Origin: an uncultured Gammaproteobacteria bacterium | GTDB lineage: Bacteria; Patescibacteriota; Microgenomatia; Levybacterales; UBA12049 | Direction of reading: 5' to 3' | NCBI GenBank assembly: GCA_964653195.1 | Contig: CAZZCX010000004.1 | Location: 173-64,172 of the forward strand | Length of the DNA: 64,000 nt | The notes under the pieces: model-generated | Told to the model about the DNA's origin: nothing | The model's database searches: none | Seen by the model: the letters and a program-made list of their open reading frames with translations, nothing else | Made by a program: the position numbers and the translations under genes | In this document: piece by piece, positions 1 to 64,000 of the stretch | Numbering within the stretch: the first letter of the stretch is position 1 | Layout of the letters: every line of letters starts with the position of its first letter

Positions 1-43
1 TATTCAATTTAAAATCTGAGGGTTTCATAAATGGAAAACTATA

Positions 44-817
44 TTATAAGGAGTTATCAAATCCTAAAGTAGGATTTATAGAAGGATTTTTTCTATTCTT
101 TCTCCCTGGCTTCCAGGAAAGATTGATAAAAAAGGTAAATAATATACGAAGTCCGTCACTTATAGACTGAATTTTCGACTCTCCCTCCCTTTGGTCATAT
201 GTAATAGGTACCGAATACATCTCAAAACCTAATTTTTTCATTTTCGTGACCATATCCATCTCTACCTCAAAACCATTTGCCTCCAAATGGGGCATAAGTT
301 TCACTATAACCTCTTTCTTCCATGCATAATACCCCGATAAAACATCAGTTATATTTGCGCCATAAAATTGTCTGACCAGAAATGTGAAACCCCAGTTTAC
401 AATTCTATTTGTAAGTTTTAGCGAATTGGTCTTGGTCTTTCCACCTAACCTCGTACCTACAACTACTTCACAAAATCCGCTCATCAAGGGCTCTATCATT
501 CTTAGAATTTCTCGTGACTTATATGTATTATCGCCATCAAGCATCACGACATAATCCGAATCGTCACTCACTGCTTTGAAACCGGCAACAATAGCATTTC
601 CTTTTCCTTTGTTTCGTTCTTTTATAACTGTTACATTATGTTTTCTAGCTACCTTTACTGTATCGTCTGTAGAATTATTATCTATAACTATAGTTTCTGT
701 CTGGAAATTAAGTTTCTCTAAAAGTTCATAAGGGATAGACGAAAGTACTTTTCCCACGCCTCTTTCTTCATTCATACAGGGAATAATAATAGATAACTTT
801 TTGGGGTTTAGAATCAT
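44..817 (-). CDS. Family 2 glycosyltransferase, dolichol-phosphate mannosyltransferase (Dpm1)-like
   Basis: N-terminal 'SIIIPCMNEE' GT-A motif, DxD-like 'VIDNNSTDD', 'VVMLDGD'. Size and composition are typical of GT2 polyprenyl-phosphate sugar transferases. Confidence 0.75.
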   Translation of the reverse strand: MILNPKKLSIIIPCMNEERGVGKVLSSIPYELLEKLNFQTETIVIDNNSTDDTVKVARKHNVTVIKERNKGKGNAIVAGFKAVSDDSDYVVMLDGDNTYKSREILRMIEPLMSGFCEVVVGTRLGGKTKTNSLKLTNRIVNWGFTFLVRQFYGANITDVLSGYYAWKKEVIVKLMPHLEANGFEVEMDMVTKMKKLGFEMYSVPITYDQREGESKIQSISDGLRILFTFFINLSWKPGRKNRKNPSINPTLGFDNSL

Positions 818-1269
818 ATACTTTCTGCCTCCATCCAGAAATGAATTACTTGCTTTTTATCAATAAGCTCTACAGTTACTTTCACTCTTCTATCAGTACT
901 AAGAATTTTGAAGCTTTCAACTATTGTTTTATATTCGTCATGATTTAAATAAAAACTGCCTTCGTCAAGAATTTGTCTTTCTCCATTTTCAGGTTCTATA
1001 AAGACTTTGAATGGATATTCCATCGGTGTATACTCCAAGTTACGTACTGTAAAACTGAAGTCATAAACAGTATTATTTAATGCATTTTTCGGAAGCAGTG
1101 TGTGATCTTCAAAATAAAGCTCTGTGAATCTCTCAGGATTAGGTTTCAATTTGCCTGCAAAAACTTTTATATCTTTTAGGCTAAAATATATTACGCTTGA
1201 GAATAATACTAATATGAGAGGGATAACGAGAAGAATTAAAATATTTTTACTGAATTTGCCTGCCTGCAT
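814..1269 (-). CDS. Hypothetical membrane-anchored protein (N-terminal TM helix). Likely co-translated with the downstream GT2.
   Basis: 151-aa ORF with a hydrophobic N-terminus (ILILLVIPLILVLFSSVIYF). Its stop overlaps the GT2 start by 4 nt (ATGA-type coupling). Confidence 0.45.
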   Translation of the reverse strand: MQAGKFSKNILILLVIPLILVLFSSVIYFSLKDIKVFAGKLKPNPERFTELYFEDHTLLPKNALNNTVYDFSFTVRNLEYTPMEYPFKVFIEPENGERQILDEGSFYLNHDEYKTIVESFKILSTDRRVKVTVELIDKKQVIHFWMEAESI

Positions 1270-1704
1270 AATTTTACCCTTTGAACTAACTAAATATACT
1301 AGATATAGGACATCTTGTCAAAGGCAGTAATTCAATATTTCTTATTGATGAGTTTGTACATTTACAAAAATTATAGGTTATTTTTGAATTTTATGTTAGA
1401 CACATCGCTATAAATATTTTCCTATTTATTCAATTGATTATAACACATATTATTATAAGTTCATACCTATATCTACGTTGCCCATTATACAAAATACTAT
1501 AAGTCATAAAATAAATGTATATAAACTCATACAAATTATTTCAATAGTGGTGTATACTAAATATATAGATAAATAATATATTTAATACCGCTCCTCTAAT
1601 AATATAGATAACTTGAAAAGCGGTATTTCGCTTTTCCTCATTGATTCTTAAGCTTAACAGGCAGTATCTGGCAAAAGGATTTAAATCTGGAACTCTCGTC
1701 AAAC

Positions 1705-3534
1705 ATGAAAAAAATTGCAACAACAAGACTTATTAGGCATGATATTATAGCCGGCATAACTGTCGCTCTGGTTCTTATACCACAGTCTCTCGCTTATGCA
1801 CAGCTTGCAGGACTTCCACCTCAATACGGTTTATACTCAGCTCTAATTCCTACATTTCTAGCTGCGATATTCGGATCAAGCTTATATCTTTCCACTGGTC
1901 CCGTCGCCGTACTTTCTCTTATGACTGCTTCTGTATTATCGCTTTATCATCTACCTGGAACTGTCGAATACATCTCTCTAGCTCTTATCTTAACTTTCAT
2001 GCTTGGGATATTTCAGATAACTCTTAGTTTCCTCAAAATCGGAAACGCCATAAGTCTACTTTCTCATCCTGTGATATATGGATTCACGAATGCTGCAGCA
2101 CTTATTATAGCTTCAACTCAATTACCCAAACTTTTGGGAATTACTGCTCCAAATTTCGACCATCAGTATCAAATAGTCATCGCCATATTTCAAAAAGCGT
2201 ACTACGGAATTGAACCCATAACTTTTCTCATAGGAGTATGGGTATTATTTTCTATAATTTTTTTGCGCATTATAAAAAAAGATTTTCCCTCACTTCTTTT
2301 TATCATGATCGGAACTACGTTATTTACTAGATTCATAGGCTATAGGGGTGCAGTTGTAGGTGATATAACTGCCGGGTTGCCTACATTTACACCACATCTT
2401 CTAAGTTCTGAGTTAATTTTTGAGCTACTGCCTACTGTAGCGATAATGGGTATAGTGGGATATGCTGAGGCAATATCAATCGCTCAGTATGTAGCAAAAA
2501 AAACCAAAACCCGACTCGATCCAAACAAAGAACTATTCGGTCAGGGTATAGCAAATCTCATGGGTTCTTTTTTCCAAAGTTTCCCAACAAGCGGTTCATT
2601 TTCACGGACAGCACTTAATTTTCAAGCAGGTGCGAGAACAAATTTATCAAGTATCACATCCAGCATAATGGTCTTAATTACTCTTCTTTTTTTCACAAAA
2701 CTACTTTATTACTTACCCCAAGTTGTACTGGCTGCAGTGATATTAATTTCGGTAAGTTCTTTAATAGATATCAAAAAAATTAAATTAATTCTACTCACAA
2801 GTAAACCGGATGCATTTGCTGCACTTATCACATTTCTCTCCACTTTGTATTTCGCTCCCCATTTAGAACGGGGAATCATTATCGGAGTACTTTTTACAAT
2901 CGGTTATTACATCTATAAAAATGTGCATCCTAGAGTCGTTTTCTTGTCAAAATATAAAGACGGATGGTTTCACGATGCAAATACTTTTAATTTGAGGCGT
3001 TGTAAAAATATATCTATTGTGCGCTTTGATGGTCAACTTTTTTTCGCAAATGCATCATTTATTGAAGCTATAATTATGAATGACCTTTCGAGATATCCTA
3101 AAATTCATAGTATTATTCTTATGACAAATGGTGTAAATAGCATCGACTCTACAGGTGAGCACATGCTCTATACTCTTTGGAAAAATTTACACAAAAATGG
3201 AAAGACTCTTTATATAAGCAGTTTGAAATCACAAGTCAAAGAAGTATTGGATAGAACAGGATTGATAGAAAATATCGGGAAAAATAACATCTTCCCAACA
3301 CTTGATGATGCGATAAAGTACGTTCTGAATTTAAATAAAGGCAATCAGAATCACACTGATACAGATAATTGTCCGCTTGAGAAATATATAATGGCGCAAA
3401 ACACAATTGGCGAACTACACGTATCCACAAAAAACATACTCGGAAGAATATTCAGAAAATTATCACCCGATAAAAAAATACTTGCTCCTCAACTATCTTT
3501 TCTACAATCTGAAAAAGACCAAACGATTAAATAA
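1705..3534 (+). CDS. SulP/SLC26-family anion (sulfate) permease with C-terminal STAS domain
   Basis: 609 aa with about 10-12 hydrophobic segments. Conserved SulP N-terminal region; the C-terminal ~120 aa is soluble and STAS-like. Confidence 0.8.
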   Translation: MKKIATTRLIRHDIIAGITVALVLIPQSLAYAQLAGLPPQYGLYSALIPTFLAAIFGSSLYLSTGPVAVLSLMTASVLSLYHLPGTVEYISLALILTFMLGIFQITLSFLKIGNAISLLSHPVIYGFTNAAALIIASTQLPKLLGITAPNFDHQYQIVIAIFQKAYYGIEPITFLIGVWVLFSIIFLRIIKKDFPSLLFIMIGTTLFTRFIGYRGAVVGDITAGLPTFTPHLLSSELIFELLPTVAIMGIVGYAEAISIAQYVAKKTKTRLDPNKELFGQGIANLMGSFFQSFPTSGSFSRTALNFQAGARTNLSSITSSIMVLITLLFFTKLLYYLPQVVLAAVILISVSSLIDIKKIKLILLTSKPDAFAALITFLSTLYFAPHLERGIIIGVLFTIGYYIYKNVHPRVVFLSKYKDGWFHDANTFNLRRCKNISIVRFDGQLFFANASFIEAIIMNDLSRYPKIHSIILMTNGVNSIDSTGEHMLYTLWKNLHKNGKTLYISSLKSQVKEVLDRTGLIENIGKNNIFPTLDDAIKYVLNLNKGNQNHTDTDNCPLEKYIMAQNTIGELHVSTKNILGRIFRKLSPDKKILAPQLSFLQSEKDQTIK

Positions 3535-3960
3535 CTACACCAAACTCAATACCAAAGCCATTGAAATAAGTGACGCAAGTTGATATCCAGTATTGATAGC
3601 CATTAGCTTCCAATTTTTTCTTCCAAATATTTCACCTGTCAGCTGAACCGGCATCATAAACCCCAACCACATCCAAAAAGCCGTAGTAAGACCTGTCGCA
3701 AGTCTACTGAAACCAAATGAATTCACGGATAATGTCATTACATGTGAAAGGGTATACGCAGTTATCAAAGATACCAAAAAACTTAATCCGTATAGTTTGC
3801 CCATTTCTTTTTGAGCTTTTTTCAATGATTCTGTGGTATATCCAGATAGCTTCATCCAGGGTTTCCCAAGAATAAGTGGACTATAATACAAAAAACCTAC
3901 TATCATTGAAACTATTCCAGAAAGTAAAATTGCAAAATAGTTAATTTCAAAATTCATCAA
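3535..3960 (-). CDS. Small integral membrane protein, DUF1761-like
   Basis: 141 aa with 4 predicted TM segments. N-terminal 'YYSPLILGKPWMKLSG' resembles the DUF1761 signature. Confidence 0.4.
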   Translation of the reverse strand: MMNFEINYFAILLSGIVSMIVGFLYYSPLILGKPWMKLSGYTTESLKKAQKEMGKLYGLSFLVSLITAYTLSHVMTLSVNSFGFSRLATGLTTAFWMWLGFMMPVQLTGEIFGRKNWKLMAINTGYQLASLISMALVLSLV

Positions 3961-4101
3961 AATTCACCTCCTCTCAATAATTAATTTATATTTAATTCTT
4001 AGCTATTGGAAAAACGATTATATATTTTATTTATTATTTAATAAATAATGAAGAGTTACAATAGCGTAAAGTGATCGGATTTTGTATACTTATGGGGCGT
4101 T

Positions 4102-5535
4102 ATGTCAACCAAAAACAAAATTATAGGGACTATGCTTCCTATTTCTTCTCTTTATTCAATAAAAAATCAAAATTATGTAAATGGAATTATAGATGACGGC
4201 TTATTATTTATAGATTGGTTAAAAAAAACCAATCAACATGCCTGGCAGATACTTCCTATTCATGAAACAGAATATCTAAAAGATACCAGAATCAATAATA
4301 CTTCACCATATAAAGGATTTGGCATAGGTATAAATCCTAAGTATGCTTCAAAAAATTATAAACTTCCAAGCGACAAAGAATTAGATAAATTTCGGAAAGA
4401 AAATGATTTCTGGCTTTCGGATTATTCGCTATTTTGTGCATTAAGAGATCATTTCCAAACAGATGACTGGACGAGTTGGCCTGATGATTTTAAAGATTAT
4501 AAAAAACTAAATATAAATGTGTGGCGTAATAAATTAAAAAAAGAAATTTTACAATTTGATTTAATTCAATGGCAGCTGCATAGTGAATATAAAACTCTAA
4601 AAGATAAAGCCCGTAAAAACAACATATCTCTTATCGGTGATATGCAGTTTTATCTACCTTTAAAAAGTCCACTTATCTGGAAGTATAAGCATTTGTTTTT
4701 GCTAGATGAAAATGCCTTACCTGATTTCGTGTCAGGAGTACCATATAAAAAAGGCGTTATGTATGGAAGACAAGTCTGGGGACATCCATTGTATGACTGG
4801 CAAGATGATTCCCAAAACTCAGAAATTATCTCTATTTTCATTAATAGACTTAAATATCTATCAAATCTTTATGATCTTATCAGATTGGATCACACAAGCG
4901 GGTTTTTCCGTTATGGAAAAATAAATATACATAATAAAAATAATGACGCGATGAGTACAGGTCCCGGCAACAAGGCATTAGAAGAAATAATAAACAGCAT
5001 TGAGAATTCAGACATTCAAATTTTTGCTGAAGATGCTGGATACGATATAGGGACACTTCCTGATGCACTCAAGAAGTTAGAGATCCCGGGTGTGAGAGTA
5101 ATACGATGTGCTTATGATGAAGTTAATAAAAAGTTTAATAATATACATGCAAATATAACTAACTTTCCTCAAAATTCAGTTACATACACAACGACTCATG
5201 ATACAGAAACTTTGGTGGGATTTCTAGAGCAATGTAATTCGTCTGAAAGAAAAATACTTGCGGAAAAACTTGGGATAGAATATACAGAAGATTTAAAAAA
5301 ATACACAACTGAAATGATAAAACTTGCAATAAATTGTCCATCACAATTTGTAATAATCCCATTTCAGGACTGGTTTTTCCTGAAAGATAGGATAAATATC
5401 CCGGGAACGGAAGAAATAAATAATAGAGTAAACTGGAAATACAGGATATCTAGCCCTATTGAGGATTTGATAAATCGTCCTGCCTTAGCTGAGTTTCAAA
5501 CAATTCTGTCAAAACGGGCAAATACATCTGGGTAA
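4102..5535 (+). CDS. malQ: 4-alpha-glucanotransferase (amylomaltase, GH77)
   Basis: 'LIRLDHTSGFFRY' matches the GH77 catalytic 'RIDHFRGF' region, with 'WGHPLYDW' and 'FAEDAG' motifs. Sits with glgP and glgA. Confidence 0.75.
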   Translation: MSTKNKIIGTMLPISSLYSIKNQNYVNGIIDDGLLFIDWLKKTNQHAWQILPIHETEYLKDTRINNTSPYKGFGIGINPKYASKNYKLPSDKELDKFRKENDFWLSDYSLFCALRDHFQTDDWTSWPDDFKDYKKLNINVWRNKLKKEILQFDLIQWQLHSEYKTLKDKARKNNISLIGDMQFYLPLKSPLIWKYKHLFLLDENALPDFVSGVPYKKGVMYGRQVWGHPLYDWQDDSQNSEIISIFINRLKYLSNLYDLIRLDHTSGFFRYGKINIHNKNNDAMSTGPGNKALEEIINSIENSDIQIFAEDAGYDIGTLPDALKKLEIPGVRVIRCAYDEVNKKFNNIHANITNFPQNSVTYTTTHDTETLVGFLEQCNSSERKILAEKLGIEYTEDLKKYTTEMIKLAINCPSQFVIIPFQDWFFLKDRINIPGTEEINNRVNWKYRISSPIEDLINRPALAEFQTILSKRANTSG

Positions 5536-7258
5536 AATACTCTTTCAGCATTCTCGTTGCGGTGAATTCATTTAAAATCAGCTCCCGTGCGTTTTTCATA
5601 TTCTCAAGCCATGCCCCAGGAATACCTTCTCTATTCTTGAAATAATATTCAGGAATAATATTATGCTCAAGAATCTCCATCAGGCTATCGGTAATTCTAT
5701 TACTATCAAGTATCCAGCCTATCTTATAAAGCTCTACTTCCGCTACCCATCCGTCTTTCGTGGTACAGGGCAATACTCCATTTAGACATGCTTTCATACC
5801 GCTTGTACCGCAAGCTTCAAAGCCGACAATAGGTGTATTGAGCCATACGTCTGCTCCACTTGTCATTATTTTCGCAAGATTGATATTGTAATCAGTAAGA
5901 TAAGTAATATATTCTCCCAATTCAGACTCCAGAAGTAATCTTATATCATTAAGCATTCCGGCACCTTCACTATCACTTTCATGGGCTGAGCCAGCTAGTA
6001 CTATACGCACAGGGCGTCTTGAATCCTGAACAAGTTTAAGTAGTTTTTCTTTATTCTGAAATAACGCCAAAGGTCTTTTATAGGGAACTATTCGTCTACC
6101 CCAACCCAACAATAAGTGATTCTCATCCCAAACTTTTCCTGTCTTCTCCTGAATAATATTCAAAAGAGTCCTTTTATTCTCCTGATGCCGCGTCCATAAA
6201 TTAATTACATTTTGATTATCAAAATTATATTTATCTATTAAAGCCATTTCCGAATTCTTAACTCTTAATTCTGAATTATGAATTCCTACTCTATCCCATG
6301 TATCTAAATGTATTCCATTAGTTACTGAAATCATAGGATGGTCTGGCCAAATTTCTTCAGCTTTTTTGGCATGGAGCTTACTTACAGCATTTATTCTTGA
6401 CGCCATGCGCATAGATAGTATAGTCATCGAAAAGATACTTGAATCCTTTACAAGTCCCAATGGAATTAATTCATTGACAGGTACTTGAAGTTGTGCTGAG
6501 TAATCTGAAAGTAGAGCTGAAACCATGTCATTATTGAAGGTATCATTTCCTGCTGCCAAAAGAGTATGGTTCGTAAAGACAATATGTCGTCTCGCACGGT
6601 CTAGCTCATCGTTATATTTTCCTTTGTACTCATTCATTTCATGATTTGCCACTTCAAATGCCAGAAGACCTGAATGGCCTTCATTCAGATGATATACACT
6701 TGGGTGAATCTTGAGAATTTCAAGCAATCTTAATCCGGCAATTCCCAATACAATTTGCTGCTTAAAGCGGGTCTCCTTATTTCCGACATATAGCCTGTCA
6801 TTTATACCACGGTCAAGCGGATCGTTTTCATCAATATCCGTATCCAGTAAAAATACTCTTACTGTTTTAATTTGCTTTTCGAAGGCTCTTACTTTCAATT
6901 GTCTTCCCTGCATAGGAATAGATATAATTACGGGCTGTTTATTTAAATCGACTACCGGTTTAAATCCAAAATCGGGAGGTGCAGATTTAGGCGGATGTTT
7001 AAGAAGTGTAGCGTCATTTACCAACTCATGATGAAAATACCCTTCTTCATAAAACATACCTATAGCGACCAAAGGAATTCCCTGATCCGCTGCTTCAAGA
7101 ATTGTATCTGCAGCTAAAACTCCTAGTCCGCCAGCATAGAGTGGGGAATTATTAATTAGTGCAAACTCTGCGCAGAAATATGCTATAGGGCGAATCTTCA
7201 GAAACTCATATTCTTTAGATTTTCTGAAGTCATCAAACCAATTCTCGTGCTGTTGCAT
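5456..7258 (-). CDS. glgP: Alpha-glucan (glycogen/maltodextrin) phosphorylase, GT35 short form
   Basis: N-terminal 'AYFCAEFALINNSPLYAGGLGVLAADTILEAADQGIPLVAIGMFY' is diagnostic of the GT35 phosphorylase family. Its 3' end overlaps malQ convergently by 80 nt. Confidence 0.8.
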   Translation of the reverse strand: MQQHENWFDDFRKSKEYEFLKIRPIAYFCAEFALINNSPLYAGGLGVLAADTILEAADQGIPLVAIGMFYEEGYFHHELVNDATLLKHPPKSAPPDFGFKPVVDLNKQPVIISIPMQGRQLKVRAFEKQIKTVRVFLLDTDIDENDPLDRGINDRLYVGNKETRFKQQIVLGIAGLRLLEILKIHPSVYHLNEGHSGLLAFEVANHEMNEYKGKYNDELDRARRHIVFTNHTLLAAGNDTFNNDMVSALLSDYSAQLQVPVNELIPLGLVKDSSIFSMTILSMRMASRINAVSKLHAKKAEEIWPDHPMISVTNGIHLDTWDRVGIHNSELRVKNSEMALIDKYNFDNQNVINLWTRHQENKRTLLNIIQEKTGKVWDENHLLLGWGRRIVPYKRPLALFQNKEKLLKLVQDSRRPVRIVLAGSAHESDSEGAGMLNDIRLLLESELGEYITYLTDYNINLAKIMTSGADVWLNTPIVGFEACGTSGMKACLNGVLPCTTKDGWVAEVELYKIGWILDSNRITDSLMEILEHNIIPEYYFKNREGIPGAWLENMKNARELILNEFTATRMLKEYFTQMYLPVLTELFETQLRQDDLSNPQ

Positions 7259-7306
7259 TATTTTAGTATAACAGGTTTTTGCATCAGTCTAAATGCTATA
7301 TTTCAT

Positions 7307-8911
7307 TTATATCAGCAAACTAGAGTACGCTCGATGCGAAATCGGACGGGTGGCTCGTTTTCTTTCCTCAGAAATATGCTTATACCATTTTTCATATTCC
7401 TTTGCTGCTTTCTCCCAGCTGAAATCACAACGTAAGCAATTCAAAATTAATTTCTTCCAGAGAAATTTTTGCTTATATATCGTAAGTGCCTCAATTATAC
7501 TTCCATAAAATGCCCACGAATCATTATTTGTAAAAGAAAAACCGTTTCCTGTACCTTTTACAGGATCGAAATCCTGGATACTGTCATTAAGGCCTCCAGT
7601 ACGACGAACGACGGGCACTGCTCCGTATCGCATAGCTTCCAACGCAACCAATCCACCAGGTTCATATGAACTTGGTATTAAAAATATATCAGCACCTGAG
7701 AATATCTTCCGCGGTAAACGAAAATCAGCTCTTAAATGTAAACCTAACTGTCTGGGATATAGTTTTTGTAATTCAACTAATTTGGTTCTATATGTATCAT
7801 CTCCACTGCCTAGAATTATCACTTGAAGATCAGGACGCTGCATTAATAAATTTGGTAAAACGTGAAGTAAAATATCAACTCCCTTTTGCCTCCATAGTCT
7901 ACCTGCAAAAGCTAAAAGAGGAGCATCAATATTTACAGGAAGTAAAAATAATTTTTGCAATTCAATTTTATTTATTTTTCTTGCTTTTTCAAAAGTCTTT
8001 TCTGTAAATCTTGCTTTAATAATCGGATCTGTAGAAGGATTAAATTCATCAGTATCAAGTCCGTTCAATATTCCTATAAGCTTGCCTTTAACTTTTTCTA
8101 AAGCATCATCCAATCCTTCAGCATATTCTGAAGTCAATACTTCAATTGCATGGGATGGACTTACTGTATTTATAGCATCAGCATAAAGTAAACCACGTCG
8201 CAATGCATTATGTTTTTGAAAACTTCTCGAGAGAATTGGCGATAAATCTGTAGTGCCATCATCAAAATCTTCTTTCTTTGCAAAACGGTAATCATAATTT
8301 CCCTGAAATGCGAAATTGTGTACTGTTAAAACAATCGCAGTCTTTGCGAAAATATGTCTGTATCTTTTATCACGACGTGCCATACCGATAAGATATGCTG
8401 TATGCCAATCGTTACAATGAATCACATCAGGCCACCATTTATCTTTATCGCCTTTATTATCTAAATACAGTTGATATAACCACTCTAAGCATCCTTTAGA
8501 TAACAATGCAAACCTAACATGATCATCCATATACCCGAATACGTTTGCACGCAACTCATAATATTCCCGATTTTCTAAAAAATATGCATGAATGCTGCGT
8601 TTTCTATTGATATACGTTTTGACATTGCAAATAAGATAATCCTTTCTATCTTGTTTCAATTGAATATCGGTTGCATTGTTTACTAAAGGTACCTTTAATC
8701 CCTTGATCGACAATTTCATTTTCCAGGATTTTCCATGTAAAGGATCAGAATCCATTTTCCCGTATTTTGGTGTAAAAATCCGTACATCATTTCCCATACG
8801 CGATAACATTCGAGGTAAAAAATACATGACTTGCGATAAACCACCAACGGAGACGAAAGGGGCTACTTCAGCGCATACAAACAAGATATTCACGCCTGTA
8901 TTGTAACACAA
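7307..8911 (-). CDS. glgA: Glycogen/starch synthase (GT5, ADP/UDP-glucose type)
   Basis: N-terminal 'ILFVCAEVAPFVSVGGLSQV' corresponds to the GlgA 'KTGGLADV' motif. C-terminal GT-B fold ('GGLNDSI'). Confidence 0.8.
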   Translation of the reverse strand: MCYNTGVNILFVCAEVAPFVSVGGLSQVMYFLPRMLSRMGNDVRIFTPKYGKMDSDPLHGKSWKMKLSIKGLKVPLVNNATDIQLKQDRKDYLICNVKTYINRKRSIHAYFLENREYYELRANVFGYMDDHVRFALLSKGCLEWLYQLYLDNKGDKDKWWPDVIHCNDWHTAYLIGMARRDKRYRHIFAKTAIVLTVHNFAFQGNYDYRFAKKEDFDDGTTDLSPILSRSFQKHNALRRGLLYADAINTVSPSHAIEVLTSEYAEGLDDALEKVKGKLIGILNGLDTDEFNPSTDPIIKARFTEKTFEKARKINKIELQKLFLLPVNIDAPLLAFAGRLWRQKGVDILLHVLPNLLMQRPDLQVIILGSGDDTYRTKLVELQKLYPRQLGLHLRADFRLPRKIFSGADIFLIPSSYEPGGLVALEAMRYGAVPVVRRTGGLNDSIQDFDPVKGTGNGFSFTNNDSWAFYGSIIEALTIYKQKFLWKKLILNCLRCDFSWEKAAKEYEKWYKHISEERKRATRPISHRAYSSLLI

Positions 8912-8971
8912 AACTAGCTCCAGTTGAGCACCAAATTAATAATTTTTTTTTGTAATTTATTTTTTAAGTTT

Positions 8972-10480
8972 CTAACCGAGACTTTTTCGAAGAATTGCAG
9001 CATCTTGTATCAATTTCGCAAGAGACTCACCGGTATCAATTTTTTTCACTATTTCTGATGTGATTAATAAATGCTTTTTCTCTTCTTTCGTTAGGGGAGC
9101 TACCTCTTCGCCTAAATATATTTCAACTTCTTTAATATCCTCTTCTATATCAGACCATACTTTATTTTCTTTTGCCAATATAGAAAGGTTTTTCTTGTTT
9201 AAATATCTACCCGCTCTCATAAGATCGGCTTTTATATTTATATAAAACTTTTCAAGCGTCGGAAGTAGACCTAAAGTTTTTGCTTTCTTTATCCCTCTGC
9301 CAGTGCCTATAAACTCTGGAGGAATACCTAGAGAATACAAAGCAGCAGTAAATCCAATTGCGCGAGGTAATTTTACTTTTCCTACGCCTCTTGAATATCC
9401 GAAAAGACCAATATGCTGAACCCGCTCTCGCCTTCTTGGTAGCATCGATGCTATAGTATTTATAAGCTCTGCTATCTCCTCAATAACGGGCGTATATTGA
9501 TTTTCAAATATTTCAACCATCAAGCGTATTTCTTTTTCTTCAGCTCCTGATACATCTAGTGCAGATTTCTGTGGTAACAGTTTCTCAAGATTCACTACAG
9601 CTTTTATTACATCTTTTTTTTCGTAGTCATAACGGAATCCGCTTTGAATAAGTGCAGTTCGAATACCTCTGTATTCATTTACAAATTCATTTATATTTAG
9701 AGGTGTGAGTCCGCCACGGAAAGGAAGTGAAGCAGAACCAATTACAGGATAAAGTTCTATATCTTCTCTTTCTGAATAATTCTTATATTTGGACAATGCT
9801 AGCTTGATGGCAAGTACTGTAGGTACGATTCCAGCATTTAATGCTGGATCTGAACGTGCTAAATAAGGCCTTATATAACTAGGTCTGAATTTAAATTTTT
9901 TCTTATGCATTTTTAAATATGTATCTAAAATCTTATCTGAATTCATTATCGTCTCGACATCTTCAAAAAGCGGTATCAACTCAATATGTCTTAAATTTCT
10001 ATCTCCCATTCGATATAACTGATGTTTTAGAGAAGCAATTTCCCTAAAGGCTTCTTGAACGGCGATCATTTCCCCAGCACTTGTGGTCATCGGTAGGATT
10101 ACTTCAAAAAGAGGTGGACTATAAAATCCATATTGACGGGCAATCATATCTGCACTAAGAATTCCCATAAAGGCACGTCCTATACGAAACTCTGTCTCAA
10201 CCTTTGGATTTGGCAGACGGAAAGTTAGAAATTTATCGTATCCTAATTGATGAGTCTTAAAAAATTCATAGTGAGTGCTTAAAAGCCTCTCCATTACTGA
10301 TTCATCAACCAGTTTTCCCTCCCAGTCCCATTTATATTCAGAAACTCCTAATTCAGAAAATGACAGAAAACACTCAAAAGTCTCGTGATTCGTACTTATA
10401 AATTCTTCAGTATGCCAATAAGGCTTGCCGGCGTGATCCGGATGCTGAGATATCATAGCTGCTGAAATTTTTCTAGTCAT
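8972..10480 (-). CDS. ppcA: Archaeal-type phosphoenolpyruvate carboxylase (PpcA family)
   Basis: 502 aa. N-terminus 'ISAAMISQHPDHAGKPYW', 'WDWEGKLVDE' and 'FLTFRLPNPKVE' match the hallmark motifs of archaeal-type PEPC (MSTQHPDN / WDAEGKDVD / LTYRLPNP). Confidence 0.8.
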   Translation of the reverse strand: MTRKISAAMISQHPDHAGKPYWHTEEFISTNHETFECFLSFSELGVSEYKWDWEGKLVDESVMERLLSTHYEFFKTHQLGYDKFLTFRLPNPKVETEFRIGRAFMGILSADMIARQYGFYSPPLFEVILPMTTSAGEMIAVQEAFREIASLKHQLYRMGDRNLRHIELIPLFEDVETIMNSDKILDTYLKMHKKKFKFRPSYIRPYLARSDPALNAGIVPTVLAIKLALSKYKNYSEREDIELYPVIGSASLPFRGGLTPLNINEFVNEYRGIRTALIQSGFRYDYEKKDVIKAVVNLEKLLPQKSALDVSGAEEKEIRLMVEIFENQYTPVIEEIAELINTIASMLPRRRERVQHIGLFGYSRGVGKVKLPRAIGFTAALYSLGIPPEFIGTGRGIKKAKTLGLLPTLEKFYINIKADLMRAGRYLNKKNLSILAKENKVWSDIEEDIKEVEIYLGEEVAPLTKEEKKHLLITSEIVKKIDTGESLAKLIQDAAILRKSLG

Positions 10481-10494
10481 AAATAATTGTTTTT

Positions 10495-11655
10495 TTAACT
10501 TTCTATAAAATTTTTGATTCCTTTAATTCCTTTTTCTATATTCTCAAAAGACGCAGCATAGCTAAGTCTAAAATAACCAGGATAAAAAAAGGCTTCTCCC
10601 GGCACAACAGCTACTTTTTGTTTTTCAAGCAATGCTTCACACCACTCACTTGATGTTTTATATTTGTTATTTAATATTTTCTCTATAGATACGAAAACAT
10701 AGAACGCCCCTTCAGGCTCGACTATTGAAATACCCGGAATAGATCCTAAATTCTTTAAGAGAAAATCTCTTCTCAATACAAACTCTTTGTACATTTTTTT
10801 CAAAGGCAACTGCGTACCCATAAGTGCTTTTGTACCAGCAACTTGAGAAAATGTTGCAGCACTTGATGCAATCTGCGTTTGCAAATTTATCATAGACGTA
10901 ATAATTTCCCTAGGACCGCCTGCAAAACCCACCCTCCAACCAGTCATTGCATAGGCTTTTGATAAGCCGTTAATTGTTATAGTCCGCGTCTTTACTTCAT
11001 TATTTATTGACGCTATGGATATATGCGAACCTCTGTACACTAACTTCTCATATATTTCATCTGAAATAATATAAAAATTGTGTTCTACTGATAAGTCTGC
11101 AATTTTTTTAAGTTCTGATCTATCAATCATCGCACCAGTTGGGTTTGATGGACTATTAAGCAAAAGTATTTTCGTCTTTTTTGTTATATGTTTTTTAACA
11201 AGTGCTGCAGTTAATTTAAAAGGGCTCTCTAATTTAATAAATGCCGGTTTTCCCCCGCAAATATTTACCTGTTCTGCAAATGTATTCCATGCTGGGATGG
11301 GAATGAGTACTTCATCACCATGATCTAAAAGTGTTCGATATGCAAGATACAATAAAATTTTACTACCTAAACCTACTATAATCTCAGACAAATCATATTC
11401 AATTTTGTTATCTTCATAGAACTTTTTTTGTATTGCAATTCTAAAATCCAACAATCCTGAAGCTTGCGAATAATGAGTGAATCCGTCACTCATTGCCTTA
11501 ATGCAACTTTGCTGAATATGAGCTGGAGTATCAAAATCTGGTTCACCCACACCAAGGTTTATGACTTTTATGCCTTCTGACTGCATTGTTTTGACACGAG
11601 AATCAAGACTCACAGTAGGCGATGGTTTAAGATTTGAGGAAAGCTTTGAAAGCAT
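10495..11655 (-). CDS. Class I/II PLP-dependent aminotransferase (aspartate aminotransferase-like)
   Basis: 'SKAYAMTGWRVGFAGGP' PLP-lysine region, 386 aa. Adjacent to PEPC, so oxaloacetate to aspartate is a plausible role. Confidence 0.75.
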   Translation of the reverse strand: MLSKLSSNLKPSPTVSLDSRVKTMQSEGIKVINLGVGEPDFDTPAHIQQSCIKAMSDGFTHYSQASGLLDFRIAIQKKFYEDNKIEYDLSEIIVGLGSKILLYLAYRTLLDHGDEVLIPIPAWNTFAEQVNICGGKPAFIKLESPFKLTAALVKKHITKKTKILLLNSPSNPTGAMIDRSELKKIADLSVEHNFYIISDEIYEKLVYRGSHISIASINNEVKTRTITINGLSKAYAMTGWRVGFAGGPREIITSMINLQTQIASSAATFSQVAGTKALMGTQLPLKKMYKEFVLRRDFLLKNLGSIPGISIVEPEGAFYVFVSIEKILNNKYKTSSEWCEALLEKQKVAVVPGEAFFYPGYFRLSYAASFENIEKGIKGIKNFIES

Positions 11656-11739
11656 ACTATCTGGTGTGTAACTTTAGCATATCAGAAATATTCTAGCAAT
11701 AGCTTATGTTTTCTCTGCCAAACGCTTATAATAGCTCTT

Positions 11740-12681
11740 ATGGATAATCAAAATAACTTACCTTTTGAATTTATAAAAAGACTTGAACTTATAGTACCTT
11801 TAGAAAAACTGGAGGAAATAAAAAAATCTTTCAGTATAGAAAAGCTCTTAACTTTTAGAATAAATACACTAAAAACAGACAGAAAGACAATTTTGGATTT
11901 TCTAGATTCAAAAAACATAAAATTTGAACTTGTTTCTTGGTATGAGGATGCATTAATTATTGATAATAGCGCGAAAACACAAATCACTGAATCTGATATA
12001 TATAAAAAAGGGTACATTTATTTTCAAAACCTATCCAGTATGCTACCTGTTGTAATTATGGATCCGAAGCCTTATGAAAAAATTCTGGATATCGCAGCAG
12101 CCCCCGGCAGTAAAACTTCACAAATAGCTCAATTTATGAAAAATACTGGAGAAATAGTTGCAAATGATATAAGCCGTCAGAGGTTGTTTAGACTTGTTTC
12201 AATTTTAAAAACACAAGGTATAACTAATGTAAAAATAATGCAAATACCTGGCGAGCATATCTGGAGAAAATACCCAAACTACTTCGATAAGGTACTAATT
12301 GACGCGCCATGCAGCATGGAAGGCCGTTTCAGATCATATGATCCAAAAACTTATGCTGACTGGTCACCTAAGAAAATTAAAGTCCTATCATATCTACAAA
12401 AACGTATATTGAGCTCTGCTTTTTATTCAGTCAAACCCGGCGGAATAATTGTATATTCCACGTGTACTTTAGAACCAGAAGAAAATGAAGCTGTGATCCA
12501 ATATTTGCTGGATAAAGAAAAGAAACATGTGAAAGTTATGGATACAAAAATAAAATATGACTCACCGCTAAGTATCTGGAAAAACAAGACTTTTGATACA
12601 GCTATAAAAAAAACGATGCGAGTTTTTCCTACTCAAAAAATGGAAGGATTTTTCACCGCAAAATTAAAAAGACTCTCCTAG
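11740..12681 (+). CDS. NOL1/NOP2/Sun-family RNA m5C methyltransferase (RsmB/RsmF-like)
   Basis: SAM-binding 'ILDIAAAPGSKT', catalytic 'DAPCSMEG' and 'YSTCT' motifs. Confidence 0.8.
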   Translation: MDNQNNLPFEFIKRLELIVPLEKLEEIKKSFSIEKLLTFRINTLKTDRKTILDFLDSKNIKFELVSWYEDALIIDNSAKTQITESDIYKKGYIYFQNLSSMLPVVIMDPKPYEKILDIAAAPGSKTSQIAQFMKNTGEIVANDISRQRLFRLVSILKTQGITNVKIMQIPGEHIWRKYPNYFDKVLIDAPCSMEGRFRSYDPKTYADWSPKKIKVLSYLQKRILSSAFYSVKPGGIIVYSTCTLEPEENEAVIQYLLDKEKKHVKVMDTKIKYDSPLSIWKNKTFDTAIKKTMRVFPTQKMEGFFTAKLKRLS

Positions 12682-13090
12682 GTTTGGCTAGATGCATTTT
12701 ATTTAATAATTTAAATTCGCATTAACGGATTACCTTATAATCCGAAAGAAGTAAACGAACATAAATGAAAAGGAGAGTATAAATAAATTTTTTATAAACA
12801 TTATTTCCATATATTTATCGTATAGGAAATAATCTTCTGTGTCTAGTCGTACAGTATTTTCTAATTACCCTATAGAACTTACTAGATGGATAAGCATATA
12901 TTCGATGCTGAGTGCTGATAGTATACCGACAACAATTAATACTAACTTAATCAATATATTCTCTGGAGCAGATGGAACTGAGTACACATTTCCTACATTT
13001 AACATTAACCCATAATATTACTCTTCGATTTATTCCATATGAAAATAATGTAAGAAGTTAGAAAGAACTTACTTAAAATGGTAAAGATCA

Positions 13091-14269
13091 TCAAAAAGCT
13101 GACTCTTTTTTATATCCAGGCTTAGCAATTTGTAAAGAAAGATAAAAACAGAAAATACAAAATAATGCACTAGCTAAAAAAGGAAGAAATGTATTATAAG
13201 TCGCAAGTAATCCTGCAAGTAATGGGCCAAGTATACTACCAATACTCATGTATGATGAGTTCAATCCCTGTATAGTTCCCTGTGACTTATCATCTGATTC
13301 TTGCGACAAAATCGTCTGAGTCAGTGGATTTATTGTGGCATTTGAGAAACCAAGAATAATTGAGAACAAAACAAATACTAAAGCATTTCTAGTTATGAAA
13401 TATCCAAAAAAGCTAAACGCTACTACTAAAAACATTATATTAAAGCTTCTCTTCAAGCCAAATATTTTCGTAATACGCTGTAATAAAAATAACTGAGTAA
13501 TAAGCCCGATTAGACCAAAAATGGTAAAAATTATGGCTATACTCTGCTCTTGTAACATCAATATTTTTCGGGCGAAAGGCTGGAATCGAGAAATTAGAAT
13601 ACCAAACGCTAATGAGTAAAATAAAGTAATTAGAAAAGTTCTCCCAGTATTCTCATCATACAAAGCATGAAAAAGCTTTTTGAAATCAAATAGCTTTCCT
13701 TTTTTTACCATCCCCAAATTCTTATTTGTCTCAGGAAGAAATAAGAATGTCGCAACTACAGCGATTACGGAAATGACGCCAGCTATGATAAACGGAAGCG
13801 TCTGTGAAATACCTACGGTTAATGCAGAAATAGCTGGACCAAAGATAAACCCAAAACCAAATGAGGCACCAAATATAGCATAACCTTTTGCTCTATTTTT
13901 TAGATCTGTAGTATCGGCTATCACAGCAGATGCTACGGGCAAATTCCCTGCTGTGATTCCATCTAAAGCTCGGGCGAAAAATAACATCGGAACAGATCTA
14001 GCAAATGCCATCATAAAAAAAGACATAGCGGTACCGATTAGAGAAATTATAAGAAGCGGTCGTCGGCCATATTTATCTGATAAACGGCCAATTACAGGTG
14101 TCGCAAAAAACTGACAAAGTGAAAACAAAGCAAATAATAAACCGAACTGAAAATCGTTCATACCAAATCTACTCGTATATGATTCAAGAATAGGAATAAT
14201 GATACCGTAACCTAAGGAATTAACTAAAGCGATTACGGCAATAATGAAAAAATTACGATTTTTAAACAT
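13091..14269 (-). CDS. MFS transporter
   Basis: 392 aa with about 12 TM segments and an MFS 'GRLSDKYGRRP' motif between TM2 and TM3. Confidence 0.75.
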   Translation of the reverse strand: MFKNRNFFIIAVIALVNSLGYGIIIPILESYTSRFGMNDFQFGLLFALFSLCQFFATPVIGRLSDKYGRRPLLIISLIGTAMSFFMMAFARSVPMLFFARALDGITAGNLPVASAVIADTTDLKNRAKGYAIFGASFGFGFIFGPAISALTVGISQTLPFIIAGVISVIAVVATFLFLPETNKNLGMVKKGKLFDFKKLFHALYDENTGRTFLITLFYSLAFGILISRFQPFARKILMLQEQSIAIIFTIFGLIGLITQLFLLQRITKIFGLKRSFNIMFLVVAFSFFGYFITRNALVFVLFSIILGFSNATINPLTQTILSQESDDKSQGTIQGLNSSYMSIGSILGPLLAGLLATYNTFLPFLASALFCIFCFYLSLQIAKPGYKKESAF

Positions 14270-14293
14270 GAAAAGGGAATTAAGAATATATAG

Positions 14294-15379
14294 TTATTGG
14301 AGATAAACTCCGAGCTTTTTAGCAACCTGGTACTCCCGAAGTTGAGGTGTGATTTGCTTTAAGTTTTTTACTGCCTCTTCAATTGTTACGGTTTTCATAA
14401 TACCTGCCTTAAGACACACTATTGTATTAAATTCACCTCTGACATATGCATCCATAGCTTCTATCCCGTATGACTTGGCAAGAATTCTATCTGCTGCGTT
14501 TGGGGAACCTCCACGCTGTACATGCCCCAAAACTACATTTCTCATCTCGAATTCATTAGGCGCCAGTTTCTCAACAAGATTCATAAGCTGAAGCGAGACT
14601 CCACCTAATTTAACCTCCGAACTAACCATCCCTGAGTGTATCAATTCATTTTCAAGTAATAATCCTTCAGATACGACGACGACAGCGGAATAATTACGAG
14701 AGGAATGTCTTTCTCTTAAGAAAGTAATGAATTTTTCAGCAGAAAAAGTAAATTCAGGAAGCAAAATTCCATCAGCGCCACCTGCTAGACCTGCAAAAAG
14801 CGAAATCCATCCTGTATATCTACCCATACATTCGACAAATATCACTCTATCATGACTGAAAGCAGTAGTAGTCACCTTATCGATTGCATCTACAGCCACA
14901 CCTACTGCAGTACTGAAGCCGAATGTTTGATCTGTCGATCCCAGGTCATTATCTATGGTTTTAGGTACTCCAACGATGTTCACACCATACTCAGCAAGCT
15001 GCAATCCTGCGGTCATAGTTCCATCCCCTCCTATCAAAATAAGTCCTTCAATTCCCAGTTCATCAAGATGACTCTTAGCCTCTTTAAGTATATGCTCAGG
15101 TATAACACCTTTCTCGCCTGTTCCTACTTTTCCACCGAATCTACCCCTATTTGTGGTTCGAAGGATTGTACCTCCAAGAAAGCTGATATTTTTGACAGCA
15201 TTCAGATCAAGGCTACGATACATCAAAGGAGTTAAAAGACCTTCCCATCCCCGTTCAAATCCGATAAATTCATATCCCATGGCTATTCCACTTTTTACAA
15301 CGGCTGAAATAACTGCATTTATACCCGCACAATCTCCTCCAGCATTGATAATACCGATTTTCTTTGTATTTAAAGACAT
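14294..15379 (-). CDS. pfkA: 6-phosphofructokinase (ATP/PPi-dependent PFK family)
   Basis: 'IGIINAGGDCAGINAVI' N-terminus, 'GGDGTM' and 'IDNDL' PFK motifs. Confidence 0.85.
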   Translation of the reverse strand: MSLNTKKIGIINAGGDCAGINAVISAVVKSGIAMGYEFIGFERGWEGLLTPLMYRSLDLNAVKNISFLGGTILRTTNRGRFGGKVGTGEKGVIPEHILKEAKSHLDELGIEGLILIGGDGTMTAGLQLAEYGVNIVGVPKTIDNDLGSTDQTFGFSTAVGVAVDAIDKVTTTAFSHDRVIFVECMGRYTGWISLFAGLAGGADGILLPEFTFSAEKFITFLRERHSSRNYSAVVVVSEGLLLENELIHSGMVSSEVKLGGVSLQLMNLVEKLAPNEFEMRNVVLGHVQRGGSPNAADRILAKSYGIEAMDAYVRGEFNTIVCLKAGIMKTVTIEEAVKNLKQITPQLREYQVAKKLGVYLQ

Positions 15380-15639
15380 AATTAATTAAATAACGATTCC
15401 AAATTTAGCCTTAATATATTAACATGAACTGGATATAAAATAAAGCGAGAGATTGCTTAAAGAAAAATCTAGATAGTCCAAAATAAAGATAGTTATTGCA
15501 AAAACCTGATACATTCAAATAACACTTCAATCTAACAAAAGTCAAAAGACTTTTTCATCCATTTTCTAAATAGCACCAAAAACTAGCAAATTTGAGGCTA
15601 ATCGTATCATAGTATACTATACATCCTATAGTTGACTTT

Positions 15640-16440
15640 GTGAAACTTAAAGCCTATAATAAGCGCATGAAAGCAGTCATTTTGGCCGGTGGTTACGGCA
15701 CAAGAATTAGCGAGGAAAGCGGTATACGACCTAAGCCTATGGTTGAGCTTGGTGGTAAACCTATATTATGGCATATAATGAAAATATACCATACTTACGG
15801 AATTAACGATTTTATAATTTGTGCAGGTTATAAATCACACGCGATCAAAGAATATTTCGCCAACTACGCACTCTACAACTCAGATGTTACCTTCGATCTC
15901 ACTACCCATACTCAGATTACCCATAAAAATGGTGCAGAACCGTGGAAAATAACAGTAGTTGAAACAGGTGAAAGTACGATGACCGGAGGAAGACTTAAAA
16001 GAGTTAAAGACTACGTGGGAAATGAGACATTTTTATGCACATATGGAGATGGAGTAAGTGATGTAAATATAACAGATACAATTGCTTTCCATAAAAAGCA
16101 CGGTGGAGTTGGAACTGTAATTGCAGTACAGCCTCCCGGGCGCTTCGGAATCTTCAGCCTTCATGATGGTAATACTACAATCACAAGTTTCCGAGAAAAA
16201 CCAAATGGTGATGGTGCCTGGATAAATGGAGGATTCATGGTCTTAACACCTGAAGTTTTTGATTATATTAAAGGCGATGATACTGTTTTTGAGCAAGAAC
16301 CAATGGAGAACATGGCAAAAGATGGAAAGTTAAATGCATTTAGACATAATGGCTACTGGCAGTGCATGGATACTCTTAGAGACAAAATGATGCTTGAATC
16401 AATCTGGCAAACAGGAAAAGCCCCTTGGAAAGTCTGGTAA
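15640..16440 (+). CDS. rfbF: Glucose-1-phosphate cytidylyltransferase
   Basis: 'MKAVILAGGYGTRISEESGIRPKPMVELGGKPILWHIMKIY' is almost a verbatim RfbF/DdhA N-terminus. Length is 266 aa. Confidence 0.85.
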   Translation: MKLKAYNKRMKAVILAGGYGTRISEESGIRPKPMVELGGKPILWHIMKIYHTYGINDFIICAGYKSHAIKEYFANYALYNSDVTFDLTTHTQITHKNGAEPWKITVVETGESTMTGGRLKRVKDYVGNETFLCTYGDGVSDVNITDTIAFHKKHGGVGTVIAVQPPGRFGIFSLHDGNTTITSFREKPNGDGAWINGGFMVLTPEVFDYIKGDDTVFEQEPMENMAKDGKLNAFRHNGYWQCMDTLRDKMMLESIWQTGKAPWKVW

Positions 16441-16444
16441 ATAT

Positions 16445-17473
16445 ATGAAAGTACTAATTACAGGAATTGATGGATATATTGGCGCGGTTTTATCACAAGT
16501 CTTAATCGAAAAAGGTCATAACGTCACAGGTATAGATACCGGTTTTTATCGTGAAGGCTGGCTATATAATGGAGCAAATATAATGCCCCTTGTAATAAAT
16601 AAAGATATCAGAGACGTAACACAGGAGGAGCTTGAGGGATTTGATGCTGCAATTCACCTTGCCGATCTTTCAAACGATCCTCTTGGTCAACTGGATGAAA
16701 AATCTACTTATGCCATAAATCATATCGCAGCAGTAGAGTTCGCAAAGAAAGCTAAAAAAGCAGGTATAAAACGATACCTTTATAGTTCATCCTGCAGCGT
16801 CTATGGAATCGCCAAGGAAGATATTGTAAATGAGAAGTCAGCTACCAACCCCCAGACTACTTATGCTAAATGCAAATTACTAGTCGAAAATGAACTTAAA
16901 GCAATTGCTGATGATACGTTCTCACCTGTCATACTCAGAAATTCTACTGTATTTGGCATATCTCCAAGACTACGATTTGATCTAGTCGTAAATAATCTTT
17001 CCGGTCATGCATTTATAAATAAAGAAATACGTCTTGCCAGTGACGGTACGCCTTGGAGACCTTTGGTACATATAAACGATGTAAGCGAAGCATTTGCACA
17101 AGCTTTAATTGCACCAAAGGAAATAGTACACGCTGAAATATTCAATGTAGGCAAAATCGGAGGAAATTATCGAATAATTGATGTAGCTTCTATCGTGCAA
17201 AATGAATTCCCGGATTGCAAAATATCAATCGGAAATAGCAACGGGGACACAAGATCATATAGAGTGTCTTTTGAAAAAATAAATACCATACTTCCCGGAT
17301 ACAATGCAAAAAAAGATGTTGCGTTTGGTGTCAGGCAATTAAAAGAGTTATTTGAGAGAGTTAAGTTATCAAAAGAGCAATTCGATTCACGTGCTTTTAC
17401 CAGACTCAAGATGATCGAATACTTACGCCAAAGCGGTCAGATAACCAATGAATATTATTGGAATAAAAAATAA
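16445..17473 (+). CDS. NAD-dependent sugar-nucleotide epimerase/dehydratase (extended SDR, GalE-like)
   Basis: Rossmann 'MKVLITGIDGYIGAVL', 'YSSSCSVYG' and catalytic 'YAKCK' (YxxxK). Start moved to the internal ATG at 16445; the ORF-track start at 16394 overlaps rfbF. Confidence 0.7.
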   Translation: MKVLITGIDGYIGAVLSQVLIEKGHNVTGIDTGFYREGWLYNGANIMPLVINKDIRDVTQEELEGFDAAIHLADLSNDPLGQLDEKSTYAINHIAAVEFAKKAKKAGIKRYLYSSSCSVYGIAKEDIVNEKSATNPQTTYAKCKLLVENELKAIADDTFSPVILRNSTVFGISPRLRFDLVVNNLSGHAFINKEIRLASDGTPWRPLVHINDVSEAFAQALIAPKEIVHAEIFNVGKIGGNYRIIDVASIVQNEFPDCKISIGNSNGDTRSYRVSFEKINTILPGYNAKKDVAFGVRQLKELFERVKLSKEQFDSRAFTRLKMIEYLRQSGQITNEYYWNKK

Positions 17474-17475
17474 AT

Positions 17476-18711
17476 ATGGTTACATTATTTAACTGCAGAT
17501 TCTGTCAAACACCATTATCACATACCTTTGTAGATCTAGGTATGTCCCCTGTCGCAAATGATTATTTAAAAGAAGATCAATTCAAAGATGAAAAATTTTA
17601 TCCTTTACATACTTATGTCTGCGAAAATTGTTTTCTGGTACAACTGCCAAATGTCGTCGCCCGAGAAAAAATATTTAACGATAAATACGCTTATTTCTCA
17701 TCCTACTCTGACAGTTGGCTAAAACATGCCAAGGATTACGTAAGTATGATGATGAAAAATTTTAAATTTAATAATGATTCTTTAGTGGTAGAACTTGCCA
17801 GTAATGACGGTTATTTACTGCAATATTTCAAAGACGCGAAAATTCCTGTTTTGGGTATTGAGCCAAGTGCAAACGTGGCAGAAGAGGCAATGAAAAAAGG
17901 GATTCCATCAATTGTGAAGTTTTTCGGCGTACAAACAGCCAAAGAACTAGTGATGGAGAATAAATATGCAGATCTAATAATTGGAAACAATGTTTTCGCG
18001 CATGTCCCAGATGTAAACGATTTTGTAGGAGGTATGAAGATTCTTTTAAAACCGGATGGAATAATAACTATCGAATTTCCTCATCTTATGAATTTAATTA
18101 ATCATAATGAGTTCGATACAATTTATCATGAACATTACTCATACTACTCATTCATTACTGCAGAGAAAATATTCGCCAAACATGGAATTACACTTTTTGA
18201 TGTTCAGGAGGTGTCTACTCACGGAGGGTCGCTTAGAATTTACGGACGACATACAGAAAATTCAGCACTAAAAGTAAATGAAAGAGTGAATTTACTTCGC
18301 GAGAAAGAAATTAATGCAGGATATACTGATTTAAGTTTTTATTCACAATTTCAAAAAAAAGTACTTATCACAAAAGAAAATTTTATAAATTTTATAAAGA
18401 ACGCCAAATCTGAAGGGAAAACTATCGTAGGTTATGGTGCTCCTGCAAAGGGTAATACTTTGCTTAATTATTGCAATTTGAGTATAGATTGTATCACTTA
18501 TACAGTAGATAGAAGCATTCACAAGCAAAATCATTTCTTGCCGGGAACACATATACCGATTTACGCACCAGATAAAATAAAAGAAACTAAGCCTGATTAT
18601 GTCCTTATTCTTCCTTGGAACTTAAAAAATGAAATAAGTGAACAAATGTCATATATAAGAGAATGGGGTGGTAAATTTATTGTCGGTATACCTGAAATTC
18701 AAATATTTTAA
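17476..18711 (+). CDS. SAM-dependent NDP-hexose C-methyltransferase-like (zinc-ribbon plus methyltransferase plus C-methyltransferase C-terminal domain; TylCIII/CoxC-like)
   Basis: N-terminal Cys-rich 'CRFCQTPL...CENC' zinc ribbon followed by a class I methyltransferase core, 411 aa. This architecture is typical of sugar C-methyltransferases in O-antigen and antibiotic sugar pathways. Confidence 0.6.
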   Translation: MVTLFNCRFCQTPLSHTFVDLGMSPVANDYLKEDQFKDEKFYPLHTYVCENCFLVQLPNVVAREKIFNDKYAYFSSYSDSWLKHAKDYVSMMMKNFKFNNDSLVVELASNDGYLLQYFKDAKIPVLGIEPSANVAEEAMKKGIPSIVKFFGVQTAKELVMENKYADLIIGNNVFAHVPDVNDFVGGMKILLKPDGIITIEFPHLMNLINHNEFDTIYHEHYSYYSFITAEKIFAKHGITLFDVQEVSTHGGSLRIYGRHTENSALKVNERVNLLREKEINAGYTDLSFYSQFQKKVLITKENFINFIKNAKSEGKTIVGYGAPAKGNTLLNYCNLSIDCITYTVDRSIHKQNHFLPGTHIPIYAPDKIKETKPDYVLILPWNLKNEISEQMSYIREWGGKFIVGIPEIQIF

Positions 18712-18714
18712 ATT

Positions 18715-19992
18715 ATGAATATCGACTCAAAACTTACTAAACTAATGAAAGAAAATAAGCCAATCCGCGTAGGACTTATCGGTGCTGGTTATGCTGCAGC
18801 TGGCTTCGCTTTACAAATTCTGGCAAATGAAAACGGTATAAAGCTCGTGGGAATTGCAAACAGAACAGTCTCAAAAGCAAAAAATATTTATAAAAAATCA
18901 GGTATTGATGCAAAAGAAATCGATAACAGAGATGGACTCGAAAAAGCAATGCAAGATTCAAATTATTTGGTAACCGATAATTATGAATTGTTATGCGAAT
19001 CAACCATGATAGATGTCATAGTTGAGGCAACGGGGGACGTAGAATTCGGGGCACAAGTCGCAGTAAAAGCAATTGAGAACGGAAAGCATTTGGTGCTCAT
19101 CAACGCAGAGCTCGATTCGACAATAGGACCTATCTTAAAACACTACGCTGATAAAAAAAATGTCATATATACCCAAACAGACGGAGACCAGCCAGGGGTA
19201 ATAATGAATTTATTTAGATACGTAAAACTTTTAGGCCTTACTCCTATAGTTGCTGGAAATATAAAAACGGTTCTTGATAATTACCGAACTCCCGAAACCC
19301 AAAAAATGTGGGCAGATGAAAATAATCAAAGCCCGCATCTTGCCACAACTGCTGTAGATGGTACAAAAATCGCAATGGAAATGGCCACAGTCGCCAATGC
19401 TACAGGTATGAAGATAGGTACAAGGGGAATGCATGGCTTTTCTATGAAGCATGTTAATGATGCATTAAATAATTTCCCACTTGATAAGCTTCTAAAAGAC
19501 GGTGGAATTGTCGATTATATTTTAGGTGCAGAACCCAGTTTCGGAGTTTTCATCATAGCTCACACCGATAATCCGGAAAGACAAAAGTATTTGAAAATGT
19601 ACAAAATGGGCATAGGTCCTTTTTATGTATTCTATAGACCATATCATTTGTGTACACTGGAAACTCATTTGAGTGTAGCTGAGGCTGTGATAAATAAAAA
19701 CGCAACTCTTGCTCCGTTAGGAAAACCTGTATGCGATGTCATAACTGTTGCCAAAAAAGATTTAAAGAAAGGTGAGAAACTCGATGGAATTGGAGGTTTT
19801 AGTTGCTTTGGAGTTATAGAAAACTATGATACTAGTAAAACACAAAATCTTCTGCCTATGGGACTTTCAAAAGACTGTATTTTAAATAAAGATATAAAGA
19901 AAAACAGCACAATCTCATATAGTGATGTAACCCTGCCAAAAAATAGATTATCAGATAATCTTCGCGATAAACAAAATAAATTGTTTTCATAA
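18715..19992 (+). CDS. NAD(P)-binding oxidoreductase with C-terminal SAF domain (COG4091 'predicted homoserine dehydrogenase'-like)
   Basis: N-terminal Rossmann 'IRVGLIGAGYAAAGFA'; C-terminal SAF-like region 'PLGKPVCDVITVAKKDLKKGEKLDGIGG'; 425 aa. Confidence 0.55.
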   Translation: MNIDSKLTKLMKENKPIRVGLIGAGYAAAGFALQILANENGIKLVGIANRTVSKAKNIYKKSGIDAKEIDNRDGLEKAMQDSNYLVTDNYELLCESTMIDVIVEATGDVEFGAQVAVKAIENGKHLVLINAELDSTIGPILKHYADKKNVIYTQTDGDQPGVIMNLFRYVKLLGLTPIVAGNIKTVLDNYRTPETQKMWADENNQSPHLATTAVDGTKIAMEMATVANATGMKIGTRGMHGFSMKHVNDALNNFPLDKLLKDGGIVDYILGAEPSFGVFIIAHTDNPERQKYLKMYKMGIGPFYVFYRPYHLCTLETHLSVAEAVINKNATLAPLGKPVCDVITVAKKDLKKGEKLDGIGGFSCFGVIENYDTSKTQNLLPMGLSKDCILNKDIKKNSTISYSDVTLPKNRLSDNLRDKQNKLFS

Positions 19993-19995
19993 CTT

Positions 19996-20880
19996 ATGAA
20001 AAAACTAATAAATATAACAGTTGGTATTCCGACACGCTATGCAGGTAATTCCCTGCTTAAAACGGTGGAAACAATATTTGCATCAAATATAACGAATATT
20101 AGATGTATCATTGTAGCTGATAATATACCTGTTTCGTACTCATTAAGAAAGAAACTTGAGAAATTAGGAGCTGAGATTTACTGGAATCCAAAACCGGGAA
20201 GTCAATTTAAAAAACTGAAACAAATTATAAATAAAACTGATACTGATTTATTTATATTTACACAGGATGATATCACATTCAGACCGGATACTATCTCAGA
20301 AATTATAAAAACCTTCAGCAAAAACCCTTCAGTTACGATGGTAGGAAGTCGTATTTTACCATTGGCACCAGTAACGCTTTTTGAGAAAAGCATGACTTCT
20401 ATGGTAAGAATTATTGATCGGGTTTCAGGTAAATGGAATAAAGGCAGAAACTATCTCACAGCAAGCGGACGATGTATCTCATTCAAGACTAAATTACTGA
20501 AAAAGTTTATAATCCGCGAACAAATTGTAAACGGTGATATGTATTTATACCTGGAAAATAAAAGACTTGGAGGCGAAATCATGCGCGCCGGAAAATCAAA
20601 AGTATATATACGCTGTCCGCAATCTATAAATGATCAGATTGGACCAAGCAGCAGATATCAGTTTTCAGAAACAGAATTAAAGAAATATTTCGATTTCGAT
20701 ATAAAACCTGAATATCATATTCCTTTTTTCGTACTTGTCAGAGCGACAATAACTGAGCTTATACTTCATCCGAGATCGGCATTATTATATTTTTTTATTT
20801 TTATATATACTCGTATAAAACGTCAACCATATCACACCATAAGTCCTATCTGGAAAATTGACGAATCTACGAAAAAGTAA
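19996..20880 (+). CDS. Glycosyltransferase-like protein (GT-A / GT2-like)
   Basis: 'ITVGIPTRY' N-terminal strand-loop and 'FIFTQDDITF' DxD-like motif. Placed inside the sugar-nucleotide cluster. Confidence 0.45.
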   Translation: MKKLINITVGIPTRYAGNSLLKTVETIFASNITNIRCIIVADNIPVSYSLRKKLEKLGAEIYWNPKPGSQFKKLKQIINKTDTDLFIFTQDDITFRPDTISEIIKTFSKNPSVTMVGSRILPLAPVTLFEKSMTSMVRIIDRVSGKWNKGRNYLTASGRCISFKTKLLKKFIIREQIVNGDMYLYLENKRLGGEIMRAGKSKVYIRCPQSINDQIGPSSRYQFSETELKKYFDFDIKPEYHIPFFVLVRATITELILHPRSALLYFFIFIYTRIKRQPYHTISPIWKIDESTKK

Positions 20881-20949
20881 TCGCTTGTAAGTTGAGCTTA
20901 ATAAGTATAGAATCAAACTCAACTTCAACAATCTGCCACAACATTAGTT

Positions 20950-21540
20950 ATGCTCGCAACTAATATACTTATATTACCTACTATTAGAAGAAAAAATGGT
21001 GAAACTATATTTATTAAATCTGTTGAACGGATACTTAATAAATTTATATTTTTCTTATCTGCAAATGACAAAATACTTGATCTAGGCTCAGGCACTTGTA
21101 TGTTTACACGTATTCTTAAAAATAAAGGATTTAACATTACACCTGTAGATATCAAAAACAGAAGTTATTACGAAGATATAACACCGATTATTTATGACGG
21201 TAAAAAATTACCATTCAAAAATGATTCCTTTGATATGTGCATGCTGATCGCAGTTTTGCACCATACCCAAAATCCAGAAATCGTGCTTAAAGAAGCAATG
21301 CGGGTTTCAAAAAAAATCATATTACTCGAAGATATATATACTAATACTCCGCAAAAACTATATACCTATTTTATAGATAGTTTACTAAACAAGGAATTTA
21401 TCGGACATCCCCATACAAATAAAATGAATTCTGAATGGCTAGCGTTATTTAAAAAGCTAGGGTTAAAATTAGTGAAAAAAGAATACTCAAAAGCTTACGG
21501 TTTCCTCCAAAACGCTACCTATTATCTTGAGAAAATTTAA
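20950..21540 (+). CDS. Class I SAM-dependent methyltransferase
   Basis: 'ILDLGSGTCMFTRIL' motif I, with acidic motif II and motif III downstream; 196 aa. Confidence 0.7.
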   Translation: MLATNILILPTIRRKNGETIFIKSVERILNKFIFFLSANDKILDLGSGTCMFTRILKNKGFNITPVDIKNRSYYEDITPIIYDGKKLPFKNDSFDMCMLIAVLHHTQNPEIVLKEAMRVSKKIILLEDIYTNTPQKLYTYFIDSLLNKEFIGHPHTNKMNSEWLALFKKLGLKLVKKEYSKAYGFLQNATYYLEKI

Positions 21541-21561
21541 TGATAAATCTTTAACTGCTAT

Positions 21562-22191
21562 TTATTGACTGACAAGCATATTAAATTTATGCAATAGTTC
21601 CCGGTTCGATTTGTCAAGATCGGTCGGATCATAAAGAAATGTATTCCAGCCATGATCTTCTGCTTTATCAATATGTTCAGTTGTATTTTCTATATAGAAT
21701 ATTTGTTCTCCTTTAAAACCAGCTTTCCTCTCGGCAAGTTCGAACATCAAATTATCTGATTTTGATACTCCTTCAATGCTCGAATCAATCACTACATCCC
21801 ATTTAATATCTGGCAAGATACCTTTTGCTTTAATTGCCTCAAGCATTCCCGTATATTGAATTGTAAATAATCCGATTCTACACTTCTTATGAATAACATC
21901 TATCACCGGCCAGATAGACATATTTACTTTAAAGCACTTTACAAAACCATCTAAAAGAAGCGAATAATTAGCTGAGATATTGGGATTAAATTTTTGTTTA
22001 ATAATTGGGAGTAAACTATCTACATCCTTTCCTGTATAAATATCATATTTATGCTTGTCCCATAATTCATTAAATTCTTTTTTTTGATCAGGCTTTATCC
22101 CCAACTCATCTAAGAGTTCAGACCACTTGTCTGTTCCACTAAAATCCTGCATAACTACACCGCCAACGTCAAAGTATACAAAGTGAATCAT
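21562..22191 (-). CDS. HAD-like hydrolase superfamily protein (degenerate motif I)
   Basis: N-terminal 'VYFDVGGVV' (HAD motif I with Gly replacing the second Asp) and C-terminal 'FYIENTTEHIDKAEDHGW' motif IV-like. Confidence 0.45.
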   Translation of the reverse strand: MIHFVYFDVGGVVMQDFSGTDKWSELLDELGIKPDQKKEFNELWDKHKYDIYTGKDVDSLLPIIKQKFNPNISANYSLLLDGFVKCFKVNMSIWPVIDVIHKKCRIGLFTIQYTGMLEAIKAKGILPDIKWDVVIDSSIEGVSKSDNLMFELAERKAGFKGEQIFYIENTTEHIDKAEDHGWNTFLYDPTDLDKSNRELLHKFNMLVSQ

Positions 22192-22278
22192 TTTTAATTA
22201 TATTTGATGAGTCTGACCTACCCTCATTATAGCAAACGTATTAAATACATTAAATACAATATTCTTATACGTTTATTT

Positions 22279-22312
22279 AAGTGGGGACGGGAATCTACAT
22301 TCGTCCCCACTT
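22279..22312 (-). terminator. GC-rich stem-loop downstream of argG (putative transcription terminator)
   Basis: Perfect 11-bp inverted repeat aagtggggacg / cgtccccactt with a 12-nt loop, immediately 3' of the argG stop. The U-tract is weak. Confidence 0.45.
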
Positions 22313-22335
22313 TCAATATTTACCTTATATTGACT

Positions 22336-23583
22336 TTATTTTTGATTAGCCAATTTCATTTGTAAGGTATAAATTTCAGTAAAACCAGCACTAGCATTTA
22401 CATTGAATGCATATCCCTCAGAGTTATTAAATGATGTCTGAGGTAATCCATATGGTGATTTCATCGCTAATATATCAACTTTCCCTTTAAATAACTTAAC
22501 AATAACTTCACCAGTCACCTTTTCATTAACTTTCTCATTAAAAACATTTATTGCCTGCATAGCTGGATCGAGCCACATTGCTCCATAACAAAGATAACCC
22601 CATTTGATGTCCATAATCTCCTTAATCTCATTAAGTACCCTGGTATTTACATATTTTTCCAATGCTTTATGAGCTTCAATAATCACATGAGCAGCAGGTA
22701 ATTCGTAGACTCCACCATTTTTTAGACCGACAAGTCTGTCTTCAAACATAGAGACAATACCTACACCATGATTACCGGCAATATGATTAAGTGCAATAAT
22801 AAGTTGTGATAGGATCATCTCTTGACCATTTATTGCATGTGGTATACCTTTTTTAAATGATAAGTTTACTAACTCCGGTTTATCGGGTGCTTTCTCGGGT
22901 AATGTATAGGTTTTTAAGAACTTTTCAAACTGAGGAATTTGTTCAGGCTCCTCTATTTCTCCCCCTTCCCATGTCATACCCCACATGTTGTCGTCAACTG
23001 AATATGGAAAATCAATTGAAGCAGGTACGGGTATACCATGTTTTTGAGCATACATTATTTCCTCTTCTCTATCCATGTTCCACTCCCTCACTGGTGCAAT
23101 AATTTTTATTTGTGGTTCATGAGTCAAAATGTATCCCTCTAACCTCACCTGGTCATTTCCTTTACCGGTACATCCATGCGCTATACAATCAGCTCCTGTC
23201 TTCTTCGCCATCTCTACTGCTTTTTTCGCAATAACTGCCCTGCCTATAGGTGTAGACAAATGGTAATCACCCTGATATCTGGCGTTTGCCAGTATACCCT
23301 TTGAGAGATATTCTTCAGCAAATTCATTTTTAACATCCAAGGTAATTGCTTTCGCAGCTCCGAAACTTAATGCTTTATTTTGAATTACTTTTAAATCGTC
23401 ATGTTGTTGCCCCAAATCAAGTGTTAATGTTATAACTTCAGCTTTATAATGATCCAGTATCCATTTAAGCATTACTGATGTATCTAAACCTCCTGAATAA
23501 AGAAGTAACACTTTCTTAATATCACCCTTTTTTGCTTCATACGATGCTACCTTAATATATTTTGATTTATTCATTTTTATCAC
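22336..23583 (-). CDS. argG: Argininosuccinate synthase
   Basis: PP-loop 'VLLLYSGGLDTSVMLKWI', 415 aa; overlaps argH by 17 nt. Confidence 0.9.
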   Translation of the reverse strand: MIKMNKSKYIKVASYEAKKGDIKKVLLLYSGGLDTSVMLKWILDHYKAEVITLTLDLGQQHDDLKVIQNKALSFGAAKAITLDVKNEFAEEYLSKGILANARYQGDYHLSTPIGRAVIAKKAVEMAKKTGADCIAHGCTGKGNDQVRLEGYILTHEPQIKIIAPVREWNMDREEEIMYAQKHGIPVPASIDFPYSVDDNMWGMTWEGGEIEEPEQIPQFEKFLKTYTLPEKAPDKPELVNLSFKKGIPHAINGQEMILSQLIIALNHIAGNHGVGIVSMFEDRLVGLKNGGVYELPAAHVIIEAHKALEKYVNTRVLNEIKEIMDIKWGYLCYGAMWLDPAMQAINVFNEKVNEKVTGEVIVKLFKGKVDILAMKSPYGLPQTSFNNSEGYAFNVNASAGFTEIYTLQMKLANQK

Positions 23584-24931
23584 CCCCTTTCACTAATGTT
23601 TTTATAGTAAATTTATACTTTTTATGTTCATACTTATAATCATTCATTTCTTTCTTTATTAGATCAGAATATATTTCTAGCCCTAAACACCCAGTTCCGC
23701 CAATATGTTCAGATTGTTTAAGGACATTACTAATAGTTATTGAATTTACTTTAGGAGAATTTGAGCTTACTATTTGATACGCCTCCCTGAATGACATTCC
23801 ATTTTTTACAAGATCTATAGCTTTATGTGTTGCAAATAACTCAGGCGTTAACGCATTTTTAAGTTTGACTTTATTTGGAGTTATATTTGAAATCAATATC
23901 TTCGCTACCTTTATGCTATCCTGACTAACTTCTAGACTAACCATAAACGGTTTTTTGCTGTCCTGTAAATCCCTGTTGTAACCAGATATTAAGTTGCTTG
24001 AGAGACTAAGAATTTGAATATAATTCCCTGCGGTTATATGAACTTTACTTCTTAATAACTCAGCAATATCAACATTATTTTTCTGAGGCATAATACTGCT
24101 TCCGGAACAAAGCTTTTTTGCTATTTTGAAATAATCAAATTCTGAAGTTGTAAAAAGTAACACATCAGTAGCGAATTTGTTTATATCCAGTAAAATATTG
24201 TTTAGCGCGGATAGAATAATAGCTTCTATCTTTCCTCTTGAGTTTTGACAATATAATGAATTTAGTTGTAATTTACTAAAGCCAAGTAGCTCGCTAACAT
24301 ATTCCCGATCAAGTGGCAAAGGTACTCCGTAGCCCGCAGCAGACCCGAGTGGTGATTTATCGTTTAATGAATATGATACTTTTAAAACATTAAGGTCATC
24401 AAAAAACGCTTCAATAAAAGCTCCAGCCCACATACCGACTGATGAAGGCATAGCTTTTTGAGTATGAGTATAACCAGGTATAACCTGAAATTCATATTTT
24501 TTTGCAAATACTAGAAAACTCTCGATAAGCAAAAGAAGGTTTTTCCAAATATATAGCAACTTTTCTTTAGAGAAAAGTCTCATTGCAGTAAGAACCTGAT
24601 CATTCCGTGATCTGCCTGTATGTACTTTCTTGCCGACATCACCATATTTGACTATTAAAAAATTCTCAATTTTGGTGTGTATGTCTTCATCTCCCTGTTC
24701 TAATATAAAGTTATTTATTTTTATAAGATAAAGAATTTCAGCAAAGCCAGATAGAAGCTTACTTTGCTCTTGTTTCTGTAGGATTCCAATTTTTGTCAAC
24801 ATTCTCACATGAGCAATCGAACCATACACATCGTATATAGCGAGGTATTGATCCAGCAAAAGATCATCCTTCGTTTCAAAAGATTCAATAAATGAGTCAA
24901 GTTCCCAATTTTTTTGCCAAAGCTTTTTCAT
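23567..24931 (-). CDS. argH: Argininosuccinate lyase
   Basis: Fumarate-lyase signature 'GSSIMPQKNN' and 'TGRSRNDQV'. Start placed at the ATG of 'MKKLWQK'. The 13 upstream codons of the ORF track (TTG start) are the terminator hairpin and U-tract of the leader. Confidence 0.85.
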   Translation of the reverse strand: MKKLWQKNWELDSFIESFETKDDLLLDQYLAIYDVYGSIAHVRMLTKIGILQKQEQSKLLSGFAEILYLIKINNFILEQGDEDIHTKIENFLIVKYGDVGKKVHTGRSRNDQVLTAMRLFSKEKLLYIWKNLLLLIESFLVFAKKYEFQVIPGYTHTQKAMPSSVGMWAGAFIEAFFDDLNVLKVSYSLNDKSPLGSAAGYGVPLPLDREYVSELLGFSKLQLNSLYCQNSRGKIEAIILSALNNILLDINKFATDVLLFTTSEFDYFKIAKKLCSGSSIMPQKNNVDIAELLRSKVHITAGNYIQILSLSSNLISGYNRDLQDSKKPFMVSLEVSQDSIKVAKILISNITPNKVKLKNALTPELFATHKAIDLVKNGMSFREAYQIVSSNSPKVNSITISNVLKQSEHIGGTGCLGLEIYSDLIKKEMNDYKYEHKKYKFTIKTLVKGGDKNE

Positions 24932-25220
24932 AGTTTTTCCACTAAAAAACCCGTCTCTGAAAATAACCAAAAACAGTTATTTCCAAGGACGGGATTGCAC
25001 CGTGGTACCACCTTGCTTTCATAAGCCACAAAAAATCCACCTTACGGTGGAACAAACAGAAATTGTAGCTAATGCTTATTATCTGCGCTCCGTTTCCGAC
25101 ACGCATTGTCTTATTTTTACGGTTGACTTCCGTCGTAGTTATTCCTGAAATTTACTTCAGGATTTCTTCTACGCAGCTTGTCTACTGCGGTAGACTCAAA
25201 CGCATTTATTAAATTGTTAT
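24932..25220 (-). promoter_or_regulatory. T-box riboswitch-like leader of argH-argG
   Basis: Antiterminator reads 5'-AAGG[UGGUACC]ACGG-ugcaauc-CCGU-CCUU on the minus strand (+25001-25015 core), 15/19 to the T-box consensus AAUUAGGGUGGNACCGCGG. A mutually exclusive terminator (CCCGUC..GACGGG + UUUUUU, +24945-24994) ends 13 nt before the argH ATG. A stem-III-like hairpin lies just upstream. Confidence 0.65.
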
Positions 25221-25226
25221 AAATAA

Positions 25227-25254
25227 TTATATCAAAAATGTAAAACTTGTCAAT
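25227..25254 (-). promoter_or_regulatory. Consensus sigma70-type promoter (TTGACA, 16-nt spacer, TATAAT) for the arg leader
   Basis: Minus strand reads TTGACAagttttacatttttgaTATAAT, starting 4 nt after the secA stop codon. Confidence 0.6.
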
Positions 25255-25259
25255 AACTA

Positions 25260-28028
25260 CTATCGGCCGTGGCACTTCTTATATTTTTTTCCACTTCCGC
25301 ACCAGCATGGATCGTTTCTACCTATTTTTTTATTTACAACTGGCTTGACTATATGTTTACTAGGAGCGCTACCTGCAGCTTGCTGTATACGGTCAGGGCC
25401 AGCTGCAAAACCTGCTCTCTGCCCTTTGCTCTCTGCCTTTTGCTCTTCGTTCTTAATTAAATGCGTATGCTGATGAGGTACTATTTGCGGTTGGATTTTA
25501 AAAATTCTATTCACTATCTCATCATCTATAGCGAAGACTAATTGCTCAAACATCTTGAATGCCTCATTTTTATATTCAACTAAAGGATCTTTCTGGGCAT
25601 ATCCTCGAAGTCCGATCCCTCCGCGTAAGTCATCTATAGCATCCAAATGATCCATCCACAATCTATCTATAGAACCTAAAATTACAAATTTTTCCATCTT
25701 ACGAGTCAATGAGGATCCAAATTGCGTCTCTTTCTTTTTATAAATATCATGAGCTATATCTTTTAGAAACTCTATCTTCTCCGTAGCTTCATTGCGTTGC
25801 ATGAGTTGTTTTTCTATCTGCTTTAAAGAAGAAGTATCAAAAGGAATTACAGTCTGAAATCTTTCTAGAATTCTTTCATTTACCGAATCTGAACTACTAT
25901 TGTTTTCTGATTCAGCTAGGGATATTTTTACAAATGTTTCGACTGCTTTGTCTACTTTTTCAAGTGTCTCATCACGAAGCAAACTACCTTCGTCATCTTT
26001 GGATTTGGTTTTATTTTGCTCCATATCCTCTTTCGCTTCAAGTATTCTTCTTCGCATTCCATAAACAATTTCTCTTTGTTTATTTAGAACGTCATCATAT
26101 TCCACCAAATGCTTACGGATATCGAAATTAAATCCTTCTACTTTGACTTGTGCATGCTCTATAGAACGGGTCACAAGAGCATGTTCAAGCGGAACATCCT
26201 CAGGCATATTAAACCGTGTCATAAGACCTGAAATCCGATCTCCGCCGAAAAGCCTCATGATATCGTCATCAAGAGAAACATAAAATCTGCTGGCACCTGG
26301 ATCTCCTTGTCGACCTGACCGGCCTCTAAGCTGATTATCGATTCTTCGCGATTCATGACGCTCTGTCCCTATCACATATAAACCACCTAGAGTGAGCACT
26401 TCATCGTGCATCTTTTTCCACGCTTTCCACTCACTGGAATTTATATCCGGCGTACCATCTTTTCCTTTAGGACTTTCTCCACCAAGTACAATATCTACTC
26501 CTCGTCCTGCCATATTTGTAGCCACAGTTACTGCTCCTTTTTTACCTGCCTGCGCGATAATTTGAGCTTCTCTCGCATGGTTTTTCGCATTTAATACTTC
26601 ATGTTTGATTCCGCGTCTCCTTAGAAGTTGTGAAAGAATTTCATTTTTATCTATTGAAGTGGTACCAACCAAAACCGGCTGTCCAATCTTATGGGCATTC
26701 TCAATATCATTTACAACAGCTGTCAACTTAGCTCTAGTTGTCTTATATACAGCATCGGCTGAATCAATACGAATCATTGGGTTGTTGGTAGGTATAACGA
26801 CTACTTCTAATTTGTAAATTTTCTGAAACTCCTCAGCTTCAGTCACCGCTGTACCTGTCATACCAGCAAGGTGCGTATACATGCGGAAATAATTCTGAAG
26901 AGAAACAGTGGCCAATGTTTTCGATTCTCTTTGAATTGGGACACTTTCCTTTGCTTCAATTGCCTGATGTATTCCTTCAGATAGTCTTCTGCCTTCCATC
27001 AAGCGACCAGTAAATTCATCAACTAAAATTACCTGATTATCACGCACTATATAATCTTTTTCTTTATGAAAAAGAGTACGAGCTTTTAATGCTGCTTCCA
27101 AATGATAAACAGTATCAAAATCCTTCTCATAAATATCTGTTATACCGTATAGTTTCTCGATTTTTCCTATTCCATGATCCGTAAGATGTGCTGTTCGCAG
27201 CTTCTCATCAATTTTATAATCGATATCTGATGTTAACTTATCAACTACTTTTGAGTATTCGTAATATTTCTGAGAAGGCTCTTCATCAGGCTGTGAGATA
27301 ATATGCGGAGTCCGGGCTTCATCAATAAGAACTGAATCTACCTCATCTACAACAGCAAAATAATAACCTCTCTGCGAAAGATCAGATTCTTCTTGAGCCA
27401 TATTATCGCGTAAATAATCAAAACCAAACTCTGAATTAATACCGTATGTTACATCAGCCATATATGCATCCTTTCTCTCCACTGGCTTAAGATGCATTAG
27501 GCGATAATCAATGGCTTCTGAATCGGTAAAGGACGTATCATAGATATACGACTTATCATGAATTATGGAAGATACTTTTACACCTAAGAGATCAAAAACA
27601 GGTCCCATCCAACCGGCATCACGACGAGCGAGGTAATCATTTACTGTGACCAAATGAACATTTTTCCCTGTTAAACTATGCAAATATAAGGCTGGAATAG
27701 CAGATAAAGTCTTTCCTTCTCCAGTTTTCTGTTCTGCTATTTTTCCTCTAGCTAAAGCAATAGAGGCCATAAGCTGAACATCAAAATGCCTAAGACCTAG
27801 TGATCTTTTTGAAGCTTCACGTACCAGCGCAAATGCTTCAGGCAATAGCGAATCGAGAGATTCTCCATCTTTAAATCTTTGTTTAAACTCTTCTGTTTTT
27901 TTACTGAAATCTTTTACCTTTAATTTTTCAGCATCTTTTTCCAATTCATTAATTTGAACCACGATGGAGCTAAGTTTTTTGATTTCTTTATCGTTGGAGT
28001 TTATAAAACGGTTGAGGAATGAAAGCAT
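25260..28028 (-). CDS. secA: Preprotein translocase ATPase SecA
   Basis: 922 aa, DEAD-like motor motifs and the C-terminal zinc-finger 'CWCGSGKKYKKCHG'. Confidence 0.95.
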   Translation of the reverse strand: MLSFLNRFINSNDKEIKKLSSIVVQINELEKDAEKLKVKDFSKKTEEFKQRFKDGESLDSLLPEAFALVREASKRSLGLRHFDVQLMASIALARGKIAEQKTGEGKTLSAIPALYLHSLTGKNVHLVTVNDYLARRDAGWMGPVFDLLGVKVSSIIHDKSYIYDTSFTDSEAIDYRLMHLKPVERKDAYMADVTYGINSEFGFDYLRDNMAQEESDLSQRGYYFAVVDEVDSVLIDEARTPHIISQPDEEPSQKYYEYSKVVDKLTSDIDYKIDEKLRTAHLTDHGIGKIEKLYGITDIYEKDFDTVYHLEAALKARTLFHKEKDYIVRDNQVILVDEFTGRLMEGRRLSEGIHQAIEAKESVPIQRESKTLATVSLQNYFRMYTHLAGMTGTAVTEAEEFQKIYKLEVVVIPTNNPMIRIDSADAVYKTTRAKLTAVVNDIENAHKIGQPVLVGTTSIDKNEILSQLLRRRGIKHEVLNAKNHAREAQIIAQAGKKGAVTVATNMAGRGVDIVLGGESPKGKDGTPDINSSEWKAWKKMHDEVLTLGGLYVIGTERHESRRIDNQLRGRSGRQGDPGASRFYVSLDDDIMRLFGGDRISGLMTRFNMPEDVPLEHALVTRSIEHAQVKVEGFNFDIRKHLVEYDDVLNKQREIVYGMRRRILEAKEDMEQNKTKSKDDEGSLLRDETLEKVDKAVETFVKISLAESENNSSSDSVNERILERFQTVIPFDTSSLKQIEKQLMQRNEATEKIEFLKDIAHDIYKKKETQFGSSLTRKMEKFVILGSIDRLWMDHLDAIDDLRGGIGLRGYAQKDPLVEYKNEAFKMFEQLVFAIDDEIVNRIFKIQPQIVPHQHTHLIKNEEQKAESKGQRAGFAAGPDRIQQAAGSAPSKHIVKPVVNKKIGRNDPCWCGSGKKYKKCHGR

Positions 28029-28078
28029 AGCAACTTATTCTAACATAGAATAGCTTCAATTTAAAGCTATCAGAAACG

Positions 28079-28107
28079 ATAATCCCCTCCGTAGGGCAGG
28101 GGATTAT
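28079..28107 (-). terminator. Stem-loop between serS and secA (possible serS terminator or secA leader structure)
   Basis: 10-bp inverted repeat ataatcccct / aggggattat with a 9-nt loop. Confidence 0.35.
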
Positions 28108-28283
28108 AAGTAATGCAAATGATAAATTAAAGAAATTTATCAACTATATCTGCAAGCTTTCCCAAACCGAAAGAAAACAGATACCGGTATGGTCTACTTT
28201 TTAAGAAATTTTGTCAAGATTTACAATAGCTTCGGATATTTACTTTTAGATTGGATTAACAATCAGTTTCAAACACAGAAACA

Positions 28284-29543
28284 TTAAATACCTAATATTT
28301 CCTTACCCATGTATTTTTGAAGAACTTGAGGAATTTTGACAGTTCCATCTTTTGTTTGAAAATTTTCAAGTATTGCTATTATTGTCCTTCCGATAGCAAA
28401 AGCAGTCCCATTTAAAACACAAAGGTACTTAGTTTTTTCTCCATCTTTATATCGCATATTCAAACGGCGAGATTGAAAATCAGTACACGTAGATGTAGAA
28501 GTTACTTCCCGATACTTCTTTTGACTCGGCATCCATGCTTCAATATCATATTTTCGAGCTGCCGGAAAACCAAGATCCCCTGAGCACATTTTCACAACCT
28601 GGTAAGGGATATCCAACGACTGAAAAAGTTTTTCTTCAAGGCTTAGTAGATACTCATGTTCTTTATCATCTTCACCCTCAGGCACGAAAGATACCATTTC
28701 TACCTTATCAAATTGATGAACTCGTAAGATACCCCTTGTATCTTTTCCATATGACCCAGCTTCCCGTCTAAATGATGGTGAGAATCCAACATATCGCATT
28801 GGCAAATCTTTACTTTTTAGTGTCTCATCCATATGCATAGGCACCAATGACTGCTCGGCAGTTCCCACCAAAACTAAATTATCGGATGGAATCTGAAACA
28901 TATCCTCATCCCCTCCATTTTCCATATACCCAAGTCCAGACATTGTCTCACGCTTTATAAGGACAGGTGGAGCTACCGGAATAAAACCTTCCGCAGTAAG
29001 TAAATCCAATGCAAAACGAACGAGGGCCCACTGAAGAAATACTCCGTCTCCCTTCAAATATGCAAATCTGGCACCTGATACTTTCGCAGCTCTTTCCATA
29101 TCCAGAATTCCTAAGCTTTCTCCCAGCTCTAGATGATCTTTGGGAATAAATGCGAATTGGTTAGGCTCTTTATATTTTCTGATTACATCATTTTCGCTAT
29201 CATCCTTACCTGTTTTTACATCTGTTTTTGGTGGATTCGGAATAGTAAGAAGTATAATATGAAGTGCATCTTGTAGTTTTTTCAATTCTAAATCCGCTTT
29301 ATCAAGATCAGCTTTAAGTAATTTACCCTTCTCAATTAGAGATTTTCTTTCATCGTCTTTAGCAATTGAGACTTGTTTGGCGAATATATTTCTCTGTTCT
29401 CTAAACTTTTGAGTTTCAAGAATTAATGGCTTTATTTTAGATGCCAGCTCTACAATTTTTTCAACATCTATAGTTACGCCTTTACTCAAAGCAGAATCTT
29501 TTATCAATTCTGGATTTTCTAATATGTAATTTAAATCAAGCAT
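28284..29543 (-). CDS. serS: Seryl-tRNA synthetase
   Basis: N-terminal coiled-coil 'MLDLNYILENPELIKD' and class II core motifs. Start moved to the internal Met, consistent with SerRS N-termini. Confidence 0.9.
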   Translation of the reverse strand: MLDLNYILENPELIKDSALSKGVTIDVEKIVELASKIKPLILETQKFREQRNIFAKQVSIAKDDERKSLIEKGKLLKADLDKADLELKKLQDALHIILLTIPNPPKTDVKTGKDDSENDVIRKYKEPNQFAFIPKDHLELGESLGILDMERAAKVSGARFAYLKGDGVFLQWALVRFALDLLTAEGFIPVAPPVLIKRETMSGLGYMENGGDEDMFQIPSDNLVLVGTAEQSLVPMHMDETLKSKDLPMRYVGFSPSFRREAGSYGKDTRGILRVHQFDKVEMVSFVPEGEDDKEHEYLLSLEEKLFQSLDIPYQVVKMCSGDLGFPAARKYDIEAWMPSQKKYREVTSTSTCTDFQSRRLNMRYKDGEKTKYLCVLNGTAFAIGRTIIAILENFQTKDGTVKIPQVLQKYMGKEILGI

Positions 29544-29673
29544 ACTATTTACTAAAGGGATTATATTCCATTTACTAAAACCGGTCAACTTGAACCTGCA
29601 GCTAGATTAAATCTATTATTAATTTCAAATACAGATTGTGGGTATTTAGATATAAATTATTTATATAGGAGAG

Positions 29674-30054
29674 CTACTTTTTCTTAGCTTTACGGGGTGT
29701 AGCTTTAGTTTTACTTGCGCTTGAAACTTTCGCTTTAGCAGCTTTTTTCGCAGTCTTTACCGCCTTGGCAGCTTTTGTAGCCTTTACAGATTTCTTTTTA
29801 CTTACGACTCCTGATAACGCTCCGCTTGCCACTTTTGTAAGAGATGATTTAAGCCTTGCTGCCTTATTATCATGAAGTATATTTTTTTTTGCGGCTTTAT
29901 CTATAGCTTGATAAGCAGCAGAAATAGCTTCAGTAGTTTTCTCAAGCTTGGCCACTTTTAGTAATTTCTTGTATGCTTTTTTGATCTTCAAGTTGTCAGC
30001 TGTACGCTTTTTATCCTGTCTAAGCTTTTTTTTGGCGTGTTTTAATACTGGCAT
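29674..30054 (-). CDS. rpsT: Ribosomal protein bS20 with C-terminal Lys/Ala-rich histone H1-like extension
   Basis: N-terminal ~85 aa 'HAKKKLRQDKKRTADNLKIKKAYKK...ILHDNKAARLKSSLTKV' matches the bS20 pattern. The C-terminal ~40 aa is KAAKAVKTAKKAAKAK-type low complexity. Confidence 0.7.
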   Translation of the reverse strand: MPVLKHAKKKLRQDKKRTADNLKIKKAYKKLLKVAKLEKTTEAISAAYQAIDKAAKKNILHDNKAARLKSSLTKVASGALSGVVSKKKSVKATKAAKAVKTAKKAAKAKVSSASKTKATPRKAKKK

Positions 30055-30110
30055 TCACGTATTTTAGCATGCTATACTTGAAAAGACAATATCAACAAGA
30101 TATTTGGAGG

Positions 30111-30190
30111 CTAAGATATTGAGATATTAAGCAATTTTCTCCCTAATTATCTTAATATCCTTATATCTTAATAACTTAATATCTTAGTCT
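30111..30190. repeat. ~80-bp palindromic intergenic element, copy A (abuts the murJ start codon)
   Basis: ctaagatattgagatattaag ... cttaatatccttatatcttaataacttaatatcttagtc. The arms taagatatt / aatatctta are exact reverse complements. Near-identical to copy B at 41125-41204. Confidence 0.7.
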
Positions 30191-31930
30191 ATGCCTCAAA
30201 ATATCATCCAAAGGGGAGCAAATTTAATTTTAAAAAGGCAAACAAATATTCTTTCAGCGGCCTATATCATAATGGCTACTGTAGTTTTTTCACAAATATT
30301 GGGAGTTGTGAGACAAAGATTGCTTGCTTCAATTTTCAGTGTTTCAAATACCCTGGGTATATATGACTACTCTACACTACTTCCTGAAACACTATTTCAG
30401 CTTACAATAACCGCAGCTTTGTCTAGCGCATTTATACCAGTTTTTTCTGAATATTTAGCAAAAGATAAAGAAAAGGAAGGACACATAATGGCATCAACGC
30501 TACTGTCTTTAGGTATGTTTATTTTCGCCATAATCTCAATAATACTTGGAGTTTTCGCACCTTTCTTTTTAAGTTTCTTTAATCAAGGCGGACAATTTAC
30601 AGCTTCTCAAATGTCACTTATGGCCAATTTAATGCGCGTATTCACCATCGGACAACTCCTTTTTATAATAGGAACATTTATCTCGGCATTCTTACAATCA
30701 TATAATCATTTTTTTATCTCTGGTATTGCTGCAGCTTTATATAACCTAGGTACCATAATAGGAGTTTTATCTCTTTCGTCTACAATTGGAATTTATTCAG
30801 CACCCGTAGGAAATATTATTGGTGCTGTGATTTATATACTTGTCCAAATACCCTTAGCCAGAAAAGTAGGGTTTTCTTTCATACCTTCAACGCGTTATAT
30901 ATTTTCGGAAGGTATAAAAAGAATCGGTATTCTTATGTGGCCTCGGACAATTTCTTTAATTATTTTTCAGGCTGGAACACTTATTCTCGCTTCTTTCATA
31001 TCTTTTCTGGGAGATCCCGGGAGAATGTATGTTATTTATAATTTCGCTAAAACTCTTGCATTTGCACCTGTCGCACTTTTCGGAGCGAGTATCGCACAAG
31101 CTGCTTTTCCTGTGCTCTCAAGAGAAAAAAATAATCCTGAAGAGTTTAAGGCTACATTTATGACAAGCTTTAACCAGATCCTCTATATCATTCTTCCCAT
31201 CGCAGTACTTATACTTATCCTTCGTGTACCATTAGTCAGATTCGCATATGGAGCTGACAAGGTAGACTGGGATGCTACAGTCGCAATCGGTAGAACAGTC
31301 GCATACTTCACTATAGCTATTGCAGCGCAAGCTTTGATCAACTTGGTGTCCCGAGCGTTTTATGCTTTGCATGACACTAAATCTCCGCTTATCATCGGCG
31401 CTTTAACTACTATCATCATGCTTGTAATTGCATATGTTTCTATTCTCATTTATCAAACAGGGTTACAAGAATTTGCACTACCTTATTCATTTTTCGAGGG
31501 CGTTACTTCAGGCAGTATAAATTTTAATTTCGGTACAGACGGAATTGCTTTTGCATATTCTATGGGTAGTTTACTGAATTTAGTTATACTGCTTGTAATC
31601 CTAGACAATAAGACTGGTGGATTTCATCGTAAAAAACAAATTAAAACATTTCTAAAAGTAGGCGTAGCTTCTCTTTTAATGGCTTTTGCATTATATATAC
31701 CAATAAAACTACTAGATCAGTTAGTTTTTGATACAACTCGCACAATAAATCTTATTTTTCTAACAGGAATATCAAGCGCTATTGGCTTGTCTCTTTACCT
31801 TTTACTTACCTGGTTATTTGATGTTAAAGAAGCAAAAACATATCTGCTCATTTTCAAAAAACTCGGCAACTGGAAAGAGATACTTGGAATATCAGATGAA
31901 ACCATCGATGGTACAAGGGTAAATCCATAA
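30191..31930 (+). CDS. murJ: Lipid II flippase MurJ (MviN family)
   Basis: 579 aa with about 14 TM segments and the conserved MurJ/MviN N-terminal region 'LASIFSVSNTLGIYDY..FIPVFSEY'. Confidence 0.8.
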   Translation: MPQNIIQRGANLILKRQTNILSAAYIIMATVVFSQILGVVRQRLLASIFSVSNTLGIYDYSTLLPETLFQLTITAALSSAFIPVFSEYLAKDKEKEGHIMASTLLSLGMFIFAIISIILGVFAPFFLSFFNQGGQFTASQMSLMANLMRVFTIGQLLFIIGTFISAFLQSYNHFFISGIAAALYNLGTIIGVLSLSSTIGIYSAPVGNIIGAVIYILVQIPLARKVGFSFIPSTRYIFSEGIKRIGILMWPRTISLIIFQAGTLILASFISFLGDPGRMYVIYNFAKTLAFAPVALFGASIAQAAFPVLSREKNNPEEFKATFMTSFNQILYIILPIAVLILILRVPLVRFAYGADKVDWDATVAIGRTVAYFTIAIAAQALINLVSRAFYALHDTKSPLIIGALTTIIMLVIAYVSILIYQTGLQEFALPYSFFEGVTSGSINFNFGTDGIAFAYSMGSLLNLVILLVILDNKTGGFHRKKQIKTFLKVGVASLLMAFALYIPIKLLDQLVFDTTRTINLIFLTGISSAIGLSLYLLLTWLFDVKEAKTYLLIFKKLGNWKEILGISDETIDGTRVNP

Positions 31931-31931
31931 T

Positions 31932-32579
31932 ATGATTACACACGCTTTAATTTTATGCGGTTTTTCATATAGAAAAAATAATTACAACAGCTTAATTCAA
32001 ACCGCACCACATAATTGGAAATTTCACGAATTTAATTACTTCGATGTATTAACCTCAAGCAGCAATAATCGCTTTTCAGAGGGAATAAAAAAATATCTTA
32101 ATAACCTAAATATTAATAAGGTCACGATAATTGCGCATTCACTTGGCGGTGCATATGCAATCGATTTTGCATATCACCATCCTGAAATGGTGAAAAATAT
32201 ATATTTATTAAATACTGTCGGTATAAAACATAAATATTTATTATTCAAATTCATACAACTCTCAATAAAAAACAAAAGGAATAATTTCAGCAAGCATTTC
32301 ATTGATGATATCAAGGGATTATCCAGTATTCTTAAAACGCCTGTTAGGCATCTAAGACTACTTAAATACGTAGAGGGAATGAATCTTGAAGTTAGAGCTG
32401 CGAAAATCAAAGCTAATACTACATTAATTTGGGGTGAAGATGATTATCTACTACCATTAAGTGATGCGAAAAAGTTAAACAATCTGATAAAAAACTCAAA
32501 GCTAATTACATTAAAAAATACTGGCCATGACTGGCCCCTTTACTCCCCAGAATTATTTTGGAAGAACACGGAGGATTAA
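31932..32579 (+). CDS. Alpha/beta-fold hydrolase
   Basis: GxSxG nucleophile elbow 'IIAHSLGGAY' and C-terminal 'GHDWP' His region; 215 aa. Confidence 0.65.
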   Translation: MITHALILCGFSYRKNNYNSLIQTAPHNWKFHEFNYFDVLTSSSNNRFSEGIKKYLNNLNINKVTIIAHSLGGAYAIDFAYHHPEMVKNIYLLNTVGIKHKYLLFKFIQLSIKNKRNNFSKHFIDDIKGLSSILKTPVRHLRLLKYVEGMNLEVRAAKIKANTTLIWGEDDYLLPLSDAKKLNNLIKNSKLITLKNTGHDWPLYSPELFWKNTED

Positions 32580-32673
32580 TCTATTCTTATCACGTTTTTC
32601 AGGAAAATAAGCACAAAAAAACCGCTACTCACGGTTTGTGTATTGAACCATTTACCTTTAACTATTTACCACT

Positions 32674-34347
<1,674 letters not shown>

Positions 34348-34437
34348 TCAGTCAAAATTAAAGATTAGAAATAAAAACTCAGATATATTTTTGATTTTTG
34401 ATCTGTATTTTTGAGATCTGATCTTTGATTTATTATT

Positions 34438-34737
34438 TTACAAAACTATTGCTAGTAAATCTGATTGTTTTACTAATTTCCACTCTTCATTATTTACCTT
34501 AACTTCATTTCCGCCCCATTTGGTATACATAACTTTCATACCTACTTTTACTATCATTGCTGTTTTTTTGCCATCTTCATTTACAGCACCTTCACCTACT
34601 GCCATAACTTCGCCAACTTGTGGTTTTTCTTTTGCTGTTTCGGGTAGATAAATTCCGCTTTTTGTTTTTACTTCGGCATCTACTGGTCTTACTAAGATAT
34701 TATCAAATAATGGTTTTATGTTAAATTTGCTTGCCAT
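34438..34737 (-). CDS. groS: Co-chaperonin GroES (Cpn10)
   Basis: 99 aa, 'IKPLFDNILVRPVDAEVKTKSGIYLPE' is canonical GroES. It lies upstream of groEL on the same strand. Confidence 0.9.
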   Translation of the reverse strand: MASKFNIKPLFDNILVRPVDAEVKTKSGIYLPETAKEKPQVGEVMAVGEGAVNEDGKKTAMIVKVGMKVMYTKWGGNEVKVNNEEWKLVKQSDLLAIVL

Positions 34738-35042
34738 AATAAGCTTTTTTGATTATTTAATCACTTGCAAAGTATCACTGCTAATTTATACAATATGAGG
34801 GACGTTGCTGTCAATAACCTATAGTCAAATAGTTTAATTACTTCTGCTAGTTATCAGTTTTATTAAAAAATTACTTTTAAAATAATTTTATACATATATA
34901 ATAGTAAGCTTTAATGTGTTAAATGTATTCTCAATTTTTAACTTAAAATATCAATAATAAACATTGTACTTCTCTATACTTGACATTCTCATCTGTTCTT
35001 CTATACGATTAAAATACAAATTAAATTTGTCTAATTCATAAT

Positions 35043-36206
35043 ATGAACGTCACACGAAAACGAATACTTCTTTTCGGTTTTATCGCAGCCATGCTCGTAG
35101 GTATACCTCTAACGCTGTATGGTTTAAGTACTCAACAAGAAACAAGACAACAGGCAGAAAAAGCGACAATATTGACATTTCTTCCTGAATCATCAGAGGA
35201 TACACCAATAAGTAAAGCATTAAATGAAGAATTTCCACTTGAAGTAAGTGTCGACCCTGGAACAAACCTTGTTTCATTTCTTAAATTGGAAATTCAGTAT
35301 GATGAAACGAAGCTGGCCACATCTGAAGCAGATGGAGGTTTTGTAGTTAATGAAGCTGCATTTCCAGTTACTCTGGAAGGTCCGGTATTTTCAACAGGTA
35401 AAATCCAGGTTACTTTGTCTGTCGGATCTGATCCTACCAATGCAATACAGCAAGTGACTAAAGCGCTTACTATAAAGTTTAAAGCATTAGCTGACACAGG
35501 AGAGACGCCTACAAATATAACCTTCGGCAATAGCACAGAAGTTCTATCAATCGGTAGCAATGATCAGGCCAGTGAAAATGTTTTATTGAACGTTAATCCA
35601 GCGCTGGTTTTGATTGGTCAATCAAGTACAACTATTACCCCAATCTCAGTCACACCTACACATACACCAGTACCTACAAATACTACCGCTCCAACACAAG
35701 CAACACAACCAACTTCTATACCACCAACTGCTGGTCCAACAGGAACGAATGAATCACCGGTTTGTACTGCACTAAATATTGATCGGGAAAATACTGGTTC
35801 TGCTCCTTATTCAGTAACGTTTACCGCTGTAGGAGATGATTCCGACGGAACAATCAGTAAAGTTACTTTTAATTATGGTGATGGTCCAGTAGAAAATGTA
35901 ACTGAAACAGGCGGTATAGGAACCAATAGCGTGAGTGTCCAACGAGCGCATACATATACCAATCCCGGAACTTATTCAGCATCGGCGATAATAACAGATA
36001 ATTCACAAGGAGTAAGTGATGCAAATGCATGTAAGGTGACTATCACTATCTTACCTGCTCCAACAACTGGAGGAAACGGTGGAGGATTAACTATAGCCCC
36101 ATCAGCTACTATCTCTGATCCAGGTCCAGGTGATGTAATCCTGGGAATGGGCGGAGTAGCACTTCTATTTGTAGTCATAGGTGGTATCCTTTTCTTCGCC
36201 CTATAG
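35043..36206 (+). CDS. Cell-surface protein with PKD-like domain, Thr/Pro-rich linker and C-terminal TM anchor
   Basis: N-terminal signal/anchor helix; 'TPTHTPVPTNTTAPTQATQPTSIPPTAGPTG' linker; PKD-like 'TFNYGDGPVEN...AHTYTNPGTYSASAIITDNSQG'; C-terminal hydrophobic 'GGVALLFVVIGGILFFAL'. Confidence 0.6.
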   Translation: MNVTRKRILLFGFIAAMLVGIPLTLYGLSTQQETRQQAEKATILTFLPESSEDTPISKALNEEFPLEVSVDPGTNLVSFLKLEIQYDETKLATSEADGGFVVNEAAFPVTLEGPVFSTGKIQVTLSVGSDPTNAIQQVTKALTIKFKALADTGETPTNITFGNSTEVLSIGSNDQASENVLLNVNPALVLIGQSSTTITPISVTPTHTPVPTNTTAPTQATQPTSIPPTAGPTGTNESPVCTALNIDRENTGSAPYSVTFTAVGDDSDGTISKVTFNYGDGPVENVTETGGIGTNSVSVQRAHTYTNPGTYSASAIITDNSQGVSDANACKVTITILPAPTTGGNGGGLTIAPSATISDPGPGDVILGMGGVALLFVVIGGILFFAL

Positions 36207-36542
36207 AACCTAATTGACCCGAATGTAAATAGTCCGAATAGATTCTAATACTTCTTGCACTTTTATGAAGAACATTAAGTTTGATCTCTTTCTACTTTTG
36301 ACAGCAAAAGTAGTCAAAACTGGTGATGCTTGTGAACGGTCGACTAGACACATTCGCTCACTTATCGGGTGATAACACCCCCTCCACCATAAAAGTGGGT
36401 TCCCCCTGATGCTTTCGCTCATGTGTCTTTTTCCTTTGGAAAACCGTCGCTGCGTTCAAAGCTCACGAAATGGGTGAACATTGAAACAAAGCGCGTATAG
36501 CAGTATCGAATTGAACCATTTACGTCACTACTTATGGTGAAT
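36207..36542. other. GC-enriched structured intergenic region between convergent genes (candidate ncRNA or 3'-UTR structure)
   Basis: Perfect 9-bp hairpin ctacttttg-acag-caaaagtag (36291-36312). Nested helices gacacat...atgtgtc + TTTTT (36347-36432) enclose gggtg-ataa-caccc and ccac-cataaaa-gtgg hairpins. Composition differs from the flanking AT-rich DNA. Confidence 0.35.
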
Positions 36543-38285
36543 TTATTTCTCCATCATGGAAAATAAGGCTTCTTGGGGTAAATGAATTTTTCCTGTAGCT
36601 ATCATTTTCTTTTTGCCTTTCTTCTGTGCTTCAAGAAGTTTATCTTTCCTCGTCCTATCTCCTCCTGACATTTTTTGCAAAACATCTTTTCTAAAAGGGG
36701 AGATTTCTACTCTTGCTACAATATTATTATCTACACTTGCCTGTATTATTTGCCGAAATTGCTGACGAGGAAGGCTTTCTTTAAGTTTTTCTGTTTTTTG
36801 TCTTGCAAGATACATTGCTTCATCTCTATAGACCAGTTCTGATAGAACATCTATTGGATTGGTATTTATGAGAATTTGTAGCATAACTAGATTTGCAGAC
36901 TTATAATCAGTAAGTTCATAATCAATACTTGCATAACCAGACGTCACTGATTTCAATTCAGCTGAAATTCCCCGAATAAACATACTATATGGCATTTCGT
37001 AAGTTAATACTGAATACGCTTGGTGATACTGCATATCGATTAAATCACCTTTGTGCTTTTGACAAACAGACATCACTCCTCCTACATATTCTTTCGGACT
37101 ATAAATAGAAAGCATCATATATGGTTCAAGAAGAGAGCCATCCTCTTTTTTTTCATATAATACCTGAGGCATTGTTAAAAGAAGTTCAAGATTGAACTCC
37201 TGAAATAATCTCTCCTTCACAATATCTGCATGAAGTAAGCCCAAAAAACCCACTCGGAAACCACTACCTAAATATGCTGAATATTCTTCTGAATACGTAA
37301 GCGCGGTATCGTTTAAAACAAGCTTCCCTAAAGAATCACGTAATTTTGGAAAATCATCTTGATTTCTAGGATAAAGGCCAAAGAAAACCATGGGTTTTGG
37401 AATTTTATAACCGGGCAAAGGTTGGATATTTGATTTTTGATTTTTGATGTTTTGAATCGTTAAGGTGTCCCCGACTCTTGCATGTCTTATGTCTTTTATA
37501 CCGGTTATGATATAACCAATTTCCCCAGCTCTAAGTACATCTGTTTTTATAAGGTAAGGTGAGAAAAAACCGACTTCGGTTACGACGGATTTTTTATCAT
37601 TTTGGTAAAGCATCACTTCATCACCGGTTTTTACTTCTCCATCAAATATTCGAACATAAGTAACAACTCCCCTATACTCGTCGTAGACAGCATCAAAAAT
37701 TAAAGCGCGTAGAGTATCATATTCCACTTTTTTTGGCGGAGGAAGTTTATTGACTATAAGCTCCAAAAGCTTATCTACGTTTTCACCTGTTTTTGCAGAA
37801 ATTGAAAGTATTTCTTCATCCTTAAATCCAAATGACTCTACTAATTCTTTTTTTACAATATCAGTTTGTGCATTTGGCAAATCTATCTTATTTAAGACAG
37901 GAATCATCGTAAGACCTTCCTTTTTCGCAGCATAAAAATGGGCTACTGTCTGGGCTTGTATTCCTTGTGTAGCATCTACCAATATGACCGCACCTTCACA
38001 TGCTGCAAGGGTACGCGACACTTCATAAGAGAAATCTACATGACCGGGAGTGTCTATCAAATTCAGAAGATAATGTTCATTGTCCAAAACATAATTCATA
38101 CGTACTGGAGCAAGCTTTATAGTAATCCCACGCTCACGACTAATAGGATTCTGATCCAGAAATTGCTCCTGCATCTTATCCATACTTATAGTTTTTGTAA
38201 TTTCTAAAAGCCTATCAGACAGAGTCGATTTACCATGATCTATATGAGCTATTATGGCAAAGTTCCTTATATTAGATATATTCAT
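36543..38285 (-). CDS. lepA: Translation elongation factor 4 (LepA)
   Basis: 'NFAIIAHIDHGKSTLSDRLL' G1 motif, 580 aa, LepA-specific C-terminal domain. Confidence 0.9.
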   Translation of the reverse strand: MNISNIRNFAIIAHIDHGKSTLSDRLLEITKTISMDKMQEQFLDQNPISRERGITIKLAPVRMNYVLDNEHYLLNLIDTPGHVDFSYEVSRTLAACEGAVILVDATQGIQAQTVAHFYAAKKEGLTMIPVLNKIDLPNAQTDIVKKELVESFGFKDEEILSISAKTGENVDKLLELIVNKLPPPKKVEYDTLRALIFDAVYDEYRGVVTYVRIFDGEVKTGDEVMLYQNDKKSVVTEVGFFSPYLIKTDVLRAGEIGYIITGIKDIRHARVGDTLTIQNIKNQKSNIQPLPGYKIPKPMVFFGLYPRNQDDFPKLRDSLGKLVLNDTALTYSEEYSAYLGSGFRVGFLGLLHADIVKERLFQEFNLELLLTMPQVLYEKKEDGSLLEPYMMLSIYSPKEYVGGVMSVCQKHKGDLIDMQYHQAYSVLTYEMPYSMFIRGISAELKSVTSGYASIDYELTDYKSANLVMLQILINTNPIDVLSELVYRDEAMYLARQKTEKLKESLPRQQFRQIIQASVDNNIVARVEISPFRKDVLQKMSGGDRTRKDKLLEAQKKGKKKMIATGKIHLPQEALFSMMEK

Positions 38286-38431
38286 ATTGCATAGTTACTT
38301 TTACAGACCACCAAGTAACACAATTGCAAGAATCAGTGTCGATAAATTTTCATTAAAAGCAAATTTGCGATTACTATGCTGATTCATGCTCACCATTGTA
38401 CCCTAAATCCAATAAATCCGGCAATTATAAT

Positions 38432-39229
38432 CTAACGATGAACTATTTCTTGCAGTTTTTTATGAAGAATAGGTGCACCAAAACACCAAGTGTAATTCTG
38501 ACTCATCTTATTTAAAGGATCAGAATAATCCATAGGCTTACCGAAATAATCAGTATAGACTCCCCCTGCTTCTTCGATTATTATTTGCTGACCGACATTA
38601 TCCCAAATTTTATTTGTTCTATTAAGGTAAGCACCATACTTACCTTTCGCAACCAAAACAGTATCATATACACTGCCTGCATCTCTTAAATTTCTAATTC
38701 CCAGAATAATGTCAGCCAACTTTTTACACTCATCTAACGTTAGACTAGGTTCTTCTTGATGACCATCAATACCGTAACCTATTAAAGCTGACATAAGATT
38801 AGTTTCTTTTGTAACAAATATTTTCTCGCTGTTGCAATATGCTCCATATCCTTTCTCTGCAATAATTGTTTCGCTAAATGAAGGCAAGGAAATCCCGCCA
38901 GCCATCGACTTTTCTCTATATAACAATCCTATAATAGTACCAAACAATGGAACTCCTGCGGCAAAGTTGCTCGTTCCGTCAATAGGATCTACTACCCATG
39001 TGTATTCAGAAGAGTTATCTACGACGCCTGCTTCCTCGTCGATAATATTAAAGGTAGGAAATTGCTGCTTAATACGCTCGACAATATATTTTCCAATCTC
39101 GATATCTGCATTTGTCAGAACTTGATTATTATCACCTGTTTTTACAGACCCCGATACTTTACCAAAATACGAAAGTGCAATTTCTGAAGTCTTTTCAAGT
39201 ACCTCTTCCAAAAAAACTTTGTATTCCAT
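38432..39229 (-). CDS. Inositol monophosphatase / FBPase-family phosphatase (SuhB-like)
   Basis: 'WVVDPIDGTSNFAAG' metal-binding motif and 'EEAGG' motif. Confidence 0.8.
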   Translation of the reverse strand: MEYKVFLEEVLEKTSEIALSYFGKVSGSVKTGDNNQVLTNADIEIGKYIVERIKQQFPTFNIIDEEAGVVDNSSEYTWVVDPIDGTSNFAAGVPLFGTIIGLLYREKSMAGGISLPSFSETIIAEKGYGAYCNSEKIFVTKETNLMSALIGYGIDGHQEEPSLTLDECKKLADIILGIRNLRDAGSVYDTVLVAKGKYGAYLNRTNKIWDNVGQQIIIEEAGGVYTDYFGKPMDYSDPLNKMSQNYTWCFGAPILHKKLQEIVHR

Positions 39230-39279
39230 TACTAAGTATTATAGCAAACATGAGGCTAATAATCTGCTATAATTAATAT

Positions 39280-41115
39280 ATGATCTCATCTTCAGAAATA
39301 GTCAAAAAATATATAAATTTTTTTAAAAAACAAGGACATACGCAAATTGCTAATTCTCCTCTCGTGCTTCAAAATGATCCAACAACACTCTTCACAAGCT
39401 CTGGCATGCAACCATTGGTACCCTATCTCTTAGGCGAAAAGCATCCTGAGGGTACAAGATTAGTAAATGTACAAAATGCAATCCGCACGCAGGACATTGA
39501 AGAAGTTGGAGACAATAGGCATACCACATTCTTTCGAATGCTTGGCAATTGGTCTTTGGGAGATTATTTCAAAAAAGAAGAAATTCCCTGGCTATGGACA
39601 TTCCTAACAAAAGAGTTAAATTTGCCAAAGGAAAAACTATACATTACTGTCTTTGAAGGAATTGGTGATATTCCTAAAGATATTGAAGCCGTAGAAATTT
39701 GGACTGAAATTCTCAAAAGTGAAGGAATGAACCCTAAGGAAAGAATATATTACTACTCTGATAAAAGTAATTGGTGGTCCCGTTCTGGAATACCGTCTAA
39801 AATGCCTATAGGTGAACCAGGGGGTCCATCAACTGAAGTATTTTATGAATTCTCAAATGTAGCACATGATCTGCGTTTCGGAGCTAAATGCCATCCTAAT
39901 TGTGATTGTGGTCGCTATATGGAAATCGCTAATTCAGTTTTTATGCAATACAAAAAAGTAGAAGATGGATCATTTAAGTCATTACCGAAAAATAATATTG
40001 ATTTCGGAGGTGGACTAGAGCGTATGGCTGCAGCAGTTTATGATACACCAGATGTATTCAATACGGATTTATATCTCCCTATTATAAAATCTTTAGAAGA
40101 ACTAACCGGCAAGTCATATAAAGATCCTAAAAACAAAAATCATATGAGGGTTATTGCAGACCACCTAAAAGCCTCAGTTTATCTTATAATTGACAACGTT
40201 ACTCCATCGCATAAGGAGCATGGTTATATACTCCGCAGACTCATCCGCAGATGCGCAGTTAAAATTCATAGCTTAAATGAAGGCAGTCTTCAAACAAACC
40301 TAATTGATACCCTTATCAAAGAGATTTTGAATCTCGAAGAAGAGGTTGACGAAAAAATCGATAAAAATACCCATTTTACATTGGTAAAAGAAGTAATGAT
40401 TGAGGAGATAAACAGATTCTCTAAAACACTTGTTCGAGGTCTGAAAGAAGTAGAAAAAAATCTAGATAACCTAGAAAACAGTGCATTTGAACTTTATCAG
40501 TCATATGGATTTCCTTTAGAAATATTAAAAGAAATTGCAATAGAAAAAGGCAAAACTTTAAATGATAAGCTTTTCTACGAACAGTTACAAAAACACAAAG
40601 ATTCATCAAGAAGTGCATCTGCCGGAAAATTCCGTGGAGGACTAGCTGACCATCAGGAGAAAACTATCATGGGGCATACCGCTACACACCTTTTACATCA
40701 AGCGATCCGTGACGTATTAGGTGATCACGTTCATCAAACGGGATCCAATATTACGACCGATAGAATACGCTTTGATTTTAACTATGATGAAAAACTAACT
40801 GATGAGCAAATTAATAAAATTGAAAAATTAGTTAATGAAAAGATTACAAAGAATTTACCAGTACACTATGAAATAATTCCTACAGAAAAAGCGAAAAATC
40901 TTGGAGCAATAGGGCTTTTTATGGAAACTTATGGCGACATGTCCAAAATTTATTTCATTGGCGACACTTCAGTTTCTTACAAAAACGCATATTCAATCGA
41001 ATTTTGCGGAGGACCGCATGTCCAAAATACTGATATTCTTAAAAGTTTCAAAATCATGAAACAAGAAAACCTTGGCAAAAACCAAAAGAGACTGTATGCT
41101 ATAGTTGGGTCGTAA
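39280..41115 (+). CDS. alaS: Alanyl-tRNA synthetase, short form (catalytic plus editing domains, no C-Ala domain)
   Basis: 'FTSSGMQPLVPYLLG' and 'MLGNWSLGDYFKKE' class II AlaRS motifs. Editing-domain 'HTATHLLHQAIRDVLG' (HxxxH) and 'CGGPHV'. Only 611 aa. Confidence 0.8.
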   Translation: MISSSEIVKKYINFFKKQGHTQIANSPLVLQNDPTTLFTSSGMQPLVPYLLGEKHPEGTRLVNVQNAIRTQDIEEVGDNRHTTFFRMLGNWSLGDYFKKEEIPWLWTFLTKELNLPKEKLYITVFEGIGDIPKDIEAVEIWTEILKSEGMNPKERIYYYSDKSNWWSRSGIPSKMPIGEPGGPSTEVFYEFSNVAHDLRFGAKCHPNCDCGRYMEIANSVFMQYKKVEDGSFKSLPKNNIDFGGGLERMAAAVYDTPDVFNTDLYLPIIKSLEELTGKSYKDPKNKNHMRVIADHLKASVYLIIDNVTPSHKEHGYILRRLIRRCAVKIHSLNEGSLQTNLIDTLIKEILNLEEEVDEKIDKNTHFTLVKEVMIEEINRFSKTLVRGLKEVEKNLDNLENSAFELYQSYGFPLEILKEIAIEKGKTLNDKLFYEQLQKHKDSSRSASAGKFRGGLADHQEKTIMGHTATHLLHQAIRDVLGDHVHQTGSNITTDRIRFDFNYDEKLTDEQINKIEKLVNEKITKNLPVHYEIIPTEKAKNLGAIGLFMETYGDMSKIYFIGDTSVSYKNAYSIEFCGGPHVQNTDILKSFKIMKQENLGKNQKRLYAIVGS

Positions 41116-41124
41116 ACAATGATA

Positions 41125-41204
41125 CTAAGATATTAAGACATTAAGATATTACGTGATGCATACAAGTTTAACTTAATATCTTTATATCCTAATATCTTAA
41201 TCTC
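41125..41204. repeat. ~80-bp palindromic intergenic element, copy B (upstream of the 41219 gene)
   Basis: ctaagatattaagacattaag ... cttaatatctttatatcctaatatcttaatctc; 18/20 identity in the left arm and about 85% in the right arm versus copy A. Confidence 0.7.
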
Positions 41205-41218
41205 TCTAAAATTAACTT

Positions 41219-43546
41219 ATGGGCCTGCCTTTTAAACTGCATCTCTTTAGAAAAACTCCTGAGGAAGGTTATTACCTTGCTTTAGTACTCCGTGATGAAA
41301 AAGTAGCTGCCTTAATATTCAAAGAACTGGAAGGAAAAATTACGATAGTAGCTAAAAGAGAAGAAACGCTTAAAGATACCCTTGAGAAAACTCCCCTTGA
41401 TGAACTTGTAACCATACTTGATAAAATAATCTCACATGTTGAGACTAGACTTCCGGCAGATATAGAGATAAAAGATACAGTCTTCGGTTTGAAAGATAGT
41501 TGGGTAAGTGAAAAAAAGATCAGTAAGGACTTCCTTACCAAGCTCAAACATATTTGTTCAGAATTAGATCTTAAGCCAATTGGTTTTATTGTGTTGCCTG
41601 AAGCTATAGCGCATCTTATAAAACAAGAAGAAGGCGCACCTGTGACCGCCCTAATTTCTGAAGTTGGTAAATTCGGAGTGACTGTAAGCTTATTTAAAGC
41701 AGGAAAACTAATCGAAACAAAGACAAAACCAATTGTCAGCACACCAATGCACGCTGTAGATGAAGTTTTAAAAGAATTTGAAAATGTGGAAATTCTCCCT
41801 TCCAGAATTATACTATTCCATGCAACTACTGAATTAGGCGATATTAATAAAGATGAATTAAGTCAGCAATTTATAGCACATAGCTGGAGTAAAAGTTTGC
41901 CTTTTTTACAAATTCCGCAAATATCGATACTGCCTCATGAGTTTGATGGTAAAGCAATTGTAGCGGGCGCAGCCACTCAGCTAGGCTTTGAATTCACCGG
42001 CTTACCTCAGGATTTAAACGAATCAGAAATAATTGATTTTGATCCAAAAAAAAGCAGAAGAATTAATAAACTTACAAATGCCGATCATGATCTAGAGATC
42101 GAAAAAAAATCTGATAAAACAACTTCTGAAAGTATAAACGCAAATGCTTTCGGATTTGTTCTAAATGAAGATATTACAACTATACCCAAACATGTAAAAG
42201 AGAATTCAATGCAAGCGATAAATAATTCAGAAACCGATTTTGAAGATAGAAACACACGAGTTGAGAAACGAAACGATTTCGCACTTAATGAGGTAATTGA
42301 GGAAAATAATGATGAAAATATATCTATAAAAAAATCAAAAGCAAATCCCCTTTTTCTTATAACTACTTTTTTTAGGAAACTTAAACCGCGGTCATCTACA
42401 ATAGCTAAAAAAAATTGGTTGTTTCTTATTCCACCAATTCTTATCCTGTTACTTATAGCATCCCTGCTCTTATATTTCTTTTCTTTAAAAGCTACTGTAA
42501 CACTTATTGTTTCTCCAAAAGATGTTGAAGAAACTCAACGGATAACCTTATCAACAAAATCACAAAATGATTTCACAAAAAATATAATTGCTGCAAAAGA
42601 GTTAACTGTAGCAATTGAAGGTAGCGCCGAAACAGAAACATCTGGCGAAAAAGAGGTAGGAGATAAAGCAAAAGGAACTATCACACTGTTTAACAGCGAT
42701 GAATCTAAAAAAACATTCAAGGAAGGTACAGAGATAGCATCAGAAAAAGGTTTAATTTTTGTTCTTGATAAAGAAACCAGTGTAGCTTCTGCTTCAGGCG
42801 ATATATTTACTGGTATAAAGTCTGGAACAGCACAAGCACCTGTGACAGCTTCAAAAATCGGTACAGAATATAACTTGCCGTCAAATTCAAAATTCAGTAT
42901 TCAGGGAACAGACGTGGTAGCTGCAAAAAACGAATCAGCATTTTCAGGAGGAACTAAGAAAAAAGTTACAGTTGTCACCCAAAAAGATGTAGATAAACTA
43001 GAAGAAGAGCTACCAAAGAGCTTAGAGGAAAAAGCGCGTACTGAACTAAAAAAGAAATTGAATGGTAATGAAGAACTACTTACAGGTTTTACAGATATTA
43101 CTCTATCTAAAACAACATTAGATAATGCAGTCGATAAAGAAGCAAAAACAGTAAAACTTACAGGTACTGTAAATTTTATATCTGTAGCCTATGATAAAGA
43201 TGATTTACTTCAATTTGCTGAAGAAAGTATAAAAGAAAGGTACACCAAGGAGGAACTTAATCGTGACAATATTGATACAAAACTAAGCGGTATCAAAGAT
43301 ACAAGTGAGACAGAACTGACTGCAGTCGCTGCCATTAACGCAGGCCTACTTCCTAAAATCGATATAGAAGATATGAAAACAAAACTTACTGGAAAATCTT
43401 TTACAGAAGTAAAAGAATTAGCAAGAGGTACATCGAGTCAAATAAAAGATGCTCAAATAACTCTTTCACCAAATCTTCCCTTTTTACCAGAAGTGCTTCC
43501 TAGAATTACAAAAAATATAGACATTATTGTCAATACAAGCCTTTAG
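41219..43546 (+). CDS. Large bitopic membrane protein of unknown function (~390-aa cytoplasmic N-domain, one TM, ~360-aa extracytoplasmic K/T/E-rich domain)
   Basis: Single strong TM helix 'WLFLIPPILILLLIASLLLYFFSL' near residue 400 and no recognisable catalytic motif. Followed by a sortase gene. Confidence 0.4.
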   Translation: MGLPFKLHLFRKTPEEGYYLALVLRDEKVAALIFKELEGKITIVAKREETLKDTLEKTPLDELVTILDKIISHVETRLPADIEIKDTVFGLKDSWVSEKKISKDFLTKLKHICSELDLKPIGFIVLPEAIAHLIKQEEGAPVTALISEVGKFGVTVSLFKAGKLIETKTKPIVSTPMHAVDEVLKEFENVEILPSRIILFHATTELGDINKDELSQQFIAHSWSKSLPFLQIPQISILPHEFDGKAIVAGAATQLGFEFTGLPQDLNESEIIDFDPKKSRRINKLTNADHDLEIEKKSDKTTSESINANAFGFVLNEDITTIPKHVKENSMQAINNSETDFEDRNTRVEKRNDFALNEVIEENNDENISIKKSKANPLFLITTFFRKLKPRSSTIAKKNWLFLIPPILILLLIASLLLYFFSLKATVTLIVSPKDVEETQRITLSTKSQNDFTKNIIAAKELTVAIEGSAETETSGEKEVGDKAKGTITLFNSDESKKTFKEGTEIASEKGLIFVLDKETSVASASGDIFTGIKSGTAQAPVTASKIGTEYNLPSNSKFSIQGTDVVAAKNESAFSGGTKKKVTVVTQKDVDKLEEELPKSLEEKARTELKKKLNGNEELLTGFTDITLSKTTLDNAVDKEAKTVKLTGTVNFISVAYDKDDLLQFAEESIKERYTKEELNRDNIDTKLSGIKDTSETELTAVAAINAGLLPKIDIEDMKTKLTGKSFTEVKELARGTSSQIKDAQITLSPNLPFLPEVLPRITKNIDIIVNTSL

Positions 43547-43609
43547 CCTTATTACTTAAAGCATCCCTCCTCTGGTGACATTTCATCTTATGTTTTATAC
43601 AATAATTAT

Positions 43610-44338
43610 ATGAGATACATTTACAGGAAGAATAATAAATTTCAAATACGCACAGTTATTCGCTACGGAGGATTAATTATTTCAATTACGGGTTTCTTGT
43701 TTCTATTTTATATAATTTATCCTTTTTTGTCCTGGAAATTTTATTACGAGCCGGTCTTTGCAGCTGCTGATTTACAAACTCCCATACCAAAAACGACTGT
43801 ACTTTCCAAGGGAAATTTACAGACACTACTTGCTTCAGCTGTGGATTCTATAAATCTAGATTATACTGATGCGAAAAATTGGTTCCCTGACTATAAACCA
43901 GCATTTAAAAAAGTTAATGATCCGGGTATTATAACTACATTTAATATTTCAATTCCCAAATTAAGAATTAACTATGCAAATGTTTCAACTATTGATACCG
44001 ATTTGTCAAAACACTTAATACTTTATCCTGGTACAAGTATTCCTCCTGAAAAAGGTAATGCAGTAATCTTCGGACATTCTTCTATTCCCAGTTGGTTTAA
44101 TCCTAATAATTACCAGACGATTTTCGCAACACTTCATACTTTAAAAGTTGGAGACGAAATTCATACTACAGTAAATACTAAAGAATATAGATATATCGTA
44201 GAGTCTATTAGGATCACAACTCCTAACGATATGACTATATTTACTCAGAATACTGATAACAGCTATCTCACACTGCTCACATGCACACCTCCCGGTACCA
44301 CATGGAAAAGATTAATTATAAAAGCTAAAGCTAGTTAA
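43610..44338 (+). CDS. Sortase-family transpeptidase
   Basis: N-terminal TM anchor, 'IFGHSS' His region, catalytic 'TLLTCTPPG' (TLxTC) and a downstream Arg. Confidence 0.75.
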   Translation: MRYIYRKNNKFQIRTVIRYGGLIISITGFLFLFYIIYPFLSWKFYYEPVFAAADLQTPIPKTTVLSKGNLQTLLASAVDSINLDYTDAKNWFPDYKPAFKKVNDPGIITTFNISIPKLRINYANVSTIDTDLSKHLILYPGTSIPPEKGNAVIFGHSSIPSWFNPNNYQTIFATLHTLKVGDEIHTTVNTKEYRYIVESIRITTPNDMTIFTQNTDNSYLTLLTCTPPGTTWKRLIIKAKAS

Positions 44339-44545
44339 ATAAGAATTTATTGATGACATTACTTCATAAGTTATATACAATAAATTTATGTATCAAAAAG
44401 AACCAAATCGGGTTATAAAATTACTTAGCCAAGTGTGGCCGTATATTTATAGAGGAATAAATAGTACACTTTATTTCGTAATAAATCTAATTAAATCCAT
44501 AATCAAAGATACTATGCGAATGTTAAAAACGGGAGGCATAGAATA

Positions 44546-45817
44546 ATGGATGAAAAAACCTTCGCTCTTCAAGCGCTTCAAAAAAAACTTGAAGGTAAGA
44601 GCCTCAATTACAAAGAGATCTTCGCCATAATGGATGAGATTGCACATCGAAAACTAGGCGATATCCTTACCACATATTTTGCTGCTTCAGGCTATACGAG
44701 AGGATTTTCAGACGAAGAGATGTACTTCTTAACAAAAGCCATGGTAGAAACTGGTGATAAACTTACTTTTCCGGGAATTGTGGCCGATAAGCACTCAATA
44801 GGTGGTGTACCAGGTACACGAACCACCATGATAATCGTCCCTTTAATAGCTTCAGCTGGATTTACTATACCAAAAAATTCCTCACGTGCTATAACGACAC
44901 CCGGCGGGACAGCTGATGATATGGAGGTTTTAGCACCGGTAACTTTTTCAAAAGAGAAAATTTATGAAATAGTAAAAAAAGCTAATGCGTGTATAGTCTG
45001 GGGCGGTGGTGTAGATATAGCTCCCGCAGATGATATTCTAATAAAAGTCGAGGAGCCTTTAATGTTTGAAAGTTTTGATAAAATATTGGTATCTATAATG
45101 GCGAAAAAGGTTGCTTTCGGATCAACCCATATTGTTATAGATCTTCCTTACGGAAAGCACGTAAAAGCACACTCTGAGAAAGACGCGAATATTCTAAAAG
45201 AAAAATTTGAAAAACTAGCAAAAAGATTCAATGTAAAAATCAGAATCAGAATTCATAAAACACTTGAACCAGCAGGGCGAGGTATTGGTCCATTGCTTGA
45301 AGCAAAAGAAGCACTTAAAGTTCTTGAGCAGACTATCGACAGACCTTTGGATTTGGAAGAGCGTTCTGTCAATCTTGCCTCTGAATTACTGGATCTTTGC
45401 TTGGAAGATGATTTAGAAAAACAAAAAATCATCAAAAATGAATTTGGTACAGCAGATAAATACGTCCGTCATCTTTTAACTACTAAAAAGGCGTTGAGCA
45501 AAATGAAAGATATTATTCAAGCACAAGGTGGAAATGCAAACGTAACTAGCCATAATCTTCATCCAGGAGAAAAAACTTATGATGTATTTTCCACTAGAAA
45601 AGTCACAGTAAGTAATTTAAATAGTAAGAATATTTCAATTATCGCAAAAATTCTTGGTTGTCCTAATGATAAAAAAGCCGGTCTATATTTAAATAAAAAA
45701 ATAGATGAAACAGCAGAAAAGGGTGAGCTTTTATTTACACTTTATAGTACAAAATCCCATCATCTAAATGAGGCAAAAGAATCGCTTGCAAGCTTTCCGA
45801 TTCTTGAGTATGATTAA
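44546..45817 (+). CDS. Thymidine/pyrimidine-nucleoside (or AMP) phosphorylase family protein
   Basis: 'DKHSIGGVPGTRTTMIIVPLIASAGFTIPKNSSRAITTPGGTADDMEVL' matches the phosphate and nucleoside binding region of the DeoA family. Confidence 0.75.
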   Translation: MDEKTFALQALQKKLEGKSLNYKEIFAIMDEIAHRKLGDILTTYFAASGYTRGFSDEEMYFLTKAMVETGDKLTFPGIVADKHSIGGVPGTRTTMIIVPLIASAGFTIPKNSSRAITTPGGTADDMEVLAPVTFSKEKIYEIVKKANACIVWGGGVDIAPADDILIKVEEPLMFESFDKILVSIMAKKVAFGSTHIVIDLPYGKHVKAHSEKDANILKEKFEKLAKRFNVKIRIRIHKTLEPAGRGIGPLLEAKEALKVLEQTIDRPLDLEERSVNLASELLDLCLEDDLEKQKIIKNEFGTADKYVRHLLTTKKALSKMKDIIQAQGGNANVTSHNLHPGEKTYDVFSTRKVTVSNLNSKNISIIAKILGCPNDKKAGLYLNKKIDETAEKGELLFTLYSTKSHHLNEAKESLASFPILEYD

Positions 45818-45822
45818 TTTTC

Positions 45823-46797
45823 ATGCGGAAAAAACAAAAAAAAACATTTAAACTATTTTTTATTCTCAGTTTTATAATAATTGTTAGTTTAGGATACTTC
45901 TTGTGGACAATCAGCACTCAACCTGTATTTAAGAATAAATACTCACCTATATCTTTCAGTGTTGAAAAAGGTGCAAATCTTAGGGACATCGCAACAGATC
46001 TTAAAAATGCTGGCCTAATTCGCAGTTCTTATACTTTTGTCTTAGTAACCAAACTTCTTGGCGTTGATGGATCGATCCAAGCTGGATTATTTGAATTATC
46101 ACCAAGCATGGATACCTTAACTATCGCAAGGAGACTCACCAATAGTACGACTGATATCAAAGTTACAATACCTGAAGGTAAAAGGGCAGAAGAAGTTGCA
46201 GAAATTTTAGGTACACATATTCAATCTTTATCAATTGATGCCATTACTCCATCGCTTATAGAATATAATGGCTATCTATTTCCAGATACTTATAATTTCG
46301 CTGAGGGCACAACAGTAGATAAAATTCTTGAAGTAATGCGTGCAAACTTCGAAAGCAAATATCAAACCATAATAAATAAAACCGATTTATCAAAACAAGA
46401 AATCGTAACTATAGCATCACTTATTGAACGCGAAGCACGACATGACGAAGACAGGGCTCTGGTATCCAGTGTAATTCATAACAGATACAGTATCGGAATG
46501 AAGCTTGATATAGATGCCACAATCCAATACGCACTTGGATATAACACCTCACAAAAAACCTGGTGGAAGAAAGGACTAACCATCCAAGATTTGGCCACTA
46601 ATTCACCATATAATACATATACAAATGCGGGTCTACCCCCGACACCTATTTCAAATCCAGGCCTTGCTGCACTCAAAGCTTCGGCAAATCCAACTGTTTC
46701 TGATTATCTTTACTATATAACAGATAAAAATGGAATAAACCGTTATGCCAAGAATCTCGAAGAACACAATGCAAACATACGAAGATACGGCCTCTAA
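45823..46797 (+). CDS. mltG: Endolytic murein transglycosylase MltG (YceG-like)
   Basis: N-terminal TM, 'VTIPEGKRAEEVAEIL', 'ASLIEREA' and 'GLPPTPISNPG' YceG signature. Confidence 0.8.
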   Translation: MRKKQKKTFKLFFILSFIIIVSLGYFLWTISTQPVFKNKYSPISFSVEKGANLRDIATDLKNAGLIRSSYTFVLVTKLLGVDGSIQAGLFELSPSMDTLTIARRLTNSTTDIKVTIPEGKRAEEVAEILGTHIQSLSIDAITPSLIEYNGYLFPDTYNFAEGTTVDKILEVMRANFESKYQTIINKTDLSKQEIVTIASLIEREARHDEDRALVSSVIHNRYSIGMKLDIDATIQYALGYNTSQKTWWKKGLTIQDLATNSPYNTYTNAGLPPTPISNPGLAALKASANPTVSDYLYYITDKNGINRYAKNLEEHNANIRRYGL

Positions 46798-46808
46798 GCT
46801 CTAATGAT

Positions 46809-47186
46809 TTAAATTCTTTTTTTTATTCCCTTAAAAAATCTGCGGGTGGCAGTTTTCACTATAGATGGCTGGGGTTCTGAAGCCGGAGCATTCTCTTTTA
46901 TATCATTTTCATTTCTATCACTGATATTTTCTATAACTTTTTTGTCTTCATCTAATATAGTCGAAGGGACAAAATCGTCAGCCTTGAATAAATCTTCATC
47001 TTCTTCAATTATCTCCTTAATTGTATCTTCCCAATTGCTTATTCTATCTATTCCCTGATCAACAAGTGTTTTAAGGATTCTTCTACCCTTCTTTGTATTA
47101 AAAAGCAATGCAGCAGCTATACCGAGAATAAATCCAAATATAAATCCATTATTATTTTTATTATCATTATTAATGTGAGTCAACAT
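46809..47186 (-). CDS. YtxH-like small membrane protein
   Basis: 'GFIFGFILGIAAALLFNTKKGRRILKTL' matches the YtxH pattern (G-rich TM followed by 'APKSGxExR'). Confidence 0.55.
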   Translation of the reverse strand: MLTHINNDNKNNNGFIFGFILGIAAALLFNTKKGRRILKTLVDQGIDRISNWEDTIKEIIEEDEDLFKADDFVPSTILDEDKKVIENISDRNENDIKENAPASEPQPSIVKTATRRFFKGIKKRI

Positions 47187-47229
47187 ATAATATGAAGAAA
47201 CTTATTGTGGTACTGAGATAGCAAGCTCT

Positions 47230-47532
47230 CTACTTCTTCTCATCCTCATCTCTGTTTAAAAATGCACGAACCAACTTTGCAACCGTCAGTATTGATCCCG
47301 CTTTCAAGCTTGATGTTAATGAAGAAAATGTAGCAATAGGAGCAGAAATGTTTTCAGTTATACTACCTGCATTATCTAAAACTCGATTCGCCTTTGTTAA
47401 AGTATTTCTAACATCTTTCAGTATGTAAAACACCTGTACTCCTAAAATGACTAATAAAACAGTCAAAACCACAATTACAAGAAGAAGGACTAGTTGGACA
47501 GTATCAATCATATGAAATTTACAGAGAATCAA
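47230..47532 (-). CDS. DUF948 (YtxG-like) small membrane protein
   Basis: 100 aa with an N-terminal TM followed by an amphipathic helix; lies directly upstream of the YtxH-like gene, as in the Bacillus ytxGH arrangement. Confidence 0.45.
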   Translation of the reverse strand: MILCKFHMIDTVQLVLLLVIVVLTVLLVILGVQVFYILKDVRNTLTKANRVLDNAGSITENISAPIATFSSLTSSLKAGSILTVAKLVRAFLNRDEDEKK

Positions 47533-47670
47533 AAATGTAAAAATGCAAAGTTAAAATCAAATCTAGAAATTCATTTACATTAACTTTAAAATACTATTAC
47601 ATTTTACTCTACAGTATATAAACATACTACCTTAAAGAAAATATCAGTGTCAAGAATGAATTGAGTAAGA

Positions 47671-48300
47671 TTATTGCTTAAGCTCAACAATTTTTTCTAA
47701 AGTTGTAGATTTTCCGAATCTATTCACAGCTGTTATTGTTATACTTGTTTTTCCTGGAAAAATTGACAACGACTTAACGAAAGTACCATCACTCTCAACA
47801 TATACAGGTGCTTTATTGATACTTACCTGAGCATAAGGGTTTGATTTGCCTCTTATTGTCACTGTACCTGCCTTAGAAGATACATTGCTCGACACAAGAC
47901 TAAGTGGCGGATTTATAACTGCATCTTTATAGGAATAGGCGATGTATCCGGTAAATGCAAAAAAAGCAAATAGAACAACCAAGGTAGTATATTGAATTTT
48001 CAACCGGGGAAGGACTAAATCTGTAGTTTCTGAAAACCTTTCAGGCAAAACTGCAAAAGCTTTCGCCTCATCTACTTCTCTCCTGTATAACGCTAACGCA
48101 TCTCTTTTAGATACTCCTAAATACTCTGCGTAATTTGCTATAAAACCCCGAGCGTAAGCACTTGCCGGAAGCTTATGATACTCTCCACGCTCAATAGCGC
48201 TCAGAAAAAATGGTCGAATCTTTAATGCTTTCGTAACTTCATCAAGACTGATACCTTTCTGAACCCGTATTTCATGTAATTTATTCCCTAGTTTTATCAT
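47671..48300 (-). CDS. rodZ: Cytoskeleton protein RodZ-like (XRE HTH plus TM plus C-terminal domain)
   Basis: 'LHEIRVQKGISLDEVTKALKIRPFFLSAIERGEYHKLPASAYARGFIANYAEYLG' is a canonical RodZ N-terminal HTH region. A central TM helix follows. Confidence 0.75.
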   Translation of the reverse strand: MIKLGNKLHEIRVQKGISLDEVTKALKIRPFFLSAIERGEYHKLPASAYARGFIANYAEYLGVSKRDALALYRREVDEAKAFAVLPERFSETTDLVLPRLKIQYTTLVVLFAFFAFTGYIAYSYKDAVINPPLSLVSSNVSSKAGTVTIRGKSNPYAQVSINKAPVYVESDGTFVKSLSIFPGKTSITITAVNRFGKSTTLEKIVELKQ

Positions 48301-48358
48301 ATCGTTAAAACGTTATCTATTATAATCAAGAATTTGAGCTTACTTTTTCACAATAATG

Positions 48359-50497
48359 CTAAGATGTATTCAAATTCGTCAAGAACTCATCAGCATTTCT
48401 CACCAATACTTCTCTGGGTTTTGATCCTTCCGCTTGGCCGACTATCCCTACTTCTTCAAGCTGATCCAGAATTCTGGCGGCGCGTGAGTAACCTATAGAC
48501 ATTTTTCTTTGTAAAAATGAGGCAGATGCAGTATCAAATTGACATACAAGCCTCACAACTTCCTCAAAAATAGGATCTCGTCCTGCTCCATCAGAAACTG
48601 AACCTATTGCACCGGATTTACCTTTTGCTCCAATAGGCTGATTTAAAATCTCTTCGGTATACTCAACTGCTACATCTTTTGATTTCAAAAAGTCAACCAA
48701 GCGCTTGACTTCTTTTTCTGAAATAAACGCACCTTGAATACGGGTTGGCTTAGCCTGATCTGGAGGTATATAAAGCATATCTCCACGTCCTAATAATTTT
48801 TCAGCTCCTGGGCTATCCAAAATAACTCTTGAGTCAATCATAGAGGAAACATTAAATGCAATTCGGGCTGGAATATTTGCCTTAATAAGGCCGGTAATTA
48901 CATTTACTGACGGTCTTTGTGTCGCAATAACCAAATGAATTCCAGTCGCACGAGCCATCTGAGCTAGCCTTGCAACAGCATCTTCTACATCAACTGGAGC
49001 AAACATCATCAAATCTGCAAGTTCATCAATAACGATAACTATATAAGGAAGTGCCTGAAAACCCGATAATTCGTTATAGCCTTCAATATTACGAACAGCT
49101 CTTTCAGCAAACAATTTATATCTCCTATCCATCTCCTGCATAGACCATTTCAGAGCAGAAAGGATCTTATCAGGCTCAACAATTACAGGTGTCAAAAGAT
49201 GGGGAATGCCGTTATATGAAGTAAACTCCACCCGCTTAGGATCAACTAAGATAAGCTTTACCTCTTGTGGTGATGCGCGGAAAAGTAGTGTCGAAATAAA
49301 AGCATTAATAAGTACTGATTTACCGGACCCCGTTGTTCCTGCTACAAGAATATGAGGCATTTTACTTATATCGGTAACAATCGGCGTTCCGGAAACATCA
49401 AGTCCCAATGAAACAGTAAGCTTTGATTTACTTTTTTGCATATTCTGTGAACTAAGCAAAGCTTTAAGCGGTACAACCTCAAGAGATCTATTTGGAATCT
49501 CTATTCCAACTAAATTTCGACCTGGAATAGGTGCTTCAATTCTGATCTGACCAGTAGGCGCTTCTGTAGCTAAAGCTAAGTCATTCGCTAGCGAAGTAAT
49601 TTTTGATACTTTTGTACCTAGTGCTATCTCCAATGCGTATTGAGTAACTGCAGGGCCTAAATTAACTTCAGCAACCCGAGCCTCAACCCCAAAGCTTTGG
49701 AGTGTTTTTTCAATTACTGATGCTATCTTATTTATATCACCACGCTCAGCTTTTTTACCTGGCTCTTCAGATAGAAGCGATAAAGCCGGGTACTCCCAAA
49801 TACCAGGAGTTGTATTATCAAGCATATTTGTAACTAATTTTTCTGATAGAATATCATTCTTTTTAGTTGAAGCAGAAGATGCGTGAGTATTCGAAGATGA
49901 ATTCACTATTTGTTCTTTCTGCCCACCTTTTATTGTAATCGGCTTACTTCTATCCAAAACTGCAGGAAGTTTAGCTTTTCTCACAGCTGATAGAGTCTTC
50001 CATGGTAACAATTTTTTCGATGTAGTTAAAACTGTTTGTATAACTTGTACAATTTCATCAATTGAAGTATCGAAAAATACCACATTGCCTATTAATATTC
50101 CGCTAATAAAAATAAGATCTGCAAGTAATCTACCCAGACTACTCTCCAAAAATAAAAATAAACCTGCTCCCATTAAACCGCTTTTTGTAAGACCGGCAAG
50201 TGAGATAAATCCCAGCAAATACCCAATTGCCACATTTGGCCGGGATAAATAAAATTTTTTGATTCTAAGACAAAAAAATCCAAAAAAAAGTGGGACTAGT
50301 GATGCGAAAAAAGCAGTAGCGCCAAAATAGTCGTTTAGCAAATTTTGAATCCTTACAGGAGTTGGGCCATTACTTATAAATGATATTAATGATAAACCAC
50401 TTATACAAAAACACAGTACTGCAAATATACTGTATACTGTTCCTTTTTTTAAGTTGAAGGAAAATCTTTTCCTTCTTGATCTTTTCTTCCAAAGCAT
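48359..50497 (-). CDS. ftsK: DNA translocase FtsK (SpoIIIE family) with gamma domain
   Basis: N-terminal 4 TM segments, Walker A 'GTTGSGKS', Walker B 'VIVIDELADL', C-terminal winged-helix 'FLQRKMSIGYSRAARILDQLEEVGIV'. Confidence 0.9.
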   Translation of the reverse strand: MLWKKRSRRKRFSFNLKKGTVYSIFAVLCFCISGLSLISFISNGPTPVRIQNLLNDYFGATAFFASLVPLFFGFFCLRIKKFYLSRPNVAIGYLLGFISLAGLTKSGLMGAGLFLFLESSLGRLLADLIFISGILIGNVVFFDTSIDEIVQVIQTVLTTSKKLLPWKTLSAVRKAKLPAVLDRSKPITIKGGQKEQIVNSSSNTHASSASTKKNDILSEKLVTNMLDNTTPGIWEYPALSLLSEEPGKKAERGDINKIASVIEKTLQSFGVEARVAEVNLGPAVTQYALEIALGTKVSKITSLANDLALATEAPTGQIRIEAPIPGRNLVGIEIPNRSLEVVPLKALLSSQNMQKSKSKLTVSLGLDVSGTPIVTDISKMPHILVAGTTGSGKSVLINAFISTLLFRASPQEVKLILVDPKRVEFTSYNGIPHLLTPVIVEPDKILSALKWSMQEMDRRYKLFAERAVRNIEGYNELSGFQALPYIVIVIDELADLMMFAPVDVEDAVARLAQMARATGIHLVIATQRPSVNVITGLIKANIPARIAFNVSSMIDSRVILDSPGAEKLLGRGDMLYIPPDQAKPTRIQGAFISEKEVKRLVDFLKSKDVAVEYTEEILNQPIGAKGKSGAIGSVSDGAGRDPIFEEVVRLVCQFDTASASFLQRKMSIGYSRAARILDQLEEVGIVGQAEGSKPREVLVRNADEFLTNLNTS

Positions 50498-50720
50498 AGG
50501 CAGAGAAATGCTATAAGAACAGTATCATAATAACACTTAGTGGACTATGATACAAGTTACCCCAGCCACAATTAATCATTTACAAAATGATAAACTAATA
50601 CCTTAAAATAACTAATCGTCGTAAAAAAATAATGGTGTATTTAACGATTACAGATTGAGATACATTTACTGTTAATTAATTGAGAAGTAAATTAAATTAA
50701 AATTATATTGATTTCTTAAA

Positions 50721-51059
50721 CTACTCTTCAATGAAGCTATTGAGTAATGAGCTTATAAGGGATAAAACCAAACCAAATAAAATAGCCCAAATTATTCCGT
50801 CGATTGAAAACCCAGTAATCAAAGAGTCGGTCAATAAGATCATTAAGACATTTAAAACCAATGCAAAGAGACCAAAAGTTACTATACTAATTGGTAAAGT
50901 TAGAATAAAAAGAATTGGTTTTATAAAAGCGTTAACAACTCCTAAAACCAACGCAACTATTAACGCTGTTTTGAAAGAATCTATATGAACTCCAGTCAGA
51001 AGATATGAAGTGATGAAAACCGCAAAAGCTGAGATCAACCAATTTACCAAAAATCGCAT
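50721..51059 (-). CDS. DUF360 / phage-holin-4_2-family membrane protein
   Basis: 112 aa with 4 TM segments; 'WLISAFAVFITSYLLTGVHIDSFKTALIVALVLGVVNAFIKPIL' matches the DUF360 pattern. Confidence 0.6.
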   Translation of the reverse strand: MRFLVNWLISAFAVFITSYLLTGVHIDSFKTALIVALVLGVVNAFIKPILFILTLPISIVTFGLFALVLNVLMILLTDSLITGFSIDGIIWAILFGLVLSLISSLLNSFIEE

Positions 51060-51069
51060 AAATGGTTAT

Positions 51070-52797
51070 TTAGAACTCCTCACTTAAATTATCCAATCCG
51101 GAACCAGTCAACTGACTACCTTGAAGAACATTTTTATTTAAGATTTCATTTGCTGTCCCTTGTTGAAAATTGTTAGTGTTAACTATAGTATCTGCGTTGC
51201 TTCCTGTATAAGCTCCAGTACTCATTGGTGGAGCTTCAAATACTGGTGCTGCATCTTGATTTGCTGATGATGATACCGGTGTAACTTCTGGAGCTAATAC
51301 GCTTAATGGGTCAAAGCTGGTTACCGGTGCGACAGGTGATTGAGCAGCGCTTTGTCCATCTTGAGGTATCTGCTGGCCATAGTACAATGGCTGTGCTGCG
51401 GTTACCTGTGGATTATTATCTAGAGGTGCAGCATTCTGATTTATAGGATTTTTTGATGGATCACTTGTTGTGGTATCTGTTGCAGTTGGAGTCACAGCAC
51501 CTGTAGAAGCCGGATCAGAAGATACCACCTCGCTTTCACCTTTCGCAAACGCAAATGCATTTGTTTCTCCTTTATAATCAATTTTAATAGTGTCACCTGG
51601 CGTAAAATTTCTACCTATTATTTCAAGAGCAATCGGATTCTCTATGGAATTTTGAATTAAACGCCTGAGAGGCCTAGCTCCATACATTGGATCATATCCT
51701 TCTCGAGCAAGTTTTTCTAATGCTCTATCAGTAATAGACACAGTATATCCTTGCTCTTTTAACAACTTCGCTGTTTTTTCTATTCCCAGCTTTGCAATAC
51801 CGACCATGTCTTCTCGTCTTAATGGTTTGAATATAACAATATCGTCATACCTATTTAATAATTCAGGACGGAAGAATTTTCTTAATTCATTATTTACAAC
51901 ACTTGATAATTCTGCAAACTCCTTGGCATACTCTGAAGCTGTCTTTTGAGTTTTAGTGTCAGTATCCTTTAACTTTTCAGTAATTAACGCACTGCCGATA
52001 TTTGAGGTACATATTACAATCGTATTTTTAAAAGAAATAGTATTGCCTTTATTATCTGTTAGTCTCCCGTCTTCAAGAAGTTGTAAAAGGATATTAAAAA
52101 CATCAGGGTGCGCTTTCTCAACCTCATCAAGTAAGACTATAGAATATGGTTTAGCTCGAACAGCCTCTGTCAATTGCCCACCTTCTTCATAACCTACATA
52201 TCCGGGAGGAGCACCGATCAGCTTAGCAACTTCGTGCTTTTCCATATACTCGGACATATCAAGTCTGATCATCGCATCATCTCGACCAAATAATATCTCA
52301 GCCAGAGTTTTTGCAAGTTCGGTTTTTCCTGTACCTGATGGCCCAAGAAATATAAATGAGGCAATAGGGCGCTGACCGCTTGCAAGCCCTATCCTACCTC
52401 GTCTTACAGCTTCAGAAACTTTCAGCACTGCTTCCTCCTGGTCGATCAATCGCTTATGTATTCTTTTCTCAAGCACAAGCAATTTCGCGCTTTCGTCCTC
52501 TGTAAGTTTGGATATCGGAATACCTGTCCAGCTTGAAACTACATTTTCCACATCACGTTTCGTGACAGCATTTCCCTCCAACACTTCTTCTGCTTTATGC
52601 AAATCCTTGTCATCATTATTTAACTGTTGAGGATCAATATTAACAGCTTTATTTTGCTCATTTGGTCCAGTTTGCGCTGTAGGTGGAGTAGCATTTTGCC
52701 CACTTTGAGTTACATTATCCACCGGTGCCTGAATATTATCCGGTAAGGGAGAACCTTGAGCTACAGTATTATTATTTAATGGATTTGTATTGTTCAT
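51070..52797 (-). CDS. ClpB-like AAA+ chaperone, C-terminal half (low-complexity head, D2 ATPase, ~150-aa S/T/P/Q-rich tail)
   Basis: 'VSSWTGIP', Walker A 'FLGPSGTGKTELAKTLAEILFG', sensor 'GARPLRRLIQ'. The ClpB-like 'TSNIGSALITEKL' region lacks an IGF/VGF ClpP-docking loop. Its start overlaps the stop of the upstream ORF (ATGA). Confidence 0.75.
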   Translation of the reverse strand: MNNTNPLNNNTVAQGSPLPDNIQAPVDNVTQSGQNATPPTAQTGPNEQNKAVNIDPQQLNNDDKDLHKAEEVLEGNAVTKRDVENVVSSWTGIPISKLTEDESAKLLVLEKRIHKRLIDQEEAVLKVSEAVRRGRIGLASGQRPIASFIFLGPSGTGKTELAKTLAEILFGRDDAMIRLDMSEYMEKHEVAKLIGAPPGYVGYEEGGQLTEAVRAKPYSIVLLDEVEKAHPDVFNILLQLLEDGRLTDNKGNTISFKNTIVICTSNIGSALITEKLKDTDTKTQKTASEYAKEFAELSSVVNNELRKFFRPELLNRYDDIVIFKPLRREDMVGIAKLGIEKTAKLLKEQGYTVSITDRALEKLAREGYDPMYGARPLRRLIQNSIENPIALEIIGRNFTPGDTIKIDYKGETNAFAFAKGESEVVSSDPASTGAVTPTATDTTTSDPSKNPINQNAAPLDNNPQVTAAQPLYYGQQIPQDGQSAAQSPVAPVTSFDPLSVLAPEVTPVSSSANQDAAPVFEAPPMSTGAYTGSNADTIVNTNNFQQGTANEILNKNVLQGSQLTGSGLDNLSEEF

Positions 52798-54392
52798 GGT
52801 GTTGCGACTGAACCTGCTAGATTTGAATTGCCTTCGGGTAATGCACCGTTTGCAATTGAATTCTGCGACATATCTTGCGTATTTGTTTCTATATTTCCAG
52901 TTGTTTCATCGATTTTATCATTTACCTTACTATCTTCGTTTGTTTTTATTACTTGTACCAATTCTTTCACATCTGATTTCCCTCCGTCAATTCTGGGAAG
53001 GAAAGTTTCAGATCGTCCTAACTTCACCCATGCTGAAGCTTCATCAAGCAAATCTACTGCTTTATCTGGCAAATAACGTTCGCCAATATATTTTTTCGAT
53101 AATTTAACTGCTGCCTCAATTGTTTTATCACTAATCGTAACGTTATGAAACCTTTCATACTTTGGACGCAGTACCTTAAGCATCTCGATTGCTGCTTCTT
53201 CGCTCGGCTCTTCAGCTACTACAGGCTGAAAGCGTCTTTCAAGTGCTTTATCTTTTTCAAAATTCTTCCTATATTCACTTGTAGTAGTAGCTCCTATTAT
53301 TTGCAGTTGGCCACGTGCCAAATGAGGTTTTATAATATTTGAAGCATTCATTGAATCTCCATCTCCGCCCGCGCCCATTAAGATATGTATCTCATCAATA
53401 AAAAGTATAATTTGGCCAGCTGACGCCATCGATTCCTGAATTACACTTCTAAGTCTTTCTTCAAATTCTCCCCTATGTGATGCGCCTGCAACGATAGAAG
53501 ATAGATCTAGTTGAATAATTCGTTTATTCGCAAGCTCTTTCGGTGATTTACCAGTAACTATCTCTTCCGCCAACCCTTCAATAATAGCTGTTTTACCTAC
53601 ACCAGCCTCACCAATAATTATCGGATTATTTTTAGTTCTTCTTAATAAAATATGTACTAGTCTATCGATTTCTTTATCTCTACCTGCAATCGGATCGAGC
53701 TTCCCTTCACGCGCCTGTTCTGTCAAATCAATTCCGAATCTATCTAATACTGACTTTTTTCCGTATGAAAAACCATGAGCTTTAGATAACTTAGTTTCAA
53801 CTTCTTCCTTGTTTATACCCTGTTGCTTTAATTGTCCAGCTGTAGTGAGAGTATCATTGAAAAGCGAAAGCAATATGTCTTCAGGGGTGACAAAAGAAGA
53901 TTCGCGCGTCTTAGCATCTCTATAAGACTGTTCGAAAACCTGTTTTGATTTATCGCTTAATGTAGGTTGCCCTGTAAATGTACCCACCACTTCTTTTGTC
54001 TGTATTTCTTTAGTTAATTTTGCTGGATCTACTGAAAACTCTTCAAGTAATTTAAATAAGTCTGCATCATATAAAAGTCCAATTAGTAGCTGATCTGGCT
54101 CAATTAACTGTTGACGTATTCTTTTAGTTTCTTCCTGTGCATGCTGTAATACTTGAGTAGAACGCTGATCAAGATGTGATAATGCTGATAAGTTCTGTTT
54201 TAAATTTGGATTAATACGTGATACCGCTGGACTGGTAGTTTTTGCATCTCCCTGTGAGGCAACTCCCTGAGGAGTAACTGCAGCTTGTTGATTAACATTA
54301 TTTATAGACTGACTACTTACTGGTACACTCATCTGTGAACTCGCTTCAGGTTGCAACGGTTGTTTTTTTTGATTGAAAAGATTACCAAACAT
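52794..54392 (-). CDS. ClpB-like AAA+ chaperone, N-terminal half (Q/S-rich head, Clp_N domain, D1 ATPase, no M-domain)
   Basis: Clp_N repeat 'LLIGLLYDADL...ILLSLF', Walker A 'IIIGEAGVGKTAIIEGLAEEI', 'LPDKAVDLLDEA'. Ends in a low-complexity N/Q/T linker where a coiled-coil M-domain would normally sit. Confidence 0.75.
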   Translation of the reverse strand: MFGNLFNQKKQPLQPEASSQMSVPVSSQSINNVNQQAAVTPQGVASQGDAKTTSPAVSRINPNLKQNLSALSHLDQRSTQVLQHAQEETKRIRQQLIEPDQLLIGLLYDADLFKLLEEFSVDPAKLTKEIQTKEVVGTFTGQPTLSDKSKQVFEQSYRDAKTRESSFVTPEDILLSLFNDTLTTAGQLKQQGINKEEVETKLSKAHGFSYGKKSVLDRFGIDLTEQAREGKLDPIAGRDKEIDRLVHILLRRTKNNPIIIGEAGVGKTAIIEGLAEEIVTGKSPKELANKRIIQLDLSSIVAGASHRGEFEERLRSVIQESMASAGQIILFIDEIHILMGAGGDGDSMNASNIIKPHLARGQLQIIGATTTSEYRKNFEKDKALERRFQPVVAEEPSEEAAIEMLKVLRPKYERFHNVTISDKTIEAAVKLSKKYIGERYLPDKAVDLLDEASAWVKLGRSETFLPRIDGGKSDVKELVQVIKTNEDSKVNDKIDETTGNIETNTQDMSQNSIANGALPEGNSNLAGSVATP

Positions 54393-54501
54393 ATTCTAAT
54401 AAATTATAAATAGAAATTAGTAACAGAATAGTAATTCTAATCTTGTTACTTTTTACTGTTACTATCTTATTTTGTCTATTTTTTAACCAATCGTCAATAG
54501 C

Positions 54502-57500
54502 TCAATTATTCGATTGTGTATTTTCATCATTTTCTATACTTTGTGCTAACTTGCTCTGATTCTCGGGAGCTTTCTCGACAGCTCGATCAACAAGAACTTT
54601 CTCACCTTCTTCTGATTGAGATTCTAGTAAAGAATTAGCTGCATGCAGTTTAGCATCTAGATATGACGTAATTTCATCTAAGCTAAATCCACCCAGCAAG
54701 ACAAAAGGTAATAAGAGAGATACTTGACGCAGACCTTCTTGCACTTTCAAATTATCATGTGAAGACAAAAGCATAAGAGTGGAACGAATTGTATCACTCT
54801 CTTTATTCAGCCAAGATCTTTTGTCCATCGTTTCAACTGGAGAATTTGATTTTCTATAATAATCTTCCCACATACCTCTAACTGCCTCATAATCTTGGAT
54901 ATTTACTGTCTGTAAAGGATTTGACGCTGGCAATTCGATACTCTGCACCCCTACTGTATTTATATTCTCATCTTTAGGTGCTAACTCCCAAATTTTTACA
55001 GCCAGTATATTACCTGCTTCCGCTTCATTTTTTACTTCTTCCTTAAGATCTGCTATCTGTTCTAAAGGAGTATCAGCAGTAATCATAAGAATCCGGTCTG
55101 CTAAAATATTTTGTTTCTTTACTTCATTTGCTAACATCTCAGAAACCGCTTTAATGCTTTCAATATCTTTTACTGCATATAAATCTGGATGTGATAATTC
55201 CATAAGATATCTATGAAAAGCGTCCATTGCACTTTCATGATTATCATTTTTCTGATTAACTGCATTACTTGCAGAAAGAATTAATCCAGCATGGACATCA
55301 CCCTTTCCGCTTAGTTCTGAAAGATTATCTTTTATCGAATTTATTCTCGTTTTTTCATTTACATCAGTTACGACTTCAGGATTTGCGATTCTTGCCAAAG
55401 TCTCCTTAACTTTTATAACTTCTTCTTGAGCTATTGGATCATTCGATAGGCTAGACATTTCAAATCTAACAACATCTTTGATTGTCGGAATTGGAAGGTT
55501 TGTGAGAGTAAGTAGTTCTGTGTTTACTTTCACTGAAGGCGATGAGCTAAGTGGACTTTCCGCACTGGTATTATCATCTGATTCATCATCAATTGTCGCA
55601 GATTGAGTCATGCTAGTTTTTGTAGTGGTATGTGTCTCAACTGTAACAAGAGTATCCTCCTCAGTCCCTATTTCATCAATCACTGATTTTCCAGCTTCTT
55701 GCTTGGCTTTCAAATAAGATACTATCTCATCCTGACTGAATCCCCCAAGAAGTAAGAAAGGTAACACATTACCTACTTCTTCCATTCCTTGCTGAATTTT
55801 TTCATTGTCCCCTGACGTCAGAAGAGAAAGTATATTATCAATATCTCTTACATCATCACTGATCCATTCTTTTCTACTACTTAAACCTTCCGGGACTTCC
55901 ATATCTTTATAATTCTCTTGCCACATCTTTCGTACCGCTTCATAATCCTCAAGGCTTACTGTTTGGATCCTATTAGTTGAAGGCGTGACTATACCATCCG
56001 TAATGCCTCCTTCTTCTGAAGCAAAAAGTCCTAGCACATCATCTGCTAATGGCTCACCTTTAGTTTTTGCATCTAAGAGCTGAGTTTTTACTAACTCCAT
56101 CTCTTTTGTATTTACTGGCGCTAAAGAGTTTGCATCTTCCTGAGAGGTGCCTTGCATTTTAGTTAACATAGAGGCAGCAAACTGGTTTCCCTGACTTTGC
56201 GCCAAAATAAGTTTGTCTTTTACTTTTTCATACTTTTCCTTTACTGCTGTACTTGTAATTGAGGTAGGATTGGCAAGCTGCTGCATTACTTTTTGAGTAG
56301 TTGATGCATCAATTCTTCCTATTGCAGTTGTAAGAATAGTTGATGCTTCGTGATTGCCTTGGAGAGTTGCTTCGATCAGCTTTTCTTTTAGATCATGTAT
56401 TTCGTTTGAAGTTGAAGTTTCTTTCGTCGAGAGAATTGAAGTTGCCAATGTGTTTCCCTTCTCACTTTCTTTTACCAACGAATTATGAAGCTCAGAAATC
56501 CGTTCTCTATCGCTACCCATTGCTGATGCTGGATTTGCGATTTCTTTCAATACATTCTTTAACACCGACTCATGTTCTTTGGTAAATGAAGTAGCGACAA
56601 GAGAGGTAGATACATTATTTCCAGTGATACTTTCCCTGGTCAATTGATTCTTAATATTTTGAAGTTCACGTACTGTTGTATTTTCTTTTGCTGCAAGAAT
56701 AGTTGTCGCTAAAGTATTGCCCTTCTCGCTCTCTTTTACTAAACTATCTCGGAGCATGGTCATTCTTTCACGATCAACACCTGCAGTAACTGATTGTGGA
56801 TTTGAAATATTTGTTAATGTCTTTTTAAGATTTTTGATTTGATTTATATTTTGATTTGTTACATTAGAAATATTACTTGCAATATTAACCGCTGACAGTA
56901 TAGAACTAGCTACAGTATTTCCAGAAGTACTTTCTTTAATTAGGCGATCTTTAAGTTGAATGAATTTTTCACGTTCAATTTCATTTTGGATCGTCGAAGG
57001 ATTAGCTATTTGCGCTAAAGTCTGATAAGTTTTTGAAATATTGCTAGAATCGCGATTTGATATCAAATCTTTTTCGTAAGTTGCAATATCTCGTATCGTA
57101 GGAAGTGAGATATTGGTAGCTGTAAGTAATTGATTATGAACACTAGCAACTGTAGATGCTTGAGGTCTGGTAATTGGAATTTCTCTCGCAACGCCTATAG
57201 GCATTGCTTTAGGTAATTGCATTGCATCTCCTATAGGTCCTTCCTTAATAACTGGTATATTTTTTGCATCTGAATACTTGGCAAAAGGCAGCTGTTTAGC
57301 TAACCCTGTACCGGCAGACGGAGGAAGAGGCACGGGTGCAGGTGGAGCTTTGTTTAAAAGCAAATAGCTAGTGTTTATTAACTTCTGCATTGCAGGGCTT
57401 TCTTCAAATGAAAAGTTATTCAGATAATCAAGAAATATCTGAAGTAAGATAAATGGCAATAATATTACGACCCAAAGCATTATAAGAGCCACAACATAAA

Positions 57501-58527
57501 GCGCGAATGTATCTGGAGTATTAAGATTATTATCTGCAGTTACTATTTGCCCAGGACCTCCAAGTAAAACATTTGTCGCAGTAGGATAAACGAATGACGT
57601 ACCGACATTTTTGAAATCAAATATCAAAGGCAGCCTGGGTGACTTCCAAATAGATACTAGGCCTGAAAGAAATATCGTAAAAAGAGGCGCATAGAGTAGC
57701 CAACGGAAAAATTCACCGATCCAAATCTTTGCCGTATTGCGTACGGGATAATAAAGTAAAAGTATCGGAAAAACTGGTGAGAGAACTATGAAAAACCAAA
57801 GTATAATTTTTCTTATAATCAAAACACCGGTCATTGCGTAATAAGTTACTGCGGTAAGCCGAGCAAGTAAAAGATTTACAAAAACGGATTCATCAAAAAA
57901 TGGATGAACTTTTCTAAGACCTCTAAAATATTCATAATCCCAACCTACATATAATAAATCCTGGGCGCTAATAAGTCTTCTTGGTGTTCCAGGCTGAGTT
58001 AAAAAGAATCCCTGTATGACATCAACTGTAGTGTAGATGATCTGAATTAAAGAATAAGAAAGAGTCACTAAAAGAACTACAGCAATAAACCTAGGTAGAA
58101 ATCGCTTCAAAGTAAGACTTTTTCCTCTGGTAGCCATGAGAACAAAAGCCGTTATAAGTACAATTAGCGCAAAGAAAGCATAAACGATATTGCGAATAGT
58201 GATCCAAAAACCTATTAGAGGATTCTCGTTATTGCTGCATATTCTGGTATTGGTTGAATTTGTCGTATCAGTACTCGGTGGACGAATGATATTTCCACTT
58301 GCATCATACTTAACATAACAAGACCATTCATAATTCTGGAGTGTCCAATTGAGAAATTGAACGGCTCTGGCTGCTGTTTTACCGACGAAATTAACTTCAG
58401 GATCCTCTGAATATGGTACTGACGGTGAAGGAAACGGTATATCATCTGCATATACAACATTTACACTATTTACGAAAAAGGCTAAACCTAATATTAAGTA
58501 AAAAATTAAGGGCAGAATTTTTTTCAT
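54502..58527 (-). CDS. Giant (1341-aa) secreted/polytopic membrane protein with long repetitive C-terminal domain; VirB6/TrbL-like topology (hypothesis)
   Basis: Signal peptide (…NSVNVVYA), ~90-aa Cys-containing ectodomain, about 6 TM helices with a large loop (residues ~110-370). At least seven ~45-aa repeats 'ANPxS..RE...L...L.KES..GN..A..IL' and a ~110-aa domain duplicated twice ('...DYEAVR.MW...LLLGGFS.DEI.SYL.AK'). Confidence 0.5.
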   Translation of the reverse strand: MKKILPLIFYLILGLAFFVNSVNVVYADDIPFPSPSVPYSEDPEVNFVGKTAARAVQFLNWTLQNYEWSCYVKYDASGNIIRPPSTDTTNSTNTRICSNNENPLIGFWITIRNIVYAFFALIVLITAFVLMATRGKSLTLKRFLPRFIAVVLLVTLSYSLIQIIYTTVDVIQGFFLTQPGTPRRLISAQDLLYVGWDYEYFRGLRKVHPFFDESVFVNLLLARLTAVTYYAMTGVLIIRKIILWFFIVLSPVFPILLLYYPVRNTAKIWIGEFFRWLLYAPLFTIFLSGLVSIWKSPRLPLIFDFKNVGTSFVYPTATNVLLGGPGQIVTADNNLNTPDTFALYVVALIMLWVVILLPFILLQIFLDYLNNFSFEESPAMQKLINTSYLLLNKAPPAPVPLPPSAGTGLAKQLPFAKYSDAKNIPVIKEGPIGDAMQLPKAMPIGVAREIPITRPQASTVASVHNQLLTATNISLPTIRDIATYEKDLISNRDSSNISKTYQTLAQIANPSTIQNEIEREKFIQLKDRLIKESTSGNTVASSILSAVNIASNISNVTNQNINQIKNLKKTLTNISNPQSVTAGVDRERMTMLRDSLVKESEKGNTLATTILAAKENTTVRELQNIKNQLTRESITGNNVSTSLVATSFTKEHESVLKNVLKEIANPASAMGSDRERISELHNSLVKESEKGNTLATSILSTKETSTSNEIHDLKEKLIEATLQGNHEASTILTTAIGRIDASTTQKVMQQLANPTSITSTAVKEKYEKVKDKLILAQSQGNQFAASMLTKMQGTSQEDANSLAPVNTKEMELVKTQLLDAKTKGEPLADDVLGLFASEEGGITDGIVTPSTNRIQTVSLEDYEAVRKMWQENYKDMEVPEGLSSRKEWISDDVRDIDNILSLLTSGDNEKIQQGMEEVGNVLPFLLLGGFSQDEIVSYLKAKQEAGKSVIDEIGTEEDTLVTVETHTTTKTSMTQSATIDDESDDNTSAESPLSSSPSVKVNTELLTLTNLPIPTIKDVVRFEMSSLSNDPIAQEEVIKVKETLARIANPEVVTDVNEKTRINSIKDNLSELSGKGDVHAGLILSASNAVNQKNDNHESAMDAFHRYLMELSHPDLYAVKDIESIKAVSEMLANEVKKQNILADRILMITADTPLEQIADLKEEVKNEAEAGNILAVKIWELAPKDENINTVGVQSIELPASNPLQTVNIQDYEAVRGMWEDYYRKSNSPVETMDKRSWLNKESDTIRSTLMLLSSHDNLKVQEGLRQVSLLLPFVLLGGFSLDEITSYLDAKLHAANSLLESQSEEGEKVLVDRAVEKAPENQSKLAQSIENDENTQSNN

Positions 58528-58538
58528 GGTAATTATGT

Positions 58539-58922
58539 TTATCCGAAACCAGGTATATGCAATATATCAACAAGTATTACTTCGACGAATAAGTATCCGA
58601 ATATGGCAAGAAGCAATCCTGCTAATGCATAGCCAATAATATTTTTCCCGTCATTAAGTATCTTCGGATTACCATGAGAGACCAATATCTGATAGCTTCC
58701 AAAAATAATCATTAATACTGCAAAGCCTCCTATTATGCCAAGACCATATTTATAGTACTGACTGACAAAGACATTTACATCGGTACGCACACACCCGACG
58801 TCAGTTTCTATACAGCCAGGATCCAGCGCAGGTGAAGGAGTAATCTGAGCATGGACAGGTGTTAAAAAAGGAAAAATTAATAAAAAGCAAATAAAAAAAA
58901 CAACTCCAAAAAGTCTTACCAT
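58539..58922 (-). CDS. Small secreted two-TM protein, VirB2/TrbC-pilin-like topology (hypothesis)
   Basis: 127 aa: signal peptide with AxA-type site 'PVHA-QI', Cys pair 'CIETDVGC', then two hydrophobic helices (GLGIIGGFAVLMIIFGSYQILV; IGYALAGLLLAIFGYLFVEVILV) separated by a short polar loop. Confidence 0.4.
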   Translation of the reverse strand: MVRLFGVVFFICFLLIFPFLTPVHAQITPSPALDPGCIETDVGCVRTDVNVFVSQYYKYGLGIIGGFAVLMIIFGSYQILVSHGNPKILNDGKNIIGYALAGLLLAIFGYLFVEVILVDILHIPGFG

Positions 58923-58992
58923 ACATTCATAGTATCAGAGCATTTTTACAAATACAACAACTCGACAGATTAAATGAAAATTAAGTAATGTC

Positions 58993-60036
58993 TCAAATTT
59001 TATTTAGAATATTTTGGGATTCAAAAGATAAAATCTTCTTTTTAAAGTAATGTGTATTTTTATACTTTTGCTTTATATTACTATAAAGTGTGAGAGTAAA
59101 TGACAAATGATGATCGATCAATATTGAATTATATTTTTTCAACACAAACTCGCGATAATCAAAAGGATGAAATGCTACAAATGAACTTGTTACGTATTCA
59201 TTGGTTCGATTTTTATTTATTGACCATAATTGGATAGCTTCTGCTACTTTTTCAAAAATGATAATCGGTAAAAGAAAACTTCCTAAAATCCTAAATATCC
59301 AAACCAAAAATTGAGAACTTTTGTAAATTTCTTTATTTTTTAGTAATTTGGGCAAAACATTAGGCATAAATTTTTTTATCCATTCATTTGATAAGTAAAA
59401 TTTGTATGCAGTATTATCCCTGGAATACAATGTTTTTAACTGCGCAATCTCCTGAGAAGTATAGATATCCCTTCTATTTTTTGCAAAAGTAAGCTGAGTT
59501 TCATCAATTAACATATTTACGCAAATTTTATTTCGCCTATTATTTGAATTTCTGGATCTACGCATACCTAATAGTTGTAAAATTAATAATATTAATAATC
59601 GAGTACTCCATAAACTATTTTTCTTGGTAATAATAAATAAATCAATATCGTCATTCTCTCCTGCATTTCTCATTGAGAGACTGCCACTTATACCTACATA
59701 AAGAATAGTCGGGATTATTGATAGTAATTTTGTTATATTTTTAGCAATGAAAACTTTTGTATTGCTAAAAGATTCCCTTTTTTTTCGATCTTTAATTCCA
59801 TGCCTGTAACCCGTAAAAAAATAATATCCATCAACTGATTCTATATCCTCTGGTATAAAATTTAGCATTTGGTAAAAATCACTTTTTTTTATATTCACAT
59901 GAGTCTTGAGGTAATACCATAATTCATTACGTTTTAGGGGATAATTGAAGATGTGAGCGTATAGAAGTGTTTGTCTTAAGGCATCAAGACAATGATCCTT
60001 AGAGTATTGCTGACTGTTATCTTTTTTCATCATCAA
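58993..60036 (-). CDS. Nucleotidyltransferase-fold protein (Pol-beta superfamily; LicD/fukutin-like or MNT-like)
   Basis: 'GISGSLSMRNAGENDDIDLFII' fits the G[SG]-x9-13-DxD NTase motif and resembles the LicD 'GTLLGAVRH..DDDID' region; 347 aa, basic and Lys-rich. Confidence 0.4.
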   Translation of the reverse strand: MMMKKDNSQQYSKDHCLDALRQTLLYAHIFNYPLKRNELWYYLKTHVNIKKSDFYQMLNFIPEDIESVDGYYFFTGYRHGIKDRKKRESFSNTKVFIAKNITKLLSIIPTILYVGISGSLSMRNAGENDDIDLFIITKKNSLWSTRLLILLILQLLGMRRSRNSNNRRNKICVNMLIDETQLTFAKNRRDIYTSQEIAQLKTLYSRDNTAYKFYLSNEWIKKFMPNVLPKLLKNKEIYKSSQFLVWIFRILGSFLLPIIIFEKVAEAIQLWSINKNRTNEYVTSSFVAFHPFDYREFVLKKYNSILIDHHLSFTLTLYSNIKQKYKNTHYFKKKILSFESQNILNKI

Positions 60037-60037
60037 A

Positions 60038-61660
60038 TCATTGAAGGCTTTGTGCTTGAACCTGACTTACTCCTTGTAAAAAAGTTTTGGTAGCAGTATC
60101 TACAGAGCCACCTGCATATATTTCCCTTACGGCATTGCCTAAATAATCATTTAGAAGACTATTGTAAAGTGTATCATTTGTATCGCTTGAAAAAATTGTC
60201 GATGTTGCATTATTGGCCTGTTCTACAAACGGATAAAGAATTGGGTCATCAGCAAGCATTGATGCCATATCACGTCTTGGATATGGCATTCCAAATAATC
60301 TACTCTTACTTGCTTCAGTAAAAATTTTCTGCATTGTTTCTTTTTCAGATAAAAATTTTATGAATAATAAAGCTTCTTTCTGATGCTTGGTTTGGGTAGA
60401 TAAGCCATTTGCCCAATAACTTGCAATCGTAATTTTAGTTTGCGAACCACTCCCTGTAGGCAAATAAGGTACAGGGTGTACAGAAAAATTTAAATCTTTA
60501 CTAATAGCTTGAATTGCAAAAATATCCCAGGAATAGCCAAAATACATAGCAGCTTTACCCTGCGCGAACATGTCCCGTGATGAACCTAAGGAGTTACTCC
60601 AAACACCTTCCTCCCCTTTTGCAAATGAAGTGTAGTGCAGTAATGATTCTTTCACAAATTCAGGTTGTTTCTCAAGTGAAGACAAATCAATACCATTAGT
60701 CGCCATTATTAGAGAGATAATATCAGGTGCATGAGTAACATTATCAAATGTGCCCAATGCGACTCCCGATGTTTGAATAATACCATTCTTTTCTTTTACG
60801 GTTAATTGTCTGACAATCGTATTAAACTCTTCCCAGGTTTTCGGAAACTTAACACCTGCTGCATCAAAAATATCTTTGTTTATAAATAAAGCTAAGACAT
60901 CGACTCCTTGTGGCAAACCATAAATCGCGCCATTTTTAGTCATATCGCGCAAAATTACAGGATAATAGATTTTTTGAAATTCATCTGGCTTAATTACTTC
61001 TTGAGGTAATGGTAATAAAACATTATCGGATGAACTGGTAAGTGTAGGTACCCATGAATTATGAAAACTGAAAATATCAGGTGCTTCTGTATTGTTCTTA
61101 ATTCTTGTAATTAATCTTTCCTTATACTTTTGTGGATCTTGTTTTATATAATTTATTTTTATTCCTGGATACTTCTTTTGAAATTCACCAACTGTCGACT
61201 GCATGGTTTTACTTTCTTCCCAAAGTCCCCAATATGTCAATGTCGCATTTGTAATACCCCTATTCCCCCCTCCACCGAACAAACGAGATAAAATACCAAT
61301 AAATATGATAAGTAACAAAACAATAAATACTATTGCAGCTGCTAATATTTTTTTATTTTTAAGATAAGAGTTAATTCCAGAAGGAGGCATAGAACCTGTC
61401 AAAGGTTCTACTTCAGAGAAAGTATTCATGTTTTCTACCGGTGCGGATAGGGGCTGTACTGGAGGCGATAAAGGCTCCGGTTTATTTAGTGTTTCTGTGC
61501 TAACAGTGGAAGTTTGAGAAATCTGCTGATTCTGAACGTCTGTATTTACAACACCAGATGGACCATATAAATCCTGGGCTGTAATTCTAGATGAAGCGCC
61601 TTCTGAAGAAGGATTATTTTGCCCTTGATTCTTATTATTAAAAATTGTTTGATCATCCAT
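60038..61660 (-). CDS. Family-1 extracellular solute-binding protein (sugar ABC-type SBP), TM-anchored with ~100-aa disordered N-terminal tail
   Basis: Low-complexity Q/N/S/P-rich N-terminus, TM 'ILAAAIVFIVLLLIIFIGILS', then an SBP_bac_1-like domain ('TLTYWGLWEE...', 'GLPQGVDVLALFINKDIF'). No permease or ATPase gene is adjacent. Confidence 0.65.
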   Translation of the reverse strand: MDDQTIFNNKNQGQNNPSSEGASSRITAQDLYGPSGVVNTDVQNQQISQTSTVSTETLNKPEPLSPPVQPLSAPVENMNTFSEVEPLTGSMPPSGINSYLKNKKILAAAIVFIVLLLIIFIGILSRLFGGGGNRGITNATLTYWGLWEESKTMQSTVGEFQKKYPGIKINYIKQDPQKYKERLITRIKNNTEAPDIFSFHNSWVPTLTSSSDNVLLPLPQEVIKPDEFQKIYYPVILRDMTKNGAIYGLPQGVDVLALFINKDIFDAAGVKFPKTWEEFNTIVRQLTVKEKNGIIQTSGVALGTFDNVTHAPDIISLIMATNGIDLSSLEKQPEFVKESLLHYTSFAKGEEGVWSNSLGSSRDMFAQGKAAMYFGYSWDIFAIQAISKDLNFSVHPVPYLPTGSGSQTKITIASYWANGLSTQTKHQKEALLFIKFLSEKETMQKIFTEASKSRLFGMPYPRRDMASMLADDPILYPFVEQANNATSTIFSSDTNDTLYNSLLNDYLGNAVREIYAGGSVDTATKTFLQGVSQVQAQSLQ

Positions 61661-61760
61661 AAATAATTTGAAGTATTTTTAACGGAATAATAATATGTTT
61701 GAATAGAACAGACATACTTGGTTTTATAGTATAATATTCATTGTATTTCAAGCAAATTTT

Positions 61761-63197
61761 ATGAATTTTCGACTTTTATCTATAATACCTCAAGATAAAA
61801 AAATATTACTAACTCGACTAATCAAAGGTTACTTCTGGTTTATAAGTGGTGCAATCCTTGGTTTGTTCTTCTTTATAAGCTTTACATATATTATATATAA
61901 AAATACTTATAAAAATGTCGTTTTCCCAGGAGTTTATATAGATAATGTAGATTTCAGCGGTAAAACAAAAGAGGATGTACGGGATTATTTTGATAATAAA
62001 AATCAACAAATCCAAAAAACAACATTCTATTTGAAGCATGAAGAATTGATAGCTACAATATCTGCCAAGGATTTAGACTTTGGATATAACGAGGAACTCC
62101 TTGCACAGCAGGCATTCAGCATAGGACGTGCAGCAAACTCCATATCAAATTTCAGTATAATCATACAATCATACCTTTATGGTATTCATCTACCAGCTTC
62201 TTATCAATATGATGAGGAATATCTCGTTAAGCAAGTTTCTGAGATATCAGAAAATATTTATAAAGTTCCTATTGACGCGAGATTTACATTCCAAGATTCA
62301 AAAGTAGTTGAATTTCAAACATCATCAGATGGACAGGAATTAGACATTACAGAGTTAAAAAAACGCATTTCGGCAAAAACGCTAGCGGTTGTAAAATCCA
62401 CCAAACCGCTGAAAATTCCCATCTTAATTCCCATTAAAGTTTTATATCCAGAAACAACAACAGATGAAGCAAATGATTTCGGCATTAGAGAACTTGTAGC
62501 CGTAGGATCATCTCAATTCGTGGGTTCAATCCCGAACAGAATGTATAATATCGCTCTGGCAGCGACACGACTAAACGGTATTCTTATAAAACCTGATGAA
62601 GTATTTTCGTTTAATAAAGCATTGGGAGATATATCAACTTTTACCGGATATAAACAGGCTTATGTTATTCAAAACGGTAGAACTGTACTAGGAGATGGCG
62701 GTGGAGTTTGTCAAGTATCAACGACATTTTTTCGGGCTGTCTTAAATGCAGGCTTACCAATTGTTGAAAGAAATCCTCACGCCTATAGAGTCAGCTATTA
62801 CGAGCAAGATAGTGGACCTGGATTCGATGCTGCTATATATGTACCTTCAGTAGATTTTAAATTCAAAAATGATACAAACAACTATTTACTGATTAAAACA
62901 GACGTAAATCCTGATTCTGGTTATCTGACATTTGAGCTATACGGTACGAAAGACAGTCGACAAGTAACTATATCAAAGCCGGTTATTACTTCAATAACAT
63001 CCTCCCCTGAACCTCTTTATATAGATGACCCTACACTGCCTAAAGGTGAAACAAAACAGGTGGATTTCGCTGTAGCAGGTGCCAACGTATACTTCACAAG
63101 AAGTGTAGAAAAAGATGGAAAGATCCTAATAAATGACACTTTTGCTTCAAAATATCGTCCATGGCAAGCAGTATATATGCGTGGTACTAAAGAATAA
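61761..63197 (+). CDS. VanW-family protein (N-terminal TM, PG-binding-like and VanW domains)
   Basis: 'GGGVCQVSTTFFRAVLNAGLPIVERNPHAY' is the VanW-domain signature; N-terminal TM helix. Confidence 0.75.
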   Translation: MNFRLLSIIPQDKKILLTRLIKGYFWFISGAILGLFFFISFTYIIYKNTYKNVVFPGVYIDNVDFSGKTKEDVRDYFDNKNQQIQKTTFYLKHEELIATISAKDLDFGYNEELLAQQAFSIGRAANSISNFSIIIQSYLYGIHLPASYQYDEEYLVKQVSEISENIYKVPIDARFTFQDSKVVEFQTSSDGQELDITELKKRISAKTLAVVKSTKPLKIPILIPIKVLYPETTTDEANDFGIRELVAVGSSQFVGSIPNRMYNIALAATRLNGILIKPDEVFSFNKALGDISTFTGYKQAYVIQNGRTVLGDGGGVCQVSTTFFRAVLNAGLPIVERNPHAYRVSYYEQDSGPGFDAAIYVPSVDFKFKNDTNNYLLIKTDVNPDSGYLTFELYGTKDSRQVTISKPVITSITSSPEPLYIDDPTLPKGETKQVDFAVAGANVYFTRSVEKDGKILINDTFASKYRPWQAVYMRGTKE

Positions 63198-63200
63198 CTA

Positions 63201-63686
63201 ATGGAAAAAATCATAGATATCCAAAAAGCTATTGAAAAAGCACTAAGCTTGAAGACGGATGGAAAAACTATTGTTCTTGCAGGAGGTTGCTTCGATATCC
63301 TCCATATAGGTCATATTGAATTTATAAAAGAAGCAAAAAAAACAGCTAATTTTCTATTTCTGCTTCTGGAAAGTGATGAGAGAATTCGGGGACTTAAAGG
63401 TAAAAATCGCCCAATAAACTCCCAAATCGACCGAGCCCGTGTTCTGGAAAGTATCGTTTATACCGATTTTATTGTCCTTTTACCAAATTTCAAAAGCAAT
63501 ATAGAATATGATGAAATGATTTCCGGCTTGAAACCTGATATAATCGCCGCAACGAAGACTGATCCAGGACGAGTCCATAAAGAGCGCCAAGCGAATAAAT
63601 TAGGAATACGGGTAGTCGACGTGATAGAAAAATTTGAAAACAGCTCAACATCACGAATCGCAAAGCTTTTGGAAAAAGAAATATAG
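63201..63686 (+). CDS. Cytidylyltransferase-family nucleotidyltransferase (HIGH motif; HldE domain II / TagD / RibL-like)
   Basis: 'LAGGCFDILHIGHIEFIKEAKK' (HxGH) and 'RPINSQIDRARVLESI', 161 aa. Confidence 0.65.
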   Translation: MEKIIDIQKAIEKALSLKTDGKTIVLAGGCFDILHIGHIEFIKEAKKTANFLFLLLESDERIRGLKGKNRPINSQIDRARVLESIVYTDFIVLLPNFKSNIEYDEMISGLKPDIIAATKTDPGRVHKERQANKLGIRVVDVIEKFENSSTSRIAKLLEKEI

Positions 63687-63727
63687 ACAAAATAAATATA
63701 TATTAATAAATTATGAGTTATGATTAT

Positions 63728-63755
63728 AGTATTTAGTATTTAGTATTTAGTATTT
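63728..63755. repeat. Tandem heptamer repeat (agtattt) x4
   Basis: Directly visible 4 perfect tandem copies in the intergenic region upstream of the DUF192 gene. Confidence 0.8.
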
Positions 63756-63763
63756 AGTTAAAT

Positions 63764-64000
63764 ATGTTAAAAAATATTCTAATATTTGCTGTAGTAATAA
63801 TAATTTTAATAGCAATATCATATTTCAGTATTTCCACTCTTACATCCGCTAGAAATCAAAAAATAGCAGATATTAAAGGTCATAGAATATCACTTGAAAT
63901 TGCAGATGATGAAACTGAGCAGAGAAAAGGACTATCTGCAAGAGATTCTCTACCTAAAGATAAAGGAATGCTATTTAAATTTAAAAAAGCAGATACGCAT
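63764..64000 (+). CDS. DUF192 (COG1430) family protein, 5' partial (runs off the window)
   Basis: N-terminal TM then 'HRISLEIADDETEQRKGLSARDSLPKDKGMLFKFKK', matching the DUF192 'V.VEvA.T..ER.rGLM.R..L....GMLF.F' pattern. Confidence 0.6.
   Translation, partial: MLKNILIFAVVIIILIAISYFSISTLTSARNQKIADIKGHRISLEIADDETEQRKGLSARDSLPKDKGMLFKFKKADTH

Follow-up and report, generated by a model that had tools for sequence, protein, structure and literature searches.

A putative cluster for C-methyl-branched CDP-hexose synthesis with a DXR-II-like oxidoreductase as candidate C4-ketoreductase

The six genes described here are best explained, with a probability of about 0.6 for the model as a whole, as one transcription unit whose first five products, G1 to G5, make a C-methyl-branched CDP-hexose and put it to use. 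The product would probably be a CDP-3-C-methyl-hexose in which the 6-hydroxyl is retained, and the last reduction of the sugar most likely falls to G4, an enzyme assigned to DLO1, an uncharacterised branch within the DXR-II family. The window, which denotes the whole 64-kb stretch of DNA that was analysed, carries the following features of the cluster.

15632..15660, + strand: promoter-like site, TTGACT-17 nt-TATAAT, 11 of 12 consensus matches, the best in the region
15667..16440, + strand: G1, glucose-1-phosphate cytidylyltransferase (RfbF; TIGR02623, PF00483), predicted product CDP-D-glucose
16445..17473, + strand: G2, extended SDR (PF01370, Cj1427 profile), probable NAD-dependent CDP-glucose C4-dehydrogenase, Cj1427-like
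17476..18711, + strand: G3, SAM-dependent nucleotide-sugar C-methyltransferase of the TylC3/TcaB9/MtmC family (PF08421 + PF13489 + PF08484)
18715..19992, + strand: G4, DXR-II-like oxidoreductase of the DLO1 type (PF21135 DRL_cat + Rossmann), probable NADPH-dependent C4-ketoreductase on a CDP-4-keto sugar
19996..20880, + strand: G5, family-2 glycosyltransferase (PF00535)
20885..20913: weak promoter-like site in the 69-nt gap before G6, 9 of 12 consensus matches
20950..21540, + strand: G6, small class I SAM methyltransferase (PF08241, 5.9e-13)

In the proposed route, whose chemical steps are predicted together with their regio- and stereochemistry, cofactors and acceptor, G1 would make CDP-D-glucose, and G2, with tightly bound NAD, would oxidise C4 to give CDP-4-keto-D-glucose with the 6-hydroxyl kept, its cofactor probably being re-oxidised by 2-oxoglutarate. 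G3 would exploit the acidity beside the 4-keto group for SAM-dependent methylation, probably at C3 of the 4-keto sugar (C5 is less likely), and G4 with NADPH would reduce the 4-keto group to give CDP-3-C-methyl-D-hexose. G5, as a membrane-associated GT2, would transfer the sugar to an envelope acceptor, and G6 may act as a methyltransferase on the sugar or on the product. No deoxygenation is expected, because RfbG, a PMP-dependent E1 and an E3 reductase are all absent.

Cluster layout and the downstream genes

All six open reading frames lie on the + strand and span 15667–21540, with intergenic gaps of 4, 2, 3, 3 and 69 nt in order (range 2–69), in agreement with the co-directional arrangement reported in the earlier note. 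Family membership was established directly by profile searches of each ORF (Pfam, NCBIfam), which upheld every domain family call made before, save that of SAF in G4. The composition had been described as atypical, and this is true of the gene set but not of the nucleotides (per-gene GC 0.29–0.40 against 0.351 for the window); a nucleotide-composition anomaly was looked for in the six genes and was not found. Translation of G1 most likely begins at ATG 15667 and not at GTG 15640, a possible alternative: the TIGR02623 alignment opens at residue 10, the protein is 257 aa long in an independent gene call, and the promoter-like match lies at 15632–15660. This promoter-like site stops 6 nt upstream of ATG 15667, so the G1 transcript may be leaderless. 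The two terminator-like matches in the region are both intragenic, and are fewer than in shuffled sequence; Rfam families and tRNAs were sought across the whole 64 kb, and none were found.

G5 matches the PF00535 GT2 model at 36 bits (cutoff 23.3), and its AF2 model (pLDDT 90.7) consists of a GT-A fold and two short C-terminal helices, for which the top Foldseek matches are membrane GT2s, namely hyaluronan synthase and PcManGT (TM 0.59–0.65). Only 82 homologues were found, every named member being from Patescibacteria, and in CPR loci they lie directly 3' of G4 homologues. G5 presumably moves the modified sugar onto a membrane-proximal envelope acceptor, the acceptor itself being a guess. G5 was also compared with polyprenyl-phosphate glycosyltransferases of the GtrB/ArnC/DPMS type, GT2 enzymes in which a GT-A domain is followed by C-terminal transmembrane helices and which work with a GT-C partner. 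GT-C-like genes (weak PMT_2 matches) adjoin the GT2 gene in loci L092–L095, and none was found in the 64-kb window. For G6, searches of NCBIfam and the PDB for a specific family returned generic methyltransferase matches only, and the O-methylation of the sugar that had been held possible is therefore pure conjecture; the gene is kept after the GT2 in L088–L091, and is also present in L006 and L018.

A proposed route from CDP-glucose to a C-methylated keto sugar

G1 matches the TIGR02623 equivalog over model positions 1–255 of 255 with 417 bits (cutoff 300), and this equivalog-level RfbF supports the CDP-hexose pathway proposed in the earlier note. G2 is an extended SDR (PF01370 Epimerase, 2.5e-37) that starts at ATG 16445, the overlapping TTG 16394 not being used. 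Its best solved relative along the full length is Cj1427, to which the G2 family profile gives 164 bits, 57 bits above every other solved SDR (next match 107); with a single sequence the similarity is moderate (95 bits), and the substrate of Cj1427 is a GDP-heptose (PMC10680097). G2 keeps the Ser/Tyr/Lys catalytic residues of SDRs (YAKCK, Ser) and lacks the dehydratase acid/base pair, and the invariance of Asp31 at the end of beta-2 in its family suggests NAD as the cofactor. The enzyme had previously been read as a GalE-like epimerase/dehydratase, but with Cj1427 as its closest relative and SSCSVYG in place of the dehydratase motif it is probably a Cj1427-like C4-dehydrogenase, which would give CDP-4-keto-D-glucose without 6-deoxygenation. 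An L-2-hydroxyglutarate oxidase gene (NF008726, 621 bits) adjoins G2 orthologues in 18 of 42 loci, which fits the published ping-pong cycle of Cj1427, where 2-oxoglutarate is converted to L-2-hydroxyglutarate (PMC10680097); oxidase-like genes of this kind were sought in the 64-kb window, including next to the cluster, and none were found.

G3 combines a zinc-binding PF08421 domain (3.7e-24), a class I methyltransferase core (PF13489, 1e-11) and PF08484 (5.7e-62), and matches MtmC (5e-80), KijD1 (2e-65) and TcaB9 (1e-64) in the PDB. It thus resembles the dTDP-sugar C3-methyltransferases TylC3, TcaB9, KijD1 and MtmC (PDB 3ndi, 5t64, 4rv9) in its three domains, its zinc site and its active-site positions, and would like them require a keto group beside the methylated carbon. 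In the alignment to 3ndi, the zinc cysteines C7, C10, C49 and C52 are identical, as are the TcaB9 positions Y76, H181, Y222, E224 and H225, which we take to be active-site positions. The sugar C-methyltransferase call therefore stands as one of true TylC3/TcaB9 family membership, and not of a generic small-molecule methyltransferase. The substrates of TylC3, TcaB9, KijD1 and MtmC are dTDP-2,6-dideoxy or amino sugars of actinomycete antibiotic pathways, whereas G3 belongs to a distinct and very widespread subfamily, linked to CDP-glucose genes, whose members are 63–67% identical across phyla, homologues at this identity occurring in RfbF-RfbG-CMT-RmlC contexts. Known TylC3-type enzymes use 6-deoxy (mostly 2,6-dideoxy) dTDP-sugars; we know of no precedent for a 6-hydroxy substrate, and the closest G3 homologues pair with RfbG.

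An alternative is that G2 is a divergent CDP-glucose 4,6-dehydratase, in which case the product would be a CDP-6-deoxy-3-C-methyl-hexose that G6 O-methylates later. CDP-vinelose, a 6-deoxy-3-C-methyl-2-O-methyl sugar nucleotide, was reportedly isolated from Azotobacter vinelandii, and such a route would accord both with the methyltransferase gene G6 in the cluster and with a C-methyltransferase subfamily that normally follows RfbF and RfbG; a literature search on vinelose found nothing. However, no 4,6-dehydratase model matches G2 at cutoff, TIGR02622 gives no match and the GalE model just 87 bits, SSCSVYG stands where dehydratases have TSDK/TDE (TSDKCY in RfbG), and G2 groups with the non-dehydrating Cj1427 (PMC10680097). 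An RfbG-like sequence was sought in the 64-kb window and none was found. Moreover, among the best 80 of at least 597 loci, the G2-type SDR and RfbG are largely alternatives, either one alone occurring in 54 and both in 2, and the 6-deoxy route is consequently considered unlikely.

The DXR-II-like oxidoreductase and its neighbourhood

G4 matches PF21135 DRL_cat at 1e-50, has a Rossmann domain as well, and aligns with Brucella DRL (3upy) along its full length at 1e-76 and 36% identity. The earlier note had described it as COG4091 Rossmann plus SAF; the Rossmann/DRL_cat family was borne out, and SAF, with no Pfam match at E<=0.01, was not. Some G4 homologues carry a weak PF08666 match. In DXR-II, Thr229 together with Lys191 and Lys193 anchors the substrate or fosmidomycin, whereas DLO1 is marked by a Leu, Ile or Val residue there at 229 (PMC3847144). 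G4 has Ile (I219) at this position, Ile or Leu being found there in 81 of 81 relatives, and keeps one of the two lysines equivalent to K191/K193; its assignment to DLO1 follows from the homology to DXR-II and from this Ile. Residue conservation, observed directly in the alignments, extends to D225, K228, E232, N238 and H323 (DRL numbering), invariant in 81 of 81 family members, and to an invariant N-R-T after beta-2 that suggests NADPH as the cofactor. Thus, G4 shares full-length similarity, DRL_cat and an invariant polar core with Brucella abortus DRL/DXR-II (PDB 3upl, 3upy) and DLO1/DLO2 (PMC3847144), but differs in its phosphonate/phosphate-anchoring residues and in its context, which is nucleotide-sugar and not isoprenoid synthesis. 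No functional study of the G4 family came to light in a literature search that covered COG4091, DLO1/DLO2 and CDP-linked C-methyltransferases.

Gene linkage was observed directly in 80 loci from many phyla, the highest-scoring among at least 597, whose counts reflect shared ancestry and are not independent events. Among these best 80 of at least 597, the G4 homologue has an RmlC-like epimerase gene no more than 9 kb away in every case, upstream and co-directional in 79 (median gap 75 nt), and RfbF adjoins in 69, mostly at about 57–69% identity to G1. Each of the same best 80 carries one of three modules that are expected to yield a CDP-4-keto sugar, namely a G2-type SDR (42 loci), RfbG (20 loci; 512 bits with TIGR02622) or the pairing of a nucleotide-sugar 6-dehydrogenase (19 loci) with a decarboxylase-type SDR (17 loci). 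Because its homologues always go with an RmlC-like epimerase, usually with RfbF and with a CDP-4-keto module, G4 is most likely a terminal C4-ketoreductase acting on a CDP-4-keto sugar. At one locus (L071), RfbF, RfbG, RmlC and the G4 homologue stand alone amid housekeeping genes with no other reductase, and the set therefore mirrors rmlABCD. G4 homologues are on average 58% identical across the module types, which argues for one conserved role; in 60 of 68 loci the nearest G4 neighbour comes with a module of the same type, a figure confounded by taxonomy.

An RmlC-like gene was sought in the 64-kb window without a significant match (best E = 0.013 over 35 residues), and could lie elsewhere in the genome; in the window lineage, G3 occupies the RmlC position. 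This absent epimerase, with a C-methyltransferase in its place, is the most distinctive feature of the cluster and was missed in the earlier note. The co-conservation in related genomes on which that note had made its proposal depend was found, as relatives with a 73–75% identical G4 preserve the RmlC-less six-gene order in synteny, G5 and G6 included, and a more distant genome (G4 47% identical) has the same RmlC-less order without G6. The pathway had also been thought unusual for a reduced genome, but cassettes of this type that include the same GT2 turn up in many Patescibacteria lineages.

It is also conceivable that the roles are swapped, so that G4 creates the keto group on CDP-glucose and G2 acts as the final ketoreductase or epimerase. 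HSD/GFO-like Rossmann enzymes include nucleotide-sugar dehydrogenases, and G2 resembles SDR-family C4-epimerases and reductases too, but loci of the RfbG type (L071, Pontibacter) already have the keto group, and the G4 homologue is the sole oxidoreductase left to remove it. Together with the identity of G4 homologues across module types and the place of G2 directly after RfbF, which is the RfbG position, this renders the swap less likely still than the 6-deoxy route.

Slimmer again is the chance that G4 is a DXR-II-like reductoisomerase, which would perform a ketol or retro-aldol/aldol shift of the CDP-4-keto sugar followed by reduction, and would give a ring-contracted or hydroxymethyl-branched product. 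The full-length similarity to Brucella DRL and the five invariant residues are compatible with this, and by mechanistic analogy, which we infer, a 4-keto sugar after an RmlC-type epimerase is the proposed substrate type for ring contraction of the dihydrostreptose type, a pathway outlined previously (PMC9095892). Plain hydride transfer, however, equally expects the residues to be conserved, the cluster already has a dedicated branching enzyme in G3, and DXR-II arose inside the family by functional divergence, the tested DLO members giving no DXR complementation (PMC3847144). If the reductoisomerase reading were true, the RmlC-DLO pair in hundreds of species would make branched CDP-sugars of a class not recognised so far, and the variant in the window would make a doubly branched sugar. 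That G4 is a true DXR-II of the MEP isoprenoid pathway, merely beside sugar genes, is highly improbable in spite of its strong similarity to DRL and the use of COG4091 as a DxrII marker (PMC10663253): G4 was rejected as a DXP reductoisomerase on the change of Thr229 to Ile and the loss of one substrate-anchoring Lys, which is the DLO1 signature (PMC3847144), and the linkage to RfbF in 69 and RmlC in 80 of the best 80 of at least 597 loci is likewise against it.

Related pathways and biological meaning

Under the preferred reading, in which G4 reduces a C-methylated CDP-4-keto sugar, the cluster resembles the CDP-D-fucose/CDP-6-deoxy-L-altrose pathway of C. jejuni HS:41 (HS41.21–HS41.17; PMC12369002), which likewise has a glucose-1-phosphate cytidylyltransferase as its first enzyme, a CDP-4-keto intermediate, and an NADPH-dependent C4 reduction as its last step; the wider RfbF-RfbG-RmlC-DLO loci follow the same logic gene for gene. 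Unlike that pathway, the window has no 4,6-dehydratase, 3,5-epimerase or pyranose/furanose mutase and has an added C-methyltransferase, and its putative C4-reductase has a DXR-II-like fold. The HS41.18 reductase bears the provisional annotation 'nucleotidyl-sugar dehydratase' (PMC12369002). The GDP-heptose pathway of C. jejuni HS:2 (Cj1427/Cj1430/Cj1428; PMC10680097) also employs a C4-dehydrogenase, whose released product is a 4-keto sugar with its terminal hydroxyl intact, but the window differs from it in using CDP and not GDP, a hexose and not a heptose, C-methylation and not epimerisation, and another reductase family. With the classical CDP-3,6-dideoxyhexose pathways (RfbF/G/H/I, Asc, Ddh) the cluster shares the first enzyme and the nucleotide carrier, but not RfbG, the PMP-dependent E1 or the E3 reductase. 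The absence of E1/E3 enzymes, already noticed earlier, was confirmed in that no DdhC/RfbH- or DdhD/RfbI-type domain occurs in G1–G6 or the scanned flanking genes, RfbG also being missing; the sole DegT-family signal among the scanned window proteins is a weak match on a class I/II aminotransferase at 10498–11655.

The DLO1 family was separated from DXR-II in 2013 and has been uncharacterised since, and terminal reduction of a CDP-4-keto sugar provides a concrete proposed function for it. The G4 (DLO1) family occurs in at least 597 species from most bacterial phyla, and automated COG4091 labels such as DxrII or homoserine dehydrogenase-like are therefore probably wrong for this branch. Ping-pong oxidation of the Cj1427 type, with recycling by L-2-hydroxyglutarate oxidase, is suggested to be widespread and used on CDP-glucose. 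Finally, a rare C-methyl-branched hexose is predicted on the envelope of Patescibacteria. If made, it would offer a handle on the surface chemistry of bacteria that are uncultured and depend on a host.

Layout of the cluster and its surroundings

The six co-directional genes of the cluster (G1–G6) and the families that the earlier note had claimed for them were confirmed by their open reading frames and domain matches, except for a SAF domain in the oxidoreductase G4, which Pfam does not detect, and an independent gene call on a public contig with the same DNA gave the identical six genes.

Features of the cluster (window coordinates; genes from their most probable starts)
15632–15660, plus strand: promoter-like site TTGACT-17-TATAAT, the region's best consensus match
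15667–16440, plus strand: G1, glucose-1-phosphate cytidylyltransferase (RfbF)
16445–17473, plus strand: G2, extended SDR
17476–18711, plus strand: G3, C-methyltransferase
18715–19992, plus strand: G4, DXR-II-like oxidoreductase
19996–20880, plus strand: G5, GT2 transferase
20950–21540, plus strand: G6, small class I methyltransferase

The gaps from G1 to G6 are, in order, 4, 2, 3, 3 and 69 nt, and those of 2–4 nt suggest translational coupling. The G1 ATG follows the end of the -10 hexamer by 6 nt, no Shine-Dalgarno-like sequence is visible ahead of the G1 start (15632–15667), and the operon mRNA may be leaderless. Housekeeping genes flank the cluster on both sides, with an RsmB-like methyltransferase, an MFS transporter and phosphofructokinase upstream, and a HAD-family hydrolase, argininosuccinate synthase and lyase, SecA and seryl-tRNA synthetase downstream. 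An "atypical composition", if read as base composition, is not borne out, since GC per gene (0.29–0.40) lies near the window value of 0.351 and thus gives no sign of foreign origin; the nearest relatives of the genes belong to Microgenomates-type Patescibacteria. The whole 64 kb holds no tRNA genes and no Rfam families at the gathering threshold.

Elsewhere in the window, a glycogen-metabolism block (4102–10480) comprises a GH77 4-alpha-glucanotransferase, a phosphorylase-like protein and a GT5 starch-synthase-type enzyme, and is adjoined by an archaeal-type PEP carboxylase (PF14010). A ClpB-like chaperone (51070–54392, minus strand) occupies two ORFs overlapping by 4 nt, one at 52794–54392 (minus strand; Clp_N, AAA, AAA_lid_9) and one at 51070–52797 (minus strand; AAA_2, ClpB_D2-small), either as a naturally split gene or through a frameshift. 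The 1341-residue ORF at 54502–58527 (minus strand) has no Pfam match and might encode a large surface protein, while the sole Pfam match of the 775-residue ORF at 41219–43546 (plus strand) is a weak one to Baseplate_J (5.9e-05).

Proposed pathway and its first three enzymes

The earlier note's overall view, that a CDP-hexose pathway lacking E1/E3 enzymes leads to a C-methyl-branched sugar, is supported, and we place the probability of the following scheme at about 0.6. G1 would form CDP-D-glucose, G2 would oxidize it at C4, G3 would methylate C3, and G4 would reduce C4 ahead of transfer. C5 is an alternative site of methylation, as C3 and C5 both adjoin the keto group and the C-methyltransferase family also includes C5-methylating enzymes such as NovU. 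The inferred product would be a CDP-3-C-methyl-D-hexose with its 6-hydroxyl retained, which would remain in the D series because no epimerase takes part.

G1 is an equivalog-level glucose-1-phosphate cytidylyltransferase (TIGR02623, 417 bits against a cutoff of 300). G3 belongs, as had been claimed, to the true sugar C-methyltransferases by family, having the complete three-domain nucleotide-sugar C-methyltransferase architecture (PF08421, class I core, PF08484), full-length matches to MtmC, KijD1 and TcaB9 (5e-80 to 1e-64), all four zinc cysteines, and the positions equivalent to the TcaB9 active-site residues Y76, H181, Y222, E224 and H225.

The SDR, G2, had been described as an epimerase/dehydratase and is now, judged from its sequence, a probable C4-dehydrogenase. 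It falls among the extended SDRs (PF01370) without reaching any curated functional model; it aligns end to end with Cj1427, which a profile of 24 G2 orthologues scores at 164 bits versus 107 bits for the next solved SDR. SSCSVYG stands at the position of TSDKCY in RfbG, so that the acid/base pair of the dehydratases is missing from G2. A 6-deoxy route, in which the 6-hydroxyl would be lost, is therefore unlikely, G2 being Cj1427-like and an alternative to RfbG: both types of gene share the slot after RfbF and, among the best 80 of at least 597 related loci, one occurs alone in 54 and both in 2.

Cj1427 oxidizes C4 of GDP-heptose without dehydration, and its tightly bound NADH is regenerated by conversion of 2-oxoglutarate to L-2-hydroxyglutarate (PMC10680097). 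Among the same best 80 of at least 597 loci, a gene for L-2-hydroxyglutarate oxidase (NF008726, 621 bits against a cutoff of 299) adjoins the G2-type SDR in 18 of the 42 loci with that SDR, mostly cyanobacterial, and 13 of these 18 SDRs are 50–54% identical to G2; this linkage gives independent, though indirect, support to a ping-pong mechanism with by-product recycling. In cyanobacterial loci L046, L053, L054, L060, L063, L072, L075, L077 and L078 the oxidase gene (at ~6800–8100 in each) sits between RfbF and the Cj1427-like SDR, and looks like dedicated recycling of the ping-pong by-product.

The DLO1 family and the RmlC-type cassette

When one genome of each species was searched with an alignment of G4, at least 597 species proved to hold relatives; the best 80 of these loci were re-annotated by tblastn with cluster representatives, themselves checked against Pfam and NCBIfam. 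These best 80 of at least 597 belong to Patescibacteria, Cyanobacteria, Chloroflexota, Acidobacteriota, Desulfobacterota, Bacteroidota, Actinomycetota, Planctomycetota and others. All 80 have, no more than 9 kb away, a gene for an epimerase of the RmlC family (TIGR01221 above cutoff), which in 79 precedes the G4 homologue on the same strand at a median distance of 75 nt; RfbF occurs in 69 of the 80. Each locus has, beside these genes, one of three alternative gene sets, namely the G2-type SDR (42/80), the CDP-glucose 4,6-dehydratase RfbG (20/80; TIGR02622, 512 bits), or a nucleotide-sugar 6-dehydrogenase (19/80) together with a decarboxylase-type SDR (17/80). By established chemistry the three sets should yield CDP-4-keto sugars (4-keto-hexose, 4-keto-6-deoxyhexose or 4-keto-pentose), and this is the kind of substrate that RmlC-type epimerases require. 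Since such a pathway must finish by ketoreduction, and no oxidoreductase other than the G4 homologue occurs throughout the best 80 of at least 597 loci, the DLO1 family, G4 included, probably supplies the C4-ketoreductase of these cassettes. An exchange of roles, in which G4 would oxidize and G2 reduce, is quite improbable, because in RfbG-type loci the keto group exists before G4 must act.

The clearest case is locus L071 of a Leptolyngbyaceae genome (7218–11290), where four genes, RfbF, RfbG, RmlC and the G4 homologue, stand by themselves amid unrelated housekeeping genes as a CDP counterpart of rmlABCD. An equivalent CDP pathway, from cytidylyltransferase through 4,6-dehydratase and 3,5-epimerase to C4-reductase, was demonstrated in 2025 for C. 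jejuni HS:41, where the C4-reductase is annotated provisionally as a "nucleotidyl-sugar dehydratase" (PMC12369002).

G4 itself has a DRL_cat domain (PF21135) and is 36% identical to 3upy, the DXR-like enzyme of Brucella (1e-76); none of the NCBIfam models gives it a name, and a literature search found no paper on the function of its family. Within the DXR-II family, work of 2013 set true DXR-II apart from two clades of uncharacterised oxidoreductases, DLO1 and DLO2, whose tested members did not complement a DXR defect; fosmidomycin is anchored in DXR-II by Thr229 with Lys191 and Lys193, and position 229 is Leu, Ile or Val in DLO1 (PMC3847144). G4 has Ile at 229 and keeps one of the two lysines, which makes it DLO1-type and not a DXP reductoisomerase; all 81 aligned family members show this pattern, with Ile or Leu at 229, and D225, K228, E232, N238 and H323 invariant. 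A DXR-like rearrangement by G4 could be read from the shared residues, which are equally expected for simple hydride transfer, and we consider it very unlikely; that G4 is a true DXR-II is scarcely credible, with both the residue test and the gene linkage against it. For the reductase reading, the Asn-Arg-Thr that invariably follows the second beta strand points to NADPH as the cofactor. The claim of a COG4091 Rossmann oxidoreductase thus stands as to oxidoreductase, its role now refined to that of probable DLO1 C4-reductase.

The RmlC-less variant and proposed transfer of the sugar

The window has no RmlC-like gene in its 64 kb, and G3, ending 3 nt before G4, fills the slot of RmlC in other loci. 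This absence is no fresh deletion, because loci L088–L091 keep all six genes in unchanged order, flanked by the housekeeping genes seen in the window (G4 73–75% identical), a co-conservation that also favours the cluster as proposed earlier. Locus L095, from a more distant genome, has an RmlC-less RfbF-SDR-CMT-DLO-GT2 order with no G6 homologue (G4 47% identical), and in the Microgenomates loci L018 and L040 the C-methyltransferase and RmlC occur together. G3 homologues at 63–67% identity are very common outside the window lineage, and in the contexts read (Pseudanabaena, Kaiserbacteria, Jettenia) their place is after RfbF and RfbG and ahead of RmlC, with another reductase present. The C-methyltransferase of L095 (6618–7850), the second RmlC-less lineage, is just 48% identical to G3, below these RfbG-context homologues of other phyla; either the gene was recruited independently or it was replaced through gene transfer. 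The window cluster is a mosaic of modules: a cytidylyltransferase, a Cj1427-type oxidase, a C-methyltransferase replacing the epimerase, and a DLO1 reductase.

The GT2 subfamily of G5 is small, with 82 proteins, and all its named members are from Patescibacteria, where such genes directly follow differing CDP-sugar cassettes. Its AlphaFold model (pLDDT 90.7) has a GT-A domain and two short C-terminal helices, and resembles membrane-embedded GT2s such as hyaluronan synthase and PcManGT (TM-scores 0.59–0.65). In many relatives large membrane proteins that match PMT_2 (GT-C) weakly occur nearby in pairs, a hint that the intermediate may be lipid-linked and the transfer extracytoplasmic; the window contains no such GT-C-like gene. 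In L092–L095 the paired proteins have ~500–550 residues, and in L092 (2678–3700) and L094 (9920–10930) the gene right after the GT2 is kinase-like (PF01636, APH family). G6 is co-conserved with the cluster and has generic matches only, leaving the suggested O-methylation unsupported.

The pathway had also been thought unusual for a reduced genome; the cassette is in fact common, not exceptional, in reduced Patescibacteria genomes. The main value of the cluster is that it suggests a function open to testing for DLO1, an orphan enzyme family of wide distribution; among natural loci, the four-gene set of L071 would test the proposed reductase role most cleanly.

Follow-up and report, generated by a model that had tools for sequence, protein, structure and literature searches.

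A putative arginine-specific T-box leader with an ultrashort Stem I and an intrinsic terminator upstream of argH-argG in a Microgenomates-type bacterium

Introduction

What controls argH and argG in the 64,000-nt stretch of DNA analysed here (the window), where both genes follow secA across a 328-nt gap? A first-pass annotation, made from sequence alone, had claimed that argH-argG is controlled by a T-box-like leader in this gap, equipped with a promoter of its own, and had listed five elements on the minus strand: a consensus promoter, a region of stem-loops, a hairpin resembling Stem III, a T-box antiterminator and a mutually exclusive terminator. All five are present and the claim held, by comparative evidence, with its regulatory output remaining inferred, but three properties of the leader had been missed: a drastically truncated Stem I, a terminator-like hairpin within Stem III and an extra conserved hairpin. 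We conclude that the gap is very probably an Arg-specific T-box that controls argH-argG by transcription attenuation, although tRNA binding and the regulatory outcome are inferred.

The secA-argH locus

The gene order on the minus strand, confirmed with NCBIfam models, is serS (29588-28284), secA (28028-25260), the 328-nt gap, argH and argG. The T-box element as a whole (25253-24944, minus strand) comprises a promoter and a leader of ca. 260 nt, with the following features, listed together with the genes downstream:

25226..25253, minus strand: sigma-70-type promoter, TTGACA-16 nt-TATAAT with an extended -10 TG (12/12 consensus match)
25176..25203, minus strand: Stem I base (GC/GC helix, GA-type K-turn-like motif) and ultrashort Stem I hairpin (covariation)
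25187..25189, minus strand: specifier CGC (Arg codon), bases 1-3 of the tetraloop, followed by the purine A 25186 (the loop triplet tracks the gene)
25134..25173, minus strand: Stem II (covariation and Rfam alignment to the model Stem II)
25108..25132, minus strand: Stem IIA/B pseudoknot (both helices supported by covariation)
25084..25105, minus strand: extra conserved hairpin UGCGUGUCG-GAAA-CGGAGCGCA (conservation and covariation)
25020..25074, minus strand: Stem III, outer helix (25074-25064 paired with 25031-25020) around an inner hairpin (covariation and Rfam Stem III alignment)
25030..25051, minus strand: inner hairpin UCCACC-GUAA-GGUGGA (25051..25036) plus U6 (terminator-like, dG -10.3 kcal/mol)
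24985..25014, minus strand: T-box antiterminator AAGG[UGGUACC]ACGG...CCGUCCUU (canonical geometry)
24944..24993, minus strand: intrinsic terminator, 6 + 13 bp (24993..24950), then U6 (24949-24944) (dG -22.4 kcal/mol)
22336..24931, minus strand: argH and argG, overlapping, the genes inferred to be regulated
24931-23567, minus strand: argH, argininosuccinate lyase (TIGR00838, 305.7 bits)
23583-22336, minus strand: argG, argininosuccinate synthase (NF001770, 454.4 bits)

The perfect promoter claimed by the first-pass annotation was found, starting 6 nt and not 4 nt past the secA stop codon (TAG 25262-25260). Its -35/-10 consensus occurs only once in the 64 kb, with 0.09 occurrences expected by chance, comparable promoters lie upstream of homologous leaders, and only about 16 AU-rich nucleotides separate it from Stem I. 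The claimed GC enrichment of the gap held but is modest (0.40-0.43 versus 0.32-0.36 in the flanks, in a window of about 35% GC). The stem-loop region also held, since the 294-nt leader is structured when its folding is compared with that of shuffles (z = -5.2). The N-terminal extension MVIFRDGFFSGKT of argH had been dismissed as an artefact, and rightly so: the caller used TTG 24970, whereas the orthologues start MKKLWQKN.

The start of the argG ORF (GTG 23583, or ATG 23574 three codons on) overlaps the argH stop codon (23569-23567), an arrangement compatible with co-transcription and perhaps with coupled translation. A motif ACAAKTTAAYA (25217-25207, minus strand), situated between the -10 box and the Stem I base, recurs in many homologous leaders and might be either a start-site region or a leader element.

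Detection with Rfam and previous descriptions

No match was obtained in the window with any of the 4227 families of Rfam 15 at gathering thresholds. In a permissive search, the full T-box model RF00230 (positions 1-219) aligned to 25209..24982 with an E-value of 1e-5 when the region is scored alone and of 0.0013 across the entire window, yet its 33.1 bits are far below the curated gathering score of 93. The low score is due to the truncation of Stem I, which has 17 nt in place of 86 model positions, and to two long insertions after the pseudoknot. This was the single such match in the window, and no other Rfam 15 family fits the leader. Likewise, RF00230 at its gathering score gave no T-box match in 16 related loci, where the only matches were two tRNA genes (L002). 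Motif searches gave a single instance in the window; permissive Rfam and motif searches revealed no T-box-like leader before any other gene of the 64 kb, including serS. As a side observation, argH-argG is the sole T-box target in the window, though aminoacyl-tRNA synthetase genes are the classic targets.

The open-access full text searched contained no relevant description of a T-box in CPR, Patescibacteria or Microgenomates, and a 2024 overview of Patescibacteria names riboswitches only as prospective tools (PMC11665869). The subscription literature was outside the scope of the search, so an earlier description cannot be excluded. As far as the open-access literature goes, a transcriptional T-box with a short Stem I is likely to be an undescribed variant within the T-box kind.

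Homologous leaders and covariation

Relatives of this ArgH among GTDB species genomes come nearly all from CPR/Patescibacteria of the Microgenomates group (Levy-, Davies-, Woese-, Gottesman- and Roizmanbacteria), which places the DNA analysed here in a CPR bacterium of the same kind. No database record was identical to the ArgH sequence. A T-box core lies upstream of argH in 17 of 22 CPR-like argH loci. A metagenome collection searched with the pattern GTGTCGGNAACGGAG-N55-85-GGTGGNAC, which combines a class-specific block with the T-box core, yielded at least 120 stretches; five of them were obvious false positives in GC-rich DNA, and the rest were complete leaders with promoters and terminators. 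This pattern demanded the extra, GNRA-capped hairpin, whose frequency among all CPR T-boxes cannot therefore be read from the set.

Covariation was evaluated in a structure-blind MAFFT alignment of 37 leaders of the window type, onto which helices were mapped from window positions. The proposed helices pair in 90.5% of the cells, versus 33-45% when the partners are slid by 1-3 columns, and double changes occur at 32 of 45 pairs, a figure reached by none of 500 shuffles. This supports Stem I, Stem II, both pseudoknot helices (IIA and IIB), outer Stem III, the inner hairpin and, in the extra hairpin, the lower stem. Every helix is kept, with compensatory changes, in over 100 homologues from genomes and metagenomes of Microgenomates-type CPR bacteria.

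Two other kinds of argH leader were observed. A second Arg T-box architecture, from other CPR genomes (L005, L006, L013 and L021), has a canonical K-turn (GAUGA/GGAGC) and a specifier CGA-G or AGA-G. It is without the IIA/B pseudoknot and the GNRA hairpin, but its T-box core, too, follows a hairpin with a U-run. In three Microgenomates genomes, L011 (~3560-3724), L014 (~3800-4000) and L018 (~100-284), the region before argH contains a promoter and a leader ending in a strong GC hairpin and U-run but no T-box core; these could represent a different attenuator for argH.

Structure of the leader

Stem I is reduced to the hairpin GUCUAC-CGCA-GUAGAC (25195-25180), that is, 6 bp and a 4-nt terminal loop, whose first three bases are the Arg codon CGC. 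It contains no distal platform, specifier internal loop, distal AG bulge or distal loop for the tRNA elbow. Across the 37 aligned leaders its six pairs all show compensatory changes, with 98.6% of the cells paired and the closing pair being CG in 19 and UA in 17, and the CGCA loop is invariant in 34 of the 37 while the stem sequence varies; A10, A28, G29 and C30, in the Stem I region, are invariant or nearly so. An alternative CGCAG/CUGCG pairing, which appears in the single-sequence minimum free energy fold and would bury the specifier, was rejected for having no double-change pair and a paired fraction (74.6%) equal to the shuffle mean. One difficulty for the T-box reading is that we cannot explain how a loop of 4 nt, with a covarying closing pair, could show three bases to an anticodon.

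Stem II is made of a proximal helix (CGUAG/CUACG), in which 5/5 pairs covary and 99.5% of the cells are paired, and a distal helix (UCCUGAA/UUCAGGA), separated by a purine-rich internal loop (AAGAAA / AUAA, with the purine string GAAGAAA) that is S-turn-like by sequence, its geometry being inferred; A41 and A67 are invariant in the aligned leaders. It is followed by the pseudoknot, with IIA formed by CGG/CCG, including an F-box-like CCGUAA, and IIB by a loop GUC that pairs with a downstream GAC. IIB shows double changes at 2/3 pairs and, examined by eye across loci, takes the forms GUC/GAC, GCA/UGC, GGCUG/CAGCC, UCUG/CAGA, AGUG/CACU and GGA/UCC.

The extra hairpin is capped by a GNRA tetraloop and contains the internal motif U.G / G.A / U.G. 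Its block GUGUCGGNAACGGAG is conserved across leaders and occurs once in the window, and a pair of its lower stem is CG in 26, AU in 6 and UA in 5 leaders. It has no counterpart in the Rfam T-box consensus and appears as an insertion when the leader is aligned to the model. The idea that this hairpin stands in for the lost Stem I platform was rejected, because it is also present in Tyr leaders with a long canonical Stem I.

The outer helix of Stem III shows double changes at 9/9 pairs, with 60-78% pairing in a stretch where the MAFFT alignment is ragged. Inside it lies the hairpin that the first-pass annotation had likened to Stem III (CCACC-GUAA-GGUGG), which was confirmed and found to be followed by U6; it is located some 20 nt ahead of the T-box core. 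Its helix is 95.8% paired, with double changes at four pairs, in the 37-leader alignment, and a hairpin plus U-run is found 20-30 nt before GGUGG in 95 of 112 leaders, of all Stem I classes. A role as terminator of secA was considered and rejected: the hairpin is downstream of the promoter and inside Stem III, and it is kept despite unrelated upstream genes. As a separate observation, the 3' arm of this hairpin, GGUGGA (25041-25036), repeats the GGUGG of the core (25012-25008), such that the 5' arm CCACC could pair with the T-box core. The variable position of the arm is A-U in 21 of the 37 aligned leaders, consistent with a CCACC/GGUGG arm, and the rest covary away; the pairing with the core may be a coincidence.

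Antiterminator and terminator

The antiterminator, whose 15/19 match to the T-box consensus was verified by direct comparison, consists of helix A1 (AAGG/CCUU), a 7-nt bulge UGGUACC (25010-25004) and helix A2 (ACGG/CCGU). A structure-guided scan recovered this canonical geometry in 110 of 113 non-redundant leaders, with variation in pair type in both A1 (AU 79 / GC 26) and A2 (GC 83 / AU 25 and CG 48 / GC 61). The 5' strand of the terminator overlaps the 3' strand of the antiterminator by 8 nt, so the two structures are mutually exclusive, as had been claimed; an overlapping terminator with a U-run occurs in 108 of the 113 leaders (median dG -26.7 kcal/mol). In the window, the antiterminator alone has a dG of only -3.6 kcal/mol versus the -22.4 kcal/mol of the terminator, from which we infer that termination is the default state. 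The terminator ends 12 nt, and not 13 nt, before the argH ATG (24931), and leaves the ribosome-binding region GGAAAAACU outside the hairpin.

Correspondence of specifier, gene and tRNA

The loop triplet of Stem I changes with the gene downstream. A CGC-A tetraloop, or a 7-nt loop GUCGCGA, precedes argH and argF (ornithine carbamoyltransferase), and CGC is all that the arg leaders with the 7-nt Stem I loop share with the tetraloop class. CGC was found before argH in a metagenome cluster of 11 loci, 10 of which were classified, the 11th having its 5' domain cut by the contig end, and in 13 aligned leaders, 12 from genomes plus that of the window. In other argH leaders, whose Stem I is somewhat longer, the equivalent position is occupied by CGA-G or AGA-G, also Arg codons. 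CCC/CCU loops (UUUCCCG, CAUCCUA and similar) precede proB, proC, proS and the gene for ornithine cyclodeaminase, loop AGGGUUGGAA (UGG) precedes trpS, and UAC is carried by the Tyr leaders, the subgroup with a long canonical Stem I. No cross-assignment of loop triplet and named gene was found among the homologous leaders. Their triplets are those that TBDB gives as usual for each amino acid, with CGC being the commonest of the Arg specifiers (52%) and UAC making up 99% of those for Tyr (PMC7778990). The same database lists Arg T-boxes, and their description as uncommon in the first-pass annotation holds only in part, as a relative statement. In L104, the one tetraloop example that is not Arg, the same hairpin with CCUA lies beside proS, but with a small ORF and a hairpin in between, which makes this a case of adjacency only; it was dropped as a clean proS control because co-transcription across them is not shown.

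A second correspondence links the variable base of the UGGN bulge to the discriminator base of the tRNA. All 14 Pro and all 10 Tyr leaders have U at this position; among Trp leaders 12 have C and 3 have U, and among Arg leaders 47 have U and 8 have C. A tRNA-Trp gene with G73 lies beside a UGGC leader in five loci. The tRNA-Trp of L056, in contrast, has A73 and neighbours a UGGU leader, and tRNA-Arg and tRNA-Tyr genes with A73 are likewise found beside UGGU leaders. The UGGU bulge in the window predicts the discriminator A73. The 64-kb window contains no tRNA genes and its own cognate tRNA-Arg was thus not seen, but in the related locus L084 a gene for tRNA-Arg(GCG), with A73 and an anticodon that is the exact complement of CGC, comes immediately after a CGCA-tetraloop leader. 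The specifier-gene match, the UGGN-discriminator match and the presence of tRNA-Arg(GCG) in these organisms indicate an Arg-specific T-box, although the binding of tRNA itself is inferred.

Proposed mechanism

Transcription would start at the consensus promoter; any read-through from secA would also have to cross this leader, there being no terminator between the two. The nascent RNA is predicted to fold into Stem I, showing CGC-A, followed by Stem II, the IIA/B pseudoknot, the GNRA hairpin and Stem III. A tRNA-Arg would pair with CGC, the simplest candidate being one with the GCG anticodon, as seen in a related organism. If uncharged, its free NCCA end (A73) would pair with UGGU in the bulge and stabilise the weak antiterminator, letting the polymerase enter argH; with charged tRNA, the terminator and its U6 would form and transcription would stop 12 nt before argH. 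By analogy with actinobacterial ileS T-boxes, the Stem II domain may compensate for the missing elbow platform. More speculatively, the inner hairpin of Stem III and its U6 might act as a programmed pause, giving time for tRNA binding before the decision point.

Further points weigh against the T-box reading besides the geometry of the tetraloop: the RF00230 score is below threshold, the distal platform is missing, the non-Arg tetraloop example L104 is a case of adjacency only, the cognate tRNA was not seen in the window and no expression data stand behind the reading, which is inferred from sequence alone.

Alternative explanations

The specifier might lie elsewhere, for example in the internal loop of Stem II (3' side AUAA), leaving the tetraloop hairpin with only a structural or docking role. 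In favor of this, steric constraints make a loop of 4 nt ill suited to pairing with an anticodon loop, and the internal loop of the second helix, which ends in AUA-A, superficially resembles a truncated specifier loop. Nevertheless, the 3' side of this internal loop is AUUA/AUAA in the Arg leaders, which is not an Arg codon, and Rfam places the helix at Stem II, not Stem I. Additionally, the triplet of the terminal loop becomes CCC/CCU ahead of proline genes and UGG ahead of tryptophan genes, CGC is all that the two classes of arg leaders share, and CGCA remains invariant while Stem I covaries. We thus consider it very unlikely that the specifier is outside the tetraloop.

The leader could instead act on translation by sequestering the Shine-Dalgarno sequence, as the actinobacterial short-Stem-I T-boxes do, and all ultrashort-Stem-I T-boxes described so far are indeed translational (PMC7583486; PMC7778990). 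However, the alternative helix in the window is a 19-bp hairpin followed by U6 that leaves the ribosome-binding region free, a hairpin with a U-run is kept in 108 of 113 homologues, and the terminator of L084 runs directly into a tRNA gene, where translational control would be meaningless. Control at the level of translation is therefore very improbable.

That the leader is a decayed relic or a chance likeness, with argH-argG expressed from the promoter and by secA read-through, would agree with the sub-threshold RF00230 score and the lack of any family at gathering score in the window, but is all but excluded by the compensatory changes with which more than 100 leaders keep the helices and the antiterminator/terminator overlap, a covariation that refutes a relic, as well as by the folding z-score of -5.2 and the window-wide E-value of 1.3e-3.

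Comparison with known T-boxes

According to a 2020 review, transcriptional T-boxes generally need the distal platform of Stem I, and an ultrashort Stem I is typical of translational T-boxes, mostly from Actinobacteria (PMC7583486); TBDB makes the same split into class I and class II (PMC7778990). The argH leader, which we interpret as an Arg-specific transcriptional T-box, shares with class I (RF00230; B. subtilis tyrS/glyQS, Arg T-boxes in TBDB) the specifier followed by a purine, the purine-rich, S-turn-like loop of Stem II, the IIA/B pseudoknot and its F-box-like CCGUAA, Stem III, a T-box sequence of 14 nt containing the UGGN bulge, the mutually exclusive intrinsic terminator and the control of an amino-acid gene, the latter being inferred here. 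It differs in having a Stem I of 6 bp plus a tetraloop, with neither specifier internal loop nor elbow platform, and in adding the GNRA hairpin after the pseudoknot and the terminator-like hairpin with its U-run in Stem III.

The truncated Stem I and the lack of an elbow platform are shared with class II (actinobacterial ileS; Sherwood, Grundy & Henkin 2015, per PMC7583486), as are Stem II and the IIA/B pseudoknot, without which the tRNA presumably could not bind. The ultrashort form of Sherwood 2015 is reported to carry its specifier in the terminal loop. Unlike class II, the argH leader uses an intrinsic terminator instead of a Shine-Dalgarno sequestrator, the leaders belong to CPR/Patescibacteria and not to Actinobacteria, they correspond to Arg, Pro, Trp and others and not to Ile, their loop goes down to 4 nt and they contain additional conserved hairpins. 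The argH leader is, in sum, a hybrid of a class-II-like Stem I and a class-I terminator.

A bolder reading, towards which we lean by a narrow margin, is that these leaders form a large, uncatalogued T-box class, widespread in Microgenomates-type CPR, in which a specifier in the terminal loop, even one of only 4 nt on a 6-bp Stem I, suffices for co-transcriptional tRNA sensing. This class would have two lineage-specific modules, the GNRA hairpin after the pseudoknot and the terminator-like hairpin plus U-run ca. 20-30 nt before the core, plausibly a pause site, and a wide regulon that takes in arg, pro, trp and tyr genes, many proteins that belong to no known family and even tRNA genes of the matching amino acid. 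If so, the need for a Stem I elbow platform in transcriptional T-boxes would be overturned: the leaders would be a natural counter-example to the rule of a long Stem I for fast tRNA capture, with the hairpin plus U-run as a candidate for kinetic compensation, and a specifier in a tetraloop would pose a structural puzzle for codon-anticodon recognition by RNA. Gene regulation in CPR/Patescibacteria is almost unknown, and tRNA-sensing riboswitches would then be widely used there and missed by Rfam-based annotation. The specifier could also serve as a functional label, since CGC, UGG and UAC leaders would tie uncharacterised CPR proteins to arginine, tryptophan and tyrosine, and such compact leaders (~260 nt, minimal Stem I) are possible parts for engineered tRNA-responsive switches.

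Leaders upstream of unassigned proteins and tRNA genes

Several clusters of proteins recur behind CGC, UGG or UAC leaders and have no NCBIfam or Pfam match (L034:1861-3213, L043:496-1776, L047:9592-10704, L108:1160-2236, L124:704-2089, L065:4255-5922 and L046:2784-3128). Through their specifiers, these clusters might be linked to arginine, tryptophan or tyrosine metabolism, an assignment that is provisional.

In seven loci, the leader directly precedes, in the same orientation, tRNA genes whose amino acid matches its own; to our knowledge, T-box control of tRNA genes has not been reported in the literature. The coordinates of these leaders are:

L084, 5844-6107, minus strand: leader, followed by the tRNA at 5768-5843, minus strand
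L083, 1281-1609: leader before a tRNA gene
L042, 236-457: leader before a tRNA gene
L067, 5301-5547: leader before a tRNA gene
L090, 5016-5258: leader before a tRNA gene
L068, 129-363: leader before a tRNA gene
L056, 3581-3815: leader before a tRNA gene

Arg leaders precede tRNA-Arg(GCG), the pair tRNA-Arg(UCU) and tRNA-Arg(UCG), and tRNA-Arg(UCU); a Tyr leader precedes tRNA-Tyr(GUA) in three loci, and a Trp leader precedes tRNA-Trp. Six of these loci have the tRNA start 0-22 nt after the U-run of the terminator; the exception is L056, without a detected U-run, where the tRNA starts about 70 nt past the T-box core.

Follow-up and report, generated by a model that had tools for sequence, protein, structure and literature searches.

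Is an Hsp100 chaperone whose two AAA+ rings are encoded by two separate genes a genuine two-piece machine, or a single-chain gene that merely looks broken? The question is raised by a 64,000-nucleotide stretch of DNA (the window), in which an earlier note had described a ClpB-like protein divided between two translationally coupled open reading frames. Both minus-strand ORFs are present as described (Table 1), and Pfam and NCBIfam matches agree with the placement of Clp_N and the first AAA+ module (D1) in the upstream gene (the N-half) and of the second module (D2) in the downstream gene (the C-half). In particular, the N-half matches Clp_N (residues 85–131), AAA (258–389) and AAA_lid_9 (397–488), the C-half matches AAA_2 (143–320) and ClpB_D2-small (326–406), and the NCBIfam ClpB model TIGR03346 is matched at positions 3–445 by the N-half and at positions 506–852 by the C-half, which aligns to residues 528–849 of E. 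coli ClpB and 520–840 of T. thermophilus ClpB. The D1 motifs GEAGVGKT, ILFIDEIH and ALERRFQ are intact in the N-half, as are the D2 motifs GPSGTGKT, GAPPGYVG, IVLLDEVEKA and GARPLRR in the C-half. Both modules of a class I Hsp100/Clp protein, a D1 with AAA_lid_9 that belongs to the classic AAA clade and an AAA_2-type D2 with D2-small, are therefore present, their Walker A/B, sensor and Arg residues intact, but on two polypeptides rather than on the single chain of that class; D1 and D2 are separated by a stop codon and a new ATG, both in the window and in the 10 related loci/genomes for which the junction was read. The low-complexity head, linker and tail that had also been described coincide with segments of pLDDT <50 in AlphaFold2 models (residues 1–60 and 464–531 of the N-half, 1–74 and 431–575 of the C-half; 348 of 1,107 residues, ~31%), and the disordered segments of both halves consist to 52–68% of Q, N, S, T, P, G and A. 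An FDPL motif lies in the tail of the C-half, whose last residues are LSEEF.

Table 1 Features of the clp gene pair, its junction and its neighborhood
Feature	Position	Strand	Basis
clp N-half gene, 532 aa	52794..54392	(-)	ORF list
N-half N-terminal peptide MFGNLF	532-aa protein	(-)	Conserved in an 18-sequence alignment of split-clade N-halves
N-half disordered Q/S-rich head, aa 1-60	54392-54213	(-)	AlphaFold2 model
N-half Clp_N domain, aa 61-205	54212-53778	(-)	Pfam, NCBIfam, PDB alignment to ClpC/ClpB
N-half AAA+ D1 large and small subdomains, aa 215-461	53750-53010	(-)	Pfam, NCBIfam, PDB alignment
D1 pore loop AGASHRGEFE, aa 302-311	53460..53489	(-)	Alignment to ClpC
N-half disordered tail, aa 464-532	53003-52797	(-)	AlphaFold2 model
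ATGA stop/start overlap, N-half TGA with C-half ATG	52794..52797	(-)	Sequence read
clp C-half gene, 575 aa	51070..52797	(-)	ORF list
C-half disordered N/Q/P-rich head, aa 1-74	52797-52576	(-)	AlphaFold2 model
C-half AAA+ D2 large and small subdomains, aa 75-430	52575-51508	(-)	Pfam, NCBIfam, ClpB alignment
D2 loop TDTKTQKT, aa 279-286	51940..51963	(-)	ClpB/ClpC alignment, AlphaFold2 model
C-half disordered S/T/P/A-rich tail, aa 431-575	51507-51073	(-)	AlphaFold2 model
Junction variant L037: TAA+2 nt			
Junction variant L006: TAA+5 nt			
Junction variant L059: TAA+7 nt			
Junction variant L056: TAA+3 nt, in frame			
Junction variant L057: TAG+4 nt			
Intergenic region upstream of N-half	54393..54501	(-)	With sigma-70-like site
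1341-aa polytopic membrane protein, TrbL/VirB6-like	54502..58527	(-)	Homologues' PF04610, conserved adjacency
127-aa T4SS-pilin-like (VirB2-type) gene	58539..58922	(-)	PF18895, tblastn

The two genes meet in the ATGA overlap of 4 nt that had been claimed (...gca aca cca TGA / ATG AAC...), but the frame had been misassigned: because its ATG begins 1 nt ahead of the TGA, the reading frame of the C-half is shifted from that of the N-half not by +1 but by −1 (=+2). L004, L005, L060 and L061 share the same overlap. In all 10 loci/genomes in which the junction was read, the distance from stop to ATG falls between −4 and +7 nt, and the C-half lies in the −1 frame in most, in the +1 frame in L059 and L057, and in frame in L056. 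The junctions of the relatives have been remodeled, yet they have kept both the stop and start codons and the N-terminal MND; the C-half always begins with Met, in a conserved M[NQG]D... context (MND.../MQD...).

A break in a low-complexity region, between ORFs that lie in different frames and overlap by 4 nt, is the pattern expected of a single indel, and a sequencing or assembly error that introduced 1 nt into, or removed it from, the linker of a single-chain gene would leave it. However, three more assemblies (Logan, ENA and JGI), made independently from different samples and pipelines, contain the identical 532+575-aa pair with the same junction, and ~20 diverged relatives (67–87% identity) are broken at the same place. 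Relatives at 65–87% identity all have the split, with differing junctions that include the in-frame TAA of L056 and TAA or TAG with spacers of 2–7 nt. No single indel fuses the frames in L006, L037, L056 or L059, since real stop codons intervene, and assembly error at all of the split junctions is very unlikely because their sequences differ; conservation also extends to the start codon and the N-terminal MND/MQD. A sequencing- or assembly-derived frameshift, one form of the alternative that had been offered for this locus, is thus effectively refuted, and we give it next to no weight. Programmed recoding, by which a −1 ribosomal frameshift or stop-codon readthrough would produce one fused polypeptide and the two ORFs would be a regulatory device, could draw on the first seven MN-clade loci examined, five of which have the C-half in the −1 frame, and on L056, where only one codon separates the in-frame TAA from the ATG and readthrough could in principle bridge the two. 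Against this, the relative frame is not conserved, and the −1 cases are accounted for by inheritance of an ancestral ATGA, because in L006 and L037 the old TGA persists in frame 1–2 codons past the new TAA. In L037 the zone open in both frames is ~22 nt long and has no X XXY YYZ slippery heptamer, and the ATG and the Asn/Gln-Asp that follow it are conserved at the protein level, as they would be for a true initiation site. Recoding consequently strikes us as highly improbable.

The distribution of the split points in the same direction. About 19 protein clusters contain N-halves only (P0002–P0019) and 23 contain C-halves only (P0121–P0143), and these are paired on the same contigs. Within one group of ultra-small bacteria (Patescibacteria/Levybacteria), the split is found in four GTDB species genomes (L004, L005, L006 and L037) and in L059–L061, and a second split group comprises L056–L058; trees suggest that the splits arose independently twice. 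The two genes invariably neighbor one another, N-half before C-half, with stop and start close together, and no contig was seen that carried one half only in its interior. Between the window and L004 the ClpN+D1 core shows 97% amino acid identity, a pS of 0.72 and a dN/dS of 0.008, and the D2 core a dN/dS of 0.016; synonymous sites are saturated in both cores, and there are zero gaps across 388+337 core codons in four comparisons. Judged by these substitutions, both cores are under extreme purifying selection, and the combination of a dN/dS of ~0.01, saturated synonymous sites and no indels rules out a sequencing frameshift as well as a pseudogene or a conserved site of recoding. Indeed, the cores of the split halves are as conserved as those of the fused relatives. 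That the pair is a decaying gene on its way to loss might have been expected in Patescibacteria, whose genomes are reduced, and the ~31% of residues that are of low complexity or disordered would fit with decay; given the constraint on the cores, the full set of intact catalytic motifs and the persistence of the split over about 20 diverged lineages, we find decay barely credible. The further assemblies, the paired half clusters, the remodeled junctions and the low dN/dS together bear out the proposal of a genuine two-piece Hsp100. The description of the pair as an 'essential proteostasis factor' is less apt, as ClpB is generally a stress factor and not the product of an essential gene.

The pair is also missing elements that define its better-known relatives. 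The M-domain is absent from the AlphaFold2 models, in which the last D1 helix spans residues 443–461 and the chain is disordered beyond it; positions 446–505 of TIGR03346 are matched by neither half, and residues 439–527 of E. coli ClpB (about 89 residues) have no counterpart in either. In fused relatives (~90, from Levybacteria) D1 and D2 are joined with a ClpA-like spacing of 39 residues and no M-domain (DKAVD-to-WTGIP spacing: median 39, maximum 75–80 residues). The split and the missing M-domain are hence both conserved in relatives, and the orthologues are neither uniformly single-chain nor equipped with an M-domain, the two traits that the earlier note had named as evidence against its proposal. 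Its suggestion of a two-piece Hsp100 without an M-domain holds, with the refinement that absence and split are not linked, because fused members also lack the domain; from the family's sequences, M-domain loss is unrelated to the split and marks the Levybacteria Clp family as a whole. The claimed absence of an IGF/VGF ClpP loop was upheld by a tripeptide search: no [ILVM]G[FLM] occurs in the D2 of the C-half between TSNIG and FRPELLNR, nor in the corresponding loop of any fused member checked. Where ClpA, ClpC and ClpX bear their IGL/VGF/IGF ClpP-docking tip, the C-half has the short, polar loop TDTKTQKT, and clpP was not found within the 64-kb window. In the D1 pore loop, His takes the place of the canonical Tyr (AG(T/A)KYRGEFE in ClpC/ClpB), and the His motif is shared by 117 of 120 family members; L056 and L057 have it too. 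The family-wide replacement of this Tyr may mean that D1 holds substrate in a non-classical manner.

Among named families, ClpB/Hsp104 (TIGR03346) scores best for both halves, with 415.1 bits for the N-half and 476.4 for the C-half, although the summed 891 bits fall short of the cutoff of 1232. The pair resembles ClpB/Hsp104 in its Clp_N domain, two AAA+ modules, ClpB_D2-small, GYVG D2 pore loop and similar helix–short loop–helix in D2 with no ClpP-docking [ILV]G[FL] loop; in relatives, the gene is linked to the dnaK operon, and clpB is linked to dnaK in Thermus thermophilus too. It differs in missing the coiled-coil M-domain at the end of the D1 small subdomain, in its pore-loop His, in its long disordered head and tail, and in consisting of two polypeptides. 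The fused members of the family are like ClpA (TIGR02639) in having an N-domain and a D1 joined straight to D2 without an M-domain, and the DKA(I/V)D-to-pre-D2 spacing of E. coli ClpA is one that we take to be comparable to the roughly 39 residues here; in the window, by contrast, the connector is expanded and broken, with residue 458 of the N-half aligned to ClpA 411 and residue 78 of the C-half to ClpA 421. ClpA is nevertheless less similar than ClpB or ClpC (359.9 + 334.8 bits against a cutoff of 993; PDB E-value of the C-half 1e-65 versus 1e-113 for ClpB), and its IGL/IGF docking tripeptide is missing here. In the PDB, the N-half is matched best by ClpC, a protein of Firmicutes and Actinobacteria (S. 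aureus ClpC, 9.5e-101), which for the C-half ranks just behind the best match (3e-110) and has a D2 insertion of similar length, but the half-size M-domain of ClpC, the docking site of MecA/McsB, and its VGF loop are missing; the alignment of the N-half to ClpC residues 410–444 is weak and of low complexity, in a region predicted to be disordered. Membership in ClpV/TssH (TIGR03345), which recycles type VI secretion system (T6SS) sheaths, was rejected, the halves scoring 382.3 and 317.5 bits against a cutoff of 885, with no T6SS genes nearby and pilin- and VirB6-like neighbors.

There is an experimental precedent, an artificial one. The ring modules of T. thermophilus ClpB have been produced as separate polypeptides (Beinker, Schlee, Auvula and Reinstein 2005, J Biol Chem 280:37965; as recounted in PMC4239642 and PMC3940203), and the engineered NBD2 begins at residue 520, the very residue of T. 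thermophilus ClpB from which the folded C-half (from its residue 77) aligns. As described in those accounts, the engineered split is a laboratory construct whose N-fragment carries the M-domain and which works with DnaK, whereas the split here is natural, conserved and without an M-domain.

We favor, with a probability of roughly 70%, an evolutionarily maintained two-gene Hsp100 whose halves assemble non-covalently into a two-ring unfoldase or disaggregase. The first gene would supply a polypeptide with the substrate-binding Clp_N domain and the first ring module, and the second gene the second ring module. The halves lie on the same strand with overlapping stop and start, and neither a minus-strand terminator nor a promoter-like gap was found between them in the window, which is the geometry of a translationally coupled operon pair. 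They would be co-transcribed, and since the N-half stop and the C-half start are −4 to +7 nt apart, their translation would be coupled by termination–reinitiation, probably yielding roughly equal amounts of both in the same place. It is from geometry that we infer this coupling, because no convincing Shine-Dalgarno sequence precedes either start codon and none conserved across loci was found upstream of the C-half. A sigma-70-like site upstream of the N-half (TTGACG-17-CAAAAT, 54497–54469) is a possible candidate promoter for the pair, for which the evidence is weak because the consensus scan as a whole was not enriched over shuffles. Six D1 subunits stacked on six D2 subunits would form a two-tiered hexamer that threads substrates through its central pore and unfolds them, driven mainly by the canonical D2 motor, in which the GYVG pore loop and the Walker A/B, sensor and Arg residues are intact. 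It is the D1–D2 connector that is broken, in the Levybacteria family a short ClpA-like linker tolerant of low-complexity insertions; in two lineages the connector probably expanded and then gained a stop and a start. With no M-domain and no ClpP loop, the machine would be neither activated by DnaK via the ClpB route nor able to feed ClpP. It would most likely be a stand-alone unfoldase or disaggregase, and any link to Hsp70 might be regulatory, through location in the dnaK operon, or might run through motifs in the disordered head and tail.

The halves might instead have been subfunctionalized, the NTD–D1 and D2 proteins each forming its own single-ring hexamer and working separately, with D2 a disaggregase like human CLPB (Skd3), D1 a holder or adaptor, and adjacency serving co-regulation only. 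The C-half alone, a D2-type AAA+ module after a non-AAA N-terminal region, is indeed built like Skd3, whose chains match it at about 1e-56, and the non-canonical His pore loop of D1 would fit such a division of labor. In the second split group (MQ), D1 lies at a distance of 0.41 from the nearest fused relative versus 0.15 for D2, a faster divergence of D1 that might be a sign of halves evolving in part independently. Active single-ring relatives of the ClpB D2 exist (Skd3; PMC7343390), and isolated ClpB NBD1-M is described as an active, oligomerizing ATPase (PMC4239642). However, Skd3 has ankyrin repeats in its N-terminal region and no D1 partner gene, whereas here the D1 gene is always directly upstream; the invariant adjacency, order and tight stop/start spacing favor stoichiometric co-production, neither half stands alone inside a contig, and both cores are as conserved as those of fused relatives. 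We therefore regard subfunctionalization as unlikely and retain the two-ring assembly.

What such a machine would act on may be suggested by its neighbors. Upstream of the pair lies the gene for a 1341-aa membrane protein with a duplicated C-terminal helical-repeat module, which itself has no Pfam, NCBIfam or PDB match; PF04610 (TrbL) matches 18 of its 42 homologues, and homologues of it precede clp in L056 and at about 31 loci. From this conserved adjacency we infer an association with clp. Upstream of it in the same conserved cluster is the T4SS-pilin-like gene (PF18895 T4SS_pilin, E 4.8e-4 in the window, below the gathering score; 5.9e-5 in L056), found by tblastn in 18 loci and with a weak T4SS_pilin call in L060. 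In L056 the clp genes come after hrcA-grpE-dnaK-dnaJ, and at no fewer than nine fused loci dnaK and dnaJ flank the clp gene, which is often part of the dnaK operon. Because adjacency to pilin- and VirB6-like genes is conserved, a function different from general disaggregation is possible. One may speculate, though we hold it to be doubtful, that the family to which the pair belongs represents an undescribed, Patescibacteria-specific Hsp100 class, with no M-domain, no ClpP loop, a D1 pore-loop His, a conserved N-terminal MLGNLF and disordered arms with short motifs. Its conserved cluster with a VirB2-like pilin and a VirB6/TrbL-like membrane protein inside the dnaK operon would then make it a Clp-type motor devoted to assembling, extracting or recycling an apparatus of the envelope or of a pilus-like kind, by analogy with ClpV or ClpB on T6SS sheaths, rather than a general disaggregase, and the rings of a tandem AAA+ Hsp100 would repeatedly have become separate gene products in nature.

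To our knowledge, tandem AAA+ unfoldases (ClpA/B/C, Hsp104, p97 and NSF) have always been described with both rings on one chain, and we found no natural split of one in the open-access literature searched. Communication between the rings of these unfoldases is an active question, and a natural split that is strongly selected and has probably arisen twice offers a system for testing the role of covalent linkage in inter-ring allostery in vivo, a way to ask what keeps the rings together, and rings that can each be purified separately from a native source. Annotation pipelines label the halves 'ClpA', 'ClpC', 'MoxR-like' and 'DNA polymerase III delta prime', and may discard split pairs as frameshifted pseudogenes. 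The M-domain is, as far as we know, the Hsp70 docking and control element in every ClpB/Hsp104 studied, and Patescibacteria, with their reduced genomes, keep a ClpB-like motor without it in the dnaK operon; either this motor is coupled to Hsp70 by another route, for example through its disordered arms and short conserved motifs, or the machine is autonomous.

The Clp locus consists of two co-oriented ORFs, an N-half and a C-half, that between them encode the domains of an Hsp100. The N-half ends in ...GCA ACA CCA TGA, and the ATG AAC that opens the C-half begins one base ahead of the TGA, giving a 4-nt ATGA overlap; the earlier note had described this overlap correctly, but had placed the downstream ORF in the +1 frame, whereas it lies in the -1 frame relative to the N-half. 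The N-half has Pfam matches to Clp_N, AAA and AAA_lid_9, and the C-half to AAA_2 and ClpB_D2-small. For both, the top NCBIfam model is ClpB TIGR03346 (model positions 3-445 in the N-half and 506-852 in the C-half), at summed bits (415+476) far under the 1232-bit cutoff; the summed scores for ClpA, ClpV and ClpG/K are likewise far under their cutoffs. Among solved structures, ClpC of S. aureus and of B. subtilis lies nearest to the N-half (about 1e-100), residues 95-491 of which align with E. coli ClpB 27-438; nearest to the C-half is E. coli ClpB (5.7e-113; residues 75-409 with ClpB 528-849). In these alignments the body of the M-domain, ~89 ClpB residues, is without a counterpart in either half. 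Clp_N, D1 and D2 are predicted with confidence in AlphaFold2 models built from alignments of 112-113 sequences; the final D1 helix of the N-half spans 443-461, with no helix beyond. pLDDT is <50 over N-half residues 1-60 and 464-531 and C-half residues 1-74 and 431-575 (348 of 1107 residues), and Q/N/S/T/P/G/A account for 52-68% of these segments. The low-complexity segments are not of a microsatellite kind, as Tandem Repeats Finder detected no repeats at the DNA level across 50500-58600. ORF calls, Pfam and NCBIfam matches, structure alignments and AlphaFold2 models thus bear out what had been read from the sequence: two ORFs with their respective domains, a missing M-domain, and a low-complexity head, linker and tail.

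Features of the split clp locus and its surroundings (window positions)
Feature	Position	Strand	Remark
N-half ORF, 532 aa	54392..52794	-	ORF call
N-terminus M[LFI]GNLF, N-half aa 1-6	54375-54392	-	
D1 pore loop AGASHRGEFE, N-half aa 302-311	53460-53489	-	
N-half tail with conserved islands	52797-53003	-	
C-half ORF, 575 aa	52797..51070	-	ORF call
C-half tail with conserved islands	51073-51507	-	
Phage_holin_4_2-family membrane protein, 112 aa	50721-51059	-	10 nt downstream of C-half
8-bp inverted repeat AGTAACAG...CTGTTACT plus second AGTAACA copy	54419-54463	-	between promoter-like hexamers and N-half start
TrbL/VirB6-like polytopic membrane protein, 1341 aa	54502-58527	-	directly upstream of N-half
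T4SS_pilin-like protein, 127 aa	58539-58922	-	sub-threshold PF18895

The split is real and old. An identical 532-aa protein, 575-aa gene and 4-nt overlap recur in three other, independent assemblies (Logan SRR14932608, ENA ERZ27275274 and JGI 3300007584). The protein database holds 18 more clusters comprising only an N-half (P0002-P0019; 471-568 aa, 67-81% identity) and ~23 comprising only a C-half (P0121-P0143), and many such N-half and C-half clusters pair on contigs of the same size (among them 16987, 43492, 13333, 21752, 23130, 14710, 225713, 29507, 25793 and 42508). Two other clusters considered as N-half-only proteins, P0058 (490 aa) and P0105 (531 aa), continue into the start of D2 (…VVSAWTGIP…) and so are truncated fused genes rather than splits. 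In GTDB species genomes, the halves lie in different frames in the four closest relatives, loci L004 (87%), L005 (75%), L006 (73%) and L037 (75%; Candidatus Levyibacteriota by name), and are fused in ~30 remoter Levybacteria/Patescibacteria loci (identity 65% or less). The comparison with orthologues that the earlier note had proposed finds the split kept in the closest relatives and the M-domain missing in fused relatives too.

The junctions themselves differ. An ATGA overlap is present in the window and in L004, L005, L060 and L061, whereas the stop and start codons are arranged as TAA+2 nt+ATG in L037, as TAA+5 nt+ATG in L006 and as TAA+7 nt+ATG in L059, with the C-half there in the +1 frame; a 1-nt gap separates the halves at the P0012 locus. 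Both L006 and L037 retain, 1-2 codons past the newer TAA, an in-frame TGA inherited from the ancestral ATGA, which accounts for the -1 relation being common to several loci. C-halves of the split group that includes the window (the MN clade) always start Met-Asn/Gly-Asp/Asn (MNDTN..., MNDKN..., MGDKN...). Between the window and L004, the Clp_N and D1 core is 97% identical at the amino-acid level at a synonymous difference of 0.72, with dN/dS of 0.008, and dN/dS of D2 is 0.016; in three remoter comparisons to the window synonymous sites are saturated, yet the cores are 85-91% identical with zero indels in 388+337 codons. The heads and tails, with dN/dS of 0.2-0.6, change far more rapidly than the cores. 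A break introduced by a sequencing frameshift, a recent pseudogene, or a conserved frameshift or readthrough site is each excluded or very unlikely, because the split recurs in repeated assemblies, the junctions vary while the C-half start is conserved, and the cores are under strong selection.

A second split group (the MQ group) has C-halves beginning MQDP..PNN (P0153, P0154, P0158 and P0162); at its source loci, L056-L058, an N-half of 552/566 aa is followed by TAA+3 nt (same frame) or TAG+4 nt, and then the C-half. In neighbour-joining trees (100 bootstraps), the MN and MQ groups received support of 94 and 93 on the D2 core and of 56 and 100 on the Clp_N and D1 core, and an exclusive MN+MQ clade appeared in 0/100 bootstraps on both. 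Fused minimal-linker proteins (P0146, P0151, P0152 and P0021) are interleaved with the split groups in the trees and have the rare states GPSGTGKT and T273 in common with them. We considered a single origin, given that both sets of C-halves read M[NQ]D..P.NN and both carry GPSGTGKT, but it is less parsimonious, since P0146, P0151 and P0152, fused by a 39-aa linker, share these states, and one split would need re-fusions restoring exactly a 39-residue linker. The MQ split is thus probably independent of the MN split, although the trees behind this are neighbour-joining only and not decisive. Near the split clp genes of the MQ group lies a 378-382-aa gene (L056 16157-17293; L057 11270-12418) with AAA and Lon_lid matches and no match to the Lon protease domain, which appears to encode a Lon-like ATPase without a protease.

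Comparison across the family indicates that the missing M-domain is a family trait and not a result of the split. Across 89 fused relatives, the median distance from DKA(V/I)D, which closes the D1 lid, to WTGIP, with which D2 opens, is 39 residues, a spacing like that of E. coli ClpA; some fused members carry low-complexity insertions at one point of the connector, reaching 56-80 residues, and the split clades have a combined connector of ~150 residues or more, with the gene boundary inside it. Walker A and B, Arg fingers, sensor 2 and the D2 GYVG pore loop are all canonical. The D1 pore loop reads AGASHRGEFE in 117 of 120 family members, with His for the Tyr of AG(A/T)KYRGEFE, which suggests a different or weaker D1 grip on substrate. 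No [ILVM]G[FLM] tripeptide occurs at the ClpP-docking position of D2 in any family member checked; in the AlphaFold2 model, the window C-half has there a short, polar, ClpB-like loop, TDTKTQKT, flanked by a helix on either side. More than 105 of 120 members begin with M[LFI]GNLF, then Q/K, followed by a disordered stretch of ~60 residues, and this N-terminus has the look of a short linear motif on a tether. Family members are disordered at the head and also at the C-tail, where an FDPL or PDFxPPF-like motif occurs; in the window, FDPL lies at C-half aa ~495-498 with a small pLDDT bump. The split-clade N-half tail contains the islands GRSETFLPRI.GGK....ELVEVIKT and SIAxGALP, with G516 invariant, and the C-terminus of the nearest relatives is an acidic-hydrophobic L(S/N)EE(F/V). 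N-half residues 470-484 (GGKSDVKELVQVIKT) were considered as a duplicate of the pre-D2 segment (…VTKRDVENVVSS…) docking in trans, and set aside: the similarity is short, missing in the MQ group and in a region predicted to be disordered. Just downstream of its split pair, L059 encodes an additional Clp paralogue (7119-9515; 798 aa) that was not observed in the window. It has degenerate D1 Walker A/B (GDPGSGRE, YIPELQ) and a degenerate D2 pore loop (GAPPGEGE for GYVG); judging by its hydrophobic N-terminus, it appears to be membrane-anchored.

The window is otherwise ordinary Patescibacteria chromosome (SecA, GroEL, SerRS, AlaRS, LepA, MurJ, FtsK, glycogen/sugar metabolism genes and a sortase), with neither clpP nor dnaK in its 64 kb. 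A 775-aa protein with a weak Baseplate_J match (E 5.9e-5; uncertain annotation) is encoded at 41219-43546 (+), directly upstream of the sortase gene (43610-44338, +). The TrbL-like protein of the window has zero NCBIfam, Pfam or PDB sequence matches and is assigned through its homologues only, 18 of 42 of which match PF04610 TrbL/VirB6, a few bearing the name 'type IV secretion system protein'. The window protein has two copies of the C-terminal module, residues 656-950 and 999-1301, which both align to residues 455-734 of the L056 protein. A TrbL-like gene stands directly upstream of clp on the same strand in ~31 fused or split loci (L056 copy, 3919-6255), and a pilin-like gene, whose product in the window has a signal peptide and two TM helices, precedes it in 18 (including L056 3528-3908 and L060 36-329). 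L006 and L037 lack the TrbL-like gene, and there the pilin-like gene directly precedes the clp N-half. At least nine fused loci have the order dnaK, pilin-like, TrbL-like, clp, ..., dnaJ, and L056 has hrcA-grpE-dnaK-dnaJ, pilin-like, TrbL-like, clpN, clpC; placement in or beside the heat-shock operon, in one or the other of these arrangements, is seen in many Levybacteria (L013, L014, L017, L026, L033, L034, L035, L054, L055 and L056). Such linkage to Hsp70 genes favours a chaperone function. Downstream genes differ by group, with holin_4_2-like and FtsK genes in the MN clade (the former kept in place in L004, L005, L006, L037 and L059) as opposed to nusA-infB in the MQ clade. We found no CIRCE/HrcA operator (TTAGCACTC-N9-GAGTGCTAA, <=3 mismatches) in the window; a promoter consensus scan gave 39 sites against 30±5.6 expected, and terminators were at chance level. 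The inverted repeat ahead of the N-half may be an operator.

The locus thus comprises two intact co-oriented genes, one per AAA+ ring, tightly spaced from stop to start and both strongly constrained. Because no consistent Shine-Dalgarno was seen at the junctions of the window and related loci, we infer that translation of the halves would be coupled through termination-reinitiation. A D1 hexamer bearing the Clp_N domains would then stack non-covalently on a D2 hexamer, and substrate would be threaded chiefly by D2, presumably with no delivery to ClpP and no M-domain-mediated control by DnaK. Such assembly in trans is plausible because it has a laboratory precedent: Beinker et al. reportedly divided T. 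thermophilus ClpB into NBD1(-M) and NBD2 and expressed each separately, their NBD2 construct being said to start at residue 520. It is from this same residue of the T. thermophilus protein that the folded C-half, beginning at its own residue 77, aligns. The main competing explanation, that the halves act as separate single rings, draws on the existence of Skd3/CLPB-like D2-only disaggregases, described in PMC7343390, and we regard it as unlikely though still to be reckoned with.

Set against known systems, the Levybacteria family has the topology of ClpA and a sequence resembling ClpB and ClpC, but lacks both the M-domain through which the latter couple to Hsp70 or an adaptor and the xGF loop of ClpP-partner unfoldases; in membership tests for ClpB, ClpA, ClpC and ClpV it fell outside all four. 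In the searchable literature we found neither a naturally split Hsp100 nor this M-domain-less Patescibacteria Clp family described, and nothing relevant on ClpB, Clp or ClpP of Patescibacteria, CPR or Levybacteria or on naturally split AAA+ proteins, although absence there is no proof. The components and the likely mechanism are familiar ones, with an engineered precedent. What is unusual, and open to experiment, is a natural, recurrent and strongly selected split between D1 and D2, together with the loss of both partner-coupling elements from an Hsp100 of the dnaK operon.
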